Assembly (NCBI GenBank): GCA_048213135.1
Contig: PS015010.1
Location: forward strand, 248,001 to 312,000
Source: Reclinomonas americana ATCC 50394
Lineage: Eukaryota
DNA length: 64,000 nt
Direction: 5' to 3'
The notes beneath the pieces were generated by a model. It did not search any database, was not told where the DNA came from, and saw nothing but the letters and a program-made list of their open reading frames with translations. How positions within the stretch are numbered: position 1 is the first letter of the stretch; the number at the start of each line of letters is the position of its first letter. A program made the position numbers and the translations under genes. Shown piece by piece: positions 1 through 64,000 of this stretch.

Positions 1-59
1 CGCAGATCGAAGGCATGGTGAAAAAAGTAGCGCACCTGGTAAAGGTGGAACAGATCTAA
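1..59 (+). CDS. rpmD: 50S ribosomal protein L30, C-terminal part (partial at window edge)
   Basis: Frame 3 reads QIEGMVKKVAHLVKVEQI*, the typical L30 C-terminus; lies directly upstream of rplO as in the spc operon. Confidence 0.9.
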   Translation, partial: QIEGMVKKVAHLVKVEQI

Positions 60-114
60 GCTGCATACCCGTTCCTTTCCCATTATTCAATACATCATTT
101 TCCATAACAAGCGA

Positions 115-132
115 GCCCCGAGTACTCGGGGC
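115..132. repeat. Perfect 18-bp palindrome GCCCCGAGTACTCGGGGC (REP-like)
   Basis: Read directly; shares the CCCGA..TCGGG core with the palindrome at 8775-8792. Confidence 0.6.
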
Positions 133-152
133 GTAAGTTTAAAATAAGTACA

Positions 153-602
153 ATGCAATTACACACCCTCAAGCCTGCGAAAGGCGCAACACACAAAGAA
201 AAAAGGATTGGCCGCGGTGAAGCCAGCGGTAAAGGCGGAACATCTACGAAAGGTAACAAGGGCGGTCAAAGCCGTGCCGGTTACAAGAGCAAGAAAGCCC
301 ATGAAGGCGGACAGATGCCTATCCAGCGCCGTATCCCTAAACGCGGTTTCAAGAACATCAACCGTGTGGAATACAAAGTGTTCAACCTGGGCCAGATCGA
401 CCAACTGGCAGAAAAATACAGCATTACCGAATTCAGCCTGCAGAACCTGTACATCAATGGTCTGATCAGCCAGTTCGACAACGTAAAAGTACTCGGCAAC
501 GGCGAACTGAAAGGTAAATACAGTTTCAAAGTGAACGCGGTGAGTGAAAAAGCCAAAGCAGCTATCGAAGCTGCGGGTGGTTCTGTAGAGATAGTGAAAT
601 AA
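153..602 (+). CDS. rplO: 50S ribosomal protein L15
   Basis: RIGRGEASGKGGTSTKG, EGGQMPIQRRIPKRGF and VKVLGNGEL motifs; between rpmD and secY. Confidence 0.98.
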   Translation: MQLHTLKPAKGATHKEKRIGRGEASGKGGTSTKGNKGGQSRAGYKSKKAHEGGQMPIQRRIPKRGFKNINRVEYKVFNLGQIDQLAEKYSITEFSLQNLYINGLISQFDNVKVLGNGELKGKYSFKVNAVSEKAKAAIEAAGGSVEIVK

Positions 603-683
603 TTTCCCGATATTTGCCCGACCCACGCTCACCAGCGGGGTCATTTTTAATTCAGCGCAAAACACTTAAATCGTTTTAATTCA

Positions 684-2018
684 GTGAAGAAGTTTATTCA
701 AACACTAAAGAATATCTGGAGTATTGATGAACTGCGTAATAAAATAACTTACACCTTATTACTCATTTTCATTTACACCATAGGAACGCATATCGTATTA
801 CCCGGTATCGATCCTAACCAACTGGCCGCCCTCAGCCAGAACCAGTCCCAAAACGGACTGCTGGGCCTTCTCAATACATTCGTAGGCGGCTCTTTCAACA
901 GGGCGTCTATTTTTGCGTTGGGCATCATGCCTTATATCTCCGCCTCTATCTTTATGCAGCTCGTAACCATCCTGGTACCCCAGATGGCCAAGATCCAGAA
1001 AGAAGGTGAAAGCGGAAGGAAAAAAATCAACCAGTGGACACGTTACCTCACCGTTATCGTAACCGCTTTCCAGGCTGCCGCTTATATCGGCTTCCTGAAT
1101 ACTTCTTATGGCAGTGCGCTTGTTCCTGCATTTAAAGGTTATTTCTGGTTATCAACCGTAATCATCCTTACTGTAGGTACACTGTTCGTAATGTGGCTGG
1201 GCGAAAAGATCACCGACAAAGGTTTGGGTAATGGTACTTCCATCATCATCATGGTGGGTATCCTCGGCCGTTTACCGCAATCCTTCATGCAGGAATGGGC
1301 TGCCCGTTCAACAGGCGGCGCCCGTGGTATCCTGATCATGCTGGTGGAAGTGAGCCTGCTCATCGCGGTAATCATGGGTGTGATCATGCTGGTACAGGGC
1401 ACCCGCAAAGTACCGGTTAACTACGCCAAACAAATCGTAGGCAACCGCCAGCTGAGCGGTGCCAGGAACTTCCTGCCCCTGAAAGTGAATGCATCCGGTG
1501 TAATGCCGATCATCTTCGCCCAGGCTATCCTGTTCCTGCCAACCGTATTCTCTAACTTTAAAGGCGAAGGATGGGCACGTTACTTCACCGACCATACCAA
1601 CCTGGTATATATGGCGGTGTATTCTGTTTGCGTAATCGCTTTCACCTTCCTGTATACCGCTCTTATCTTCAACCCGAAACAGATGGCGGATGAACTGAAA
1701 CGTAACAACGGTTTCATACCCGGTGTTAAACCCGGTCAGCCAACTGCGGATTATATCGGTACCATCATGGACAGGATCACTTTACCCGGCGCCGTATTGC
1801 TGGCACTGGTGGGTATCCTCCCCGGTATCTTCCAGTTGATCTTCGGTATGTCACAGGGCTTCTCTACTTTCTTTGGTGGTACTTCACTGCTGATCATGAT
1901 CGCGGTTATCCTCGATACCCTGCAGCAGATCGAAACCCAGCTGCTGATGCGCCAGTACGACGGCCTCATGAGCAGCGGAAGGATCCAGGGAAGGCAAACC
2001 ATTGCCACCGGCGTTTAA
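684..2018 (+). CDS. secY: Preprotein translocase subunit SecY
   Basis: SIFALGIMPYISASI, WLGEKITDKGLGNGTS, FIPGVKPG and FGGTSLLI motifs; GTG start. Confidence 0.98.
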   Translation: MKKFIQTLKNIWSIDELRNKITYTLLLIFIYTIGTHIVLPGIDPNQLAALSQNQSQNGLLGLLNTFVGGSFNRASIFALGIMPYISASIFMQLVTILVPQMAKIQKEGESGRKKINQWTRYLTVIVTAFQAAAYIGFLNTSYGSALVPAFKGYFWLSTVIILTVGTLFVMWLGEKITDKGLGNGTSIIIMVGILGRLPQSFMQEWAARSTGGARGILIMLVEVSLLIAVIMGVIMLVQGTRKVPVNYAKQIVGNRQLSGARNFLPLKVNASGVMPIIFAQAILFLPTVFSNFKGEGWARYFTDHTNLVYMAVYSVCVIAFTFLYTALIFNPKQMADELKRNNGFIPGVKPGQPTADYIGTIMDRITLPGAVLLALVGILPGIFQLIFGMSQGFSTFFGGTSLLIMIAVILDTLQQIETQLLMRQYDGLMSSGRIQGRQTIATGV

Positions 2019-2045
2019 TAATGATCGGAACAAATGAAAATATTG

Positions 2046-2077
2046 ATCCCCGGCTTTCTGGCCGGGGATTCTTTTTT
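2046..2077 (+). terminator. Rho-independent terminator after secY
   Basis: ATCCCCGGC-tttctg-GCCGGGGAT stem-loop followed by TCTTTTTT. Confidence 0.8.
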
Positions 2078-2174
2078 AAAAGTAAAAGTCAAAATTCAAA
2101 AGTTAAAAATAGCGCTTGCTTACGCATGGCTCCTGTTTTAATTCTGACTTTTTAATTTTTACTTTTTAATTTTG
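2077..2174. repeat. Inverted array of roughly 7-nt T(C/A)AAAA(G/T) repeats around a 25-nt spacer
   Basis: Left arm taaaagtaaaagtcaaaattcaaaagttaaaaat; right arm ttttaattctgactttttaatttttactttttaatttt is its approximate reverse complement. Confidence 0.7.
2167..2174 (+). promoter_or_regulatory. Bacteroidota -7 promoter element for map
   Basis: TAATTTTG matches TAnnTTTG, 10 nt before the ATG at 2184. Confidence 0.55.
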
Positions 2175-2183
2175 CATTCTACT

Positions 2184-2984
2184 ATGATACACTACAAAAG
2201 TGAAGCCCAGATAGCCCTGGTGAGGGAAAGCGCCCTCCTCGTGGGAAAGACGCTTGCACTGGTTGCTTCTCACATTAAACCAGGCGTTACCACGATGGAG
2301 CTGGACCAGATCGCCGCAGACTTCATAAAAAGCAATGGCGCTACGGCCTCTTTTAAAGGTTATAACGGCTTCCCCTACACCTGCTGCATATCCGTGAATG
2401 ACGCGGTGGTACACGGGTTTCCTAACAATGTACCGCTTAAGGAAGGTGATGTGGTATCTGTGGACATTGGTGTTTATAAGAATGGTTATCATGGCGACAG
2501 TGCTTATACGTTTGCCCTGTCACCCGTGAAGGATGAAGTAAAGAAGCTGCTGAAAGTGACCAAAGAATCTTTATACAAAGGCATCGAAAAAGCCGTACAG
2601 GGAAACCGGGTAGGTGATATCGGTTTTGCCATACAGGATTATACAGAAAAGCAGAATGGGTATGGCGTTGTGCGTGACCTCGTAGGACATGGCCTTGGAC
2701 AGAGCCTGCACGAAGAACCGCAGGTGCCTAATTACGGTAAGAAAGGCACACGTGAAAAGCTGAAGGAAGGAATGGTACTGGCGATAGAACCCATGATCAA
2801 TATGGGCACGAAAAATATCCTGCATCACGAAGATGGCTGGACCATCCTTACCGCCGATGGTATGCCTTCCGCACACTTTGAACACGATGTTTGTGTACGC
2901 AAAGGCAAGGCTGAAATATTATCATCATTTGAAGAAGTGGAAGCCGCTCAGAAGGCCAACCCGGCACTCTGCTCCGATTATTGA
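2184..2984 (+). CDS. map: Type I methionine aminopeptidase
   Basis: CISVNDAVVHGFP, VDIGV, GDSAYT, GHGLG, AIEPM and SAHFEH metal-ligand motifs; ATG 2184 preferred over TTG 2172. Confidence 0.96.
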   Translation: MIHYKSEAQIALVRESALLVGKTLALVASHIKPGVTTMELDQIAADFIKSNGATASFKGYNGFPYTCCISVNDAVVHGFPNNVPLKEGDVVSVDIGVYKNGYHGDSAYTFALSPVKDEVKKLLKVTKESLYKGIEKAVQGNRVGDIGFAIQDYTEKQNGYGVVRDLVGHGLGQSLHEEPQVPNYGKKGTREKLKEGMVLAIEPMINMGTKNILHHEDGWTILTADGMPSAHFEHDVCVRKGKAEILSSFEEVEAAQKANPALCSDY

Positions 2985-3031
2985 TGTCCTGTATATGAAG
3001 CAGGGCAGGTTTTTACTTTTGAATTTAGATT

Positions 3032-3622
3032 TTATAAAACCCTGTACTTCATATCCACCCGCTGGTCTTTCCAGATATTATCGGGGCTGATATAGGTGTC
3101 TCTCAGCTGCATGATAACACCGGCCCTGGCATATACATCCCTCACCAGTTCGGAACAGATGTAACTTCGGTTGCGTTCTCTTTTACCCGCTTTGAACAAG
3201 ATCCGCAGCATGATGCGGAATATCTCCCAGTTATCGTAAGGGCGGGTAAGTTCATCCAGGCCGAATGAAATGCCTTTGTTCATGGCCTCGTGTTCAATGG
3301 GCACATTCAGTTTGCTGATGATGATCTTCCCCTTATAGGGTCTTTTCTTCCCTTTATAATCGTACAGGTATTTGGAGAGAGGTATCAGCCGTATGCCCAC
3401 AAAAGGTTCCGCTTCCAGCATCAGCACCCTGCCCAGTTCCTCATCCTTATAGATCACCGCCACATGGCTCCAGGTACTTTTGGTAAGCCGCTGTATAATG
3501 CCGGAGAAAAGGTACCCGCCACTGCAAAAAACAATATCACCCGTCTTCAGGTAGTCCCTGATCTTCTCGTAGCGGATAACCGGGATGTCTTTTAATTCTT
3601 TGGGAGTAAAGGGCGCTGCCAT
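3032..3622 (-). CDS. Permuted papain-like amidase (YaeF/YiiX, NlpC/P60 superfamily)
   Basis: N-terminal LKTGDIVF...WSHVAV (His) and C-terminal YICSELV (Cys) in permuted order; ATG 3622 chosen. Confidence 0.8.
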   Translation of the reverse strand: MAAPFTPKELKDIPVIRYEKIRDYLKTGDIVFCSGGYLFSGIIQRLTKSTWSHVAVIYKDEELGRVLMLEAEPFVGIRLIPLSKYLYDYKGKKRPYKGKIIISKLNVPIEHEAMNKGISFGLDELTRPYDNWEIFRIMLRILFKAGKRERNRSYICSELVRDVYARAGVIMQLRDTYISPDNIWKDQRVDMKYRVL

Positions 3623-3681
3623 GATCGCTTGTTTATGATTATTAGTGGTACTTTTACCGGTCAAGATACGAATTCAGCAGC

Positions 3682-4914
3682 ATGAATAAAAAGCGATTGA
3701 TCGTTACAGGCGGGGGTGCAGCCGGTTTTTTCTGTGCCGTAAATGCCGCCGCGCTGAACCCGGCGCTGGAAGTCATCCTGCTGGAAAAATCCTCCAGGCT
3801 GCTCAGCAAGGTACGCGTAAGCGGGGGCGGGCGCTGCAATGTAACCCACGCCTGCTTCAGCATTGCCGATATGGTAAAAAAATACCCACGTGGCAGTGCC
3901 TTTCTCAAAAAAGCCTTTCACCATTTTTTTACGACTGATACGGTCAACTGGTTCCGGGAAAGGGGAGTGGAGCTGAAGACAGAGGCCGACGGGCGCATGT
4001 TCCCGGCAAGCAATACCTCTGAAACGATCGTGAACTGTCTCATACAGGAAGCCAATCGTACAGGCGTATCCGTTATGATGAATGCAGATGTGAAAAAGAT
4101 TGCACGGAAGGGAGATGGTTTTCTCCTGCAATTGTCCGATCAGCGGGAATTGTCAGCAGACTTTCTCTGTATCGCCTGCGGCGGTTTTCCCAAAACAGAA
4201 CAGTTCAGCTGGCTTACGGAGCTGGGACATACGATAGAACCTCCTGTTCCTTCGCTGTTCACCTTCAATATGCCGGGTAATTCCATTACCAGCCTGATGG
4301 GGGTAGCAGTGGAAAAAGCCGTGGTAAGGATACAGGGACTTAAGGAACAATCCGAAGGCCCGCTCCTGATCACACACTGGGGTATGAGCGGACCGGCTGT
4401 ACTGCGCCTTTCCGCCTGGCATGCATGCGAACTGGCCGCGAAAAATTATGCGTTTACCGTTGCTGTAAACTGGCTGCCCGCTTACAACGAGCAAACACTG
4501 AAAGAAAAGATGCAGGAACTCCGCTTCAGCATCGCCACGCAAAAGATCGTCAACCGCAACCCCTTCGGTCTGCCTGCCAGTTTGTGGGAGCACCTGCTGC
4601 AACAATCCGGGATAAAGCTGGAATGGCGCTGGGCTGATGTGCCGGCGAAGGAACAAAACCGGTTGATTAAAGAATTGTGTTCAGGCAATTTTGAAGTAAA
4701 GGGTAAAACCACTTTCAAGGAAGAGTTTGTAACCGCAGGCGGTATTGTCACCAGCGAGATTGACCACCATACCATGGAAAGTAAAAAAGTGCCCGGGCTG
4801 TATTTTGCCGGGGAGATCATCAACGTGGATGGTATTACGGGGGGATTTAATTTTCAGAACGCCTGGACAACCGGATGGATGGCAGCAAGGGCTGTCGCCA
4901 ATTTGAAAATGTGA
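3682..4914 (+). CDS. HI0933/YhiN-family NAD(P)/FAD-dependent oxidoreductase
   Basis: GGGAAG, KVRVSGGGRCNVT, LITHWGMSGPAVL, VTAGG and GITGGFNFQNAW motifs. Confidence 0.93.
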   Translation: MNKKRLIVTGGGAAGFFCAVNAAALNPALEVILLEKSSRLLSKVRVSGGGRCNVTHACFSIADMVKKYPRGSAFLKKAFHHFFTTDTVNWFRERGVELKTEADGRMFPASNTSETIVNCLIQEANRTGVSVMMNADVKKIARKGDGFLLQLSDQRELSADFLCIACGGFPKTEQFSWLTELGHTIEPPVPSLFTFNMPGNSITSLMGVAVEKAVVRIQGLKEQSEGPLLITHWGMSGPAVLRLSAWHACELAAKNYAFTVAVNWLPAYNEQTLKEKMQELRFSIATQKIVNRNPFGLPASLWEHLLQQSGIKLEWRWADVPAKEQNRLIKELCSGNFEVKGKTTFKEEFVTAGGIVTSEIDHHTMESKKVPGLYFAGEIINVDGITGGFNFQNAWTTGWMAARAVANLKM

Positions 4915-5102
4915 CGATAAACCGATATGATAATTCCTTTAAATTATGGCAGTCTTTATGATAGCCGGGATAATGATTGAGGCCGGAAAAATTCTCAACT
5001 CCCAATTGAGCAGCGGTTAATGCAAAGCCAATTTTCACATTATCAAATCTTCAAATTGTTACATTTGACCTACTTTTGCCAAGGTCCGCACAGGGCTGCA
5101 TT

Positions 5103-6206
5103 ATGATTAAAAAGATCGATCGTTACATACTGGGAAAGTACCTCACCACTTTCTTTTTCTGCCTGCTGTTATTCACGGTTATTGTAGTTGTGGTGGACAT
5201 CAGCGAAAAGACCGACGACTTTGTGAAATCGAAGCTGCCTGTTTCCAAACTCATCACCGATTACTACTATGGTTTCATACCCCGTATCGATGCCATGTTG
5301 TTCCCGTTATTCGTTTTTATTTCGGTGATCTTCTTTACTTCCAAAATGGCGACCCGTTCCGAGGTGATCGCTATCCTCAGCAGTGGGGTCAGTTTCCGCC
5401 GTTTCCTGGCGCCGTTTGTGGCCGGGGGACTGATATTATCGTCCATACTCTGGCTGGGTTACCAGTACGTGGTACCCCGTGCCAATAAGATATGGGTGGA
5501 CTTTGACTCCAAATACATCAGCCCGCCGCCAGCCGGGGCTACCGCCAATGAACGGGGCACTTATAAACAGGGATTGTATTTCAAGATCGATCCTAATACC
5601 TATGCCCATATCCGTGGCTATGATACGGTAAGCAAACTGGGCACCGGTTTTTCGGTGCAACGTTTCTCTGGCGAAAAACTGCAGTATGCCATGCGTGCCG
5701 AGAGTTTCCGCTGGGATACCGCTAAAATGAAATGGAACCTGTCCAATACGGTAGAACGTTTTGTTGACAGTATTTCAGAACGAGTAAAACGATCGGCGGA
5801 ACTGCAGATGAACTACAACTTCAAACCACGCGACCTGCGTAAAGATGAATACCTTAAAGACCAGCTGCAGACACCAGAGCTGAATGAGTTCATCGCACTG
5901 GAACGGATGCGGGGCTCTGAAATGCTGAACCCCCTGCTCGTGGAACGCTATAACCGAGATGCGATCCCCGTATCGGTACTTATCCTCACGCTCATCGGCG
6001 CTATACTGGCTTCCCGTAAAATAAGGGGTGGCAGCGGCTTCCACCTGGCACTGGGCGTGTTGCTGAGCGTACTGTACATTTTATGCAGCCGCTTTACCAT
6101 TGTATTTGCCAGTAAGGGTAACTTTACACCTTTCCTCGCAGCCTGGACGCCCAATATCATTTTCGGCCTGCTGGCCTTCTACCTGTACAGGAAGGCGCCG
6201 AAATAA
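5103..6206 (+). CDS. LptF/LptG family LPS export permease
   Basis: IDRYIL start, SEVIAILSSGVSF motif, 3+3 TM layout with periplasmic domain, LAAWTPN near the C-terminus. Confidence 0.9.
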   Translation: MIKKIDRYILGKYLTTFFFCLLLFTVIVVVVDISEKTDDFVKSKLPVSKLITDYYYGFIPRIDAMLFPLFVFISVIFFTSKMATRSEVIAILSSGVSFRRFLAPFVAGGLILSSILWLGYQYVVPRANKIWVDFDSKYISPPPAGATANERGTYKQGLYFKIDPNTYAHIRGYDTVSKLGTGFSVQRFSGEKLQYAMRAESFRWDTAKMKWNLSNTVERFVDSISERVKRSAELQMNYNFKPRDLRKDEYLKDQLQTPELNEFIALERMRGSEMLNPLLVERYNRDAIPVSVLILTLIGAILASRKIRGGSGFHLALGVLLSVLYILCSRFTIVFASKGNFTPFLAAWTPNIIFGLLAFYLYRKAPK

Positions 6207-6430
6207 ACTCCTGCAACATCTGTTTCTTTCGTCTAAAAGAGACCCTGTTTTACTTGACAATTTTTAATAAACAACGTTCCCGGTTTTAACAGGTAAAATT
6301 CTCATAAGATTTATTCAAAAGTTTTGCTGAACAGGATGATGCGTCGTAAATTTAGGCGTCGAAATCAAAAATTTCAACTTTTTCAAATAATATTGAAAAT
6401 AATTAGTAACACTTAATTTGAAACAGGGAT

Positions 6431-7756
6431 ATGGGAATCATTAAAGAAAGGTTCAAAGCCAAATCGGATGTAGTAGCGGCTGAGATCAGGGACCTGCTGA
6501 AAGAGCATGGTACCAAAAAGATCGGAGAAGTTACTTTAAGCCAGATCTACCAGGGTATGCGGGGTATGACCGGCCTGGTTACCGAAACCTCATTACTGGA
6601 TGCACAGGAAGGTATCCGTTTCCGCGGTTACACCATTCCTGAACTGCAGGAAAAATTATCTAAGGCCCCCGGTGGTTCAGAACCCCTGCCCGAAGGTTTG
6701 TTTTACCTGATGCTGGTAGGCGAACTGCCTACGGAAGAAGATGTGCAGCACCTGACCAGTGTATGGCAGCGCCGCAGCCATGTTCCCAACCATGTATTCG
6801 CCACTATTGAGGCACTGCCTGTATCCACGCATCCTATGACGCAATTTGTAGTGGCTGTTATGGCCCTGCAAACGGAAAGCCAGTTTGCCAAACGCTACGC
6901 CAAAGGCATGAGCAAGAAAGAATACTGGGATGCCGTATTCGACGACAGCATGGACCTCATCGCCCGCCTGCCACGTATTGCGGCTTACATCTACAGGCGT
7001 AAATATAAAAACGGTGAACATATTCAGCCTAATGGTCTGCTCGACTGGGCCGGCAACTTCGCTCATATGATGGGATACGAAGATGAAGGTTTCAAAGAGC
7101 TGATGCGTTTGTATATGACCATCCACGCCGACCATGAAGGTGGTAACGTGTCTGCACACACCACGCACCTGGTGGGCTCCGCGCTCAGCGACCCTTACCT
7201 GAGTTTTGCCGCCGGTATGAACGGACTTGCAGGTCCTTTGCACGGACTGGCCAACCAGGAAGTGATCAAATGGATATTTGAACTGAGGGAAGAGATCGGC
7301 TCCGATGCGCCTACCAAAGCACAGATTGAAGAATATGTAAAGAAAACCCTGAGCGAAGGAAAAGTGGTACCGGGTTACGGACATGCTGTACTGCGCAAGA
7401 CCGATCCGCGTTTCTCCGCACAAATGGAATTCGGCAAAAAACATATGCCTGATGATCCGCTGGTTCAAACCGTTTGGAATATTTACGAAGCGGTACCGCC
7501 CATCCTGCAATCTATTGCCAAGATCAAGAATCCATGGCCTAATGTGGATGCGCACAGCGGCGCCCTGCTGGTACACTACGGCATGGTGGAATACGAGTTC
7601 TATACCGTTTTATTCGGTGTGTCCCGCTCCCTGGGTGTACTGGCCAGCCTTTGCTGGGACAGGGCCCTCGGTTTTGCCCTGGAACGCCCCAAATCGGTAA
7701 CTACCGAACTGGTAAAACAGTGGCTCGACGGAAAAGAAGAAATCTGGGGAGAATAA
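6431..7756 (+). CDS. gltA: Citrate (Si)-synthase, eukaryote-like type
   Basis: HADHEGGNVSAHT, GLAGPLHGLANQE, PGYGHAVLRKTDPR and WPNVDAHSG motifs. Confidence 0.96.
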   Translation: MGIIKERFKAKSDVVAAEIRDLLKEHGTKKIGEVTLSQIYQGMRGMTGLVTETSLLDAQEGIRFRGYTIPELQEKLSKAPGGSEPLPEGLFYLMLVGELPTEEDVQHLTSVWQRRSHVPNHVFATIEALPVSTHPMTQFVVAVMALQTESQFAKRYAKGMSKKEYWDAVFDDSMDLIARLPRIAAYIYRRKYKNGEHIQPNGLLDWAGNFAHMMGYEDEGFKELMRLYMTIHADHEGGNVSAHTTHLVGSALSDPYLSFAAGMNGLAGPLHGLANQEVIKWIFELREEIGSDAPTKAQIEEYVKKTLSEGKVVPGYGHAVLRKTDPRFSAQMEFGKKHMPDDPLVQTVWNIYEAVPPILQSIAKIKNPWPNVDAHSGALLVHYGMVEYEFYTVLFGVSRSLGVLASLCWDRALGFALERPKSVTTELVKQWLDGKEEIWGE

Positions 7757-7775
7757 AATCCCCCTTATAATAGTG

Positions 7776-7803
7776 AACCCGGAAGCGATTTCCGGGTTTT
7801 TTT
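7776..7803 (+). terminator. Rho-independent terminator after citrate synthase
   Basis: AACCCGGAA-gcgat-TTCCGGGTT plus T run. Confidence 0.8.
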
Positions 7804-7831
7804 ATTAATTTGTCGCTTCAAAACATGATAA

Positions 7832-8593
7832 ATGAAATTTATATTTTTTATTGCCGCTTCCCTCTTGTTATCACTCAGCTCCAGTGCCCAGGCCGGTAAA
7901 CCCGCTGCCACTGCGCCAAAATCCAACCCGCATTTAAAAGTATTCGGCCTGGCTGCCGAAACCGGCGATATTAATACCGCTATTATGGCGCTCAATTACT
8001 ATATATCCGATCAGGGTGCCAATACGCCTTATGCCGATACGCTTGCCATGATGTATATGCAAAGCGGTGCTTATGTACAATGCTATTACTGGGCCGATAA
8101 ACGCCTGAAAGCAAAACCCGATGATGTAGGCCTGATGGAAATGAAAGGTGTTTGCCTTGATAAACTGCAGCAACCCAAAGAGGCGATCGAGGTGTTTGAA
8201 AAACTCTATGCCAAAACACAGAGTCCCTATCATGCCTATAAACTGATGGAACTCCAGTATAATATCAAACGACTGGCCGAATGCCTGGGTACCGCCCTCA
8301 GCGCCGAAAAACTCCAGTACAAACCCGACTATACCATGACCTACAATGTGGGTGAACAGGTAGGACGTACTTACCTGCAGGCAGGTATATTCAACATCCA
8401 CGGGCTGGCTTTGTACGACCTGGACAGGAAGGCGGAAGCCAAAACTTATTTTGAAAAAGCCGTTGGCCTCGACAGTAATTTTGTACTGGCCAAACAGAAC
8501 CTGCTGGCTATGAAAACACTGGAAACTAATGGAGGAAAGGCGAACCCGGTAAGCCCCAATACACCGGCTTCACCAGCGAATAAACAAAACTAA
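7832..8593 (+). CDS. Exported TPR-like repeat protein
   Basis: Signal peptide (..SSSAQA); helical repeats such as GLALYDLDRKAEAKTYFEKAVGLDSN. Confidence 0.7.
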   Translation: MKFIFFIAASLLLSLSSSAQAGKPAATAPKSNPHLKVFGLAAETGDINTAIMALNYYISDQGANTPYADTLAMMYMQSGAYVQCYYWADKRLKAKPDDVGLMEMKGVCLDKLQQPKEAIEVFEKLYAKTQSPYHAYKLMELQYNIKRLAECLGTALSAEKLQYKPDYTMTYNVGEQVGRTYLQAGIFNIHGLALYDLDRKAEAKTYFEKAVGLDSNFVLAKQNLLAMKTLETNGGKANPVSPNTPASPANKQN

Positions 8594-8600
8594 AATTGAT

Positions 8601-8631
8601 TTTGTCATAAACACAGGAGCCGCTATATTTG
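8601..8631 (+). promoter_or_regulatory. Bacteroidota housekeeping promoter for tRNA-Ala
   Basis: TTTG (8601-8604), 19-nt spacer, TATATTTG (8624-8631), 10 nt before the tRNA. Confidence 0.75.
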
Positions 8632-8640
8632 CAGCCCGAT

Positions 8641-8656
8641 GGGGGATTAGCTCAGT

Positions 8657-8687
<31 letters not shown>

Positions 8688-8714
8688 CCACCAGTTCGAA
8701 TCTGGTATTCTCCA
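8641..8714 (+). tRNA. tRNA-Ala (anticodon GGC)
   Basis: Cloverleaf: GGGGGAT/ATTCTCC acceptor stem with G3:U70, CTTGC-AT-GGC-AT-GCAAG anticodon arm, GTTCGAATC T-loop; CCA not encoded. Confidence 0.97.
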
Positions 8715-8719
8715 CACAG

Positions 8720-8747
8720 ACTCCCGCTTTTTTAGCGGGAGTTTTTT
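8720..8747 (+). terminator. Terminator after tRNA-Ala
   Basis: ACTCCCGCT-ttttt-AGCGGGAGT plus T run. Confidence 0.8.
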
Positions 8748-8751
8748 ATTG

Positions 8752-8815
8752 TGGTATTCTGAAAGCGCTTGCAGTCCCGACGCATGTCGGGAAAGAGGCC
8801 ACCAGTTCGAATCTG
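8752..8815 (+). pseudogene. Partial tRNA-Ala duplicate with the anticodon loop replaced by a palindrome
   Basis: AGCGCTTGCA (8764-8773) and AAGAGGCCACCAGTTCGAATCTG (8793-8815) are identical to tRNA 8664-8673 and 8682-8704; between them is G-TCCCGAC-GCAT-GTCGGGA; TGGTATTCT (8752-8760) equals tRNA 8703-8711. Confidence 0.85.
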
Positions 8816-8891
8816 TAAAAATTCTGAATGTAACAAGGGTATTATCCGAAGATAACTATTGGGGAACTCTTCTGGTTTTGCTGAAAAAACA

Positions 8892-9143
8892 ATGATGTTT
8901 CATGTGTACATTATTTATTCAGAAAAACTTGATCAGTATTATATTGGATATACAAGCAATCTGAATCAGCGTCTCCGGGAACATGATAATCAATTCTCAA
9001 CTTTTACTTCAAAGACTTCAGATTGGAAGATCAAGTACAGTGAGGCATTTGATACCAGACATGCTGCAATGAGGCGTGAAAAAGAAGTGAAAATGAAAAA
9101 AAGCAGCAAGCATATTGAATGGCTGATCAGGCGAAGTAAATAA
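8892..9143 (+). CDS. Small standalone GIY-YIG nuclease family protein
   Basis: HVYIIYS...YYIGYTSNLNQRLREH...AMRREKEVK pattern (two Tyr strands, conserved Arg/His and Glu); about 83 aa; AT-rich. Confidence 0.88.
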   Translation: MMFHVYIIYSEKLDQYYIGYTSNLNQRLREHDNQFSTFTSKTSDWKIKYSEAFDTRHAAMRREKEVKMKKSSKHIEWLIRRSK

Positions 9144-9254
9144 CTGGAAAACATCCGCATTTCACCCTCTTCTGCATCCAACGAAAAATATTGGCACCCT
9201 TTTTTCTAAAGGAGTAGTATAGCCGGGAATATTATCCAATCAAAAGAAGATGTT

Positions 9255-10124
9255 ATGATGCAAAGAAAGAATATTATCTATTGGCTTCCAGTATTGTTAG
9301 CGTTAACACAGTATGCCTGCAACAATAAACAGGCGGAACAAAAGCAACCTGTGCAGGTGGTTAAACCCAAAGAAAGAAAATCACCGGCGGTAACGGGTTA
9401 CACCTTTGCCAGTGGAAAAGAATGGTGGAAGTTAAACCAGTCAGACGACCGTAAAATCAGTATTGTACTGGCTATAAACAGGACAGACTCGGCGCATTTT
9501 AAAAAGATGGATAGCGTGCTTATTCCGCAGGATTTCTCCGGGGATGTAGAGGCGTATCTTCCTTTTCCCTATCATGTAGATGCGCTTAATGATGTGAACA
9601 AGATCATCTTCTTCTCTTACCCCGCGCAGGTATTCGCTGCGTATGAGCGCGGAGAATTGTTGTATACCGGGCCAACCAATATGGGCAGGAAAAAAGACCC
9701 CACACCAGCCGGGTTATATTTCACCAACTGGAAAGCGGAAAAGACAACCAGTACGTTTAATGACGAGTGGGAACTGAAATGGAATTTCAACATACAAAAT
9801 AAAGAGGGTATAGGGTTTCACGAATATGAACTGCCGGGATACCCTGCTTCGCATTCCTGCCTGCGCCTGCAGGAAAAAGACGCCAAACTACTCTATAACT
9901 GGGCCGATCAATGGGTATTAAAAGGACAGGATAACCTGCTGGCCAAAGGAACACCGGTAATTGTTTTCGGTACGTATAATTTCGATGGACCGAAGCCCTG
10001 GTGGCGACTGGTGACAGATCCCGGTGCATTACGTATATCGGAAACGGAAGTGGAACATATCCTGTCTCCTTACCGCGACAGTATCATGTCAGCACAAACC
10101 CGGCGGGCTCTGGTTAATCGTTAG
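9255..10124 (+). CDS. L,D-transpeptidase (YkuD family) lipoprotein
   Basis: Lipoprotein-like signal (..QYAC); PTPAG and GIGFHEYELPGYPASHSCLRL catalytic motif. Confidence 0.85.
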   Translation: MMQRKNIIYWLPVLLALTQYACNNKQAEQKQPVQVVKPKERKSPAVTGYTFASGKEWWKLNQSDDRKISIVLAINRTDSAHFKKMDSVLIPQDFSGDVEAYLPFPYHVDALNDVNKIIFFSYPAQVFAAYERGELLYTGPTNMGRKKDPTPAGLYFTNWKAEKTTSTFNDEWELKWNFNIQNKEGIGFHEYELPGYPASHSCLRLQEKDAKLLYNWADQWVLKGQDNLLAKGTPVIVFGTYNFDGPKPWWRLVTDPGALRISETEVEHILSPYRDSIMSAQTRRALVNR

Positions 10125-10128
10125 TATT

Positions 10129-10845
10129 TTAGTTGGCCTGTAAAGCGTAAGTGCAAATAATACGTGTTTCCGTGTATGCCTTACCGTTATGTTCGCCGGG
10201 AGTTTTATCGGTGAAGGTGTATTCTGCAAGGTACCTTCCTTTCCATAACGGCGTGAAACGTGCTTCACCTTCCGCGTTGCTGTATAATCCTTTCTCCCAG
10301 CCATTGGGCGCCACCACTTTTATTTCTTCTTTTGCCGCCGGTTTACCGGAATGGAGCGCCTTCAGTTTTACTGATCTGTCTTTTTTGACAGCAAATGCGG
10401 AATCGCTGAAAAGGCTTACTGTATTAGGGTTCACGAGCGGGTCATTGCCGTTAAATTGCTTACCTACAACTACTGTAGCGCCGGAATTATAATCCAGTTT
10501 CATGTTGCGGTACACATCTTTTACAAGATGGTGGGCAACCAGTGTGTACACCCCATCCTGGCCGGGTGTAAATGTGGCGCTGTAATGATCTCCGGCAGCA
10601 GTAGCGCTCAGCGTTGTTTTGCTGCCATCTGGGGCAATCGCGGTAAGCGAGAAACCGGCCAGGTCAGAGAACCATTTGCCGGTTTGCGAGAGATCCTTTT
10701 CTCCAAATTCTCCAAAGTAGATACGTACTTCCTGTGACCGGCCTTTCCTGCCCGTTGCATCTGTTTCTATCCATAAGGCATGGGCAGAAGCGGTATGTAC
10801 AAAAAAGCAGGCGATAAGCAGGCTGAAGAAAGAACGTATATACAT
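10129..10845 (-). CDS. DUF4198-like exported protein
   Basis: Signal peptide ending ASA-HALWIE; IYFGE and GEARFTPLWKGRYL resemble this family. Confidence 0.7.
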   Translation of the reverse strand: MYIRSFFSLLIACFFVHTASAHALWIETDATGRKGRSQEVRIYFGEFGEKDLSQTGKWFSDLAGFSLTAIAPDGSKTTLSATAAGDHYSATFTPGQDGVYTLVAHHLVKDVYRNMKLDYNSGATVVVGKQFNGNDPLVNPNTVSLFSDSAFAVKKDRSVKLKALHSGKPAAKEEIKVVAPNGWEKGLYSNAEGEARFTPLWKGRYLAEYTFTDKTPGEHNGKAYTETRIICTYALQAN

Positions 10846-10864
10846 GTCGGAAGGTTTTAGGTAC

Positions 10865-10930
10865 CAAAGGTATTCCCCGGTTTACGCATCAGTTACATCA
10901 ATAGGGAAAAATGTTTACGGAATAGGGAAA
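10865..10930 (-). promoter_or_regulatory. Promoter (-7 TACCTTTG) with upstream AATAGGGAAA direct repeats for the DUF4198 gene
   Basis: CAAAGGTA at 10865-10872 is the reverse complement of TACCTTTG; AATAGGGAAA at 10900 and 10921 (21-bp period). Confidence 0.55.
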
Positions 10931-11026
10931 GCTGTTACAAAGATTCCACAAAGCGGAGGCAGGAACATTACAAACAGATCAAAAACTGGTGAAAGCCCTC
11001 AGCGACTGAGTGCCAGCCTGATGCAG

Positions 11027-12955
11027 TTACCGGATGATTAAAACTGATCCTTTCAATGTACCGAAGCCCTGTTTAAGGTCGATGAAATAAGTGTAGGCAC
11101 CTGAAGGCAGGTCCTTGCCTTTGAAACGGCCGTCCCATTTCCTGTTCTGTCCTTTGCTGGTAAACACAATCTCACCATAACGGTCAAGTACATACAATTC
11201 ATGCTGGGTGTAGGCTTCAAGCGCGGGAATGTTCCATGTGTCATTGATGCCATCACCGTTGGGCGTAAAAGCATTAGGGATATACAAGGCCTGGTACACT
11301 TTAATATGCATGGTATCGGTAACTGTTCCGCATCCTTTTACGGCCTCCGCATGCAGAACATAAGTACTGTTGCTGGTTGGGTTCACGAACGGATGCAACG
11401 AGCCTGGATTGTCGATGTTCACAGGAGGCGTCCAGTAATAACTGCCAGCATTACCCTGCACACTTCCGTTTAACTGTATCCTGTTTCCCGCTATCATTGT
11501 CCTGTCGGGCCCTGCGTCGGCAACAGGAGGTTGTATCACATTAACGGTTGTATAAGCGGTATCCTTACATCCATCAGTATTGGTAACAATAAATAAATAA
11601 GTGGTGGTGTTTGCAGGTGTGGCAAAAGGCGCGGGTATGGTGGTGGAAGAAAGCCCGGTTGAAGGTAACCACGCTACAGCACCAACTCCCACTCCTCCCA
11701 GTTGAATGGTAGAGCCTTCACAAATACTGCTGTCGGAAAATAATGTTTGTGCTGTTGGTGCCGCATGCACCACTACCATAGCAGAATCTTTTTTCTGGCA
11801 TCCTGCGGCGTTGGTCACGGTAACATAATATTTCCCCGCATGGGTAAGGCTGGCAGGGAATATGGAGACAGGATTGCCTGTTGCGTTAAAACCTGCGGGA
11901 CCGGTCCAGCTGTATTGTGTTCCGCCTGTTGCAGTCAGCGTGATCACCTGTTTTTCACAAACTGGACTGTTACTGGTACAGGATGTAACGGGTCTTGCAT
12001 TTACATTGATGGTTACGGCAGCGGAAGCTACGCGGCATTGCAATGAATTGATGTTACCGCCTTCTGCAACAGACAGCCGGTAGAGATAAGTGCCAACGGG
12101 TGTTCCTGCAGGAAAATTCACCGGCAATGTTGTTGTGGTAGCACCGGGAATGTCAGTCCAGCCGCCATTGTTCAGGTTTTGCTGCCACTGGAACGAGGGG
12201 TTATTGAATCCGCCGGAAACCGTGCAACTAAATGTATAGGACTGTCCGCTGCCCTCACAGAAAGAAGCTGTAGTTGCGGGCAAACCCACAATAGATGGTG
12301 TAAGCATGGGGCCGCAGGGTCTGAAGGTGATATCGTCCAGTGCGAGGTCATTACCACAGCCGCCCTGCGAATTGTTGATGATGCGCAATACAATATCTGA
12401 ACTGCCCGCAGGCGTTGTAAAAAAGAACCCGTATTGCTTCCAGGTCGGACTGGAAACTGACGCAATGCTGTTGGTGTTGTAAGACTGTAACAGCGTACCA
12501 TCGGTAAGCTCTATACGAAAAGTAAGATCTGGTGTAATGCCGCTGCCACTGCAGGCCGATGGCAGTAATACATTGATTACCCACGCGGCGAATTCATAGG
12601 TAGTGCCGCCACAAAGACCTTTCACCGTATCCACATAAAATGCACTGGGCTGCAACGACGCGTTCACCAGCATAAAATAGCCACCGGGGTTACCGGTATG
12701 ATCGGAACTGAGGTTATGCCAGGAACTGCCAAAGCAACCTGTTGTATTGTTTCTTACGGTATAAAAACCATCACTGGGACAGTCATTGGACACATACTGG
12801 TAATTGGTGGTGGCAGCAGATAAGGAAGGGCCGGGATTGCTGCCCGATCCAAAAGTGATGTTAATGATAGGATCACCCAGGCTTCCCTGGCATAACTGTG
12901 CTTCAGCGTTCGTACAAACGAAGAAGAACAACAAAGCTATGATCAACCGGTACAT
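11027..12955 (-). CDS. Secreted protein with Ig/PKD-like repeats and a gliding motility-associated (T9SS type B) C-terminal domain
   Basis: Signal peptide; ADAGPD repeat; C-terminal YIPNAFTPNGDGINDTW...YVLDRYG...WDG...GAYTY. Confidence 0.88.
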   Translation of the reverse strand: MYRLIIALLFFFVCTNAEAQLCQGSLGDPIINITFGSGSNPGPSLSAATTNYQYVSNDCPSDGFYTVRNNTTGCFGSSWHNLSSDHTGNPGGYFMLVNASLQPSAFYVDTVKGLCGGTTYEFAAWVINVLLPSACSGSGITPDLTFRIELTDGTLLQSYNTNSIASVSSPTWKQYGFFFTTPAGSSDIVLRIINNSQGGCGNDLALDDITFRPCGPMLTPSIVGLPATTASFCEGSGQSYTFSCTVSGGFNNPSFQWQQNLNNGGWTDIPGATTTTLPVNFPAGTPVGTYLYRLSVAEGGNINSLQCRVASAAVTINVNARPVTSCTSNSPVCEKQVITLTATGGTQYSWTGPAGFNATGNPVSIFPASLTHAGKYYVTVTNAAGCQKKDSAMVVVHAAPTAQTLFSDSSICEGSTIQLGGVGVGAVAWLPSTGLSSTTIPAPFATPANTTTYLFIVTNTDGCKDTAYTTVNVIQPPVADAGPDRTMIAGNRIQLNGSVQGNAGSYYWTPPVNIDNPGSLHPFVNPTSNSTYVLHAEAVKGCGTVTDTMHIKVYQALYIPNAFTPNGDGINDTWNIPALEAYTQHELYVLDRYGEIVFTSKGQNRKWDGRFKGKDLPSGAYTYFIDLKQGFGTLKGSVLIIR

Positions 12956-12998
12956 ATACTTACTCAATCCTGGTGTGTTTAATTTCTGTGCTGATATT

Positions 12999-13022
12999 AA
13001 AAACCCGGATAGACATCCGGGT
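12999..13022 (-). terminator. Terminator at the end of the beta-glucan PUL operon
   Basis: ACCCGGAT-agac-ATCCGGGT with an A run on its left (U tail on the minus strand), just past the GH16 stop. Confidence 0.7.
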
Positions 13023-13057
13023 AATTAAAGTTATGAGAAAAACTGCCTAAAAAACAA

Positions 13058-14269
13058 TTATTGATACACTCTTATATAATCAACGATCAGCCACTGGGGC
13101 AGGTAAGTGCTGGCATCCGGATTGCCGGGCCAGTTGCCGCCTACAGCCATGTTGATGATAAAAAAGAAATCTTCGTTAAAGGGGTAATTGTTGGCGCCAA
13201 AATCCGCCTTGGTATACGTGGAATAAGCAACACCGTCAACCAGCCATTTGATCTGGTCCTGCTTCCATTCCAGTGAGAACACATGGAACTCATCATTGAA
13301 GATGCCGGAAGGAAGTGTGAAATTCCTGCCCAGTTGTGTACTGCCGGGGCCGGGTCCGAAATGCAGTGTGCCATAAGTGCGATTAGGTTCATGACCGATC
13401 ATTTCCATCAGGTCGATCTCCCCGCTTTTGGGCCAGCCTCCATAAATATTAGCCTGGGGTAATAACCACAAGGCAGGCCAGATGCCTTTATCCTTGGGTA
13501 GTTTGGCACGGATATCAAAACGGCCGAACTTAAATGTCTTCTTACCCCTGGTGAGTATTTTTGATGAAGTATAATTTTTCCCTGCATACGCTTCTTTCCT
13601 TGCTTCGATGATCATCTTTCCATCCTGGAAAAAAAGATTCTGCGGCCGATCGGTATAATATTCCAGTTCATTATTGCCCCATCCGCAAACAGCCGGGCAA
13701 CCATCACCATTCTCAAAACTCCAGTCGGTTGTATTCAGCGCCGGGCCGGCAAATTCATCTGACCAGGCTAATGTATAACCGGGATAGGAGGTAGGGGCAT
13801 CATAACCCGTATTGGTAAAATTCACTTTACTGTCATCATTAATAATTGTACCCACAGCTACGGACCTGTAAATATTAGCGTTCACCGCCCCGCTCAGGGT
13901 CACTTTAAAGTCGTCATCACCTTCACGGAAGTCATCTGTCTTTACCATTACGGTAAAATTTTTCTGTACTTCATTCGGCGCGAAACTGATGGTTTGCGCA
14001 GCTGCGGTAAAATCCTCCCCGTTTTTGGCAAAGCCTTCGGATGTGGCGCAACTAACGGTGATGGTTTTATCGGACGCTTTATCGAGTGTAACGGAAAAAT
14101 TAAAAGCGGTCGTACCGGTGTTGCCTTCAGATAAGGTTACATCGGCAACGGAAATATTAGGTGCGGCAGGCACCGGCGCTGATGAAGAGCTGCCGCTTTT
14201 AGAACAGCCATACACCAAGGCAAAAATGGAAATGACCAGGCTGGGTAACATATACTTGCGTTTATTCAT
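13058..14269 (-). CDS. GH16 endo-beta-1,3-glucanase lipoprotein with an N-terminal Calx-beta domain
   Basis: Lipobox VYGC; EGNTGTTAFNFSVTL Calx-beta; WSDEF, GWGNNELEYY, GIWPALW and SGEIDLME catalytic motif. Confidence 0.92.
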   Translation of the reverse strand: MNKRKYMLPSLVISIFALVYGCSKSGSSSSAPVPAAPNISVADVTLSEGNTGTTAFNFSVTLDKASDKTITVSCATSEGFAKNGEDFTAAAQTISFAPNEVQKNFTVMVKTDDFREGDDDFKVTLSGAVNANIYRSVAVGTIINDDSKVNFTNTGYDAPTSYPGYTLAWSDEFAGPALNTTDWSFENGDGCPAVCGWGNNELEYYTDRPQNLFFQDGKMIIEARKEAYAGKNYTSSKILTRGKKTFKFGRFDIRAKLPKDKGIWPALWLLPQANIYGGWPKSGEIDLMEMIGHEPNRTYGTLHFGPGPGSTQLGRNFTLPSGIFNDEFHVFSLEWKQDQIKWLVDGVAYSTYTKADFGANNYPFNEDFFFIINMAVGGNWPGNPDASTYLPQWLIVDYIRVYQ

Positions 14270-14301
14270 GATAATACATTTTATTTTTTGTTTTCATTGG
14301 G

Positions 14302-15765
14302 TCACCATATATAGGTGGCCACCGCTCCTGATGAAAGGGAACTGGTCACCCATTTGTTGCTGAACCTGATATTGAAATTTTGTGCCGATCCCTCGTCGTT
14401 GCAAACAATGAGCACTTTTTTGCCGTCGGCCCGCAGGAAAGCGACACTCTGTATATTGCCATAGTTGGTACTGCTGATGCGTGTTGAGCCCGGGGGCACG
14501 AATTTGGAAGCATGTGCAATAATATAATAGGCTACGTTACGCACTATGGTTCCTGATCCGATGGTCAGCGCACCTTTGCAGGTGGTACAACCGCCGGGTG
14601 TATAGGGCATGAACAAAGGATCGTTGGCCAGGTTCCATTCCAGGGCTACGCGGCTCCAGTTGCGCATGGAACCAATGATCACGTTGCGGAGATGCCACCT
14701 GAGGTCACCCGCGAAACCACCGGTTGATGCCGTGTATTGTTCTGTAAAGTAGACGTTCTTATCCGGGTAATTGTTGTGCACGGTACTTAAAGCGGAGATA
14801 TCTCCGGCATACAAATGAAACGCTGATCCATCTACATAAGCCCTTGCCGCCGCGTCGCCGAGGATGTCGAGCGGGTAATCACTTCTGTCGCAATTGTGGT
14901 CATACACAATGATCTTTGTGCTGATGGATGCCGCGGCGAAAGCCGGTCCCAGGTTATTTTTGATGAAGGCTGCCTGTTGTGCAGCGGTCATGTACATACT
15001 GGGATTATTGCCTGGGTGTAAAGGTTCGTTCTGTGGTGTTATGGCGTCGATGGTGATGCCTTCAGCCTTCATCGCCTGTATGTATTTCACAAAGTAATTC
15101 GCATATACACTGTAGTAGGCGGGGATGAGGCTGCCACCAACAGAATTGCCATTGTCTTTCATCCATACCGGTGGCGACCAGGGCGTGGCGAGTATTTTAA
15201 TGGAAGGGTTGATCGATACGATTTGTTTCAGCACGGGTATTACATCTGTCTTATCCGGGTTGATGGAAAAATTAGCGAGTGTAACATCTGTGCTTCCTGC
15301 AGGCAGATCATTATAAGAATAAACGGAAGTACTCAGGTCGGTAGCGCCAATACCAATACGCAGATAACTTACGCCGATGCTGTTGCTGCCGGTGCCGAAT
15401 AATTCGGTAAGCAATGCGGTTTTATCCGCGGCTGATAACTGGTTGATCACATAAGCGCTTCCCTGTGTGAGGGTATATCCAAAGCCGTCGACAGACTGGT
15501 ATTTGGTGTCCGCATCAACCGTTATGGTACCGAATGAATTGGTGGCCGTTCCAAAAGTGAGGATGCTGCTTTGTTTGGAGAGCAGGTTGACCTGGTCGCC
15601 GGTCGTGAGCCAGCTCTCCACATCTGTAACTGTTGCCGGCGGAGTAACAGGCGGTGTTACAGGCGTACTGGTTCCATTGCCTGAACTGCTTTTGCTGCAA
15701 TTGCAGAAAGAAGCCAGCACAAGAAAGAAAACAGTGAGCATTCTATTTCCGGGATGATACTTCAT
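14302..15765 (-). CDS. GH30 glycoside hydrolase lipoprotein (probable beta-1,6-glucanase)
   Basis: YQSVDGFG, ATPWSPPVWMK, TPQNEP, YDHN, AFHLY and YFTEQ motifs; substrate inferred from PUL context. Confidence 0.9.
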   Translation of the reverse strand: MKYHPGNRMLTVFFLVLASFCNCSKSSSGNGTSTPVTPPVTPPATVTDVESWLTTGDQVNLLSKQSSILTFGTATNSFGTITVDADTKYQSVDGFGYTLTQGSAYVINQLSAADKTALLTELFGTGSNSIGVSYLRIGIGATDLSTSVYSYNDLPAGSTDVTLANFSINPDKTDVIPVLKQIVSINPSIKILATPWSPPVWMKDNGNSVGGSLIPAYYSVYANYFVKYIQAMKAEGITIDAITPQNEPLHPGNNPSMYMTAAQQAAFIKNNLGPAFAAASISTKIIVYDHNCDRSDYPLDILGDAAARAYVDGSAFHLYAGDISALSTVHNNYPDKNVYFTEQYTASTGGFAGDLRWHLRNVIIGSMRNWSRVALEWNLANDPLFMPYTPGGCTTCKGALTIGSGTIVRNVAYYIIAHASKFVPPGSTRISSTNYGNIQSVAFLRADGKKVLIVCNDEGSAQNFNIRFSNKWVTSSLSSGAVATYIW

Positions 15766-15771
15766 ACCTGG

Positions 15772-17940
15772 TTATAATTTTATTTTTTCTGTTAAACGGA
15801 TCGCTCTTGATGAACCACCCACCATAATCGTAAAGCTGTCGTTCTGCATTACCCAATTGTTTTTGATGTCATCGTAATACTGGAAGGCATCTGTATTGAG
15901 GGTGATGCTTACTTTCTTTTGTTCGCCTGCGGCCAGTTGTATTTTCTGGAATCCTTTCAGTTCTTTTTCAGGTCTGGGCAAAACAGGATTGTCTTCCTTC
16001 ACATATAACTGCGCCACTTCAGCGCCCGCCCTTTTGCCGGTATTCTTTACCTGGAAGGTTGCGATCACCTGTTTGCCGTTTTTCGACAACTGCAGACCGC
16101 TGTATTCAAAACTGGTATAGGAGAGACCATGACCAAAAGCAAACTGGGGCTCAGTCTTCCACGTGTCAAAACCGCGATAGCCTACATAGATATCATCGAA
16201 ATAATGTTCAAGCAGGGTAGTGGTATCACCAGGGAATTCACCCAGCTGGTGTGCCGGAATATCTTCCAGTTTTTTGGGGAAGGTCATTGGTAATTTGCCG
16301 GAAGGATTGATGTCGCCGAAGATGATCTTCGCGAGCACATTACCACCTTCCATGCCGGGATACCAGGCCTGCAGAATGGCAGGAGTATTGTCTACCCACT
16401 GGCTCATGTCAATGGCACCACCGCCCATTAATACAACGATCGTTTTGGGATTGGCTTTCAGTACCGCTTTGATAAGTTCATCCTGGCCAAAAGGCATCTT
16501 CATATCCGGCTTGTCTACATCTTCCGCATCGTAGGCATTGTCTTTCCACACATCGTAACGGAAACCATGCGTCCACCCGCCGACTACGATCGCCACATCC
16601 GCTTTTTTCGCTGCTTCAACGGCTTCGCTGATCAGTTGTGCATTAGCCTTAGCATCGGGTTTAATTTCGTAACCCTGCGCATAACTTACCTGCGCAGTGC
16701 CCGCCTGGCTGCGGATGCCTGCCAGCGGCGTTATTTCGTAAAATGCCCTTACCTGCGAACTGCCGCCACCCATGGATTGCTTGCGTTCTGCATTATAACC
16801 GATAACGGCAATGGAACGAACGGTGTTCTTATTCAGCGGTAAAATATTGTTGTTGTTTTTAAGCAAAACCATACCTTCTTCCGCTACTTCGGCAGCAGTG
16901 CGCTGGTGTGCTTTGGTATTGTATTCGCCTTTCTTTTTTACGCCATCGATCATGCCGGTTTTGAACATGATGTAGAGTATGCGGCGTACTTTTTCGTCGA
17001 GCTGGTATTGTTGCAGGCGCCCGCTTTTAACAAGACTTACCACCGTATCACCCATAAAGAAGGTACGGTAATCGGGGTTGGGCAGCATATGAAGATCGGT
17101 GCCCATTTCCAGGTCCATACCATTCCAGAAGGCCTGTGCTGTGCTGTTCACCGCGTCCCAGTCACTCATGACAATGCCTTTGAACCCCCATTCTTTTCTC
17201 AGTATGTGGGTGAGGAGGTAATAATTCTGTGATGCCCATTGCCCGCGGAATTTGTTGTACGATCCCATGATGGTGTTGGCGCCACCTTCCTGCAGGGCGG
17301 CTTTAAACCCGGGAAGGTAGATCTCTCTCAACGCTCTTTCACTCATCTGCACATCGATGAAATGTCTTTTCAGCTCCTGGTTATTGGCGGCATAGTGTTT
17401 CACACAGGCGGATATGCCCTGATCCTGCACACCCCTTACATAACCCACCACCATTTTTGATACGAGGTAGGGATCTTCACTCTGGTATTCGAAATTCCTG
17501 CCATTGAGCGGGGAGCGGATAATATTGATGCCGGGGCCAAGGATCACATTCTTGCCACGGTAAGCAGCTTCACTGCCCAGCACCGAACCAAAGTCATAAC
17601 CAAGTTTGGGATTCCAGGTGGCGGCGAGGCAAACGCCGGTAGGAAGATAGGTGCCGGAGTCGAGTATGTTGTTGTCGAGATTCCAGTCGCGGCCATGTTC
17701 CGGTCTTACGCCATGCGGACCATCGGAGGTAACCAGTTCGGGTATGCCTAACCGTGGTACGCCTGCTGACGTGAAAGAGGAAGAGGCGTGTATCATATTT
17801 ACCTTTTCCTGCAGGGTCATCTGCCTGAGCAGACCGTTGATCCTGGCGGCGGTATCAAATGGTTGTTGTGCCGATAATGTCAGCGCACAACAGGTGGCGG
17901 AAAGCGCCAGCAGAACTTGTATCCGGAATCTTTTATTCAT
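15772..17940 (-). CDS. GH3 beta-glucosidase
   Basis: SDGPHGVR, GRNFEY, KHYAANNQE, IVMSDW and PSGKLPMTFP motifs; FnIII-like C-terminus; signal peptide. Confidence 0.94.
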   Translation of the reverse strand: MNKRFRIQVLLALSATCCALTLSAQQPFDTAARINGLLRQMTLQEKVNMIHASSSFTSAGVPRLGIPELVTSDGPHGVRPEHGRDWNLDNNILDSGTYLPTGVCLAATWNPKLGYDFGSVLGSEAAYRGKNVILGPGINIIRSPLNGRNFEYQSEDPYLVSKMVVGYVRGVQDQGISACVKHYAANNQELKRHFIDVQMSERALREIYLPGFKAALQEGGANTIMGSYNKFRGQWASQNYYLLTHILRKEWGFKGIVMSDWDAVNSTAQAFWNGMDLEMGTDLHMLPNPDYRTFFMGDTVVSLVKSGRLQQYQLDEKVRRILYIMFKTGMIDGVKKKGEYNTKAHQRTAAEVAEEGMVLLKNNNNILPLNKNTVRSIAVIGYNAERKQSMGGGSSQVRAFYEITPLAGIRSQAGTAQVSYAQGYEIKPDAKANAQLISEAVEAAKKADVAIVVGGWTHGFRYDVWKDNAYDAEDVDKPDMKMPFGQDELIKAVLKANPKTIVVLMGGGAIDMSQWVDNTPAILQAWYPGMEGGNVLAKIIFGDINPSGKLPMTFPKKLEDIPAHQLGEFPGDTTTLLEHYFDDIYVGYRGFDTWKTEPQFAFGHGLSYTSFEYSGLQLSKNGKQVIATFQVKNTGKRAGAEVAQLYVKEDNPVLPRPEKELKGFQKIQLAAGEQKKVSITLNTDAFQYYDDIKNNWVMQNDSFTIMVGGSSRAIRLTEKIKL

Positions 17941-17955
17941 GGTTTACTGATTGTT

Positions 17956-19731
17956 TTATTTGGTTATGCTGGCAGTGGTGCCATTCTTTTCAAATTGCAG
18001 GTAATTCAGGTTGTATCCTCCTTTCGCGGCGAGCACGCGAAGGGTATTCCATCCTTTGCTGAACCTGATGTTCCTGATGGTGCTGGTCTGCCACTGGTAC
18101 CAGCCTCCCGAAACGGGAACGGTGAGTGCAGCGCCTGCGGGCTCATTGTTAAGTATAAGCTGAATTTTGCCTTCTGTGTAACGCGAGGCGGTGCGTACAT
18201 GTACATCGTATATACCTTCCTCGGCCGCGTACAGGCTGTATTGCAGCCATTCGCCATCCTGTATCCAGCCTACGCTGTAGCCATTGGAGATGTCGTCTTT
18301 GGAAGACTCAATATCCACACCGTCGTTGCGGTATTGTCCGCCGGTATTGCCGGGCGTGCGTACCTGGGTAAGCGACCAGTAATCGGCGGAGTCTTTATCG
18401 TGGTAAGCGATACCGCTTCTGCCCATATCGTAATCGGCTGCGTAAATAACAGTGCCGGGTTTTAAGAGGTTGTCGTGGTAAGGTACAACGGCGCTGTTCT
18501 GTACCTGCCTGATCATAGCGTCTGTGACGTCGTGATGTACAATATTGTTGCGGGTGTTACTGTTAACCGCCAGTTCCATCAGCGACCGGAAAGCATAATC
18601 GGCATCGGGCCGCGGCCCTTCGCCTTTCCAGTAAGCGAGAATGGCTTTGTAACCCTCGCTGAGCTTTACCTGTAAAGGATTGTTGTACCCCGCTTTTTTT
18701 AACGGCCACATACACCAGCCTACATTATTTCTTTCAAAAAGACGTACGGCGTCGGTAAACCAGGCATTGGAATTCTCCCCGGTTTCACCCAGCCATAAAG
18801 GAACGTTGTATTTTTCGCGGTACTCAAGAAAGGTTTTGATAGAACCATCATCGTTATTGTTCCAGTATTTATGAAAGCTCACGATCATGTTCTTATCCCA
18901 TAAAGGGAAGATGCCGTTGTAGTTATTGGCCCAGCAATTCCCTTCAATGAAGATGGCGTGTTTTTTATCGATCTTCCTGATCACGGTGGTTATATCCTGC
19001 AATAATTTTTTCAGCGGAATATTTCTTTTTTCTTTAGCGCCATTATTATCGGTAGGATCATCAAATCCCCAGTTGGGTTCATTGATGAGGTCATAACCAC
19101 CGATCCATTCTTTTTTAGCATAACGGGTAACCAGCTGTTTCCACAGCTCGATCGTTTTTTTGCGGTTGGCCTCACTTTGCCACAACGAAGGGGTAGAGGT
19201 GTCCCTGTCGGAGATGGCTACGTCGTTGCCTTGACCGCCTGGTGCGGCGTGAAGGTCGAGTATGAGGTAAATGTGGTTGGACTGGCACCAGCTCAGTAAA
19301 CTGTCGGTAAGTTGAAATCCTTTACTGAGCCAGGTATTTTTTCCTGCAACGGGTTCTTTGTCCACCGGCAGGGTAAATAAGTTATAGTGGAGGGGTAAGC
19401 GAACGGAGTTGAATCCCCAGGCAGCCAGGGAGTCGATATCTGCTTTGGTGCAATGGTTGTTAAGCCAGGCATCATAAAACTGTTGTGTATGGTCGTTGCC
19501 GATGAGTGAAGCGATCTTTTGCCTGATGTCGTACTGCGCCTTTGCAACGCCAATCAGCTGCAGCATATACGGTTCCTGCAACATCCAGCCGCCCAGTCCC
19601 ATGCCCCGCAAAAGAATCTCTTTACCGCTGGCCTCTTCAATACGCCGGCCGTTGGCTTTCAGGTAGTGCTGCTGTGCGTGCAGGCTGGTGCAAAAGAAGA
19701 TGATCAGTATGATTAAATACGGTCTTCGCAT
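17956..19731 (-). CDS. GH5 glycoside hydrolase with a C-terminal CBM6-like module
   Basis: LRGMGLGGW, DLHAAPGGQ, LINEP, FHKYW and LGETGE motifs; GWIQDGEWLQY...YNLNYLQF CBM. Confidence 0.9.
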   Translation of the reverse strand: MRRPYLIILIIFFCTSLHAQQHYLKANGRRIEEASGKEILLRGMGLGGWMLQEPYMLQLIGVAKAQYDIRQKIASLIGNDHTQQFYDAWLNNHCTKADIDSLAAWGFNSVRLPLHYNLFTLPVDKEPVAGKNTWLSKGFQLTDSLLSWCQSNHIYLILDLHAAPGGQGNDVAISDRDTSTPSLWQSEANRKKTIELWKQLVTRYAKKEWIGGYDLINEPNWGFDDPTDNNGAKEKRNIPLKKLLQDITTVIRKIDKKHAIFIEGNCWANNYNGIFPLWDKNMIVSFHKYWNNNDDGSIKTFLEYREKYNVPLWLGETGENSNAWFTDAVRLFERNNVGWCMWPLKKAGYNNPLQVKLSEGYKAILAYWKGEGPRPDADYAFRSLMELAVNSNTRNNIVHHDVTDAMIRQVQNSAVVPYHDNLLKPGTVIYAADYDMGRSGIAYHDKDSADYWSLTQVRTPGNTGGQYRNDGVDIESSKDDISNGYSVGWIQDGEWLQYSLYAAEEGIYDVHVRTASRYTEGKIQLILNNEPAGAALTVPVSGGWYQWQTSTIRNIRFSKGWNTLRVLAAKGGYNLNYLQFEKNGTTASITK

Positions 19732-19758
19732 ATGGCTGTACTCTCGGTTTTGAAAAGG

Positions 19759-19790
19759 AAAAAAGAGGGCGGATACCCGGTACCCGCCCT
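19759..19790 (-). terminator. Internal terminator/stabilising hairpin between susD and GH5
   Basis: Minus strand AGGGCGGGTAC-cgg-GTATCCGCCCT followed by CTTTTTT. Confidence 0.7.
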
Positions 19791-19857
19791 GTATCGTAAA
19801 ACATGAGAAAAACTGATATGAGAGGGGTTGGGAACAACCCTATCACGATTGCGTATA

Positions 19858-21366
19858 TCAGTAACCGTTATTTTGTTTCAGACCACCAGTCTTAACATCA
19901 TAATCAGGAATGGGTAACACTTCATGCTTGCCGGCTGAGAAGCCCAGCGGGGTCAGCTCTGAAGTCATGCCCCAGCGAACCAGGTCCTGGAAACGTACGC
20001 CTTCAAATGCCAGTTCCAGTTGCCTTTCGGTAACGATGGCGGTGAAAAGGGCGGCGCCTGTAGCGGTAACATCGGGCAGGCCACGTTTTTGCCTGATCTG
20101 GTTAATAAAGCCACGGGCCTTGGTTTCGTTGGTTTTGTAATTGGCTTCAGCTGCCATCAGCAATACATCTGAATAACGTATGAGCCTCCAGTTGGTGCCG
20201 TAGTTCAGCTCGCCGATTGGACCACCGGTCTGCGAAGTGAAGGAACCGTATTTACGCTGGAAATAGCCTTCATAGTCATAAGCTGTAGGATTGGTCCAGT
20301 TGCCACCGGCGGCGATGAGTTCGCCCTGTGACATGATGATCTCTTTCCTTCTCTGTACATCACCCGCGGCTATGAAAGCGTCCCAAAGTTTTTTCTTGGG
20401 CAGGTTGAAACCCCATCCTGCGTTCAGGGAATCGCCGGGCGCTTTGGTATAGAAGTCGCCACGCGGGCCCATCAGCTGGATATGGATATTACTTTCAGGA
20501 GCCGCTCCCCAGGGGAAGTTGCCCCAGTCGTAACTGCGGCCGGGTGTATAAGAAATCTCGAAAATGGATTCGCTTCCAAATTCACCCTGCGGTGAGAAAA
20601 TAGAACCGATGGTATTGCCTACGGAATAAGTTCCGGAGTTGATCACGAGATCAAACTGTGTGGCGGCCTCTGTCGTTTTTTGTTCGAACAGGTAGGTCTT
20701 GCCCAGCAACGCCTGCGCAGTTCCCTGAGATACGCGGAAGCGGTCGGCAACGGAATAGGCGGTTTTGTTAGGCAGATCGGGAATGGCTTCGGTCAGATCT
20801 TTTTCGATCTGCGCATACACGGCTGTTTTGGCAGTGCGCCCTGTTGAGGTGTATTGTGTTGGCGGGATATCGTTCAGTATCAGCGGCACATCACCCCATA
20901 GGGTCACGAGTTCGAAATAGTTATACGCCCTCAATACCTTGGCTTCGGCGATCAGTCGTTTGCGCAGGGGTGTACCGGCATCCGATTTATTGATCACTTT
21001 ATTGGCACGGTAAACAGCGAAGTAACACATGCGCCAGGCGTCTTTTACCTTGTCATTAGTCGCATCGAAATTGTAATTGTCGAGTGTCTGGTAACCGGGC
21101 TGATCACCGGCGTCGTTACCGCCTGCATTGCTTTCGTCGCTGAGCAGGGTTTTGATCATATAGATGCTGGCCCAGTTGCTGTTGTAGTGCGCCTGCATCA
21201 TATCATAGATGCCGGTCACGGCCTGGGTTACATCATTATCGGTTTTATAGAAGTCATCTTCCGGGTAGGCGCCGGGAACTTCCTGTGTAAGGAATTTTTT
21301 ACAACCACTTGTAATACCCGCTGCCAGCAGGCAGGCGAGTGATATTTTCAAAAATGTTGTTTTCAT
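19858..21366 (-). CDS. susD: RagB/SusD family glycan-binding lipoprotein
   Basis: Lipobox TSGC; EAKVLRAYNY, WGDVPL, IRYSDVLLMAAEA and ERQLELAFEG motifs. Confidence 0.95.
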   Translation of the reverse strand: MKTTFLKISLACLLAAGITSGCKKFLTQEVPGAYPEDDFYKTDNDVTQAVTGIYDMMQAHYNSNWASIYMIKTLLSDESNAGGNDAGDQPGYQTLDNYNFDATNDKVKDAWRMCYFAVYRANKVINKSDAGTPLRKRLIAEAKVLRAYNYFELVTLWGDVPLILNDIPPTQYTSTGRTAKTAVYAQIEKDLTEAIPDLPNKTAYSVADRFRVSQGTAQALLGKTYLFEQKTTEAATQFDLVINSGTYSVGNTIGSIFSPQGEFGSESIFEISYTPGRSYDWGNFPWGAAPESNIHIQLMGPRGDFYTKAPGDSLNAGWGFNLPKKKLWDAFIAAGDVQRRKEIIMSQGELIAAGGNWTNPTAYDYEGYFQRKYGSFTSQTGGPIGELNYGTNWRLIRYSDVLLMAAEANYKTNETKARGFINQIRQKRGLPDVTATGAALFTAIVTERQLELAFEGVRFQDLVRWGMTSELTPLGFSAGKHEVLPIPDYDVKTGGLKQNNGY

Positions 21367-21395
21367 TTTTATTTGATTTTGCAGTTGACGATGTT

Positions 21396-24300
21396 TTAGA
21401 AAGTGAAGGAAAGGCCGGCCATGGCTTTTCTTGGAATAGGATAACCGCCGCGGTCGATGCCGATGCTGTTACCGCCGTTGCTGCCGCCTTCAGGGTCCAC
21501 ACCTTTGTATTTGGTGAAGGTGAAGTAATCATCGAGCGATACATAGATGCGTGCATTCTTGATCCTGGCCCTGCTCAGTAAACGCTGTGGCAGTGTATAA
21601 CCCAGTTGCAGCTGGCGTATCCTGGCGAATGAACCGTTGAACACCATCAGGTCGCTGTTGTAAGCATACGGGTTGGATGTATTGGCCGCGAACCATTTGT
21701 TGGTGCTGCCTGCGCCTGTCCAGCGATCGTCATAGAAGAAAGTGGGTTTGTTGGCTGTGGAGCGGTCAGTACGGTTGAAGCCCATCAGGATGTCGTTACC
21801 GGCCTGGCCCTGTACGAATACCAGCAGGTCAAATCCTTTGTAAGCAAGGTTCACCCTACCGCCATAAAGGAATTTAGGATGCGGGCTGCCAATGCGGGTC
21901 ATGTCGGCGGGAGATATCTGTTTGTCGCCGTTCACATCCACAACGATAGGTTCGCCGGGCTTGGGGTTGTAACCGGTGATGCCGGTAGACGACAGGTAAG
22001 AGTTGATCTCGGCCTGTGTCTGGAAGATACCCTGTGTTTTGTAACCATTGAAATACCAGAGCGGGTTACCCACCTGCATGGCGGTAGCGCTCCAGCCTGT
22101 TCCTATGCCTGCTCCAAAAAGGATGGGCGTGTTCGGATCAAGATAGGTCACGGTGTTTTTAAGTGTTGAGAAGTTGAAACCTATTTCATAAGTCAGCGCG
22201 CTGCTGTTTTTAGGCCTGTTGCGGTAGCTGATGTCAAATTCAAAACCTTTGTTCTCTACATTACCTGCATTCACGGTGCGCAGTATGTTACCAGCGAATA
22301 AGGGTGCTACACCACCGGTGAGCAGGTCCTTTGTTTTTTCTGGTAGTAATCCATGGTTACATTGAGGCGGTTATCGAGGAAGCCCAGGTCAAGACCAATG
22401 TCGAATTGTTCGCCGGTTTCCCAGGTCAGCTGCGGGTAAGCAAGACTGGTGGGTGCTGCGCCAACGAGCAGACCGCCATTGGCATCGGGATAAATAAGAC
22501 CGGCACCAACGGAGTTGAGCCATTCGCCCAGGCCTACGCTTGACAGGCTGCCGTTCTGACCCCAACTGCCGCGGAGTTTACCATAGTTCATGATACGGCT
22601 AACAGCCTGCGGGAAGAAATTTTCTTTGGTAAATACCCAGCCTGCGGAGAAGGCAGGGAAGGTACCCCACTGGTAAGTAGGTGCAAAGAGAGAAGAGCCA
22701 TCCCTTCTTAAAGAAGCATTGAAGAGGTATTTGCCTTTGTAGTCATAAGACAGCCTGCCGTAGAAAGATGCCTGTGTTTTATCGAAGGCGATACTGCCGA
22801 TACGATCGGTGGCATCAGGCACGTAATCGGCATAAGAGAATTTATCTTCTTCTTTGAACAGCCCGGAGTAGCTGCCACCGATATGCTGTTCGTGTGTTTT
22901 TTGAGCGGATACACCGGCCAGCAGGCTGGCAGTGTGGTTGCCGAACTTACGCTGGTAGGTAGCGAAGTTCTCCCATTGCCAGGTAAACCAGTTGTTGCTG
23001 TAATCGTACCCGTTGGCAACGGTGTTCTGGCTTTCGTCGGAGAACCAGAAAGTAGGCGTCCAGCCGTGACCCACCTGGAAGGCGGCGTCTATGCCAAACC
23101 GTGAGGTGAACTTGAATCCTTTGATGGGCTCAATATCCACGAATACGTTACCCAGTATTTTGTTCTGAACGTTTTCGCCATGTGCCATATCGATACGTGC
23201 CAGCGGGTTACCATATTCACCTTTCAGGTAATTGGAAATACCGTACAGGTTGCCATTAGCGTCATAGCGCAGTGGTTTGCCGGCTGCGATGGCGTTCTGC
23301 ACATGCGTGGGCAGCGCCGATCCCTGCGGATAGATGGTTGGTGTTACGGGATCCATTACCAGCGCACTGGCCAGTATGGAACCGAATTCGTTGTTATCGG
23401 AAATAGCCTGCCTCCTGTGGTGGGAGTAGGTGAGCCTGTTGCCCACGGTGAGCCAGGGTTTGATGTGGTGATCGCTGTTGAAACGGGCGGTATACCTGCG
23501 GAAGCGGGATTTGTCGCCACCTACAATACCATCCTGTGTAAAGATATTGCCGCTTACCAGGTAAGTAGACTTGTCATTACCACCGCTGAAACTCAGTGTA
23601 TGGTGCTGCTGCATGGCATTTTGAAGGGTAGCATCAAGCCAGTCGGTGCCCTCGCCAATATTGGCCACATCGGCAGGCGTTGGTCGTCCGGGTACATTGG
23701 CTTCTTCCAGGTATTTCTGATACTGCTGGGCATTCATCATTTTAACGAAACCGTCTTTTACCGATTGCTGGCCGTACTGAACGGAGTAAGTAATATCGGA
23801 AGAGTTGCGTTTACCCGTTTTAGTGGTGATGATGATAACGCCATTGGAACCTTCAGAACCGTAAATAGCGGCAGAGGCACCATCTTTCAGTATTTCGATG
23901 GAAGCGATGTCGGAAGGATCCAGGGATTCGATACCTCCGGCTTTCAGCCCGTCTATAATATATAAGGGTTCTGAACTGCGGTTAGAGGCGGTACCGCGAA
24001 TGCGTATGCTGAGGCCCGCGCCCGGCTGACCGGATGTAGGCACTACCTGTACGCCGGCAGCTCTTCCCTGCAGGGCCTGGTCGATACGGGTGCTGGACAC
24101 CGTTGCCAGTTGTTCTGCTTTGATTGAGGAAATGGCTCCTGTTACCAGGGCTTTCTTTTGCTGGCCATAACCGAGTACTACAATTTCATTGAGGGTACCG
24201 GTACTGCCGTTGAGGGAAAAATTGATTACACCGGATTGGGATACGGTAGCTTCTTCCGTTTGCATGCCGGTAAAACTGATCACCAGTACGGAGCCCTTCT

Positions 24301-24499
24301 GCGGAACGGAAATGGTATACACACCATTTTTGTCGGTGGTAGTGGCCGTGGTCGTTCCTTTTACGGTAACGGTGGCGCCTGCCATAGGTTCGTTATTGAG
24401 GCGGGTGGTGACCTTGCCGGTTACGGAAAGGTTTTGTGCAATAGATTGACCAATGAGGAAGATGGTCAAACACACACTTAAAAGTGCAGTTTTTTTCAT
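21396..24499 (-). pseudogene. susC: SusC/RagA TonB-dependent transporter split by a 1-nt deletion in a homopolymer (real frameshift or sequencing error)
   Basis: ORFs 22307-24541 and 21396-22274 join as DYYQKKTKDLLTGGVAPLFAGNILRTVNAGNVENKG if one A is added to the A6 run (T6 at 22334-22339); plug motif ILKDGASAAIYGS; C-terminal Phe; ATG 24499. Confidence 0.88.
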
Positions 24500-24553
24500 A
24501 ATGCAATCGTTTAATGGTTTGGTTAAAGTCCGGGTGGCCATGGGGCCATTAGG

Positions 24554-24673
24554 CGAAAGTAAAGATAGAGCCAGTGGCAGGCGAAACCTTTTTTTTTAAT
24601 ACATCACCACTACATCATTTATTTTTAAAATGTTGATTTTCAATAATAATCGACTACATCATTACTACATCAT
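24554..24673 (-). promoter_or_regulatory. susC promoter region with two TACATCA-N4-TACATCA operator-like sites
   Basis: TACATCAccacTACATCAT (24600-24618) and TACATCAttacTACATCAT (24655-24673); -7-like TACTTTCG on the minus strand at 24554-24561. Confidence 0.7.
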
Positions 24674-24722
24674 GTTAAAGAATTGCCAATTTTTGATAGA
24701 ATTTTATTAATAGATTTACAAA

Positions 24723-27611
24723 ATGAAACGGTTGGCTATTGCTATCATTTTTTCCTGTCTTTTTTACGGACTGGGGGCCCAGAATACCATTGGCCTTCCG
24801 CTGATCATTAATTACAGTAAATACGACTTTAAGGCCGGTACGCAGACCTGGGATATTAAGCAGGACAGCAAGGGCATGATGTACTTTGCCAATAACGACG
24901 GGCTGGTGACTTTTGATGGCAAATACTGGAAGCTGTATCCAATTCCCAACAAAACCATCCTCCGTTCACTGGCCATCGATAAAAACGACAGGGTTTATGC
25001 AGGCGCCCAGAATGAACTGGGTTATTTTGCCCCCAATGCCAATGGTACCCTTTCTTATGTCTCCCTGAAAAACCTGATGCCCAAACCGCAGAATGAGTTT
25101 GCCGACATCTGGGACATTGAAATATTCGGAGAGTCGGTTTTCTTCCGGGCTACCGACCGCATCTTCGAACTGCGGAACAATACCATCCAGGTGTATTCCT
25201 CCACCACCGAATGGCGATTTCTTAAAAAGACAGGCGGACGCCTTTTTTCCCAGGACAAAACCAGCGGCTTGCTGGAATACCGCAATAATGGCTGGTACCC
25301 GCTCAATAACCAGAAACTGTTTATCGATAAACTGATATCGGGGATGTCGCCGGTGGGTAACGACAGTATTCTGGTGACCACCCTTAAGGACGGCGTATTC
25401 ATCATGCACAAGGATTCTGTTATTGCCCGGCATACCGATATTGACCCCGAACTGAAAAGCAGCCAGGTATATGTATCGGCCATGATGAACAGCAATGAAT
25501 TTGTAGCAGGCACCACTTCCAAAGGCTGTTTTATACTCAATACCAGTGGTAAGCTGGTGCAGCGCCTTTCCCATACGGAATCACTGCAGAATAATAACGT
25601 ACTCTGTGTTTACCTGGATAAGGATAAGAACCTGTGGGCAGGGCTCGACAACGGGATCAGCTTTATCGCTTATAATTCCGCCATTAAATACATACGTCCC
25701 AATAAGAGTAATGAACTGGCCAGTTATTCGGCACGCATATTTAATAACCAGCTGTATGTGGCCACATCAGACGGTACACATAAAGTAGCGCTTACCGGCG
25801 ACAACCGGGACTTCAGTTTCTGCAAGGGCGACTTTACGCAGATCCACAACAGCACCGGGCAGGTATGGCGGCTTGATGAAGTGAACCAGCAACTGCTGAT
25901 GGGATATAACGATGGCATATTTGTGATCCACAATGATGCTGCTGAACCGCTTGCGCAGGGAACCGGCGCCTGGCTGTTTGTGCCCACCAATTCTGTTTTT
26001 CCGGCTACCGATATTCTTGTGGGTACCTACACCGGTTTGCATATGCTGGGCTTTGCCGGCAACAATTTCAATGATGTGGGTAAGATGGATGGTCTGCCGG
26101 AATCCTTCCGCTTCCTGGCTATGGACAACAACGGCAACGTGTGGTCTTCACACCCGTACAGGGGTGTGTTCAGGATAAAACTGGTGGATAAGAAAAAGTA
26201 CGATGCCCAGTTATACACAGATAAGGACGGGCTGCCCAATTCACTGGGCAACTATGTATACCGTATCAAGAGCCGCGTGGTGTTTGCAACGGAAAAAGGC
26301 GTGTATGAATTTGATGAGGAGAAAAAGCGGTTTATCAAATCGCCTTTCCTGGGACCGGTATTCGGTAACATGGAAGTGCGCTACCTCACCGAAGATGCTG
26401 ATGGCAATATCTGGTTCTGCTCCGGTAAACAACTGGGCGTGGTTAACTTTAGCAGGCCGTCGGGTAATAAATCGTATACCATTACTTATTTCCCCGAAGT
26501 AACCGGGCAAATACTCACCGGGTTTGAGAATATCTATCCCTACAACAAAGAAAATATTTTTATCGGTTCCGAAAAAGGTGTTATTCATATCGATTATGCC
26601 AAGTATGTAACCAATAAACTGAAATTGTCGGTATTGCTGGGGCAGGTAAGGGCCATCGGGAAAACCGACAGTACCATATTTGGCGGATACACCGGCGGCG
26701 GAGATCCAAAGAAGCCCTTACGTCTTCCCAACGATTATAATTCTTTTCACTTCGAATACAGTTCGCCTTCTTATGGCTTGCAGAATAATATTGAGTACAG
26801 TTACCAGTTGATCGGGTATGATGAAAAGTGGTCGGCCTGGACAACGAGGACGGAAAAAGATTACACCAACCTGCCGTATGGGAAATATACATTCAGGGTT
26901 AAAGCGCACGATAACCTGGGCAATGAATCGGAACCCATCACGTATACTTTTGTAGTAAAGCCGGCATGGTACAATACAGTATGGGCCTACCTCCTGTACG
27001 TGTTGTTGCTGGCGCTGGGCGTATATGCGGTAAGAAGCTGGCAGAAGAAAAAACTGCATGCCCAGCAGGAACATTTCGATGAAGAACAGAAGCGACTGAA
27101 ATATATTCACCAGTTGGAACTGGAGAAAAATGAGAAAGAGATCATTAAACTGCAGAATGAAAAACTGGCCAACGAGGTAAGGTTCAAAAATAAGGAACTG
27201 GCCGACGCCAGTATGCACCTGGTGGAACGTGGTGATGCATTGGCCAAAATTAAAGATGAGCTGCAGAAACTCTATAAGAATACCGGCAATAACCACGATG
27301 TAAAAAAAGTAATGCAACTGCTCAATGATGCGGAGCGCAACAATGCCAACTGGGAACAGTTTGCTTCGCATTTTGATGAAGTAAACAATGATTTCCTCAA
27401 GAAACTGAAATCCCGTTTTCCTACTTTGTCCAATACGGACCTTAAAGTGTGTGCCTACCTGCAGTTGAACCTTTCCTCCAAGGAAATTGCACAATTGATG
27501 AATATCTCTGTCAGGGGTGTGGAAATCAGCCGTTACCGCCTTCGTAAAAAACTGCAGTTGCCCACTGAGCAAACCCTTAACGATTTCCTTAACAGCATTT
27601 CCGGTGACTGA
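24723..27611 (+). CDS. Membrane-spanning PUL regulator: periplasmic beta-propeller, Y_Y_Y domain, TM helix, LuxR-type HTH
   Basis: Signal peptide; propeller repeats; YSYQLIG...YTNLPYGKYTF (Y_Y_Y); PAWY plus TM; coiled coil; LSSKEIAQLMNISVRGVEISRYRLRKKL HTH; no kinase or receiver domain. Confidence 0.9.
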   Translation: MKRLAIAIIFSCLFYGLGAQNTIGLPLIINYSKYDFKAGTQTWDIKQDSKGMMYFANNDGLVTFDGKYWKLYPIPNKTILRSLAIDKNDRVYAGAQNELGYFAPNANGTLSYVSLKNLMPKPQNEFADIWDIEIFGESVFFRATDRIFELRNNTIQVYSSTTEWRFLKKTGGRLFSQDKTSGLLEYRNNGWYPLNNQKLFIDKLISGMSPVGNDSILVTTLKDGVFIMHKDSVIARHTDIDPELKSSQVYVSAMMNSNEFVAGTTSKGCFILNTSGKLVQRLSHTESLQNNNVLCVYLDKDKNLWAGLDNGISFIAYNSAIKYIRPNKSNELASYSARIFNNQLYVATSDGTHKVALTGDNRDFSFCKGDFTQIHNSTGQVWRLDEVNQQLLMGYNDGIFVIHNDAAEPLAQGTGAWLFVPTNSVFPATDILVGTYTGLHMLGFAGNNFNDVGKMDGLPESFRFLAMDNNGNVWSSHPYRGVFRIKLVDKKKYDAQLYTDKDGLPNSLGNYVYRIKSRVVFATEKGVYEFDEEKKRFIKSPFLGPVFGNMEVRYLTEDADGNIWFCSGKQLGVVNFSRPSGNKSYTITYFPEVTGQILTGFENIYPYNKENIFIGSEKGVIHIDYAKYVTNKLKLSVLLGQVRAIGKTDSTIFGGYTGGGDPKKPLRLPNDYNSFHFEYSSPSYGLQNNIEYSYQLIGYDEKWSAWTTRTEKDYTNLPYGKYTFRVKAHDNLGNESEPITYTFVVKPAWYNTVWAYLLYVLLLALGVYAVRSWQKKKLHAQQEHFDEEQKRLKYIHQLELEKNEKEIIKLQNEKLANEVRFKNKELADASMHLVERGDALAKIKDELQKLYKNTGNNHDVKKVMQLLNDAERNNANWEQFASHFDEVNNDFLKKLKSRFPTLSNTDLKVCAYLQLNLSSKEIAQLMNISVRGVEISRYRLRKKLQLPTEQTLNDFLNSISGD

Positions 27612-27725
27612 TTTGTTAAAATGGGGTATACGGCCTGTTAAATATTAGTCTATTTAACCAGTAGGCTGATATTTTGCAGTAGTTTAGCGGACGAAAGCTT
27701 CTTTAACATTTGAAAATCGCCAACT

Positions 27726-28052
27726 GTGAAAAAAATTATACCATTGGTAATCGCATTTACCGGCATACTGCATTTTGCCGGAACCGCACAGGAAAAGAAA
27801 ACACCTGCTGTAGTTAAGGGTGTTGTACAGGATGCCGCTACACGTGAACCCATAGCCAATGTGCATGTGTATATTGTAAAAGGAGAAGAAGAATCCATGA
27901 CCGATAACCGCGGTGCTTTTTCCATCAGGAGCTGGCAGACCTACCCGGTGCGCCTGCAGGCAGCCGCGAAGGGCTATGCTTCAAAAGAAGTACAGGTTAC
28001 CGGCGACAGGCAGCAGGTCGTGATCCTTTTATCGAAGACGGGACGAAACTAG
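27726..28052 (+). CDS. Small exported protein consisting only of a carboxypeptidase regulatory-like (SusC N-terminal extension type) domain
   Basis: Signal peptide, then VKGVVQDAATREPIANVHV...TDNRGAFSI...AKGY; GTG start. Confidence 0.7.
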   Translation: MKKIIPLVIAFTGILHFAGTAQEKKTPAVVKGVVQDAATREPIANVHVYIVKGEEESMTDNRGAFSIRSWQTYPVRLQAAAKGYASKEVQVTGDRQQVVILLSKTGRN

Positions 28053-28057
28053 CCACC

Positions 28058-29725
28058 TTATTTTTTAAACAGGGTATCTTCACCTTTATAATCGAACCAA
28101 TCGTAAAACGCAACAGAATTGGTTGTTTTAGCCGACACCGCATACAGGGCGAATACACTTCCCACGAAACCGCCTGCCGTTTGGGTGCTGAGGAAACGGG
28201 CATCGGCATCCTCTTTCAGCATGGTCCAGTCATTATTTCCAACAGCATAACTGAAGAGGTATCGTGTATCCCTGCTTTGTATGCGTAATCTTATTTGCTG
28301 GTCGGCATCAGGAAGTTGCGCCGACGCCAGCAGTTTCATACTGCTGTCTGGCATGGATTGAAATAACTGCACAACAGGCTGGTCTTTCTCAACAGACCTG
28401 GCGAGATAATAAAAATGCGTTTCATTCTGGAAAATGATCAGCCCGGCTTTTTCATGGTCATCAGCAGCATTGAACACCAATGCTGTGCTGGCTGTACATT
28501 CCAGGTTTTGCTGCCGGAAAGCCACGAACGAAGGATTAACTTTAGCTGATGCCGGTTCTGGTCTTGCCTTTATAGAAAGCCACCCTTTTCTGCCCGTCAA
28601 ACTATGCCATTGGTCCCGTACTGTTCTCAAAAATACCCATCGTGGGTTCAGCGAAGAGCTGCTGAAATCATCCCTGAATTGTATGTTCCCGTTGTATGGG
28701 TTATTTATTTTTTTCGTTAAAGCGGGAGCCGGTACCGGATAATAATATTTCACTTCTTCTGTTCCTTCCAGAATCACCGGCCAATCATTCTTCCATTGCA
28801 CCGGCGCCATAAAGGTTTCCCTGCCTATATTGTAATGATCACCCTGGTAAGGACGGCAACCAAGAAAGACCGCGAACCATTCACCACCAGGTGCCTGTAC
28901 AAAATCCGCATGACCTGTTGTAGTAATAGGATTAGGCCGGCTTCTGCTGAGGTGCCGCTGGGTGAGGATAGGATTACCGGCATAGGATTCATAAGGCCCA
29001 CTCACGGTTTTACTCCTGAATACCACTTCGGAATGCTGGTAACCTGTTCCTCCTTCGGCGCAAATAAGATAGTACCAGCCGTCTTTTTGAAATATATGCG
29101 GACCTTCAATCCAGACCGGTTTTTTGCTGATGTCTGTACCGCCATTCACCAGTAGTTTCTCTTCTCCAGTGACTTTCAGCGATGCGATATCCAGTTCAAA
29201 CATACGTATGCTGCGGTGCCCGTCGTACAAAGGTTGATTGCCGGGTGGAATACTGTTGAAAAGGATGTATGCCTTACCGTTAGTATCAAAGAAAAGTGAA
29301 GGGTCGATCCCATTCACCTGTGGTAACCAAACGGGGTCGCTCCAGGGGCCTTCGGCTCGATCGGCCGTAACGATGAAGTTGCCTCCTTTGTCGATCAGTG
29401 TACATACCAGGTAGAATTTGTTGTTGTAATAACTGATGGCAGGTGCAAACAATCCCCTGGATACACCGGCACCATCGAGATTGAGTTGCGACGGCCTGTT
29501 GAGTACATGTCCCACCTGTTTCCAGTTCACCAGGTCTTTACTGTGAAAAATGGGTAATCCCGGGTAATAGGCAAAAGACGAATTAATAAGGTAATAATCG
29601 CTGCCAGCCCTGCAAATACTGGGGTCAGGGTAAAAGCCCGACAGGATTGGGTTTCTGTATTGCAGCTGGGCCTGCGACAGGCAATAAGCGAAGAGCGATA
29701 ATAAGAGTGTGGTGATCTTTTTCAT
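28058..29725 (-). CDS. GH43 beta-xylosidase/arabinofuranosidase with a C-terminal beta-sandwich
   Basis: NPILSGFYPDPS, LFAPAI, IDPSLF, WIEGPHI, AEGGT, GHAD and GGFVG motifs. Confidence 0.93.
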   Translation of the reverse strand: MKKITTLLLSLFAYCLSQAQLQYRNPILSGFYPDPSICRAGSDYYLINSSFAYYPGLPIFHSKDLVNWKQVGHVLNRPSQLNLDGAGVSRGLFAPAISYYNNKFYLVCTLIDKGGNFIVTADRAEGPWSDPVWLPQVNGIDPSLFFDTNGKAYILFNSIPPGNQPLYDGHRSIRMFELDIASLKVTGEEKLLVNGGTDISKKPVWIEGPHIFQKDGWYYLICAEGGTGYQHSEVVFRSKTVSGPYESYAGNPILTQRHLSRSRPNPITTTGHADFVQAPGGEWFAVFLGCRPYQGDHYNIGRETFMAPVQWKNDWPVILEGTEEVKYYYPVPAPALTKKINNPYNGNIQFRDDFSSSSLNPRWVFLRTVRDQWHSLTGRKGWLSIKARPEPASAKVNPSFVAFRQQNLECTASTALVFNAADDHEKAGLIIFQNETHFYYLARSVEKDQPVVQLFQSMPDSSMKLLASAQLPDADQQIRLRIQSRDTRYLFSYAVGNNDWTMLKEDADARFLSTQTAGGFVGSVFALYAVSAKTTNSVAFYDWFDYKGEDTLFKK

Positions 29726-29731
29726 TCCGGG

Positions 29732-32704
29732 TTAAAAGTTTACAACTGACCAGTATACTTTTTTGGGTTGAAGACTGCTGTTAAAGAGGAGCGGGTAATC
29801 TTTCCGGTCCTTCACCGGGAAATCATCAAGCCAGCTGTGGCGGTCGGAAATATTCCAGAATGTGACGCCTGATAATTGCGACCGGTATTTTCTGAACAAT
29901 TCAAAACAGAGCTGGTATTTCTCCAGTTGTGCCTGTTCTCTTGCGGCAGTAAAACGATCCTCACTGTCTTCCGGTTTCCGCTCCCTGGCGTTGTGTTCCT
30001 TTGGATAAACGGAAATGTCCAGTTCGGTGATCTGCAGTTTTAATCCCAATGATGAAAAGCGTTCCAGCGTTACCGTTAGTTGTTCGCGTGATGGTTCATT
30101 AACAGCCCAATGGCCCTGCATGCCAATGCCGTGGATGGGAACACCGGCGTCTTTCAGGCCTTTAACCAGCCTGTATATTTTCTCTCTTTTGACAGAATCG
30201 ATTTCATTGTAATCATTGTAAAAAAGAAGGGCATCCGGGTCGGCGGCGTGTGCATATTCGAAAGCCCGTGCTACAAACTCTTCGCCGCAAATCTCGTACC
30301 AGGGCGAGTTACGGAAGTATTCCCCTTTTTTATCGGAGATCACTTCATTTACTACGTCCCAGGCATATACCTGCCCTTTATAACGGGATACGACGGTGGT
30401 AATATGCTCCTTCAGGCGATGAAGTAACACTTCTTTACTCACGCGTTGCCCATCTGCTCCGGTAAAGATCCAGCCGGGTACCTGGTTGTGCCAGCACAGG
30501 GTATGTCCCCGTAATTTCAGGTGATTCCGTTGTGCAAAAGCTGCGATGGAATCAGCGTCCTTCCAGTAGTATTCATTTTCTTTTGGATGAATAGGACCCA
30601 TCTTCATGGCATTCTCCGGTGTAAGGCTGTTGAATTCATGAAGTATTAATTGTGCTTCATCTGTTTTTAACGCCTGCGGGGAAACCGCAACGCCAACGGG
30701 GAAGTAATCTTTGTAATATGCTTTGAGACCTTTGGTCGTGCTGATGACAGGCCGGTTTTGTAATGTACCGTCTGTCAGGTGTGGGTCTGTCTGGAAAGGA
30801 CTCGCAGGCAAACCCTCTTTGTTGTACAGGTTGGCACCGGCGGGATTATCGGCCCAGGCATACCGTACATAACGCGGCTGGGTGATGGCATCGTTCCAAA
30901 CCTCCACTTTATTTCCGGCGATAACCGCATTGGCCCACACAAATTTCCTGTCTTCCCCGGCGATGGCAAATTGCTGTAGCCGATCACCTTTCATCATAAG
31001 CCCCGAGCCGGTTTGCGTAAAGCTGAGCACCATACGGGTTCCGGATGTTTTTGCCGAACTGAATACGGGACCTGATGCCAGTAGTTGTGGTTTGCCATAG
31101 GCGACCTTGCCGGCTGCCAGGGCCAGTCTTTTGCCGACAGTTTCTTTGTCGAGCGGATGAATATCATTCCACTCGCCGATGTCGATGGTAACCGCCATGC
31201 CGGTGTTGGGTACCGACAGTGTTTGCCGTTGTGCATCGCGGAGTTCTGCCCACTGGCTTTCGCGTGGCTGTGCGGGAGCTTCCATGTAATTGGCAAGCTG
31301 CACAAAAAGAAAGGGCATGCCCGGCTGATGAAAACTATTTCTCCAGTCATTGATAAGAGCGGGGAATAATGTCCTGTATTCCTCTGCCCGCCTGGTATTG
31401 GCTTCGCCCTGGTACCAGATAACGCCTTTTAAACCGGAAGGAAGGAGCGGGGCGATCATGGCGTTGTATAACCCACCGGGCAGATAGTGTAAGGTAGTGG
31501 ATGAGGGTATGGGACTAACGGTGGCGGATACCTGATATTGCCAACTGCCTTTCAGGTCGATGCTGTCTTTGCCGGCGACGAGGTAATAAGGTTTGTCTTT
31601 GTAAAAACCGCCACGGCCCGAATAATTAATCACCTTCACCACAATTATATTTTTTCCTCTTTTCAGCAGGCCCGGCGGAATGGTATATATTCTTGGAGGG
31701 TACTGGTAACCGGTAGTTGCCGCGAATTTCCCATTGATATAAACGGAATCCCGGTCAATCACATTTCCCAGCCGGAGCTTCGCAGGACCGCCCGGGAAAT
31801 AATGCTGCAGGTCAATTTCCTTCCTGATCCATACCACGCCTGTACTCTTGGTAACACCCTGTTCATCAAAATAAGCAGGTACTTGCATCTGTTTCCAGCC
31901 GGAGGCATCATAAGCAGTGTCAAACCATCTCATGCTTTCCTGGTTGCCCAGGTCCTGCTGGTACAATTGGCGGTACCAGTTATCAGACGCTGCCTGGTCT
32001 GTTCGTTTTACGCTGTCAAGGTAGGCCTGGTTCCTGAATTTTTCTTTTACTGCAAGATGGACAGGGAACTGGTGTAATGCGGCATCGCTGAGCCAGGCCT
32101 CTGCGGGAGAACCACCCACTGCTGAACGGATGAGGCCAATGGGGACATGGTATTTGCTGTACAGTTCCTTTGCAAAGAAATAGGCGACTGCACTGAACTG
32201 CAATAATTGTTTGCTGTTGGTACCCGACCAAACCGCGTTGGGAATATTATCCTGCGGCGATTGAAAATTGAACAGTGTGGGAACAGTGAACTGGCGGATG
32301 AAAGGATTATAAGGTTCATTGACGATGTTGCCGGGATAGCGTTCTTTCAGTCTTTCCATTGGCAGTTCCATATTCGATTGCCCGGAACAGAGCCAAACAT
32401 CACCCACCAGTATGTTTTGCAGGTGAATGGTATCGGATGCCATGATGTCCATGCTGTAAGGCCCTCCGGCTTTTTGTGCTGGCAATGTCACCTGCCATTT
32501 ACCATCCGCGGAAGTAACGGCGGCTGCCTTTACTTTGTTAAAAGCAACGGTTATTTTTTCGCCGGATCGTGCCCATCCCCAGATGCGCAGCGGCTGGTCT
32601 CTTTGCAGCACCATACTGTCGCTTACCAGGCTGGGTAATTTTAACTGGGCCGTAATGGCCTGGCAGGATGATGCCATGATGAAGAGCAATGCAATTTTTT
32701 TCAT
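29732..32704 (-). CDS. Fusion of a sialate O-acetylesterase-like (SASA/SGNH) carbohydrate esterase and a GH10 endo-xylanase
   Basis: N-part: GDVWLCSGQSNME, GVIWYQGEAN, DIHP, VRYAWADNP; C-part: TPENAMK, RGHTLCWH, WDVVNE, YNDYN, ITELD. Confidence 0.9.
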   Translation of the reverse strand: MKKIALLFIMASSCQAITAQLKLPSLVSDSMVLQRDQPLRIWGWARSGEKITVAFNKVKAAAVTSADGKWQVTLPAQKAGGPYSMDIMASDTIHLQNILVGDVWLCSGQSNMELPMERLKERYPGNIVNEPYNPFIRQFTVPTLFNFQSPQDNIPNAVWSGTNSKQLLQFSAVAYFFAKELYSKYHVPIGLIRSAVGGSPAEAWLSDAALHQFPVHLAVKEKFRNQAYLDSVKRTDQAASDNWYRQLYQQDLGNQESMRWFDTAYDASGWKQMQVPAYFDEQGVTKSTGVVWIRKEIDLQHYFPGGPAKLRLGNVIDRDSVYINGKFAATTGYQYPPRIYTIPPGLLKRGKNIIVVKVINYSGRGGFYKDKPYYLVAGKDSIDLKGSWQYQVSATVSPIPSSTTLHYLPGGLYNAMIAPLLPSGLKGVIWYQGEANTRRAEEYRTLFPALINDWRNSFHQPGMPFLFVQLANYMEAPAQPRESQWAELRDAQRQTLSVPNTGMAVTIDIGEWNDIHPLDKETVGKRLALAAGKVAYGKPQLLASGPVFSSAKTSGTRMVLSFTQTGSGLMMKGDRLQQFAIAGEDRKFVWANAVIAGNKVEVWNDAITQPRYVRYAWADNPAGANLYNKEGLPASPFQTDPHLTDGTLQNRPVISTTKGLKAYYKDYFPVGVAVSPQALKTDEAQLILHEFNSLTPENAMKMGPIHPKENEYYWKDADSIAAFAQRNHLKLRGHTLCWHNQVPGWIFTGADGQRVSKEVLLHRLKEHITTVVSRYKGQVYAWDVVNEVISDKKGEYFRNSPWYEICGEEFVARAFEYAHAADPDALLFYNDYNEIDSVKREKIYRLVKGLKDAGVPIHGIGMQGHWAVNEPSREQLTVTLERFSSLGLKLQITELDISVYPKEHNARERKPEDSEDRFTAAREQAQLEKYQLCFELFRKYRSQLSGVTFWNISDRHSWLDDFPVKDRKDYPLLFNSSLQPKKVYWSVVNF

Positions 32705-32709
32705 AAGCG

Positions 32710-35223
32710 TTAGTTGCTTTCAGGCGGGCCCAGGTAACTGGGTTGTAAACCACCTGTATTGATCACTATTTTTTGCAGCACGATGGCCGGGCTGAGTTGT
32801 CTGTATCGCAGGATATGTTTACCCGGTCCGGATAATTGATGTACCGATGTTTTGATGATGATATTGCCAGCCACCCAGGTTTCCCAGGTGCGGACTTTGT
32901 TATCGTCGGCATTGAGCGTGAACAAAGAAGGGTTTTCATTGTCTACTGCAACACTGTATTTCAGTCCGCCATTGTTGAATAAATTCAGTGTAGGGGAGAA
33001 GTACAGTTGTATTTCAATATTGCCGGTGGAAGAGCTTTCCCATTCATACAATAATTCAGGCGCTTTGTTGATGTCCTGTTCTTTCATCGGCACCGGCAAT
33101 ACAGTAACAGCATCACCTGTGCGGCCATGGTCTGGTAATATTGTCCACAGCAAACCAGTGGCAGCAATAGCTTTTGAAAAATGCGCTGCTTCTATCGAGA
33201 CATAACCATCGCTTTCCCCGAAGGAGCTGTGAAGCGGCTGTATCCTGTCAGTGTGGGCAACTGTATCCTTTTCCCGGTGAGGTGAGGAGGGTTGATCAAA
33301 TGTAATCACCGCAGGCATACGGTTAGCCCCGGGCTGCTGCCAGCCGGTGTAGCCAATATGCACCTGGTCCATCATGTGGTTCCACTTGCCACCTGCGATC
33401 TTTGTGTTGTATTGAACGGAAAGAAGTGAATCTGTTGTATAATATGCCCGGGCTTCGGCCGCATAACGGTTAGTACGAATTGTATCTTTCTGCTCCGCGT
33501 AGTACTGGTTTTGCGATACCGCGTAATAAAGGCCGTACAAGGTGGCTGCCGCCTTAACCGGGTGGAGCACCAACTGGAAATAAGCATCCTGTACATTACC
33601 GGGCAGCATTGTTCCGATCTGTTCCACCTCACGCTTCAGTGCCTGGTATTCCGAAGTAGCCTGTTCCCACTCCCTGTAATGATGAGAGTAAGTGCCCGCG
33701 TCCAGTAACTCAGGCTTTCTTCTGCCCATGAATTTGTAATGCCTGCTCATTATAGCGGCGATCCTTTTGGCGTAAGTATTGCCAAACTGTTGTGCATACC
33801 AGTTTTCTGTATAGGGCTGAAGGTCCGGACCTTTGTGATCTTCCGGGTTCCAGGCATAATCAAGAAAGAAGGAGATGGGAAGTTCCATCGGTTTGATATC
33901 ACCCACATTCACAATCCACATCTGCCTCGCATCATACGCCCAGGCCAGGTGCATCTGTTCCCAGATACGCGGCAGCGGGTTGGTGTTGATCCATTTATAA
34001 TTTCTTGGCCCGCCAACATAATCGAAGTGGTAATAAATACCATAACCGCCTTTTCTTTTTCTTTCACCGGGTCGCGGCAGCCTGCGGATATTTCCCCAGT
34101 TGTCATCACAAAGCAACAGGGTAACGTCATCGGGTACACGCATACCCTGGTCATAATAATCCTGTACTTCTTTATATAAGGCCCATATCTGCGGTGTTGC
34201 TGCTGCCGGTTTGCCGGTTACATCCCGAATGATGTTTCTCTGATCGGCTACGATTCTCTCCAGCAGGGCGGTTGCTGTTTCCCTGCTCATGGGTTCGTCG
34301 CCATCACCACGCATACCAATGGTCACCACCTTTTCATTGGTCGCCCTTTGCATTCCTTTCTTCCAAAAATTTTGCAGGACAACTGCATTACTGTCGTAAT
34401 TCCATTTACCCTTGCCATAGCGGCGCCATTCGTCGTGTGCCCGCATCAGGGGTTCGTGATGTGAAGTGCCGATAATAATGCCCCAGTCGTCGGCAGTTTG
34501 CCTGTTCAGGCTGTCGTCATCATAAAAAGCGTTGCCCCACATAGCCGGCCACAGGTAATTGGCTTTGAGCCGGAGCATCAGTTCAAATATTTTTTCATAG
34601 ACCAAATGATTAATGCCCCCGAACTTTTCTTTGGCCCAGCCGGAAAAAGCCGGCGCTTCATCATTAATGAAAATACCGCGGTACTTTACTTTCGGGCTGG
34701 AAGTTATATTTAACGAACGTGGCAGGGTTATAGTGGTATTGATTTTTGCCGGTACGTCGACCCACCAGTACCAGGGCGAAACGCCCAGCAGTTTGGATAG
34801 TTCCATAACACCATACGCGGTTCCCCTGCGGTCGCTGCCACAAATGAGTAAGACCTGTTGCTGTTTTAGCCTGATCAGTTGCAGCTGATAAGCTTCCCAT
34901 TGACTACGGATGCGATTGACCTGTGCCGGTATCTTGCCGGTTAATTGTTTTATCCCGGTTGCTTTGTCAATGCTACCGATCGCGATCACCGTGGGCTGGG
35001 AAGGATTCAACTTGTATACGATGGGAGGTTCTGTTCCGGTGATCCTGCCAATATCCTGTTGCAAAAGACGGGCTGATATATGAACCAGTTTCCAGTCGGC
35101 CGGGTCGCAATAAATTACTGCTTCGCTTATCCTGAAATCATCGCCCAGCAGCAAAGCTTTATCCTGTGCTTTGGTATTCACCATAAAGACGATGCAGCAT
35201 AATATAGCTATGATTTTTCTCAT
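32710..35223 (-). CDS. GH115 xylan alpha-1,2-glucuronidase
   Basis: GSDRRGTAYG, GVSPWYWW, YRGIFINDE, NYLWPAMW, GTSHHEP, GMRGDGD, DDNWG and YYHFDYVG motifs. Confidence 0.94.
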   Translation of the reverse strand: MRKIIAILCCIVFMVNTKAQDKALLLGDDFRISEAVIYCDPADWKLVHISARLLQQDIGRITGTEPPIVYKLNPSQPTVIAIGSIDKATGIKQLTGKIPAQVNRIRSQWEAYQLQLIRLKQQQVLLICGSDRRGTAYGVMELSKLLGVSPWYWWVDVPAKINTTITLPRSLNITSSPKVKYRGIFINDEAPAFSGWAKEKFGGINHLVYEKIFELMLRLKANYLWPAMWGNAFYDDDSLNRQTADDWGIIIGTSHHEPLMRAHDEWRRYGKGKWNYDSNAVVLQNFWKKGMQRATNEKVVTIGMRGDGDEPMSRETATALLERIVADQRNIIRDVTGKPAAATPQIWALYKEVQDYYDQGMRVPDDVTLLLCDDNWGNIRRLPRPGERKRKGGYGIYYHFDYVGGPRNYKWINTNPLPRIWEQMHLAWAYDARQMWIVNVGDIKPMELPISFFLDYAWNPEDHKGPDLQPYTENWYAQQFGNTYAKRIAAIMSRHYKFMGRRKPELLDAGTYSHHYREWEQATSEYQALKREVEQIGTMLPGNVQDAYFQLVLHPVKAAATLYGLYYAVSQNQYYAEQKDTIRTNRYAAEARAYYTTDSLLSVQYNTKIAGGKWNHMMDQVHIGYTGWQQPGANRMPAVITFDQPSSPHREKDTVAHTDRIQPLHSSFGESDGYVSIEAAHFSKAIAATGLLWTILPDHGRTGDAVTVLPVPMKEQDINKAPELLYEWESSSTGNIEIQLYFSPTLNLFNNGGLKYSVAVDNENPSLFTLNADDNKVRTWETWVAGNIIIKTSVHQLSGPGKHILRYRQLSPAIVLQKIVINTGGLQPSYLGPPESN

Positions 35224-35225
35224 GA

Positions 35226-35978
35226 TCAGAACCCGATGGAATTTCCACCATCTACCGGGAGAATGGTGCCGGTGATATATTTAGCGTCATCAGACACCAG
35301 GAATAACGCGGCGTCACCAATATCTGAAGGATCTCCCATATGCCCCATGGGTGTACGTCCCATGACTTTTTGTTTTCTTTCCGGATCATTGTTGAGCGCT
35401 TTGGCACTCATGTCTGTGGCGATGAACCCGGGCGCAATGCAATTGACGCGTATACCCATTGGCGATAGTTCCACCGCCATGGCACGGGTCATGCCTTCGA
35501 TAGCGGATTTGGAAGCGGTATAAGCGATGACTTTAGGAATGCCGTATTGCGAAGCCATGGAACTGATATTAAGAATGACGCCTCCTTTTTTCGGGATCAT
35601 TTTTTTTATCACTTCTCTTGATAAAGCGAACATGGCATTGACATTGGTGCTGAGGATCCGCTGAAAATCATCATCGGTCACTTCTGTCAGTTCTTTTTTC
35701 ATATTGATGCCGGCGTTGTTGACAAGAATATCGATACGGCCATATTGTTTGGCGATATGCGTTACCAACGCCGGTATGCCGCTCGTTTCATTCAGATCAA
35801 AAGCAAGTGCATGACAGCCTTTGCCGATTTTCTTTTTAGCGGCAGCCAGTTTTTTTTCATCCCTGCCAATGATGATACATTGTACACCAGCCCGGCAGAG
35901 CTTTTCGGTAATAGCCAGCCCGATGCCTGAGCCGCCTCCTGTAATGATCGCTGTTTTTTTCCTGTTCGTTTTTTTCAT
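35226..35978 (-). CDS. SDR family oxidoreductase (probably hexuronate metabolism)
   Basis: TGGGSGIG, NNAG and YTASK motifs; located between two alpha-glucuronidase genes. Confidence 0.88.
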   Translation of the reverse strand: MKKTNRKKTAIITGGGSGIGLAITEKLCRAGVQCIIIGRDEKKLAAAKKKIGKGCHALAFDLNETSGIPALVTHIAKQYGRIDILVNNAGINMKKELTEVTDDDFQRILSTNVNAMFALSREVIKKMIPKKGGVILNISSMASQYGIPKVIAYTASKSAIEGMTRAMAVELSPMGIRVNCIAPGFIATDMSAKALNNDPERKQKVMGRTPMGHMGDPSDIGDAALFLVSDDAKYITGTILPVDGGNSIGF

Positions 35979-35995
35979 GATCGGTGTTGCTATGA

Positions 35996-38152
35996 TCAGT
36001 TTCCGTTGCCCGGGGCATAAGGGAACTGCAGTGATTCAAAGTATTCCAGTGTATGTGATGGTTGTTTGTATCGCTCGGGTATGGGTTGCCGTGAGAACGA
36101 CTGAAAATACAGCAGGCAGGCGTCACGCCACCATTCCGCTTCTGTATTCTGTACAGACAATAATTGCGCTACCTGCCAGAAACGTTGCGGGTCGATATAT
36201 GCCTGCAACTGGTTCCATGATTTTTGCATAGCCTGAACAGTGTCAACGCCCTCGTTATATTTATGGCAAAGTTCTTCCCATAAAGTGTTCCCATTCTGCA
36301 TACGGTGCTGCCAGGATACATGGTGAAACCACAGCAGGTATTTGTCATTACAACTATTACTGTCGCTCCAGATTTTTGCCACTGAAGGGTTGTATTGTGA
36401 CAAGGCATTGCTCCCTTTAACAGTTCTGTCAAAACCCAAGCCGTAGGCATCGGCTTTGTGAAAATAGACCGGGTTCCAGTCGGCGCGGGGCGCTTTATTG
36501 TACCAGGGTGCCGGACCGTAATGATGACCATATCCCATGATGTGATGCAAACCCAGCGGTGTCATATAATTCACAACCGCTTCGTATGATGAAAGCATGA
36601 TATGTGTGCAGGCGGCGATCACCAAAGGGTCATTGGAAAAAGTTTGTCGTATCCACTCATCAGCGATCTGTGCGGGTTGTGCTGAAGGATCCCAGGCCAA
36701 TCTTCCGAAGCCATACCAGTTGGCCTGTGCGAAGGGATGACCGCACCAGTTAATGTCTGAGCCTATGTTGGCTACACCTGCAATGCCTGTAAGCGGCTGC
36801 TGGTACAATTCTCCGTCGATGATCTTCGCGATGATAGAGCCCTTGCCCTTTGCATAAGTATCCGTGTCCAGTATTTCTTTTTGAAGAAGAGGAAGGTAAA
36901 CCAGGTGCGTGGAGAATCCCAGGTATTCCTGGGTGAGCTGGAATTCCATCATGAGCTGACTTTTGGGCATAGCGCCAAACAGCGGATGGAAAGGTTCACG
37001 CGGCTGGAAGTCGATGGGACCATTCTTCACCTGTATCATTACATTGGAACGGAACTGGCCGTCGAGTGGTTTAAAGTCAGTATAAGCCTGTTTAAAACGA
37101 TCCTCCGGTGTTTCGCTGCTGTATACAAATGCTCTCCACATCACCATGCCACCGTAGGGAGCGAGTGCGTCGGCGAGCATATTGGCACCGTCGGCATGTG
37201 TGCGGCCATAGTTTTGCGGACCGGGTTGCCCTTCACTGTTGGCTTTTACGAGAAAGCCGCCAAAATCAGGAATATAACTGTAGATCTCTTTTACTTTTTT
37301 CTGCCACCATTGCTGTACGTTCTTATCCAACGGATCGGCTGTAGACAGTTTTCCTATTTCAACCGGAGCGCTGAAACGTGCCGTGAGATAGACTTTGATG
37401 CCATAGGGCCTGAAGACATCCGCCAGTGCTTTTACTTTTATCAAATAGTCAGGGGTCAGTACCATCGCGTTGGCATTCACATTGGTGAGTACTGTGCCAT
37501 TGATGCCGATGGACGCGTTGGCTCTTGCATAATCAATGTAACGCTGATCGATATACCCCGGTAAGGTATGCCAGTTCCACAGCGACTCTCCGGCGTAACC
37601 TCTTTCCACATGACGGTTCAGGTTATCCCAGTGATTGAGTATCCTGTTCTTAATAGAAGCTGATTGCTGTATGTTGATATTTTGTATATCCGTTTCCGTT
37701 TGTAACAACCGCAAAAAATAAAAAACACCGTACAATACACCGACGTCCGTATAGCCAGTGATCAGGATGCGGTCGCGGTTTCCGGTCCTGCGTGTGGTTA
37801 TGGAAAATGCAGAAGACGAATCCTTTTGGGATGAAGGGAAAGTGATGGTAATATTTAGTTTTTCTTTGAGAGCCTGTACAGTACCAATGAGTAAGGAGCC
37901 TGCGATATCTTCTGCAGGAGAACGAACCAGCATCCCGGTCAACCCTGAACGCAGTTCCTGCCGGGCGGCCTGCAAGGTAGGGCTGTTGCCGGCGATATAA
38001 TACCCGGCGCCCAGGATCTGGCGGTATTGACCCATCATACGATAGTTACTGACAGGTTCATACCGCAGCCACAGGCGGTATCCATCTTCCGCTGATACGT
38101 GTTGTACAGCGAACAGCAGGGCCAGCAGGTATAGCAGCCAATTTTTTTTCAC
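35996..38152 (-). CDS. GH67 alpha-glucuronidase
   Basis: AEDGYRLWLRY, LNHWDNL, VERGYAG, KANSEGQPGP, KNGPIDFQPREP and QEYLG motifs; GTG start. Confidence 0.95.
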   Translation of the reverse strand: MKKNWLLYLLALLFAVQHVSAEDGYRLWLRYEPVSNYRMMGQYRQILGAGYYIAGNSPTLQAARQELRSGLTGMLVRSPAEDIAGSLLIGTVQALKEKLNITITFPSSQKDSSSAFSITTRRTGNRDRILITGYTDVGVLYGVFYFLRLLQTETDIQNINIQQSASIKNRILNHWDNLNRHVERGYAGESLWNWHTLPGYIDQRYIDYARANASIGINGTVLTNVNANAMVLTPDYLIKVKALADVFRPYGIKVYLTARFSAPVEIGKLSTADPLDKNVQQWWQKKVKEIYSYIPDFGGFLVKANSEGQPGPQNYGRTHADGANMLADALAPYGGMVMWRAFVYSSETPEDRFKQAYTDFKPLDGQFRSNVMIQVKNGPIDFQPREPFHPLFGAMPKSQLMMEFQLTQEYLGFSTHLVYLPLLQKEILDTDTYAKGKGSIIAKIIDGELYQQPLTGIAGVANIGSDINWCGHPFAQANWYGFGRLAWDPSAQPAQIADEWIRQTFSNDPLVIAACTHIMLSSYEAVVNYMTPLGLHHIMGYGHHYGPAPWYNKAPRADWNPVYFHKADAYGLGFDRTVKGSNALSQYNPSVAKIWSDSNSCNDKYLLWFHHVSWQHRMQNGNTLWEELCHKYNEGVDTVQAMQKSWNQLQAYIDPQRFWQVAQLLSVQNTEAEWWRDACLLYFQSFSRQPIPERYKQPSHTLEYFESLQFPYAPGNGN

Positions 38153-38167
38153 AGCAAGAACGTTTCG

Positions 38168-39199
38168 TTATTGATGAAATGATTTGCGCAGCGAAGATTT
38201 TCTTATGATCAGTTCTGATTTAACAACGATGGTGTTGGTTTGGCTGATGTTCGATTTTCCTTTCAGGTGATCGATCAGGTTGCGGGCCGCTATCTCGCCG
38301 ATATCGATGCCCGGGTAATTGATGGTGGTCAGTTGCGGTTCAACAATCTTACTGATGGTATCATTGTTGAATCCCACTACCGCGATATCCTGTGGAATGC
38401 GTATGCCATTTTCCTTGAGTGTTTGCATACAAACCGCCGCGGAAAAATCATTGGTGATGAAAGCCCCGTCGGGCAGGGGATTCATTTTCATGATCTGCTT
38501 TGCTGCTTCCACACCGCATTTTTCGCTAAGGTCTTTTATCAAAACCAGTTTATCGTCGAATTTGATGCCGTTGTCATACAGCGCGTCTTTGTATCCTTTA
38601 AAACGCTGGGCGTATACGTTCCTTTTCAGGCTGGCCGTTACCATCACTATTCTTTTGCAGCCCTGTTCCACCAGGTGTTGTGTAGCCTGGTAACCGTTCT
38701 TATAGTTGTCAATGATCACTTTGGTACTTTCGACGTTCTCTTCCACACGATCAAAAAAGATAACGGGTATGCCTCTGTCGGCAAATACCTGGAAATGGTT
38801 AAGGTTCTGGGTGTCAAAAGAGAGAGAGGCGATGAGGCCGTCTACACGTTTATGGAAAAGGTTAAGGGCGTTGGCCGCTTCCTTGGTGAAGCTTTCGGAA
38901 GAGTGGGCGATAATGAGGTCATATCCCGCTTCTGTAGTCACTTTCTCAATGCCGGCGAGTACAGAGGTAATGAAGTTACTGTTTAATTCATGTACGATGA
39001 TGCCGATGGTGTTGGTCGTTTGTTTGCGCAGGTTGCTGGCAAAATTGTTATGGCGATACCCCATTTCTTCCGCCATGTCCATGATCCTTTTCTTAGTAGT
39101 CTTATTCACCGCCTGGTGATCTTTCAGACCACGGCTAACAGTAGCGGGGGAGAGGTTCAGCTCCTTAGCAAGGTCGTAGATAGTAACTTCTTTTTGCAT
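38168..39199 (-). CDS. LacI family transcriptional regulator
   Basis: VTIYDLAKELNLSPATVSRGL HTH; IPQDIAVVGFNN and LTTI in the sugar-binding domain. Confidence 0.95.
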   Translation of the reverse strand: MQKEVTIYDLAKELNLSPATVSRGLKDHQAVNKTTKKRIMDMAEEMGYRHNNFASNLRKQTTNTIGIIVHELNSNFITSVLAGIEKVTTEAGYDLIIAHSSESFTKEAANALNLFHKRVDGLIASLSFDTQNLNHFQVFADRGIPVIFFDRVEENVESTKVIIDNYKNGYQATQHLVEQGCKRIVMVTASLKRNVYAQRFKGYKDALYDNGIKFDDKLVLIKDLSEKCGVEAAKQIMKMNPLPDGAFITNDFSAAVCMQTLKENGIRIPQDIAVVGFNNDTISKIVEPQLTTINYPGIDIGEIAARNLIDHLKGKSNISQTNTIVVKSELIIRKSSLRKSFHQ

Positions 39200-39253
39200 A
39201 CAGCTATGAATATCTAAAAAAAAATGATCAATTGAGGAAATCTAAAAAAAAAT

Positions 39254-39270
39254 TATGCAATCGGTTGCAA
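39254..39270. promoter_or_regulatory. LacI-type operator 1 (TATGCAATCGGTTGCAA)
   Basis: Imperfect palindrome TGCAAnCGnTTGCA with central CG, upstream of the lacI-family gene. Confidence 0.75.
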
Positions 39271-39489
39271 TTTAAAAAACTTTTTCTACATTAGTCCCCG
39301 GAAACAATATTTTTTTATGGTTAGCCAGCCTGTTTTACAGGTCTTGTTCCCTTGAAAGTATTGTAAAAACTGGTCTTTGTAAAATCCGTATTCCGGCGGG
39401 TATTACGGTGAGGAGAAAGACAGAATGGAATAATGAAACAAGAGCCCGATAGCTGGTTTATCAAATCATGCTATTTTTTTGGTAAAATT

Positions 39490-39506
39490 TTGCAACCGAT
39501 TGCATA
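39490..39506. promoter_or_regulatory. LacI-type operator 2 (TTGCAACCGATTGCATA)
   Basis: Exact reverse complement of operator 1; upstream of the GH3-susCD operon. Confidence 0.75.
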
Positions 39507-39550
39507 GCTGTTTTTACCTAAGTGTTACAAACTACATACTTGCTGCTATA

Positions 39551-41738
39551 ATGAAAAAAAAAGATCTCCCTGTTTATTGTCTGCAGTTTCGGCATCGTTG
39601 CCGGGCTGATGGCACAGCGCCTTCCTTACCAGGATATTTCCCTTCCCACCGAAACCCGGGTGAAGGACCTGATCTCCCGTTTGACACTGGAAGAAAAAGT
39701 TGGACAAATGAAGTACAACAGTCCTGCTGTTTCCCGTTTGGGTATTCCCGAGTACAACTGGTGGAATGAAGCACTTCATGGTGTTGGCCGCTCCGGTCCG
39801 GCAACGGTATTTCCCCAGGCCATTGGTATGGCGGCCACATTCGATGACCAGCTCATCTTTAAAGTGGCTGATGTAGTTTCGACAGAGGCCCGTGCCATGA
39901 ATAACGTAGCCCTGGCAAAGGGATATCATATGAAGTATGGTGGCCTTACTTTCTGGACACCCAACATTAATATATTCCGCGATCCCCGCTGGGGCCGCGG
40001 GCAGGAAACCTATGGTGAAGATCCTTTCCTCACCGCGTCAATGGGCGTGGCTTTTGTGAAAGGCCTGCAGGGAACCAATCCGAAATATATGAAAGTGGCT
40101 GCCTGTGCGAAGCACTTCGCGGTACACAGCGGACCTGAACGCCTGCGCCACGAGTTCAATGCGAAAGCGTCTATGCATGACCTTTATGATACCTACCTGC
40201 CTGCTTTCAAAGCGCTGGTGGATAATAAAGTGGAAGCCGTGATGTGTGCCTACAACCGCACCAATGATGAACCCTGCTGCGCTAACACTTATCTGCTGCA
40301 GGAAGTACTGCGTAAAAAGTGGAATTTCAAAGGACATATATTAAGTGATTGCTGGGCCCTGGTTGATTTTTACGCCGGGCATAAAGTGGTAAAGGATGCT
40401 ACCGAAGCGGCCGCGCTGGCCGTAAAGAAAGGTGTTGATCTCAATTGCGGCAGTGTATACGGCGACGGCCTGCTCGACGCTGTAAAAAAAGGAATGGTGT
40501 CTGAGAAGGAACTGGACACAGCGCTGGTCTACCTGTTTAACACCCGCTTTAGACTAGGGATGTTTGACCCGGCTACCGGTAATCCATATACGAAGATTGG
40601 AGAGAATGAAATCAACAGCACAGCACACAGGACGCTGGCCCGGACCGTGGCGCAGAAATCCATCGTCATGCTGAAAAACAATGGTGTCCTGCCATTGCGT
40701 AACGACCTCCGTAAATATTTTATCACCGGCCCGAACGCGGTAAGTGTTGATGCTTTGCTGGGTAACTATAATGGTCTCAACAGCAACCTGGTGACTGTTG
40801 TGGAAGGCATCGCGGCACAGGTGAAGAACGGGAGCCAGTTGCAGTACCGTCCCGGCACTTTGCTGGCGCGGGAAAATGTAAACCCCATCGACTGGACCAC
40901 GGAAGAAGCGAAGAATTCTGACGTAGCCATCGCGGTACTGGGTATTCACGGATTCATTGAAGGCGAAGAAGGTGAATCCATTGAATCCCCCAACTTTGGC
41001 GACAGGCTCGATTATAACCTGCCAAAAAACCAGGTGAACTTCCTGCGTAAAATGCGTAAGGATAATAATAAACCGATCATCACCATCATCACCGGCGGCT
41101 CACCCATGAACCTGGCAGAAGTACAGGAACTTTCCGACGCGGTATTACTGGTGTGGTATCCCGGTGAAGAAGGTGGCAATGCCGTTGCCGATGTTATTTT
41201 CGGTAAGGTCAATCCCTCCGGAAGACTGCCGATCACGTTTCCCAGATCACTTGACCAGTTGCCGGCTTACGAGGATTACTCCATGAAAGGCCGCACTTAC
41301 CGTTATATGAATGCCGAACCTTTGTATCCCTTCGGCTTCGGGCTTAGTTATACTTCTTTTCAATACACTAAACCGGTATTGTCAAACGCCGCGGTTACCG
41401 GAAGTCAGTCCTCTACTGTTTCAGTAATGGTAACGAATAGTGGCAAAAAAGCGGGAGAGGAAGTGGTGCAATTGTACCTCACCCATACCGATGGCCCGGC
41501 TGATAAACCATTGTATGCACTCAAAGGTTTCAAACGGGTACAACTCAATCCCGGTGCGTCAACGGAAGTGAAATTCACACTTACACCGGATATGCTCAAA
41601 CTGGTGAATGATGCCGGTGAATCAGTGATTGTTCCGGGTAAAATTAAGATCAGCATCGGCGGATCATTGCCCGGTAAACGAAGTGAAGAACTGGGCGCAT
41701 CACCTGCTGCGCAAACTGTGCTGACGGTGAATCCCTGA
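39551..41738 (+). CDS. GH3 beta-xylosidase; signal peptide out of frame because of an A9 run
   Basis: WWNEALHGV, WTPNINIFRDPRWGRGQETYGEDP, KHFAVHSGPE and ILSDCWA motifs; with A8 at 39554-39562, ATG 39551 reads MKKKISLFIVCSFGIVAGLMAQRLPYQ; as given, the ORF starts at ATG 39609. Confidence 0.9.
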
Positions 41739-41797
41739 TCATAAATATAAAACTGCTATCATCTACAATAATTAACGATTACGCCAAAACAACAAAC

Positions 41798-44700
41798 ATG
41801 AAAAAAACGATTCTGCTACATCAATTCCAACGATGCCGGATCACCGGAGAAAGAAGATCACCCTTCTTCGCCATTGCCCTGCTCGTTTTGTTACAGGTCT
41901 TTTTGTTGCCCGCCCTGAGCCGGGCGCAGCAAAAAAAGATCACGGGTAAAGTGACCAATGAAAGTGGTCAGCCCCTGGCCGCAACGGTCATGATCAAAGG
42001 CGCCACTACCGGCGTAAGTACGGATGCCGATGGTAATTTCTCTGTTAATGCCGACGCCAATACCCGGCTGGTCATCACCTCGGTTGATCACGTGGCGCAG
42101 GAAGTTCCTGTCGGAAAAAAAACAGTGATCAATGTTTCACTGGCACGTACCGATAAATCCATGACGGAAGTTGTGATCGTGGGTTACGGTTCTCAGCGTA
42201 AGAAAGATGTAACGGGAGCCGTGGTATCGGTAAGCGAAAAAGCATTACGTGAAGTGCCAGTAGCCAACCTGCAGCAGGCATTGCAGGGCAGGGCTGCCGG
42301 CCTGGAAATACAGACCGTTGGTAACCGCCCCGGAGCCGGCGCACAGATACGTATACGTGGTAATCGTTCCATCAGCGGTTCCAATGAACCTTTATTTGTT
42401 GTTGATGGTATTCCTTATGATGGTACATTGAATGATATCAACCCCGATGAAGTAGCGTCCATCGATATCCTGAAGGATGCTTCCGCGACAGCCATCTACG
42501 GTTCCCGCGGTGCCAACGGCGTTATCCTGGTAACCACCAAGAAAGGCCGCACCGGCGAAACCCGGATATCTTATAATGCCTACTATGGTATAGGTACGGC
42601 GCAATACAAATATCCTGTATTCAATGCCGAGGAATACCAGGCCATGCGTAATCTTTCTCCATGGAATGGTGGTTATATGGCCGAAGAATTAAAAGGTATA
42701 CAGCAGGGCAGGAATACCGACTGGCAGGATGCTATGTATGACAACGCCATGCGTATGGATCATAACCTGAACATATCAGGCGGCGCCAATGGAACTACCT
42801 TCTCTATCGGCGGTGGTTATTATAAAGAAACATCACTGATGCCCGGCGAAGAATACAGCCGTTATTCACTGAAAGCAGCCATCGATACCCGTATCGGTAA
42901 AAGGATGCGTGTAGGGCTGGTTACACAAAATACACTCAGCATTGAACTGGGGTCACAGTTTGTTTCCGGCTCGGCTATGTTCCGCACGGTTTCACTGAGC
43001 CCGCTGATGCCGACACACGATACCGCTGGAAATGTTTACCTGATGCCTAATGGCAATATCGATGACAACAACAGTGACGGACGTTATTCTCCTTTGCTGC
43101 TGAAACAAAAAGAAACATGGGTAGACAGGGTAAGGCGGCTGCGTACCTTCAATACCTTTTATGCAGAGTACGAATTCATCAAAGGCCTGAAATACCGTGC
43201 CAACCTGGGTTACAACTTTGCACAGCAACACGGCGGCCAGTTCCGCGGTTCCGACCAGCCACCGGCCAACCCGAGTTTCTTCAGACCTGGTGTAGGTAAT
43301 ACCGCCCGTGTAGACAATGGTGAAACCTGGGGCTATACCATTGAGAACCTGTTGTTCTATGATAAAACGATCGCGAAAAATCACAAGATCAATCTGACCG
43401 GCCTGTACAGTATACAGGAAACACAATCTTTCAGCAATTATATTCAGAAAGATTCCATCACCGAAGATTTTGTACAGTTCTATAATATGGGTGCAGCTTC
43501 TCCCACACCTGTTGCCGCAACTGCAGGTACCGAAGCCAAGTCAGTACTGATCTCTTATATGGCCAGGCTGAACTATGCTTTCAAAGACCGTTACCTGCTT
43601 ACGGCTACTTACCGCAGGGATGGTTCTTCCCGCCTGGCACCTGGTAACCAGTGGTTCGATTATCCCGCTGTATCCGCTGGCTGGGTGGTTTCGGAAGAAT
43701 CATTCATGAAAAGGGTGAAACCCATCTCCATGCTTAAACTAAGGGCGGGCTGGGGTAAAACATCCAATCAGTCTGTTAACCCTTACGATTCCAAAGGGCT
43801 TGTCAACAACAGCAATGGACTGGGCAATTCCGGTACCATTGGCGCGGCAGGAAGTTTCATCCGTTACAATTATGGTCCTACCATTGTGAATGGTTACAAT
43901 GTGGTTACACTTCCCAATCCGAATCTCTCCTGGGAATTTACCAGGACGCTGAACATTGGTCTTGATTTCGGATTGCTCAATAACCGCATCACCGGTTCAC
44001 TGGAATACTACGATTCGAAAACTGATAAGATATTATATGGTGTGAACCTGCCGGTAACATCGGGTGTGGCAGGTGCATTCGTAACCAATGTGGGTGAAAT
44101 GTCCAACAAAGGTTTCGAACTCAGCATCTCTTCCATGAACTACAGGTCAAGGTCTGGCTTCACCTGGAGCACCGACCTGAACCTCTTTACGAATAAAAAC
44201 AAACTCCTCAAACTGAGCAGCAATGTGGAACAGGATATAGGCAGCCAGTTATTTGTAGGCAATTCTTTCACCGCCATTTATGATTATGTGAACGATGGGG
44301 TATGGCAGATCAGTGAAGCGGCACAGGCTGCGGCTGTAGGTGCTGTTCCTGGCCAGATCAAACTGCGTGATATCAGTGGTCCGGCTGGTGTGCCCGATGG
44401 CGTGATCAATTCTACTTACGACAGGCGGGTGATCGGCGATATGGATGCCGACCTGCAGGGTGGTATCACCAACCGTTTCTCTTATAAAGGATTTGATCTT
44501 TCCGCGGTTATCCATGCCCGTTTTGGCGGACTGCTGGTAAGCCAGCTGCATGCACCGCTTGCTTCTTACCTTACCGTACTCGACGGAAAAAGGAACAGTC
44601 TTGCAGTGGATTACTGGACACCCAGTAACCCGAGCAACTGGTTCCCGATGCCGCAAACCAATATCGCTACGGTAAGTGACGCGGGCCGTACGCTGGCGTA

Positions 44701-45007
44701 TTATGATGCCAGCTTTATCAGGCTCAGGAGCATCAACCTGGGTTATACATTCAACCAAAAAATGCTGGGCCGTATCAAAGCGCAAAACCTGAGGTTATAC
44801 TTTACCATCGATAACGTGGCGCTGCTGTATTCACCTTATTACAAAAAGACTGGTATCGATCCGCAGGCAACAGCGGCGGGCGACAGGGGTGTGGGCGGTA
44901 ACCTGTCCAACATCCGTGAGAACGGCAGGAACAACGGCGCTCTCATTGTTGGCCTGGGTACACCACCAAGAAGAACATTTACTTTCGGTTTAAACATATC
45001 GCTATAA
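41798..45007 (+). CDS. susC: SusC/RagA TonB-dependent transporter (xylan PUL)
   Basis: EVVIVGYG, PLFVVDG, ILKDASATAIYGSRGANGVILVTTK, RDGSSR, LSWE and NKGFE motifs. Confidence 0.97.
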   Translation: MKKTILLHQFQRCRITGERRSPFFAIALLVLLQVFLLPALSRAQQKKITGKVTNESGQPLAATVMIKGATTGVSTDADGNFSVNADANTRLVITSVDHVAQEVPVGKKTVINVSLARTDKSMTEVVIVGYGSQRKKDVTGAVVSVSEKALREVPVANLQQALQGRAAGLEIQTVGNRPGAGAQIRIRGNRSISGSNEPLFVVDGIPYDGTLNDINPDEVASIDILKDASATAIYGSRGANGVILVTTKKGRTGETRISYNAYYGIGTAQYKYPVFNAEEYQAMRNLSPWNGGYMAEELKGIQQGRNTDWQDAMYDNAMRMDHNLNISGGANGTTFSIGGGYYKETSLMPGEEYSRYSLKAAIDTRIGKRMRVGLVTQNTLSIELGSQFVSGSAMFRTVSLSPLMPTHDTAGNVYLMPNGNIDDNNSDGRYSPLLLKQKETWVDRVRRLRTFNTFYAEYEFIKGLKYRANLGYNFAQQHGGQFRGSDQPPANPSFFRPGVGNTARVDNGETWGYTIENLLFYDKTIAKNHKINLTGLYSIQETQSFSNYIQKDSITEDFVQFYNMGAASPTPVAATAGTEAKSVLISYMARLNYAFKDRYLLTATYRRDGSSRLAPGNQWFDYPAVSAGWVVSEESFMKRVKPISMLKLRAGWGKTSNQSVNPYDSKGLVNNSNGLGNSGTIGAAGSFIRYNYGPTIVNGYNVVTLPNPNLSWEFTRTLNIGLDFGLLNNRITGSLEYYDSKTDKILYGVNLPVTSGVAGAFVTNVGEMSNKGFELSISSMNYRSRSGFTWSTDLNLFTNKNKLLKLSSNVEQDIGSQLFVGNSFTAIYDYVNDGVWQISEAAQAAAVGAVPGQIKLRDISGPAGVPDGVINSTYDRRVIGDMDADLQGGITNRFSYKGFDLSAVIHARFGGLLVSQLHAPLASYLTVLDGKRNSLAVDYWTPSNPSNWFPMPQTNIATVSDAGRTLAYYDASFIRLRSINLGYTFNQKMLGRIKAQNLRLYFTIDNVALLYSPYYKKTGIDPQATAAGDRGVGGNLSNIRENGRNNGALIVGLGTPPRRTFTFGLNISL

Positions 45008-45029
45008 TCACTACAAAAAATTTAATCAA

Positions 45030-46850
45030 ATGAAACGTTATATTAAATTTTATACCGCAGCGGTCATTACAGCCCTGGTTGTAGTGACAGGTTGCAGCAA
45101 AAAACTGGAAGAGAACCCGTACACGGTTTTCTCCGTCGACTATTTTAAAACACCTTCCGGTTTTCAGAATGGCGTTAATGCGCTGTATTCCGGCATGCGT
45201 TTCCTGTACGGGCCTGAAGGCGCCGCTTCTGTAGGTACTTCGGGTACCGACGAATGGGCCATGGGCGACCAGGCAAGGGCCGGTGCTGCCGGTGACCTTA
45301 CTTCCTTCTGTAATTACACGCTTGATAATACCGGTGGTTCCATCCTCACACCATGGAACAGGTCTTTCAATAATATCAACCTGGCCAATGCACTGGTGCA
45401 GTTCGCCCCGGAAGTGGCTATTGCTGATGCCGATAAGAAAGCGGCACTCGGTGAAATCAGGTTCCTGAGGGGATTGTATTACCTTAACCTGGTACAGTAC
45501 TTCGGTGCCGTGCCGCTTGACCTGGGCAGTGGCGATCTGAAATTCAATGATCAGCCTTTCCAGGGTTTCAACCGCCTGCCAACCAGTGAAGTGTTTGTAA
45601 AGAATTACCAGGCCATCATCGATGACCTCACTTTCGCTTCGCAGAACCTGCCCGATAAAAGGCCCGCCGGTGCTTTCAAACTGTCAAAAGCCGCCGCTTT
45701 TCACCTGCTGTCGAAAGCCTACCTGCAAAGGGCGTATTCTGCCGCCAAACAGGGCACCGATTTTACCAATGCATACAATGCTGCCATGGAAGTGATCAAC
45801 AACCAGGCAAAGTACGGCGTTGCTTTACAGGTAAGCTATGCGGATGTGCACAGGCCCGGCAATGATTACAACAGCGAAATATTGTTTTCGATAGAACGTA
45901 TTCCCGGCAACTATGCCGCTGATGAAGTGCCTAATCCCGATGGTATCGGTGGTACGAAAGGTATGGACGTATCAAATGATTTCAATGGTAACTATACCGC
46001 GGTAAGATCACCACTGAACACTTCGGCTACCACACCCGTTAGTACACGTACCGTTCAGTACGGCCGCCCCATCAGGCGCTGGTGCCCAACGCCATGGTTA
46101 TACAATACAGCTTTCGCGGATAAATTCAATGACAGCCGTTATGAAGGTACTTTCCGCACGGTGTACATTGCTTCCGTTACCGGTGGTGGTTTCACCGCCA
46201 ATGTAGATACAGGGTTTGTTATGGCGCTTACCAACAGGATCGCCGATTCACTCAATGGTATCCTGCCTGCCGGTCCGCGTCTGAAACCTTACCGTGTTAT
46301 TGCGCCAAGAGAATTTTATCTTATCGGCGGATCACTCAATGGTAACCAGGACGCGACATCGAACATGTATCCTTCACTGAGCAAATATGAAGATCCTTCA
46401 AAAGGCGTTGCCAACTATCCCGGTGGCAGACCTTTCCCGGTTTGTAAACTGGGCGAGACCTATCTGCTGGCAGCGGAAGCCGCCATGCAATCGGGTAATC
46501 CTACCGGTGCCATGGACCTCATCAATGTATTGAAGTTGAGGGCCGCTTATCGTACCGGGCTTAGTAATGCAGAGATCACCACGCGTTACAACGCCATCAG
46601 GCTTACCAGTTCCGCACAGGTAACGCTCGACTTTATTCTCGATGAACGTACACGTGAACTCTGTGGTGAAAGCATGCGCTGGGGCGACCTGGCCGTGAGG
46701 GGTAAATTGATTGAAAGGGTACAGCTGTACAATAGCGATGGCAGCGCCAATATCAGGCCCAATAAACATGAACTGAGACCTATCCCCAAAGAACAACTCG
46801 ATCGTATCATCGATCCTGACAAAGGAAAATATCAAAATCCCGGTTACTGA
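45030..46850 (+). CDS. susD: RagB/SusD family lipoprotein (xylan PUL)
   Basis: Lipobox VTGC; GEIRFLRGLYY, FGAVPL, ETYLLAAEA and ILDERTRELCGE motifs. Confidence 0.95.
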   Translation: MKRYIKFYTAAVITALVVVTGCSKKLEENPYTVFSVDYFKTPSGFQNGVNALYSGMRFLYGPEGAASVGTSGTDEWAMGDQARAGAAGDLTSFCNYTLDNTGGSILTPWNRSFNNINLANALVQFAPEVAIADADKKAALGEIRFLRGLYYLNLVQYFGAVPLDLGSGDLKFNDQPFQGFNRLPTSEVFVKNYQAIIDDLTFASQNLPDKRPAGAFKLSKAAAFHLLSKAYLQRAYSAAKQGTDFTNAYNAAMEVINNQAKYGVALQVSYADVHRPGNDYNSEILFSIERIPGNYAADEVPNPDGIGGTKGMDVSNDFNGNYTAVRSPLNTSATTPVSTRTVQYGRPIRRWCPTPWLYNTAFADKFNDSRYEGTFRTVYIASVTGGGFTANVDTGFVMALTNRIADSLNGILPAGPRLKPYRVIAPREFYLIGGSLNGNQDATSNMYPSLSKYEDPSKGVANYPGGRPFPVCKLGETYLLAAEAAMQSGNPTGAMDLINVLKLRAAYRTGLSNAEITTRYNAIRLTSSAQVTLDFILDERTRELCGESMRWGDLAVRGKLIERVQLYNSDGSANIRPNKHELRPIPKEQLDRIIDPDKGKYQNPGY

Positions 46851-46883
46851 TAACGACAATCTATAAAACACAACATGTTTGTT

Positions 46884-48494
46884 ATGAAAAATAATTTAAA
46901 ACAAATAGGATGGCTGCTACTGTTCCCGGTAGCCTTCCTCGGTTCCTGTAAAAAAGGGCCCGATCTTAATATACTCGACACCGGTAATTTCACCGAAACT
47001 TCCACACCGCTGAAAGACGCTACAGACGTACCCATTGGCGTAGCCATCAACTATGGGCCTATGATTAATGAGGCTAAATTCGCACAGGTGGTGAAGAGTG
47101 ATTTTGACCAGGTGGTATTTGGTTATGAAATGAAACATGGCGCTGTAGTACAAAGCAACGGCACTTACAATTTCACCAATACCGACGCTATGGTTTCCGC
47201 TATCGGCACTATGGATCTTTTCGGTCATACCCTTTGCTGGCACGCTAACCAGAATGCCGGTTATATAAAGAGCTTCTCGGGCATTACCGTGCCAGCCGCG
47301 GCGGAACTGGCTACCAACCCGGGTTTTGAATCGGGATTAGCCAACTGGAGTGTATTCAATTCCGGTAACCCCACAGGTTCGGCCACCATCACCACAACTA
47401 CTGTAGCGGCTGAAATACATGGCGGCACCACAGCTATGAAAGTGATCAATCCTACCGCTTACCCGGGCAGCCAGTGGCGGGTACAGGTATCGAGCGCCGC
47501 GTTTACAACGGTGCCGGGCAAACAGTACATTATTTCTTACTGGGTAAAAGCGGCATCTGCCGGCGGTTCTATCCGCTTGTCATCAGGTCCTACAAATGCA
47601 CAATATCAAGGTGATCAAACGATTGATGCCACCTGGAAACAAGTGAGCTGGACCATTACGGCCAACATCGCTTCCACCACTTTCCTGTTTGATATGGGAC
47701 AGGCGGCGAATACGTACTACATCGATGATGTAAGTGTGAAAGAAGTGGTCGTGGCTCCTTCCGGTGCACAGGTAACTGCCAAGGTTGACCAGGCGCTGAA
47801 CGACTTCATAACGACAATGGTTACACGCTATAAAAGTAAAGTACATGCGTGGGATGTGGTGAATGAGGCCATCAGCCCTTCAGGTGCTGTACGTACAGGT
47901 GCTAACAGCAGCGACGTTACCAACCCCGCCCCGGCAGACGTGTTCTTCTGGTCAGATTACCTGGGTCGTGATTTCGCATTGAAAGCCTTCACCTATGCGA
48001 AAGCTGCAGACCCCACAGCTACTTTATACATCAATGAATATGGTATTGAATCCAGCAACGCTAAACTCGACTCGCTCATTGCTTTTGTAAATGAGTTAAA
48101 AGCGAAAGGCGCTAAAGTGGACGGTATTGGCACACAAATGCACATTACCCGAAATACCAGTTATGCCGGTATTGATGTGATGATGCAGAAACTTGCCGCC
48201 ACCGGTCTTAAGATCAGGATATCTGAACTTGATGTTAAAACAGTTTTGAACAACGCTTCAGGAGGCGCCACACCACAACTGCTGGCTTACCAGGCGGTGA
48301 TGTATAAATATGTGGTGAACTCCTACCTGACGTACATTCCCAAAGCACAGCAAACCGGTATCACGGTATGGGGTGTTAATGATAAGAACAGCTGGTTGTA
48401 TAACAGCGGTAAAGAACTGCCTTTGCTGTACGATGACAACTATAATAAAAAACCTGCCTATGCGGGATTCCTGCAAGCTTTGCAGGGACAATAG
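46884..48494 (+). CDS. GH10 endo-xylanase lipoprotein interrupted by a CBM4-like module
   Basis: Lipobox LGSC; YEMK and GHTLCWH, then inserted NPGFESG...YYIDDVSV, then WDVVNE, YINEY and ISELD. Confidence 0.9.
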   Translation: MKNNLKQIGWLLLFPVAFLGSCKKGPDLNILDTGNFTETSTPLKDATDVPIGVAINYGPMINEAKFAQVVKSDFDQVVFGYEMKHGAVVQSNGTYNFTNTDAMVSAIGTMDLFGHTLCWHANQNAGYIKSFSGITVPAAAELATNPGFESGLANWSVFNSGNPTGSATITTTTVAAEIHGGTTAMKVINPTAYPGSQWRVQVSSAAFTTVPGKQYIISYWVKAASAGGSIRLSSGPTNAQYQGDQTIDATWKQVSWTITANIASTTFLFDMGQAANTYYIDDVSVKEVVVAPSGAQVTAKVDQALNDFITTMVTRYKSKVHAWDVVNEAISPSGAVRTGANSSDVTNPAPADVFFWSDYLGRDFALKAFTYAKAADPTATLYINEYGIESSNAKLDSLIAFVNELKAKGAKVDGIGTQMHITRNTSYAGIDVMMQKLAATGLKIRISELDVKTVLNNASGGATPQLLAYQAVMYKYVVNSYLTYIPKAQQTGITVWGVNDKNSWLYNSGKELPLLYDDNYNKKPAYAGFLQALQGQ

Positions 48495-48619
48495 AATAAT
48501 AAACAACGGCATTGCTGCCGTTTAACAAAAGGGTAAGTTTTCTCATATAAGCAATCAATGGAGGGATGAATTCTTTCATCCTTCCTTTATAATGCAGCGT
48601 AACCAAAAAGATAAAATTC

Positions 48620-50128
48620 ATGTTGTTGCTGGGTATTGATCTGGGTACATCTTCGATAAAAGTAACTGTGGTGGATGCCGCTACGCAGGTGGCCATTGCG
48701 TCTGCGCAATACCCCGAAACCGAAGCTGATATCATTTCTCCTCATCCCGGCTGGGCCGAACAAAGTCCCGACCTGTGGTGGGAGAACATCAAGCAGGCTA
48801 TTTTGAAATGCAATGCCACCGGCTTGTATGACCCCATAGACATTGGCGCCATCGGTATCGCTTACCAGATGCACGGGCTGGTTCTTATCGATAAACAACA
48901 ACATGTACTGCGTAACGCGATCATCTGGTGCGACAGTCGTGCTGTACCGATTGGTAACGCCGCATTTGATCATATCGGGCATACCCGCTGCCTGGAACAT
49001 TTGCTGAACTCGCCGGGTAATTTCACCGCCAGCAAACTGGCCTGGGTAAAGGAACACGAACCTGCCGTTTACGAACGTATAGATAAAGTAATGCTACCCG
49101 GAGATTTTATCTCGATGAAATTTACCGGTGAATGCAATACAACCGTATCCGCTTTGTCGGAAGGCATCTTCTGGGATTTTGCAACGAACAGTCTTTCTGC
49201 TGATGTACTCAACTACTTTGGTTTTTCAAAAGATAGGTTCCCGGAAATACAGCCCTTGTTTGCACCGCACGGTTTGCTCAATGCTACAACCGCGGCGAGG
49301 CTGTCATTAAAAACAGGAATTCCTGTCGCTTACAAAGCCGGTGATCAGCCCAACAATGCTTTGTCGCTTAATGTGCTCAACCCCGGCGAAGTGGCTGCCA
49401 CGGCGGGTACCAGCGGGGTGATCTATGGCGTGAGCGATCAATTGGGTTTCGATTGGCAAAGCAGGATCAACAGTTTTGCGCATGTTAATCATCACGCATC
49501 CGGGCAAAACGACAACAGGATTGGCATATTACTTTGTATCAATGGTACCGGCATATTCAACCGGTGGATCAGGAACCTTGCAGGCGCAAGTTTGTCATAT
49601 CAAAGCCTCAACGAAGCGGCTGCCGTGATTCCTGCCGGAAGTGAAGGCCTGCTGGCACTGCCTTTCGGGAATGGTGCAGAACGCATGCTTAACAATGCCG
49701 AGATCGGCGCACATTTCAGCCAGCTCCATTTTACCACGCATTCTGTAGGCCATATGGTAAGGGCTGTACAGGAAGGGATCGCGTTCTCTTTCCGTTACGG
49801 GCTCGACATCATGCGGGAGAATGGTATGCAGCCCGGGGTCATCAGGGCAGGAAAAGCCAATATGTTCCTGAGCGAAGTATTTACCCGATCTTTTGTAAAC
49901 AGCACCGGCGTTGCCGTGGAATTTTATGAAGGCGATGGCAGCTTTGGTGCAGCCATCGGCGCGGGTATCGGTGCGGGTGTATATGCCAGCGCGGCAGAAG
50001 CAGCGCAATGCAGGAAGCCCGTAGGGATAGTAACCCCGGATGCGGCACAACAATATGAACCCTTGTACCAGCAATGGAAACAATGGTTACAACATCATCT
50101 CGATCAATTCAACAAAAGCGTTTCTTAA
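48620..50128 (+). CDS. xylB: Xylulokinase (FGGY family)
   Basis: LGIDLGTSSIK, YQMHGLV, IIWCD, GNFTASKL and AGDQ motifs; adjacent to xylA. Confidence 0.92.
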   Translation: MLLLGIDLGTSSIKVTVVDAATQVAIASAQYPETEADIISPHPGWAEQSPDLWWENIKQAILKCNATGLYDPIDIGAIGIAYQMHGLVLIDKQQHVLRNAIIWCDSRAVPIGNAAFDHIGHTRCLEHLLNSPGNFTASKLAWVKEHEPAVYERIDKVMLPGDFISMKFTGECNTTVSALSEGIFWDFATNSLSADVLNYFGFSKDRFPEIQPLFAPHGLLNATTAARLSLKTGIPVAYKAGDQPNNALSLNVLNPGEVAATAGTSGVIYGVSDQLGFDWQSRINSFAHVNHHASGQNDNRIGILLCINGTGIFNRWIRNLAGASLSYQSLNEAAAVIPAGSEGLLALPFGNGAERMLNNAEIGAHFSQLHFTTHSVGHMVRAVQEGIAFSFRYGLDIMRENGMQPGVIRAGKANMFLSEVFTRSFVNSTGVAVEFYEGDGSFGAAIGAGIGAGVYASAAEAAQCRKPVGIVTPDAAQQYEPLYQQWKQWLQHHLDQFNKSVS

Positions 50129-50146
50129 TATTTTAAAATCAGACTT

Positions 50147-51475
50147 ATGCCGGTAACAACAGGACAAAAAGAATTTTTCAAAGGTATAGATGCCATCAGG
50201 TATGAAGGGGTGGAAAGTGATAACCCGCTTGCCTTCCGGTGGTACGATGAAAACAGGGTAGTAGCAGGTAAGACCATGAAAGAATACCTCCGCTTCGCCT
50301 GCGCCTACTGGCACAGCTTCTGTGGCAACGGGGCGGATCCGTTCGGCGGACCTACGCATATTTTTGAATGGGATGCCAAAACAGATCCCGTGGAAAGAGC
50401 AAAAGATAAGGCCGATGCAGCGTTTGAGTTCATCACCAAACTGGGCCTGCCTTATTATTGCTTCCACGATGTGGATGTAGTGGATTATGGTAATGATGTC
50501 GCGGAAAATGAAAAAAGATTACAAACCTTAACTGCATACCTGTCAGAAAAGCAAACTGCCAGCGGAGTTAAATTATTATGGGGAACCGCCAACCTGTTCT
50601 CGCACAGGCGATACATGAATGGCGCTTCTACCAATCCCGACTTTCATGTGCTGGCTCACGGTGGCGCTCAGGTGAAGGCTGCGCTTGACGCCACCATTGC
50701 CCTTAAAGGAGAGAACTATGTGTTCTGGGGCGGTCGTGAAGGTTATATGAGTCTGCTCAACACCAATATGAAAAGGGAGAAAGAACACCTGGCCCGTTTC
50801 CTGCACATGGCTAAGGATTATGCCAGGGCCAATGGATTTACAGGTACGTTCTTTATCGAACCCAAACCTTGTGAGCCCAGCAAACACCAGTACGATTACG
50901 ACAGCGAAACGGTGATAGGCTTTCTTCGCCAGTACGATCTCATCAATGATTTCAAACTGAATATTGAAGTGAACCACGCCACACTGGCCGGGCATACGTT
51001 CCAGCACGAACTGCAGGCAGCTGCCGATGCCGGTGTGCTGGGCAGTATAGATGCTAACCGCGGCGATTACCAAAATGGCTGGGATACCGACCAGTTTCCC
51101 AACAACGTCAATGAACTGGTGGAAGCCATGCTCGTAATACTGGAAGCAGGCGGCTTTGGCGGAGGTGGTATTAATTTCGATGCCAAGATCAGGAGGAACT
51201 CAACCGACCCTGCGGATCTTTTCTATGCGCATATCGGCGGTATGGATTGTTTTGCCCGCTCCCTGCTCGCTGCCGATGCTATCCTCAATAAATCAGATTA
51301 CAGGAAGATAAGGACGGAAAGATATGCCAGCTTTGATTCCGGTAAAGGAGCTGAGTTTGAATCGGGTGCGCTGAAACTGGAAGACCTGAGAAACTATGCC
51401 GTTGAAAAAGGCGAGCCTGCTGTACTAAGCGGCAAACAGGAATTCCTCGAAAACCTGATTAACCGTTATATTTAA
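50147..51475 (+). CDS. xylA: Xylose isomerase (class II)
   Basis: [35 protein letters not shown] and GWDTDQF motifs. Confidence 0.98.
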
Positions 51476-51501
51476 CAGATCATTCAAACCACAACTGCTA
51501 T

Positions 51502-53172
51502 ATGAACCAACTGCAGACCAAAGACTACCTTGTTTTTCTTTTTTACTTCATCGTTGTAGCCGGCTATGGTTACTGGGTGTACCGCAGGAAAAAGAAAGCT
51601 ACCATTTCTGCTTCGCATGATTATTTTCTCGCTGAAGGATCACTTACGTGGTGGGCCATCGGCGCTTCGCTGATCGCATCGAATATTTCCGCTGAGCAGT
51701 TCATCGGCATGAGTGGTAACGGTTTTAAAATGGGGCTTGCCATTTCCACTTATGAGTGGATGGCCGCGGCCACGTTGATGATCGTCGCCATATTTTTCAT
51801 ACCGGTCTACCTGAAAAACAAGATATACACCATGCCGCAGTTCCTTAACCAGCGGTATAACAGTACCGTGGCCATGATCATGGCGGTGTTCTGGTTGTTG
51901 CTGTATGTGGTGGTGAACCTTACCTCAATTCTCTACCTCGGTGCGCTGGCCATTCACAGTATATCCGGAATCGGATTATCGTACTGCATGGCAGGCCTGG
52001 CCATTTTCGCGCTGGTGATCACGCTGGGCGGTATGAAGGTGATCGGCTATACCGATGTGATACAGGTATTCTTCCTGATCATTGGCGGACTGGCTGCAAC
52101 ATATATTGCCCTTAACCTGGTAGCGGAACAGTTTGGTTCCAGTGGCCTGTGGAATGGGTTTAAACTGTTAAAAGAAAAAGCACCGGAACATTTTCATATG
52201 GTCTTCGACAAGAGTAATGAGAACTATATGAGTCTTCCGGGGTTGACCATTCTTATTGGTGGTATGTGGATCGTAAACCTCAACTACTGGGGTTGCAACC
52301 AGTACATCACGCAACGTGCACTGGGCGCCGATCTGCCAACAGCACGCAAAGGCATACTCTTCGCTTCTTTCCTCAAATTGCTGATGCCGGTGATCGTGGT
52401 ATTGCCGGGTATTGCCGCCTATGTGCTGCACCAGAATGGCATGTTCCAGCAGGAGATGCTGAAAGACGGAGTGGTGAACCAGGATAACGCGTACTCTTCC
52501 ATCCTGAACCTGTTGCCCGTAGGATTGAAAGGACTTGCTTTCGCGGCGCTTACCGCTGCCATTGTGGCTTCGCTTGCGGGTAAGGCCAACAGCATCTCAA
52601 CCATCTTCACACTGGATATTTTCAAAAAGATCAAACCTGATGCAGATGAAGCGAAAATGGTAAAAGTAGGAAAGACAACTGTGGTCGTTTCGCTGCTCAT
52701 AGCGGTGCTTATCGCTCCTTTATTGGGCATCGATAAAAAAGGAGGCTTCGAATTCATCCAGGAGTATACCGGTTTTGTAAGCCCGGGTATCCTTGCGATG
52801 TTCCTCCTGGGCTTCTTCTGGAAAAAGACGACTTCCAACGCGGCGCTGTTCGCTACGGTTGGAGGATTCGCTTTTTCGGTTTTCTTTAAGTTCCTGCCTA
52901 AATTCATGAACCTTGCATTCCTGGAACCGTTCAATTTTGCCAAAGACAATGGCCAGGGCGTTTATGAAATACCCTTCCTTGATCGTATGGGATTTGTATT
53001 TTTGATTGCAGTAATTGGTATGGTGCTGATCAGCCTGTACGAAAACAAAAAAGGCATTCAACCCAAAGGGCTGGAAGTGGATAAGTCGATGTTCCGTTTG
53101 TCAACAGGCTTTGGAGTAGGCGTACTTATTGTCTGTGGTATATTGGCTGCCTTGTATACCATATTCTGGTAA
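51502..53172 (+). CDS. Sodium:sugar symporter (SSS family), probable xylose uptake
   Basis: DYFLA, ASNISAEQFIG, YTDVIQ and YWGCNQYITQRAL motifs; many TM helices. Confidence 0.92.
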   Translation: MNQLQTKDYLVFLFYFIVVAGYGYWVYRRKKKATISASHDYFLAEGSLTWWAIGASLIASNISAEQFIGMSGNGFKMGLAISTYEWMAAATLMIVAIFFIPVYLKNKIYTMPQFLNQRYNSTVAMIMAVFWLLLYVVVNLTSILYLGALAIHSISGIGLSYCMAGLAIFALVITLGGMKVIGYTDVIQVFFLIIGGLAATYIALNLVAEQFGSSGLWNGFKLLKEKAPEHFHMVFDKSNENYMSLPGLTILIGGMWIVNLNYWGCNQYITQRALGADLPTARKGILFASFLKLLMPVIVVLPGIAAYVLHQNGMFQQEMLKDGVVNQDNAYSSILNLLPVGLKGLAFAALTAAIVASLAGKANSISTIFTLDIFKKIKPDADEAKMVKVGKTTVVVSLLIAVLIAPLLGIDKKGGFEFIQEYTGFVSPGILAMFLLGFFWKKTTSNAALFATVGGFAFSVFFKFLPKFMNLAFLEPFNFAKDNGQGVYEIPFLDRMGFVFLIAVIGMVLISLYENKKGIQPKGLEVDKSMFRLSTGFGVGVLIVCGILAALYTIFW

Positions 53173-53218
53173 GATGCAGGCTGATGATGATGTACATAGT
53201 CCGGAGCCAAACGCATCA

Positions 53219-53246
53219 TAATTCGTAATCAGTAATTCGTAATTGA
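53219..53246 (+). repeat. Four tandem 7-mers TAATT(C/G)G-like
   Basis: taattcg taatcag taattcg taattga; same family as 60086-60155. Confidence 0.65.
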
Positions 53247-53261
53247 CCATTGAAACATCTC

Positions 53262-54425
53262 ATGACGCCAACCATGCGCTGGTTTGGCCCGAACGATACC
53301 GTCAGCCTTGCCTATATCCGCCAGAGCGGCTGTACCGGTGTGGTCACGGCACTTCATCATATACCGGTAGGGGAGGTGTGGACAGTGGAAGAGATCAGCC
53401 GGCGTAAACATATGATCGAAGAAGCAGGCATGGAATGGAAAGTGATTGAAAGTCTGCCTGTACACGAGGATATTAAAAAGCAAACCGGGGATTACCTGCG
53501 GTATATAGATAATTACAAACAGAGCCTTCGTAATGTGGCCGCGTGCGGACTGGAAGTAGTGACCTATAATTTTATGCCGGTTCTAGACTGGCTGCGTACC
53601 GATGTTTCGTATACCTTACCCGATGGTAGTAAAGCACTTTATTTTAACCGGGCAGCATTCATTGCTTTTGACCTTTACCTGCTGCAACGCCCCGGTGCGG
53701 TAAAAGAATACAGTGAACAGGAAAAAGAGAAAGCCGGGATCTTTTTCGACTCCATGAATGAAGATGAAAAAACTTCGCTGTTCCGCAATTGTATGCTGGG
53801 CTTGCCAGGCAGCGATGATGCTTTCACCTCGCCGCAAGTGTTATCGGCTTTACAACAATATGATGGTATTGGTCCGCAACAACTCAAACAACATCTTTTT
53901 TATTTTTTACAGGAGGTTGTTCCTGTGGCTGAGAGTTGCGGGCTGAAAATGGCTATTCATCCTGATGATCCGCCTTACCCGGTATTGGGACTACCCCGTA
54001 TCATGAGTACGGAAGCCGACGCGGTGGAAATGCTTGCGGCGGTATCCTCTCCGGCAAACGGGCTTTGCTTTTGTACAGGCTCCTTTGGCGCCCGGGCTGA
54101 TAATGATCTGCCCGGCATGATAACCCGTTTGGGAGATCGCATCCACTTCCTGCACCTGCGCAATACGCAACGCGATGCACAAGGGAATTTCTTTGAAGCC
54201 GATCACCTGGGCGGCGATGCCGATATGTATACGATCGTAAAGGAAATACTGCAGCTGATGCAGCGCAGGAAAATATCGTTGCCCATGCGCCCGGACCACG
54301 GGCACCAGATGCTTGATGACCTGCAGAAAAATGCTTACCCGGGTTACTCTGCCATTGGCCGGCTGAAAGGCCTGGCGGAATTACGCGGACTTGAACTGGG
54401 CATTGCCAAAGGATTACCGGCGTAG
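53262..54425 (+). CDS. uxuA: Mannonate dehydratase
   Basis: [40 protein letters not shown] and [11 protein letters not shown] motifs; alternative TTG start 53250. Confidence 0.97.
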
Positions 54426-54448
54426 CCAATTAAAATCTATATTGTACT

Positions 54449-55525
54449 ATGAACAACAGTGCCGATATACTTTCCAATCCTCCCGCACCGGAAGTGTTGC
54501 ACAGCCGCGTTACCTGTGAACATTTTGCAATAGTAAACGGACAGGTCACCTGGTTATTTACCCTCACTAATAAGAAAGGGCATTTTGTTAAGATCAGCAA
54601 TTACGGAGGAACCGTTACCGGCTGGGTGTCGGCTGACAAGGATGGCAAACTCACACACAATATCATTGGCTTTGATGACCCGCAGGTATATCTTCGACCA
54701 CATCCATTTTTTGGATCGCTGGTAGGACGTTATGCCAACCGTATTGCAGGCGGTAATTTCGAACTGGAAGGGAAAGCCTATCACCTGGTGGTTAATAACG
54801 GACCCAATCACCTGCATGGAGGTAATAATGGTTTCGACAAAGTGATATGGGAGCCATCAGTTGATGAGCATGGCGTACTGCATCTTTTCTACCTCAGCAA
54901 AGACGGGGAAGAAGGTTATCCCGGTAACCTGCAGGTGGGCGTTAGCTACCAGTTTACCGATGATGATGAACTGATTATTGAATACAGGGCTAAAACCGAT
55001 CAGCCTACACCCGTAAACCTTACCAATCACTGTTATTTCGACCTCAGCGGCAGGAACGAAAGTATACTGGACAATGAAATGAAAATAAATGCATCGCGGT
55101 ATACGAAGGTGGATGAAAACCTGGTGCCTACCGGCGAAATAGCACCGGTGCAAAATACTTTCCTTGATTTTACCAGTACAAAAAAGATAGGTGATCTGGA
55201 CACCGGTGAAGGATACGATCATAACTATGTGCTTGACCGTAACGGGAATGAACTCTTCGCCGCTGCAACAGTCACTGATCATCACTCAGGCAAAACACTC
55301 GAATTGTATACGACCGAACCGGGTGTGCAATTGTATACCGCCAACGGACTCGACGGTTCGTATATCAATCGCGAAGGATTGCCCATTCACAGCAAAACGG
55401 CTTTCTGTCTTGAGACACAGCATTTTCCCGATTCGCCCAACCAGCCATCTTTCCCCAATACCATATTGTACCCGGGTAAATTGTATGAGTCAAAAACGGT
55501 GTATGTGATTAGAAGTAAAAAGTAA
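54449..55525 (+). CDS. galM: Aldose 1-epimerase (mutarotase)
   Basis: GRYANRI, HLHGG, EEGYPGNL, NLTNHCYF, GYDHN and FCLETQHFPD motifs. Confidence 0.94.
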   Translation: MNNSADILSNPPAPEVLHSRVTCEHFAIVNGQVTWLFTLTNKKGHFVKISNYGGTVTGWVSADKDGKLTHNIIGFDDPQVYLRPHPFFGSLVGRYANRIAGGNFELEGKAYHLVVNNGPNHLHGGNNGFDKVIWEPSVDEHGVLHLFYLSKDGEEGYPGNLQVGVSYQFTDDDELIIEYRAKTDQPTPVNLTNHCYFDLSGRNESILDNEMKINASRYTKVDENLVPTGEIAPVQNTFLDFTSTKKIGDLDTGEGYDHNYVLDRNGNELFAAATVTDHHSGKTLELYTTEPGVQLYTANGLDGSYINREGLPIHSKTAFCLETQHFPDSPNQPSFPNTILYPGKLYESKTVYVIRSKK

Positions 55526-55544
55526 AAATTCAAAATTAAAAATT
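55513..55544 (+). repeat. A-rich 7-mer array overlapping the galM stop codon
   Basis: aagtaaaaagtaaaaattcaaaattaaaaatt; same family as the left arm at 2077-2110. Confidence 0.55.
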
Positions 55545-55547
55545 GGG

Positions 55548-55803
55548 TTGCGGTTGAATTTTTCACGCAAGGCTCGCGAAGGAGCAAAGACGCTGGGAGA
55601 GTATTTGAATTATCTCAGCGTTCTCTCGTTCTCTGCGGTAAAAAAATCTTCGCGTTTACTTAGCGTTCATCGTTGCTTTGCGGTCGGATTTTTCACGCAA
55701 GGCTCGCTAAGGAACAAAGCCGTTAAGTGCTATCTCTGCGTTCTCTTGTTCTCTGCGGTAAAAAATATTCACGTTTACTTTGTGTTCATCGTTGCTTTGC
55801 GGT
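55548..55803 (+). repeat. Two tandem copies of a 120-135 bp composite intergenic repeat
   Basis: Both copies contain TTTTTCACGCAAGGCTCGC-AAGGA-CAAAG, TATCTC-GCGTTCTCT-GTTCTCTGCGGTAAAAAA and GTTCATCGTTGCTTTGCGGT. Confidence 0.85.
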
Positions 55804-55825
55804 TAAATCTCTACTTTTACCCTCT

Positions 55826-56983
55826 ATGAGGATTACCAGATTATTCACGGAGTTTGTTGGCAGCGAAAAAGCCGGAGGGCTTATCCTTATTCTCTGCACA
55901 GCCGTTTCTCTTATCATTGCCAATTCATCTTGGCAGGCATCGTATATGTCGCTGTGGAACTACCCGGTAGCAGGACATACCCTCGTTCACTGGATCAACG
56001 ACGGTCTCATGACCATCTTCTTTCTTCTTATCGGCCTGGAACTGGAAAGAGAAGTATATGTTGGTGAATTGTCTGATCCTAAAAATGCGGTTCTGCCTGT
56101 AGCCGGCGCACTGGGTGGTATGATCGTACCCGCGTCCATTTATCTGTTCTTCAATTACGGAACAGCCACGCAATCAGGTGCAGGTATTCCCATGGCTACA
56201 GACATCGCTTTTGCATTGGGCATATTATCGTTACTCGGCTCCCGTGTACCGCCTGCATTAAAAGTATTCCTCACCGCGCTGGCGGTTATCGACGATCTCG
56301 GCGCTATACTCGTTATCGCCGTCTTCTATACCCAAACACTTTCCTGGTTATACCTTGGCATCGCGATCGGGGTGTGGCTGCTGTTGCTCCTGCTCAACCG
56401 GTTGAAAGTATATCATCTGCTGCCTTACCTGCTGGGGGGTATCGTTATGTGGTATTGTATGCTGCATTCGGGTGTGCATGCCACCATTACCGGTATATTG
56501 CTGGCCTTCGCCATACCTTTTGAAAAAGGAGATGAAGGTTCGGTATCCTACCGGCTGCAACATCATCTGCATATACCTGTCGCCTTTATCATACTGCCGC
56601 TTTTTGCACTGGCGAATACTGCCATTGTCATCAGCGGTAATCCGGTAACTCTTCTGCAATCAGCTTATGGTATGGGTATTCTTACCGGCCTCGTCGCAGG
56701 AAAAGTACTCGGTATTTCTCTCTTCTGTTTCCTGGCTGTAGTTGCCGGCGCCTGCAAATTACCGGAGGGTACCAGCTGGAAAAGTATCATTGCTACCGCT
56801 ATGCTCGGGGGGATTGGTTTTACCATGTCTATTTTTATCTGCCTGCTGGCCTTTACCGATAATGAGATCATCAACAACGCCAAATTCATAATACTCGCGG
56901 CTTCGCTATTAGCGGGCATTATCGGATTTGCGCTGCTGCGGGTATTTCTTCCCCACTATATAGCGAAACAACCCCAGGACTGA
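55826..56983 (+). CDS. nhaA: Na+/H+ antiporter NhaA
   Basis: WINDGLMTIFF, GLELERE, PMATDIAF, LAVIDDLG, SGVHAT and GIGFTMSIF motifs; the upstream ORF extension runs through the repeat and is spurious. Confidence 0.96.
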   Translation: MRITRLFTEFVGSEKAGGLILILCTAVSLIIANSSWQASYMSLWNYPVAGHTLVHWINDGLMTIFFLLIGLELEREVYVGELSDPKNAVLPVAGALGGMIVPASIYLFFNYGTATQSGAGIPMATDIAFALGILSLLGSRVPPALKVFLTALAVIDDLGAILVIAVFYTQTLSWLYLGIAIGVWLLLLLLNRLKVYHLLPYLLGGIVMWYCMLHSGVHATITGILLAFAIPFEKGDEGSVSYRLQHHLHIPVAFIILPLFALANTAIVISGNPVTLLQSAYGMGILTGLVAGKVLGISLFCFLAVVAGACKLPEGTSWKSIIATAMLGGIGFTMSIFICLLAFTDNEIINNAKFIILAASLLAGIIGFALLRVFLPHYIAKQPQD

Positions 56984-57080
56984 CCCCGTTAATTCTACGG
57001 GACCGTTCCCGTAATTCCCGGTAGAAAAAAAACTACATTTTTTTCGAATACTGTTCTATAGTCTGCTGTTTTTACGATCG

Positions 57081-57208
57081 TATCTTTGTACAGAATTTTC
57101 ATGTAAAGGATAGTTTGAGATCCACTCCCTATGAAACAGACCGTACTGATTCGAAATCACTAAAATCCTATCAGTTCCTTTGAAAAGCCCCGAACAAGGG
57201 GCTTTTTT
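57081..57208 (+). ncRNA. Candidate small RNA (or 10-aa sORF) with its own promoter and terminator
   Basis: TATCTTTG -7 element at 57081-57088, about 115 nt of potentially structured sequence, terminator at 57183-57208; no long ORF. Confidence 0.45.
57183..57208. terminator. Bidirectional rho-independent terminator
   Basis: AAAAGCCCC-gaacaa-GGGGCTTTTTT between convergent transcription units. Confidence 0.85.
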
Positions 57209-57253
57209 CTTTTTATACTCGTTCCAGTAATCGTGAATTGCAGATGAAGTAAC

Positions 57254-59182
57254 TCAGCCGGGCAGCAGGTCTGCCGATAAAGGAAATGTTATTGCCAGTT
57301 CACAACCGGCCCCGGGTTGCGATTGCAGGCTCACTTTTCCATTGCTGAGTTCTGCACGGCTGATGATGTTGCGGATGCCCACGCCGTTTCTTTTGGAGGC
57401 CGGGTCAAAACCATGACCGTCGTCTTTGATCACCAGCTCCAGTTTTTCATCATGTTGTGCCAGGCTGATGCTGACGTGTTCCGCCGCCGCATGTTTGATG
57501 ATGTTGTTCATCTGTTCCTGTGTAATGCGGAAGATGGTCAGTTTTAATTTATCCGAAAGCAGGTCTTCGTCGCACTGGTCATGTGTTATACTGATGTTGA
57601 TGCGGTTGAATTGCCGGATGGTATCTGCAAGATCGCCGATGGCCTGCAGCAGGCCCACTTCACCCAGCGATGGAGGCAACAGGGAACTGGAGAGCATCCT
57701 GATCTCCGCCATCGCTTTGTCGATCAGCAGTTTGCTTTCCTGCAGCATATCGTTCCTTACCTTTCCTTCGGCGAGCATACACTCCAGGTAGAGTTTGGTT
57801 GTAGCCAGTATCTGGTTAATATTATCGTGGAGTTCTTCTCCCAGTTTTTGTCTTTCTTTTTCCTGGCCGGTGATTATGGCTTCGGCCGTCTGCTGCTGGC
57901 GCAGTTGTCTTTCTTCTTTCAGCCTGTTCTCCAGTTTCACCTGTTCGGTAATATCCCGTTGGGTACCCCATGCCCGCCGGGAGTAGTCGCCTTCAATGAT
58001 CCCGATCATATTGTTGACAAATACCACATCGTTACCATTCCTGTCTGTTTCATAACTGATCTCTTCTGTTATTTTAAGACCGTTGCTGAAAAAGCGGTTG
58101 AGGTAGTTGATGTTGTTGGGGTTTTCCGGCGGCAGTATCTTATTAAGCGGTATGCCGATGATCTCTTCGGCTTTATTGAAACCATACATGCGGGCAAAGG
58201 CATCATTACATTCGGCTACCCAGGCATTGTTATAGCAGTAGTCAACCATCTCTTTGATGGATGCATGAATGTAAACAGGTTCCGCTATTTCCACCCGCCA
58301 GATGCCTTCCTTGCTTTGCTGTACAAACATTTTGTACCGCATTTCGCTTTCTTCAATCGCTTTCTGGGTTTGTTTGCGTGCGGTGATGTCTTCGGCGGCA
58401 CCGATCATACGCATAGCCTGGCCTGCTTCGTTACGCAGGACATACCCCCGGTCAAAAATATCAGCATAGTTTCCGTCGGGTTTCCGGAAACGGTATTCCA
58501 GGCTGAAGGAATTAGCGGAAGGGTCTTTTTTGCAGGCTTCCAGTTGCTGCATGACCTGCTCCCTGTCATCGGGATGGAGATAATCAGACCACAGGCCAAT
58601 GGTTTTGATGCTGTCGTTATTGCGGTGGCCGTATACTTTTTCCACGCCGGAACAATTGCGGAATATTTCGCCGGTAAGAAGGTCCCAGTCCCATACCAGG
58701 TCATTGGTGGCTTTCACTACCATGTCATAGCGGTCATTGCTCAGGCGTATATTCGCTTCCGTTATTTTTCTTTCGCTGATATCGGTGATCATTACGCTTA
58801 CCAGCTGGCGGCCGGGTGTACCGGTGAAGTGGAGCAGGGATATTTCAACAGGAAACTGCTGCCCGTTCTTACGGGTGCCCCTGGCTTCGGTAGTCACCTT
58901 GCCTGTCTTTTCCAGCTCGATCAGCGGGAGTATCAGGTCTTCGTCGGTATAATCAATGAGTTGCTGAAGTGTAAGTGCGGAGAATTCTTCCCGTGTATAG
59001 CCGAATACATCACTGGCGCACCCGTTGGCATCTACGATGTGGCCATTCGTAATACCCAGCAGGAATGCGTGGGATGACTGCATGATCGTTTCCCTGTACC
59101 AGGTCTCGGTAACAGGAGTGGAAGAAGAGGTAAGTGCTGTTGTTACGGGATCGGCCCGGAGCAACAGGTTCGTTTTTTTCAT
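57254..59182 (-). CDS. Soluble multi-PAS sensor histidine kinase (HisKA_3 type)
   Basis: Three PAS/PAC-like repeats (e.g. LVWDWDL...LHPDDRE); ERQKLGEELHDNINQ H-box; EQMNNIIKHA, DDGHGFD and GVGIRNI ATPase boxes; no TM helix. Confidence 0.93.
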   Translation of the reverse strand: MKKTNLLLRADPVTTALTSSSTPVTETWYRETIMQSSHAFLLGITNGHIVDANGCASDVFGYTREEFSALTLQQLIDYTDEDLILPLIELEKTGKVTTEARGTRKNGQQFPVEISLLHFTGTPGRQLVSVMITDISERKITEANIRLSNDRYDMVVKATNDLVWDWDLLTGEIFRNCSGVEKVYGHRNNDSIKTIGLWSDYLHPDDREQVMQQLEACKKDPSANSFSLEYRFRKPDGNYADIFDRGYVLRNEAGQAMRMIGAAEDITARKQTQKAIEESEMRYKMFVQQSKEGIWRVEIAEPVYIHASIKEMVDYCYNNAWVAECNDAFARMYGFNKAEEIIGIPLNKILPPENPNNINYLNRFFSNGLKITEEISYETDRNGNDVVFVNNMIGIIEGDYSRRAWGTQRDITEQVKLENRLKEERQLRQQQTAEAIITGQEKERQKLGEELHDNINQILATTKLYLECMLAEGKVRNDMLQESKLLIDKAMAEIRMLSSSLLPPSLGEVGLLQAIGDLADTIRQFNRINISITHDQCDEDLLSDKLKLTIFRITQEQMNNIIKHAAAEHVSISLAQHDEKLELVIKDDGHGFDPASKRNGVGIRNIISRAELSNGKVSLQSQPGAGCELAITFPLSADLLPG

Positions 59183-59397
59183 TCACGATTGGATTTAATC
59201 GGTGTGCGTTAAGGCATTTCTGGTGAATGCTTTTCCGCGTTGGTTTTCAAAGGATGGCCTGGTTAGCGGTTATCAGATTTAAAACGGGTCTTTCTGGTTT
59301 TCTGTAATACAGAGCCGGGAAATGTGCACGGCTAATATATTATAAAGCAAAGATTTACAAAATTCATTTTGCAGGATATAGACCGGACGCTTCTTTT

Positions 59398-59429
59398 TTT
59401 GTCGAAAGAATTCTATTTGATTAGATTTG
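59398..59429 (+). promoter_or_regulatory. Promoter of the response regulator
   Basis: TTTG (59398-59401), 20-nt spacer, TAGATTTG (59422-59429). Confidence 0.65.
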
Positions 59430-59459
59430 CAGGATTATTTAGGACCCTAATCGAAGATC

Positions 59460-60086
59460 ATGAAACGTTTTTTACTGGTAGACGACCACGTTGTGGTCCG
59501 ATCCGGTATTAAAGTACTGTTATCCGATATTTATAAACCGGCTGTCATTGATGAAGCCTACGATGGTGAAAGTGCCATAGAAAAACTGAAGGAACATCAA
59601 TACGATCTTATTATGTTGGATATACAGATGCCTAATACCGATACACTCGGGCTTATGAGGTATATCCACACCGAATACCCCCAGGCTCGTGTGCTGGTAT
59701 TCTCCATGAGTGCGGAGAATATTTATGCCAAGCGCTTTATCAAGGCCGGTGCTTATGGATTTGTGTCCAAGGAAGCCCCGCTTGACGATATTACCCGTGC
59801 TATCGATGTGATTCTCAACAACCGCAAGTTCATCAGCGATACCCTGGCCGATTCACTGGCCGAGGATTCCTTTATGGGGCGTTCTTCCAATCCCTTTAAT
59901 GAACTGTCGCCCCGCGAGTTCGAAATTGTTTCACTCCTCCTTTCCGGCAAGACCGTGAGCGAGATCGCTCATACCCTCAACATACAGACCTCCACCGTAG
60001 GAACACACAAGGCCCGCCTGTTTGAAAAACTCGGCGTGGGAAATATACTTGAACTCAAAGAGTTAGCTACTACATACAATCTTTAA
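59460..60086 (+). CDS. NarL/FixJ (UvrY/GacA-like) response regulator
   Basis: LVDDH, LDIQMP and GFVSK receiver residues; LSPREFEI...SEIAHTLNIQTSTVGTHKARLFEKL LuxR HTH. Confidence 0.95.
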   Translation: MKRFLLVDDHVVVRSGIKVLLSDIYKPAVIDEAYDGESAIEKLKEHQYDLIMLDIQMPNTDTLGLMRYIHTEYPQARVLVFSMSAENIYAKRFIKAGAYGFVSKEAPLDDITRAIDVILNNRKFISDTLADSLAEDSFMGRSSNPFNELSPREFEIVSLLLSGKTVSEIAHTLNIQTSTVGTHKARLFEKLGVGNILELKELATTYNL

Positions 60087-60155
60087 ATTACTAATTACGA
60101 ATTACTAATTGCCTGGCTTATTACATTCGTAATTAGTAATTCGTAATTGGTAATT
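60086..60155. repeat. Inverted array of AATTAC(T/G) 7-mers
   Basis: aattactaattacgaattactaatt (60086-60110) versus aattagtaattcgtaattggtaatt (60131-60155): 25-bp inverted repeat with 1 mismatch. Confidence 0.8.
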
Positions 60156-60291
60156 ATTCCTGTATTAGAATTTTTTCTATAGAACATCAGCTCCAACTAC
60201 TACGCCACGCCAGCTTTTTACTTTTGATTTTCGCACCCTGAAACGGAACACTGAAAAGTTCCATTAAAACCAACTCCATAAAATCCGCTCT

Positions 60292-61833
60292 ATGAAAAAA
60301 CTGCTCCAGGGTATTTTACTCATTTGTTTTGCTGTACAGTCACAGGCGCAGATTGGCATCGGTACCACTTCACCCAATTCCACGCTTGATGTACGAGGCT
60401 CCCTGTCTATGGGTTACCGTTCTTTTACAGCGAGTACCACCGCGGCTTCCACCGATCATAGTCTTGTTTACACCGGTACCACCGCCGCTGCGCTTACCCT
60501 GCCCGATGCCACAGCCTGTGCCGGCCGTACTTACATGGTTAAGAATTCATCGGCAACCACACCTGTGCCCCTGCTTACCATCAACACCACCTCTTCACAA
60601 ACCATCGACGGTGCTGCTACCTGGCTGCTCGACGAGAGCAAGGAAATGATCACGGTAGTAAGTAATGGTACCAACTGGAACGTGGTTGGTGCGGGACCTG
60701 CACGGGCCCGGACCAATTTTGTATTGGTACAATCGGTATCTGATCTGCCGGCGCCGTCGGCCGGGGTGATCACACTGGCAGCGAATACGGTATATGAAGT
60801 GAACGGTACTATCGTACTCACGAGCAAGATCAATCTCAATGGCTGCTACCTGGTAGGTACTGATGCCAATAATGATAAACTGGTGTATACGCCTGCATCC
60901 GGTGAAATGTTCACGGGTAACAAAGGCGGCACCATTAAAACCCTTACCCTGGTGGCCAATACCACCGGCGCCAAATTGTTTAACCTCGACCTGGCGGCAG
61001 GCGAGAATATACTGGTTCGTGATGCCATCATCGCTAACTGTAAAGATGTGGGCCTGATCAAGGGCGCTAACATCTGCTTCTTCAGTGTGATTAATTTTTC
61101 CGGTAATACAACTGGCATTGTCTTCCAGAATATCTCCAACCTCCTGCTGGATAACACCGCCTGGTTTCCCAATAACTCCGGCACATTTGAAAAGCTGGTA
61201 GGCACATTTGATGTGATCGAAAAACTGGGCGGGTTCAGTCAACCCATGCTGGCCTCATCTGCCGTAGGTTTTGACGTTAGCGGCATCACCAGTATTACCG
61301 AAGCCGGTAATCTCAAAAACACCGCCTTTATGGGTACGGGTACCAAAGTGAACGGTACATTTTCCTATAAATGGGAAGTGGAAGCATCCGGCATTCCTAC
61401 AGAAAAAGACGCGGTGGCAACGGGCTCCCTGTATGTGTCCGCTTCCGCGGCAACGTCCATAACCGCCATTAATTCACCTAAAAAAATTGCCGGTACAACA
61501 ACCACGACAGAACTCATGCGTTTCAGCTCACCTTCCAGCAACAGGCTGCAATACGATGGTACCAAAACCCGCAGTTTTACTGTGAACGCGGCTATGTCCG
61601 TAACCGGGGCGCTGGGTACTTATCTCTATTCTTTCTACATCTACAAGAACGGAGTACAGGTAAGTTCATCCAAGCAAAAGACAAAAGTGTATTCGCTTTC
61701 GGGTGATATACAGGTAGTGGCGATCGTTTGCACAGTAACCATGTCGCCCGGCGATTATGTAGAAGTGTGGACAGAGAATAATGAGTTCATCGCCAGTCTT
61801 ACAGCGCAGAACATGACGCTTACCGTTAAATAA
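60292..61833 (+). CDS. Secreted fibre-like protein, function unknown
   Basis: Signal peptide; QIGIGTTSPNSTLDVRG motif typical of Bacteroidota fibre-like proteins; Thr/Ser-rich beta regions; C-terminus YIYKNG...GDYVEVW reminiscent of C1q/TNF-like domains. Confidence 0.6.
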   Translation: MKKLLQGILLICFAVQSQAQIGIGTTSPNSTLDVRGSLSMGYRSFTASTTAASTDHSLVYTGTTAAALTLPDATACAGRTYMVKNSSATTPVPLLTINTTSSQTIDGAATWLLDESKEMITVVSNGTNWNVVGAGPARARTNFVLVQSVSDLPAPSAGVITLAANTVYEVNGTIVLTSKINLNGCYLVGTDANNDKLVYTPASGEMFTGNKGGTIKTLTLVANTTGAKLFNLDLAAGENILVRDAIIANCKDVGLIKGANICFFSVINFSGNTTGIVFQNISNLLLDNTAWFPNNSGTFEKLVGTFDVIEKLGGFSQPMLASSAVGFDVSGITSITEAGNLKNTAFMGTGTKVNGTFSYKWEVEASGIPTEKDAVATGSLYVSASAATSITAINSPKKIAGTTTTTELMRFSSPSSNRLQYDGTKTRSFTVNAAMSVTGALGTYLYSFYIYKNGVQVSSSKQKTKVYSLSGDIQVVAIVCTVTMSPGDYVEVWTENNEFIASLTAQNMTLTVK

Positions 61834-61857
61834 TTCCTCACCCTCAACCATAAGGTT

Positions 61858-63282
61858 ATGAGAAAACTATTACCTGTTATTGTGTTGTGTATCGCCTCAT
61901 CAGCGCTTACCGCACAAAGCACGCTCTATAATTCCGGCACTTTGTATATCGCCGGCAGTAACGATACGATGTACATCAGCGGAGGTCTCACCAATACCGG
62001 TACAGGCGCTTTTACGAACAACGGTATACTGCAGGTGAAACAAAACCTGGCCAATGACCAGGCCTCCATGACGGCAGGTACGGGCACACTTTACCTGAAT
62101 GGCAGCAGTACACAGACCGTAAGCGGTACACAAAGTTTTATAACGAATAACCTGGTAACGAGTAATGCAGCAGGTATTACACTTAACAATAACCTGCGGG
62201 TGAATGCGGCGCACAGTTTTGTGAATGGAATGATCACCACATCGGCCACGCCTAATTACATGATCTATTCGGCAGGTGCATCTTACACCGGGGCCACCGA
62301 CGCCCGGCATGTGAATGGCTGGGTGAAGAAATTCGGCAATACCGATTTTATATTTCCTGTTGGCAGTGCCAGCTACCTTCGGTCCGTTACACTGGGAACG
62401 ATAACCGCCAGCAGCGAGTTCAATGTAAAATACAATACATCGCCTACACCCAACCGCACCCAACTGTTTGCCCCGCTGGTGCTGGTAGATACATTTGAAT
62501 ACTGGACCATCAGCAAAGTGAGCGGCAGCGCGGCAAAAGTGACGATGAACTGGGATAAATCCAAAGTGAATTTTCCCTGGCTGAATATGAATTATATCCG
62601 TGCGGCTTATTACAACGGTACCAACTGGATCAATATAGGTGGCACAGCAACAGGCAGCATTTTTACCAGCGGCAGCATTACATCCAATTCCGTTACCGCC
62701 ATCAGCAATCATTTCGTGATCGGGAGTACGGCGCATGTGCTGGCCGTATCGCTTACCGGCTTTGGTGTAACACAATGGCCGGGCTATAACCGTGCGGGAT
62801 GGGAGGTAACACAGGAAACAGCTGTATCCCGTTATGAAGTACAGCGCAGCGATGATGGCATTCATTTCTATACTTTATCTGCGGTGCAACCCCGTAACAA
62901 CGGAGCAGACGGTCATTATAATTACGACGACAATAAACCCATGACAGGAACGACCTATTACAGGTTGCTGATCGCTGAACAGGGCGGGGGATCACGTTAT
63001 TCTGGAGTGGTGGTGATACAACCCGGTACTTCCGGACGGCTTTACCTGGTGCAGAATCCTGTTAAGGGCCATATCGATCTTTATGCGGGAGAAAGTTATA
63101 AAGGCACCTACACGTATGTGCTGGTCAGCAGTTCCGCACAGGTGGTACAACAGGGTACGCTGGTGATAAACCATGCAGGCCGGTACAATATTGCTTTACA
63201 GCATAAACTGGTTGCCGGTATTTATTCGCTGGTGTTGTGCAAAGAAGGCGAGCAATACCAGCTGAAGATGATGAAAGAATAA
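61858..63282 (+). CDS. Secreted protein with a T9SS type A C-terminal sorting domain
   Basis: Signal peptide; FIFPVG; LAVSLTGF...YEVQRSDDG...YYRL pre-CTD region; NPVKG...LVAGIYSL...K CTD. Confidence 0.8.
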   Translation: MRKLLPVIVLCIASSALTAQSTLYNSGTLYIAGSNDTMYISGGLTNTGTGAFTNNGILQVKQNLANDQASMTAGTGTLYLNGSSTQTVSGTQSFITNNLVTSNAAGITLNNNLRVNAAHSFVNGMITTSATPNYMIYSAGASYTGATDARHVNGWVKKFGNTDFIFPVGSASYLRSVTLGTITASSEFNVKYNTSPTPNRTQLFAPLVLVDTFEYWTISKVSGSAAKVTMNWDKSKVNFPWLNMNYIRAAYYNGTNWINIGGTATGSIFTSGSITSNSVTAISNHFVIGSTAHVLAVSLTGFGVTQWPGYNRAGWEVTQETAVSRYEVQRSDDGIHFYTLSAVQPRNNGADGHYNYDDNKPMTGTTYYRLLIAEQGGGSRYSGVVVIQPGTSGRLYLVQNPVKGHIDLYAGESYKGTYTYVLVSSSAQVVQQGTLVINHAGRYNIALQHKLVAGIYSLVLCKEGEQYQLKMMKE

Positions 63283-63412
63283 TTTTAGTTTCAATAATGC
63301 TTTCCGTATAGGAAGTTCATCCCCTACATCCATGAGAACTTTTGTGATTCTTGTATTTATTTTTGTGATCCTTGTATTAGGAAACCTGGCTTCGTGTATG
63401 CAACTGGGTTAG

Positions 63413-64000
63413 TTATAGCCCTGAAAAATAATCGTAACCTCTTTCATACCAGTAATCCGGCGGACGCTGGTCGCTGAAGAAAAGGGTACCGATGCGTTTG
63501 ATGTGCTTGATGCCGTATTTTACCGGTATGATCAGCCGCAGCGGGTAGCCCTGGTTCATTGGAAGGGGAGCATCATTCATTTCGTAGCAGAGAATGGTTT
63601 GCGGATGCAGCATGCTGCGGTTATCAATGCCAACATAGTATCCATTGTCGGGCGTACGCAGACCGGTATAGGCCATGCCTGTTTGCCATTGAAGACCATA
63701 ATGCTTCGCGAAATCACTGAAGCGCACGCCGCCCCAGTGCGTTACCTGGCTCCAGCCTTCAATACATTTAAAATCGAAAATGACCTCTGTCTTCGGGAGT
63801 GCTTTAATATCGGACAGGGTTAAACGAAGGGTGTCACCCGGTTTACGGATCACCTGCAGGCGCCAGGCGGCGGTATCAAAGTTGGCGCTCATGCCTGCAT
63901 TGCCATTCACCCTTACATTTTTTACCGCGGCAGACCGGGGAAATGTTTTGCTGAGGTTATTATTATCCACCAGTTTACTGAAAAGCCGTTCATTCATATC
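63413..64000 (-). CDS. Molybdopterin-dependent oxidoreductase (sulfite oxidase/MsrP-like), partial at window edge
   Basis: FKCIEGWS, WGGVRF, YEMNDAPL and GYPLRLIIPVKYGIKHIKRI motifs. Confidence 0.88.
   Translation of the reverse strand, partial: DMNERLFSKLVDNNNLSKTFPRSAAVKNVRVNGNAGMSANFDTAAWRLQVIRKPGDTLRLTLSDIKALPKTEVIFDFKCIEGWSQVTHWGGVRFSDFAKHYGLQWQTGMAYTGLRTPDNGYYVGIDNRSMLHPQTILCYEMNDAPLPMNQGYPLRLIIPVKYGIKHIKRIGTLFFSDQRPPDYWYERGYDYFSGL

Follow-up and report, generated by a model that had tools for sequence, protein, structure and literature searches.

REP/RAYT and IS200/IS605 elements encode HUH enzymes that recognise hairpins and act on single strands, and integrative elements duplicate the 3' parts of tRNA genes. 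The pairing of a nuclease with a hairpin is already published also for a group of GIY-YIG proteins, the Ssn family, for which REP/RAYT and IS200/IS605 have been named as an analogy (Chenal 2025, PMC11893778). Ssn proteins, which make up CDD family cd10448, are single-domain GIY-YIG nucleases that cut single-stranded DNA (ssDNA) beside a hairpin repeat, known as NTS/SRM, flanking their own genes. The Neisseria meningitidis member, SsnA, is a monomer of 94 amino acids. It binds the hairpin repeat, the core of which is TTCCCGCG..CGCGGGAA, and cuts only ssDNA, just upstream of the hairpin; a conserved GTCAT flank upstream of the hairpin is reported as crucial. SsnA does not bind RNA, and modulates natural transformation. 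Such hairpins are found in the flanks of 71% of Ssn homologue genes, a whole family of nuclease/hairpin pairs has been predicted, and a toolbox of sequence-specific ssDNA cutters has been proposed (PMC11893778). Another GIY-YIG enzyme, the homing endonuclease SegB of phage T6, cuts inside tRNA genes at the motif RAWTSGAAC, and drives tandem amplification of a unit made of tRNA plus segB, by way of microhomology that the 5' end of the tRNA shares with the 3' end of segB (PMC13096335).

The locus described here is located in a 64-kb stretch of DNA, hereafter the window, and associates an intact tRNA-Ala gene, a partial copy of the same tRNA interrupted by a hairpin, and a small GIY-YIG nuclease gene (Table 1). 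The elements reported in the earlier note, i.e. the tRNA, the repeats of 10, 23 and 9 nt, the hairpin substitution and the nuclease gene, are all in place. The promoter-like site upstream of the tRNA fits TTGTCA-16-TATATT at 8602-8629 (10/12 matches in the sigma-70-type scan); TTTG at 8601-8604 and TATATTTG at 8624-8631 are presumably compatible also with the Bacteroidetes -33/-7 consensus. The terminator-like hairpin downstream (8718-8744) has an 11-pair stem and a 5-nt loop, and is followed by a T run. The left and right pieces of the partial copy repeat exactly 8664-8673 and 8682-8704, corresponding to tRNA positions 24-33 and 42-64, the latter ending before the 3' strand of the T stem is complete. 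Between them, TGGCATGC of the tRNA (8674-8681) is swapped for a G plus the hairpin (8774-8792), which is predicted to fold into a 7-bp stem whether treated as RNA or as DNA. The 23-nt repeat has two matches in the window, and any match was found in 0/100 shuffles. The out-of-order TGGTATTCT stems either from the tRNA 3' end or from the end of a nuclease ORF that has been deleted, and the ORF-less units seen in locus L013 would speak for an ORF deletion. Locus L020 has four tRNA copies in tandem, each with a hairpin, to which the tract 8765-8825 is 80.6% identical over 62 nt.

Table 1. Features of the tRNA-Ala/nuclease locus (window coordinates)
Feature	Position	Strand	Basis or remark
Promoter-like site directly 5' of tRNA-Ala	8602-8631	+	sigma-70-type scan
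Intact tRNA-Ala(GGC)	8641-8715	+	ARAGORN; Rfam RF00005 63.6 bits, E 3e-13
Terminator-like hairpin and T run 3' of tRNA-Ala	8718-8750	+	inverted repeat
9-nt TGGTATTCT, out of order	8752-8760	+	exact repeat of tRNA 3' part 8703-8711
Left piece of the partial tRNA copy (3' strand of the D stem, 5' strand of the anticodon stem)	8764-8773	+	exact 10-nt repeat
Hairpin TCCCGAC-GCAT-GTCGGGA	8775-8792	+	read from sequence; replaces tRNA positions 34-41
Right piece of the partial tRNA copy (variable region, 5' strand of the T stem, T loop)	8793-8815	+	exact 23-nt repeat
AT-rich spacer, 32.9% GC	8816-8891	+	between tRNA copy and nuclease gene
83-aa single-domain GIY-YIG nuclease gene, intact	8892-9143 (stop 9141-9143)	+	Pfam PF01541

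The nuclease ORF starts 76 nt past the end of the tRNA copy, 100 nt downstream of the hairpin, and the spacer lacks the terminator-type hairpin that relatives have at the same place. As the earlier note had it, the gene is AT-rich (34.9% GC vs 48.2% for the window). The protein matches the Pfam GIY-YIG family with an E value of 4.1e-15 and 56.3 bits (cut-off 22.6) over residues 3-73, and looks intact. All the residues invariant among relatives (Y16, Y17, G19, R27, H31, T39, E63, K67, K70) are kept, as well as Y6, which is invariant in one alignment of relatives (A1) and at least 90% conserved in another (A2). The tyrosines of the GIY and YIG motifs, and the arginine, histidine and glutamate, have roles in the catalytic core, as known from the I-TevI/UvrC literature. 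The AlphaFold2 model (mean pLDDT 87.9, order E-E-H-E-H-H) predicts a GIY-YIG fold, that is a three-stranded sheet with flanking helices, and its Foldseek matches in the PDB include UPF0213 BH0048, Slx1, At-HIGLE, the UvrC N-domain and I-TevI. UPF0213 BH0048 is also the best PDB match by sequence (E 4.6e-10). No NCBIfam model was matched above cut-off, TIGR01453 (group I intron endonuclease) scoring 16.9 bits vs a cut-off of 56. When the protein was used as tblastn query, phage records gave no match and plasmid records a single one, a GIY-YIG gene of Azospirillum. The next gene begins at 9255, 111 nt past the nuclease ORF.

A single peptide pattern, L[DN][KR]YYIGY[TS], served to collect relatives and yielded 79 loci; the tRNA linkage is therefore shown only for the part of the family that carries it. 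In 63 of these loci a tRNA gene on the same strand ends no more than 200 nt upstream of the first nuclease gene copy, and ten kinds of tRNA are involved. The interval between the tRNA and the nuclease start codon is usually a terminator-like spacer (L004, L008, L013, L001 and others). The nuclease gene is followed by 10 nt or more repeated exactly from the linked tRNA, searched from -30 to +200 relative to the gene end, in 50/55 evaluable loci vs 0/55 control regions. The exact repeat in relatives spans tRNA positions 42-75. The test set out in the earlier note is positive, the overwhelming majority of homologues being flanked by tRNA fragments interrupted by CCCGA..TCGGG hairpins. The cassette is found widely in Bacteroidota, and also in Ignavibacteriota, Calditrichota and Chlorobiota; the same small architecture, with the nuclease gene alone between the repeats, recurs in independent assemblies of many taxa. 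The window protein is a single-domain protein devoid of a DNA-binding domain; its uninterrupted relatives are mostly 79-111 aa long, and the extra length of the longer ones among those retrieved by the pattern is translated tRNA copy.

Nuclease clades follow the kind of tRNA. The tree requires 19 label changes vs a mean of 48.5 for shuffled labels, and 0/200 shuffles were as low; the window protein falls in an Ala-GGC clade (98/90 support). Five Chitinophagaceae loci share one gene order, LptF/G, citrate synthase, (TPR), tRNA-Ala, nuclease. The cassette is hence old at the window site, not a recent invader, and the synteny argues for long vertical residence over active spread.

Hairpins fitting TCCCG-N3-14-CGGGA are concentrated around the nuclease genes. 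In the related loci, 112 were counted in the 168,490 nt lying no more than 1 kb from a gene vs 6 in the 381,816 nt beyond 2 kb, a density approximately 40-fold higher, and 53/79 loci have at least one within 1 kb. Their boundaries sit at fixed tRNA positions. Anticodon-arm swaps run from 26-28 or 33-35 to 41-46, D-loop swaps from 12-14 to 17-20, variable-loop swaps from 45 to 51, and T-arm swaps from 50 or 57 to 59-66. Hairpin-bearing copies may lie on either side of the intact tRNA. The hairpin is consequently not confined to the anticodon loop. The seventh stem pair covaries, being T:A in 34 cases, A:T in 25 and C:G in 20, and 80/90 pairs are Watson-Crick. Homology of the copies to the tRNA begins at positions 2-23 and the 5' acceptor strand is not kept; acceptor-stem pairing averages 2.4/7 pairs, about chance, a figure used here for the copies alone, as the indexing of the script is imperfect and intact tRNAs scored just 4.3/7. 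Judged by its sequence, the window hairpin belongs to the TCCCGA(N)..(N')TCGGGA class of the cassette family, and resembles the Ssn-related hairpin motif. A conserved flanking hairpin repeat of 20-50 nt, the hallmark of Ssn systems in the broad sense, is present in the window as in relatives. Spread of the palindrome at large, also contemplated in the earlier note, finds no counterpart in the 64 kb of the window: CCCGA-N3-8-TCGGG occurs twice and is not a genome-wide repeat there, the second occurrence (117-130) being at chance level (shuffle mean 0.28; 4/100 shuffles reach 2).

Many of the cassettes are rearranged or decayed. Tandem arrays are found in 10 loci, with up to four near-identical units (L008). 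Arrays of units lacking the ORF have been identified in L013, L036 and L056, and upstream of the tRNA in L020, L005, L027 and L021. Nuclease pseudogenes (L019, L029) and truncated copies also occur, and 69/80 ORFs have a GC content below the locus average. Arrays, ORF-less units, pseudogenes and low GC fit a selfish, or at least recombinogenic, cassette, and the interpretation of the earlier note is to this extent supported. The 3' ends of ORFs run into the tRNA copy, and the units have consequences for annotation and assembly. ARAGORN calls false tRNAs on copies ('Ile-tat', 'Pro-ggg', 'Asn' of 86-88 nt), two copies still score above the Rfam tRNA threshold, translated tRNA provides false protein extensions (ARALAWHARG, SEHPD, GSNP), and contig breaks coincide with units, 16/79 loci ending no more than 600 nt from the gene.

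The cassette resembles the Ssn systems in several respects. Both feature a single-domain GIY-YIG protein of 80-100 aa, a hairpin of 16-30 nt flanking the gene, with a core (T)TCCCG..CGGGA(A) that matches the NTS core, and an IS-like hairpin-gene-hairpin layout. Unlike in Ssn systems, the cassette hairpin is built into partial tRNA copies in place of an arm or loop, the gene is fixed directly downstream of a tRNA gene, and the hairpin is not spread genome-wide (two in the 64 kb of the window); moreover, cassette hairpins share the CCCG/CGGG core alone and lack the GTCAT upstream flank. The published SRM search motif has 0 matches in the window (both strands) and in the 79 loci. The single plasmid match, in Azospirillum lipoferum AZO_p3, has four flanking matches to the published motif (CGTCATCCCCGCGAAGGCGGGGATCCAG) and no tRNA linkage. 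The encoded protein shares 36% identity with the window protein (BLASTP E 1e-12), and hhalign pairs it with the alignment of relatives with a probability of 98.3% (E 1.6e-14); neither score tells Ssn apart from other families of small GIY-YIG proteins. By sequence and layout the nuclease may be called Ssn-like, SsnA being compared through its published description; against a place in the Ssn family stands the best relative of solved structure, UPF0213 BH0048. In Supplementary Data 4 of PMC11893778 a cd10448 homologue is flagged in 5/5 of the species shared with the 79 loci, and hairpin-motif enrichment genome-wide in the same five species is 0-0.85 fold, i.e. none. The words 'tRNA' and 'Bacteroid' have 0 occurrences in the main text of that paper, and a study of tRNA gene fragments (PMC9897764) mentions neither nucleases, nor hairpins, nor Bacteroidota. 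Hairpins embedded in tRNA copies beside GIY-YIG genes were found nowhere described in the literature searched. The novelty lies in the tRNA copies that house the hairpin and in the link of the nuclease gene to tRNA genes.

Other systems share single traits with the cassette. As in the tRNA cluster of T4/T6 phages hosting SegB, a GIY-YIG gene adjoins tRNA genes, the unit made of tRNA and nuclease gene is amplified in tandem, and the junction joins the nuclease 3' end to tRNA sequence. SegB is in contrast a multi-domain dsDNA homing enzyme of a phage, and a tRNA copy with a constant hairpin is not seen in the portion of PMC13096335 at hand. Like REP/RAYT and IS200/IS605 elements, the cassette has a small enzyme gene between cognate hairpins, features ORF-less hairpin units that multiply, and is predicted to act on ssDNA. 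It encodes, however, a GIY-YIG hydrolase with no known strand transfer, not a HUH enzyme, and REP/RAYT and IS200/IS605 have no tRNA scaffold. The direct repeat of a tRNA part, with the intact tRNA kept on one side, is shared with integrase-type tRNA islands. Unlike these, the cassette has no integrase, its cargo is a single 250-nt gene, and its repeat, which lies to either side of the tRNA and in tandem arrays, carries an engineered-looking hairpin.

The window locus is probably a decayed copy of a widespread cassette, which combines an Ssn-like nuclease and a probable recognition hairpin housed in tRNA copies. The cassette would consist of two parts, a single-domain GIY-YIG nuclease of about 80 aa, similar to Ssn, and the putative recognition hairpin TCCCGA(N)..(N')TCGGGA, which, in partial copies of the neighbouring tRNA, stands in for an arm or loop. 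The canonical order would be intact tRNA, terminator-like spacer, nuclease ORF, and a hairpin-substituted tRNA copy retaining the exact 3' half of the tRNA, in which the hairpin would stand for the anticodon arm. The unit next to the window tRNA (8752-8815) would have lost the ORF and part of the tRNA copy. The surviving nuclease gene has no tRNA copy after the ORF and a hairpin on one side only.

When the locus becomes single-stranded, in the course of replication, heavy tRNA transcription or entry of incoming DNA, the nuclease may bind the hairpin and nick nearby. According to this proposal the nick falls at the edge of tRNA-derived direct repeats, and would for this reason be repaired by host recombination with other tRNA-derived sequence. 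Tandem amplification, loss of ORFs, and gene conversion keeping copies identical to the local tRNA would result. Occasional transfer to another tRNA species could take place through the conserved D-stem and T-arm segments, which are exactly where the hairpin boundaries fall. It is conceivable, though doubtful, that the cassette is a homology-guided selfish element, in which a minimal ssDNA nuclease would be specific for its own hairpin alone, and the tRNA sequence would serve as a portable, near-universal homology arm. In such an element nicks at the hairpin would feed host recombination, leading to tandem amplification with arms kept identical to the local tRNA, and sometimes to a move, either into the cognate tRNA in a different genome or into a different tRNA species. 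The target would be chosen by tRNA homology, not by a DNA-binding domain, and recombination running through the conserved segments of D stem and T arm would have left the swaps of arms for hairpins as its footprint.

It is unlikely that the nuclease acts as a homing endonuclease of the free-standing type, cutting the dsDNA of tRNA genes that lack the cassette, within the anticodon arm or close by, with repair copying the cassette in and the hairpin-substituted copy being a cleavage-immune or scarred target. T6 SegB sets a precedent for both the cutting of tRNA genes and tandem amplification (PMC13096335), and the tandem units, the ORF ends running into tRNA copies and the nuclease clades tracking the tRNA kind are in line with it. 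Seg-type enzymes are nevertheless about 200 aa or more, with a joined DNA-binding domain, while the 83 aa of the window protein are catalytic domain only, and there is no room for a DNA-binding domain given the size of the protein, the stop at 9143 and the start of the next gene at 9255. An intact, presumably cleavable tRNA is always beside the gene, and characterised single-domain relatives do not cut dsDNA (PMC11893778). The scar reading is disfavoured by the hairpin itself, which has a covarying stem and is the same whatever the kind of tRNA and whichever of the four arms it replaces. Cutting at the anticodon arm, with the copy as a scar or immune site, had been proposed in the earlier note; it fits poorly with the Ssn hairpin, described as the ssDNA recognition element of the nuclease itself (PMC11893778). 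The nuclease and the hairpins could instead have been domesticated, modulating ssDNA recombination or uptake around tRNA loci, with tRNA copies as by-products. A similar role has been proposed for Neisseria SsnA, which modulates transformation (PMC11893778), and the synteny of tRNA-Ala and nuclease in the five Chitinophagaceae loci, as well as the intact ORF with every invariant residue, may be read in this sense. Frequent pseudogenes, truncated copies and ORF-less arrays, the low GC of 69/80 ORFs, and the confinement of window hairpins to the cassette, away from other genes, all make a host function improbable.

A hairpin-bearing tRNA copy might also work as RNA, a tRNA-like molecule co-transcribed with the tRNA, whose part would be that of a decoy or of a signal governing the processing or stability of the nuclease mRNA. 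Copies are always oriented as the tRNA and the gene, the swaps keep a cloverleaf-like layout, stem covariation suits RNA as well as DNA, and some copies pass for tRNAs with ARAGORN or, in two cases, Rfam. On the other hand, the 5' acceptor strand is not kept and the residual pairing with the 3' strand is at chance, so that the copies are unlikely to be standard substrates of RNase P or RNase Z. Further, window 8749-8895 folds as RNA no better than shuffles (z -0.21), and the Rfam search of window 8300-9400 (E up to 10) found only the tRNA, the remaining matches being sub-threshold terminator look-alikes; similarly, no family except tRNA was found in 14 related loci at gathering threshold. SsnA, too, is described as not binding RNA (PMC11893778), and an RNA-level element is altogether a very improbable explanation. 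Least credible, and close to negligible, is the hypothesis of an integrase-type remnant, in which attL/attR would account for the tRNA duplication and the GIY-YIG gene would be an unrelated passenger, or that of a duplicate produced by misassembly. Duplication of a tRNA 3' part is typical of integration, and the repeat spanning positions 42-75 in relatives is of this type. The window copy is in contrast internal (tRNA positions 24-33 and 42-64), without the 3' end of the tRNA. Both remnant and artefact are disfavoured by the conserved hairpin substitution and by the recurrence of the same architecture in independent assemblies, with the nuclease gene alone between repeats. In agreement with the earlier note, integrase and transposase domains are missing from the 17 ORFs of window 1-22 kb scanned against Pfam (the range has 18 ORFs of 180 aa or more, and the eighteenth is an antisense ORF lying within the citrate synthase gene).

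If the reading of the locus as a decayed Ssn-like cassette is true, a partner hairpin would be supplied for Ssn-type nucleases, hidden in tRNA copies beside the gene. It would be the missing partner of the cd10448 homologues that the tables of PMC11893778 list in these species with no enrichment of the published hairpin motif. With its compact layout, the cassette would lend itself to genetics in a laboratory Flavobacterium, for example F. johnsoniae, which would offer a direct test of Ssn biology outside Neisseria, namely whether nicking at the hairpin leads to recombination at tRNA genes. Should the nuclease/hairpin pairs prove orthogonal, they would be additions to the proposed toolbox of sequence-specific ssDNA cutters.

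The locus described in the earlier note was recovered by ARAGORN, Rfam, Pfam and repeat analyses with all its elements in place, namely a tRNA gene, an interrupted copy of it and an AT-rich GIY-YIG gene. The order is intact tRNA, terminator, short remnant, hairpin-bearing tRNA copy, spacer, intact nuclease gene. The copy (8764-8815) retains tRNA positions 24-33 and 42-64, positions 34-41, anticodon included, being swapped out, and ends within the T arm. The 23-mer shared with the tRNA has two sites in the window, and 0 of 100 shuffles had any match. The 76-nt AT-rich spacer preceding the ORF is devoid of the terminator hairpin usual in relatives, and no tRNA copy is found 3' of the ORF. GC content is 34.9% in the ORF and 48.2% in the window.

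Features of the tRNA-Ala/nuclease locus of the window
Feature	Position	Strand	Remarks
tRNA-Ala(GGC)	8641-8715	+	sole tRNA of the window by ARAGORN and Rfam
Terminator-like hairpin, then T run	8718-8744		directly after tRNA-Ala(GGC)
TGGTATTCT	8752-8760		same as 8703-8711 of the tRNA
AGCGCTTGCA	8764-8773		same as 8664-8673 of the tRNA
G, then hairpin TCCCGAC-GCAT-GTCGGGA	8775-8792 (hairpin)		between the two tRNA-copy pieces
23-nt exact repeat of 8682-8704	8793-8815		directly 3' of the hairpin
GIY-YIG ORF, 83 aa	8892-9143		Pfam GIY-YIG E 4.1e-15

Palindromes of the CCCGA..TCGGG class number two in 64 kb. The second, CCCGAGTACTCGGG at 117-130, has no tRNA nearby and is at chance level, two per window falling within the shuffle range. 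An 88-aa ORF at 8629-8895 (MQPDGGLAQLARALAWHARG...), spanning the tRNA and its copy, is translated tRNA sequence and not a gene. Neighbouring genes encode SecY, LptF/G, citrate synthase, a TPR protein, a YkuD transpeptidase, DUF4198 and a glycoside-hydrolase/SusD cluster. The latter (13058-22274, minus strand; GH16, GH30, GH3, GH5/CBM6, SusD-like) resembles a polysaccharide utilisation locus and is unrelated to the nuclease/tRNA finding.

The window protein keeps all the residues invariant in 31 diverse relatives (L13, Y16, Y17, G19, R27, H31, T39, E63, K67, K70), as well as the near-invariant positions. Its AlphaFold2 model is confident (pLDDT 87.9), and has as best structural neighbours UPF0213 protein BH0048, the Slx1 nuclease domain and At-HIGLE, UvrC-N and I-TevI being farther. 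BH0048 (E 4.6e-10) and EF2693 were also retrieved by sequence search of PDB chains.

Relatives of the nuclease found in a first protein search were 21. Database ORFs of several carry N-terminal extensions, such as ARALAWHARG, corresponding to translated tRNA-Ala(GGC), which gave the first hint that the gene always lies behind that tRNA. Translated tRNA occurs at either terminus of database ORFs (ARALAWHARG, ..SEHPD, ..GSNP), as in relatives P0004, P0010, P0012, P0014 and P0018 and in the tails of L028, L033, L034, L037, L041, L042 and L046; these stretches are artefacts, the ORFs having been called through the tRNA or its copy. A profile search of a large protein set yielded at least 3654 relatives at E <=1e-5 among the candidates collected, and all the named ones are 'GIY-YIG nuclease family protein' or 'putative endonuclease'. 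Results on architecture, dynamics and tree apply only to a sample of 79 loci (L numbers), obtained as matches to the peptide pattern L[DN][KR]YYIGY[TS] in a species-representative genome collection. Most are from Bacteroidota (Chitinophagaceae, Flavobacteriaceae, Bacteroidales, Sphingobacteriaceae, Weeksellaceae), a few from Ignavibacteriota, Calditrichota and Chlorobiota.

Minimal GIY-YIG gene, tRNA gene, and a constant hairpin residing within copies of that tRNA form a conserved three-way association. In 63 of the 79 loci the first gene copy is preceded by a same-strand tRNA whose end lies at most 200 nt away, typically 25-55 nt; upstream sequence exceeds 300 nt in 70 loci. By kind of nearest upstream tRNA, the loci divide into Val-TAC (17), Ala-GGC (16), Asn-GTT (13), Lys-TTT (5), Asp-GTC and Arg-TCT (4 each), Arg-ACG (3), Met-CAT and Leu-TAA (2 each) and Pro-GGG (1); 12 loci have no upstream tRNA. 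In relatives the spacer from tRNA to gene hosts a terminator-like hairpin and a T run, the start codon following a few bases on. Two close relatives of the window gene (L001, 4900-5000; L011, 4740-4800) have no intact tRNA-Ala within about 400 nt upstream, and are preceded only by degenerate tRNA 3'-end remnants and the usual spacer. This points either to an ability of the cassette (nuclease gene and hairpin-bearing tRNA copy) to persist with no functional tRNA beside it, or to rearrangement of these MAG contigs.

Downstream copies were evaluated in the 55 loci featuring an upstream tRNA, a near-complete gene and at least 150 nt of downstream sequence. Exact copies of 10 nt or more of the same tRNA were found between -30 and +200 of the gene end in 50 of these, against 0 of 55 control regions; no such copy was found 3' of the gene in L021, L024, L026, L029 and L048. 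The typical copy matches tRNA positions ~42-75 exactly (31-34 nt), its diverged D arm overlaps the final ORF codons, and the 5' acceptor strand is not retained. Hairpin-bearing copies are also located upstream of the intact tRNA in L020, L005, L027 and L021. In L020 these make four tandem units, in which D loop and anticodon arm are both swapped for hairpins.

In copies 3' of the genes the anticodon arm is substituted by the hairpin TCCCGA(N)-loop-(N')TCGGGA. Within 1 kb of the genes (168,490 nt) the pattern TCCCG-N3-14-CGGGA has 112 occurrences, distributed over 53 of the 79 loci, against 6 beyond 2 kb (381,816 nt), an enrichment of about 40-fold, and another pattern gave a similar ratio. The search for hairpin-interrupted tRNA fragments beside homologues, proposed in the earlier note as a check, was positive for both copies and hairpins. 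Flanks of 168 candidate hairpins within 1.5 kb were compared to the local tRNA, and neither flank was mappable in 31. Boundaries of those mapped fall at fixed tRNA positions. Hairpins replace the whole anticodon arm (left flank to 26-28, right flank from 44-46) or, in the Ala type, only its loop and 3' strand (33-35 to 41-42). They also take the place of the D loop (12-14 to 17-20), of the T arm or its loop (50 or 57 to 59-66) and, in the Flavobacterium tRNA-Asn type, of the variable loop (45 to 51). Six pairs of the stem are conserved in sequence. The seventh covaries (T:A 34, A:T 25, C:G 20), and is Watson-Crick in 80 of 90 cases (110 distinct hairpins).

Some hairpin-bearing copies are called as genes by ARAGORN, as 'tRNA-Ile(tat)', 87-nt 'tRNA-Pro(ggg)' or 86-88-nt 'tRNA-Asn' (L032, 5252-5330; L035, 5233-5319 and 5580-5666; L051, 4663-4869; L056, 4851-4938), and two pass the Rfam tRNA threshold (L056, 32.3 bits; L036, 29.7 bits). 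These are likely to be false tRNA annotations in Bacteroidota genomes.

Units made of gene and tRNA copy carry clear signs of duplication and decay. Near-complete genes are repeated in tandem, in 2-4 copies with a period of about 350-380 nt, at 10 loci, and the four units of L008 are almost identical. Arrays of ORF-less units were found in L013 (two), L036 (two) and L056 (at least 10 over ~1.1 kb), and the L013 junctions look like precise ORF loss. The L056 array (Flavobacterium branchiicola, 3730-4850), which includes a masked N run, has two normal tRNA-Asn genes on one side and the nuclease gene on the other. Its units, ~100-110 nt each, comprise the 3' part of tRNA-Asn, carrying a variable-loop hairpin, and end in a terminator; alternate units host a second hairpin in the T loop. 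The terminator after the final tRNA copy differs from internal spacers in L008 and L056, which sets one border of the unit at the tRNA 3' end and the other where the last copy ends. In-frame stops (L019, L029) and truncation of several second gene copies were also noticed. The locus ends within 600 nt of the gene in 16 of 79 cases, as expected where repeats break assemblies. ORF GC is under locus GC for 69 of 80 ORFs (median -4.3 points).

Many forks are unresolved in the maximum-likelihood tree, as it is built on 76 rows and 82 columns. Nuclease clades track the tRNA kind. The window protein falls in an Ala-GGC clade (support 98/90) of 22 Ala rows and 3 rows without detected tRNA; Leu-TAA rows form a clade (100/99) and Asn rows a group, and the Val label needs at least three origins. 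All tRNA labels together require 19 changes, the mean after shuffling being 48.5 and 0 of 200 shuffles being as low, a clustering inflated by near-copies. Ala-GGC and Arg-ACG nuclease lineages are both present in Chitinophagaceae. The window order LptF/G, citrate synthase, (TPR), tRNA-Ala, nuclease is shared with L002, L004, L006, L016 and L019, citrate synthase being on the opposite side in L008 and L074. From this shared left gene order the cassette at the window site looks old. The right border is a synteny break, the downstream YkuD gene being found in none of the loci compared.

The 8765-8825 region of the window shares 80.6% identity over 62 nt with the L020 tandem units, those located upstream of the tRNA, and 78-84% identity over 49-54 nt with copies 3' of the gene in L001, L003, L006, L016 and L074. 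The simplest reading is that the window locus is a decayed array, which would have lost one ORF and parts of two tRNA copies. TGGTATTCT may derive either from the tRNA 3' end or from ...EWLI... codons of the deleted ORF.

A comparable system is Ssn. The N. meningitidis protein SsnA (CDD cd10448) is monomeric, 94 aa long and made of a single GIY-YIG domain. It binds the hairpin repeat NTS (CGTCATTCCCGCGMAVGCGGGAATCYRG) exclusively as ssDNA and in one orientation, with cleavage a few nucleotides upstream of the repeat (Chenal et al. 2025, PMC11893778). Among homologue genes, 71% are flanked by one or more related hairpins (SRM), and the NTS-ssnA-NTS layout was termed IS-like and likened to REP/RAYT and IS200/IS605 (PMC11893778). 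Hairpins of the tRNA copies share the NTS core (T)TCCCG..CGGGA(A), but the degenerate SRM motif has no match in the window or in the 79 loci. Supplementary Data 4 of the same article includes five source species of our loci, Pedobacter rhizosphaerae, Chryseobacterium ureilyticum, Mesohalobacter halotolerans, Gelidibacter gilvus and Flavobacterium tegetincola. A cd10448 homologue is flagged in all five and a tblastn SsnA homologue in four; SRM counts are 0-0.85 fold, at or below shuffled expectation (PMC11893778). Terrimonas rubra is absent from that file, and the terms 'tRNA', 'Bacteroid' and 'Flavobacter' have zero occurrences in the main text (PMC11893778).

Among plasmid records, tblastn with the window protein matched a single gene, a GIY-YIG gene of Azospirillum lipoferum lying between sufB and sufC. 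Its flanks include four matches to the published SRM motif, and its product matches the family profile (hhalign probability 98.3%, E 1.6e-14). The gene (97 aa; strain 4B, plasmid AZO_p3; L080, 1357-1975) has on each side an inverted pair of CGTCATCCCCGCGAAGGCGGGGATCCAG hairpins, nearly identical to the Neisseria NTS consensus. This locus is a textbook NTS-ssn-NTS cassette within an operon.

The tRNA-linked nuclease is probably Ssn-like and the hairpin its probable recognition element in ssDNA, a reading well supported by analogy. That the enzyme is instead a dsDNA homing endonuclease, and the tRNA copy an immune form of its target, is unlikely; SsnA does not act on dsDNA or RNA (PMC11893778). 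In favour of homing, the phage GIY-YIG endonuclease SegB cuts within tRNA genes and drives tandem tRNA-plus-segB amplification (PMC13096335). We regard as similarly improbable a domesticated modulator of recombination or transformation, and a role at the RNA level has very little likelihood. An integrase-element remnant is effectively excluded. No integrase or transposase domain was detected by Pfam, in agreement with the earlier note, in 17 ORFs of window 1-22 kb, which are all but one of the 18 of at least 180 aa, the one left out being antisense within the citrate synthase gene.

The nuclease/hairpin principle has been known since 2025. The tRNA scaffold, the fixed place behind tRNA genes and the arm-for-hairpin swaps appear undescribed; no description of the tRNA-embedded arrangement was found in the literature searched, which covered few subscription journals. 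The window hosts one of these tRNA-linked nuclease/hairpin cassettes, in a plausibly decayed form. For an Ssn-like nuclease, the hairpin nick would fall at the inner edge of tRNA-derived direct repeats and would thereby stimulate recombination between them, which may account for arrays, ORF loss and lasting identity with the functional tRNA. Hairpin boundaries plausibly mark the points, D stem and variable region/T arm, where different tRNAs regain similarity, and short-homology recombination would therefore let hairpin and gene shift between tRNA species.
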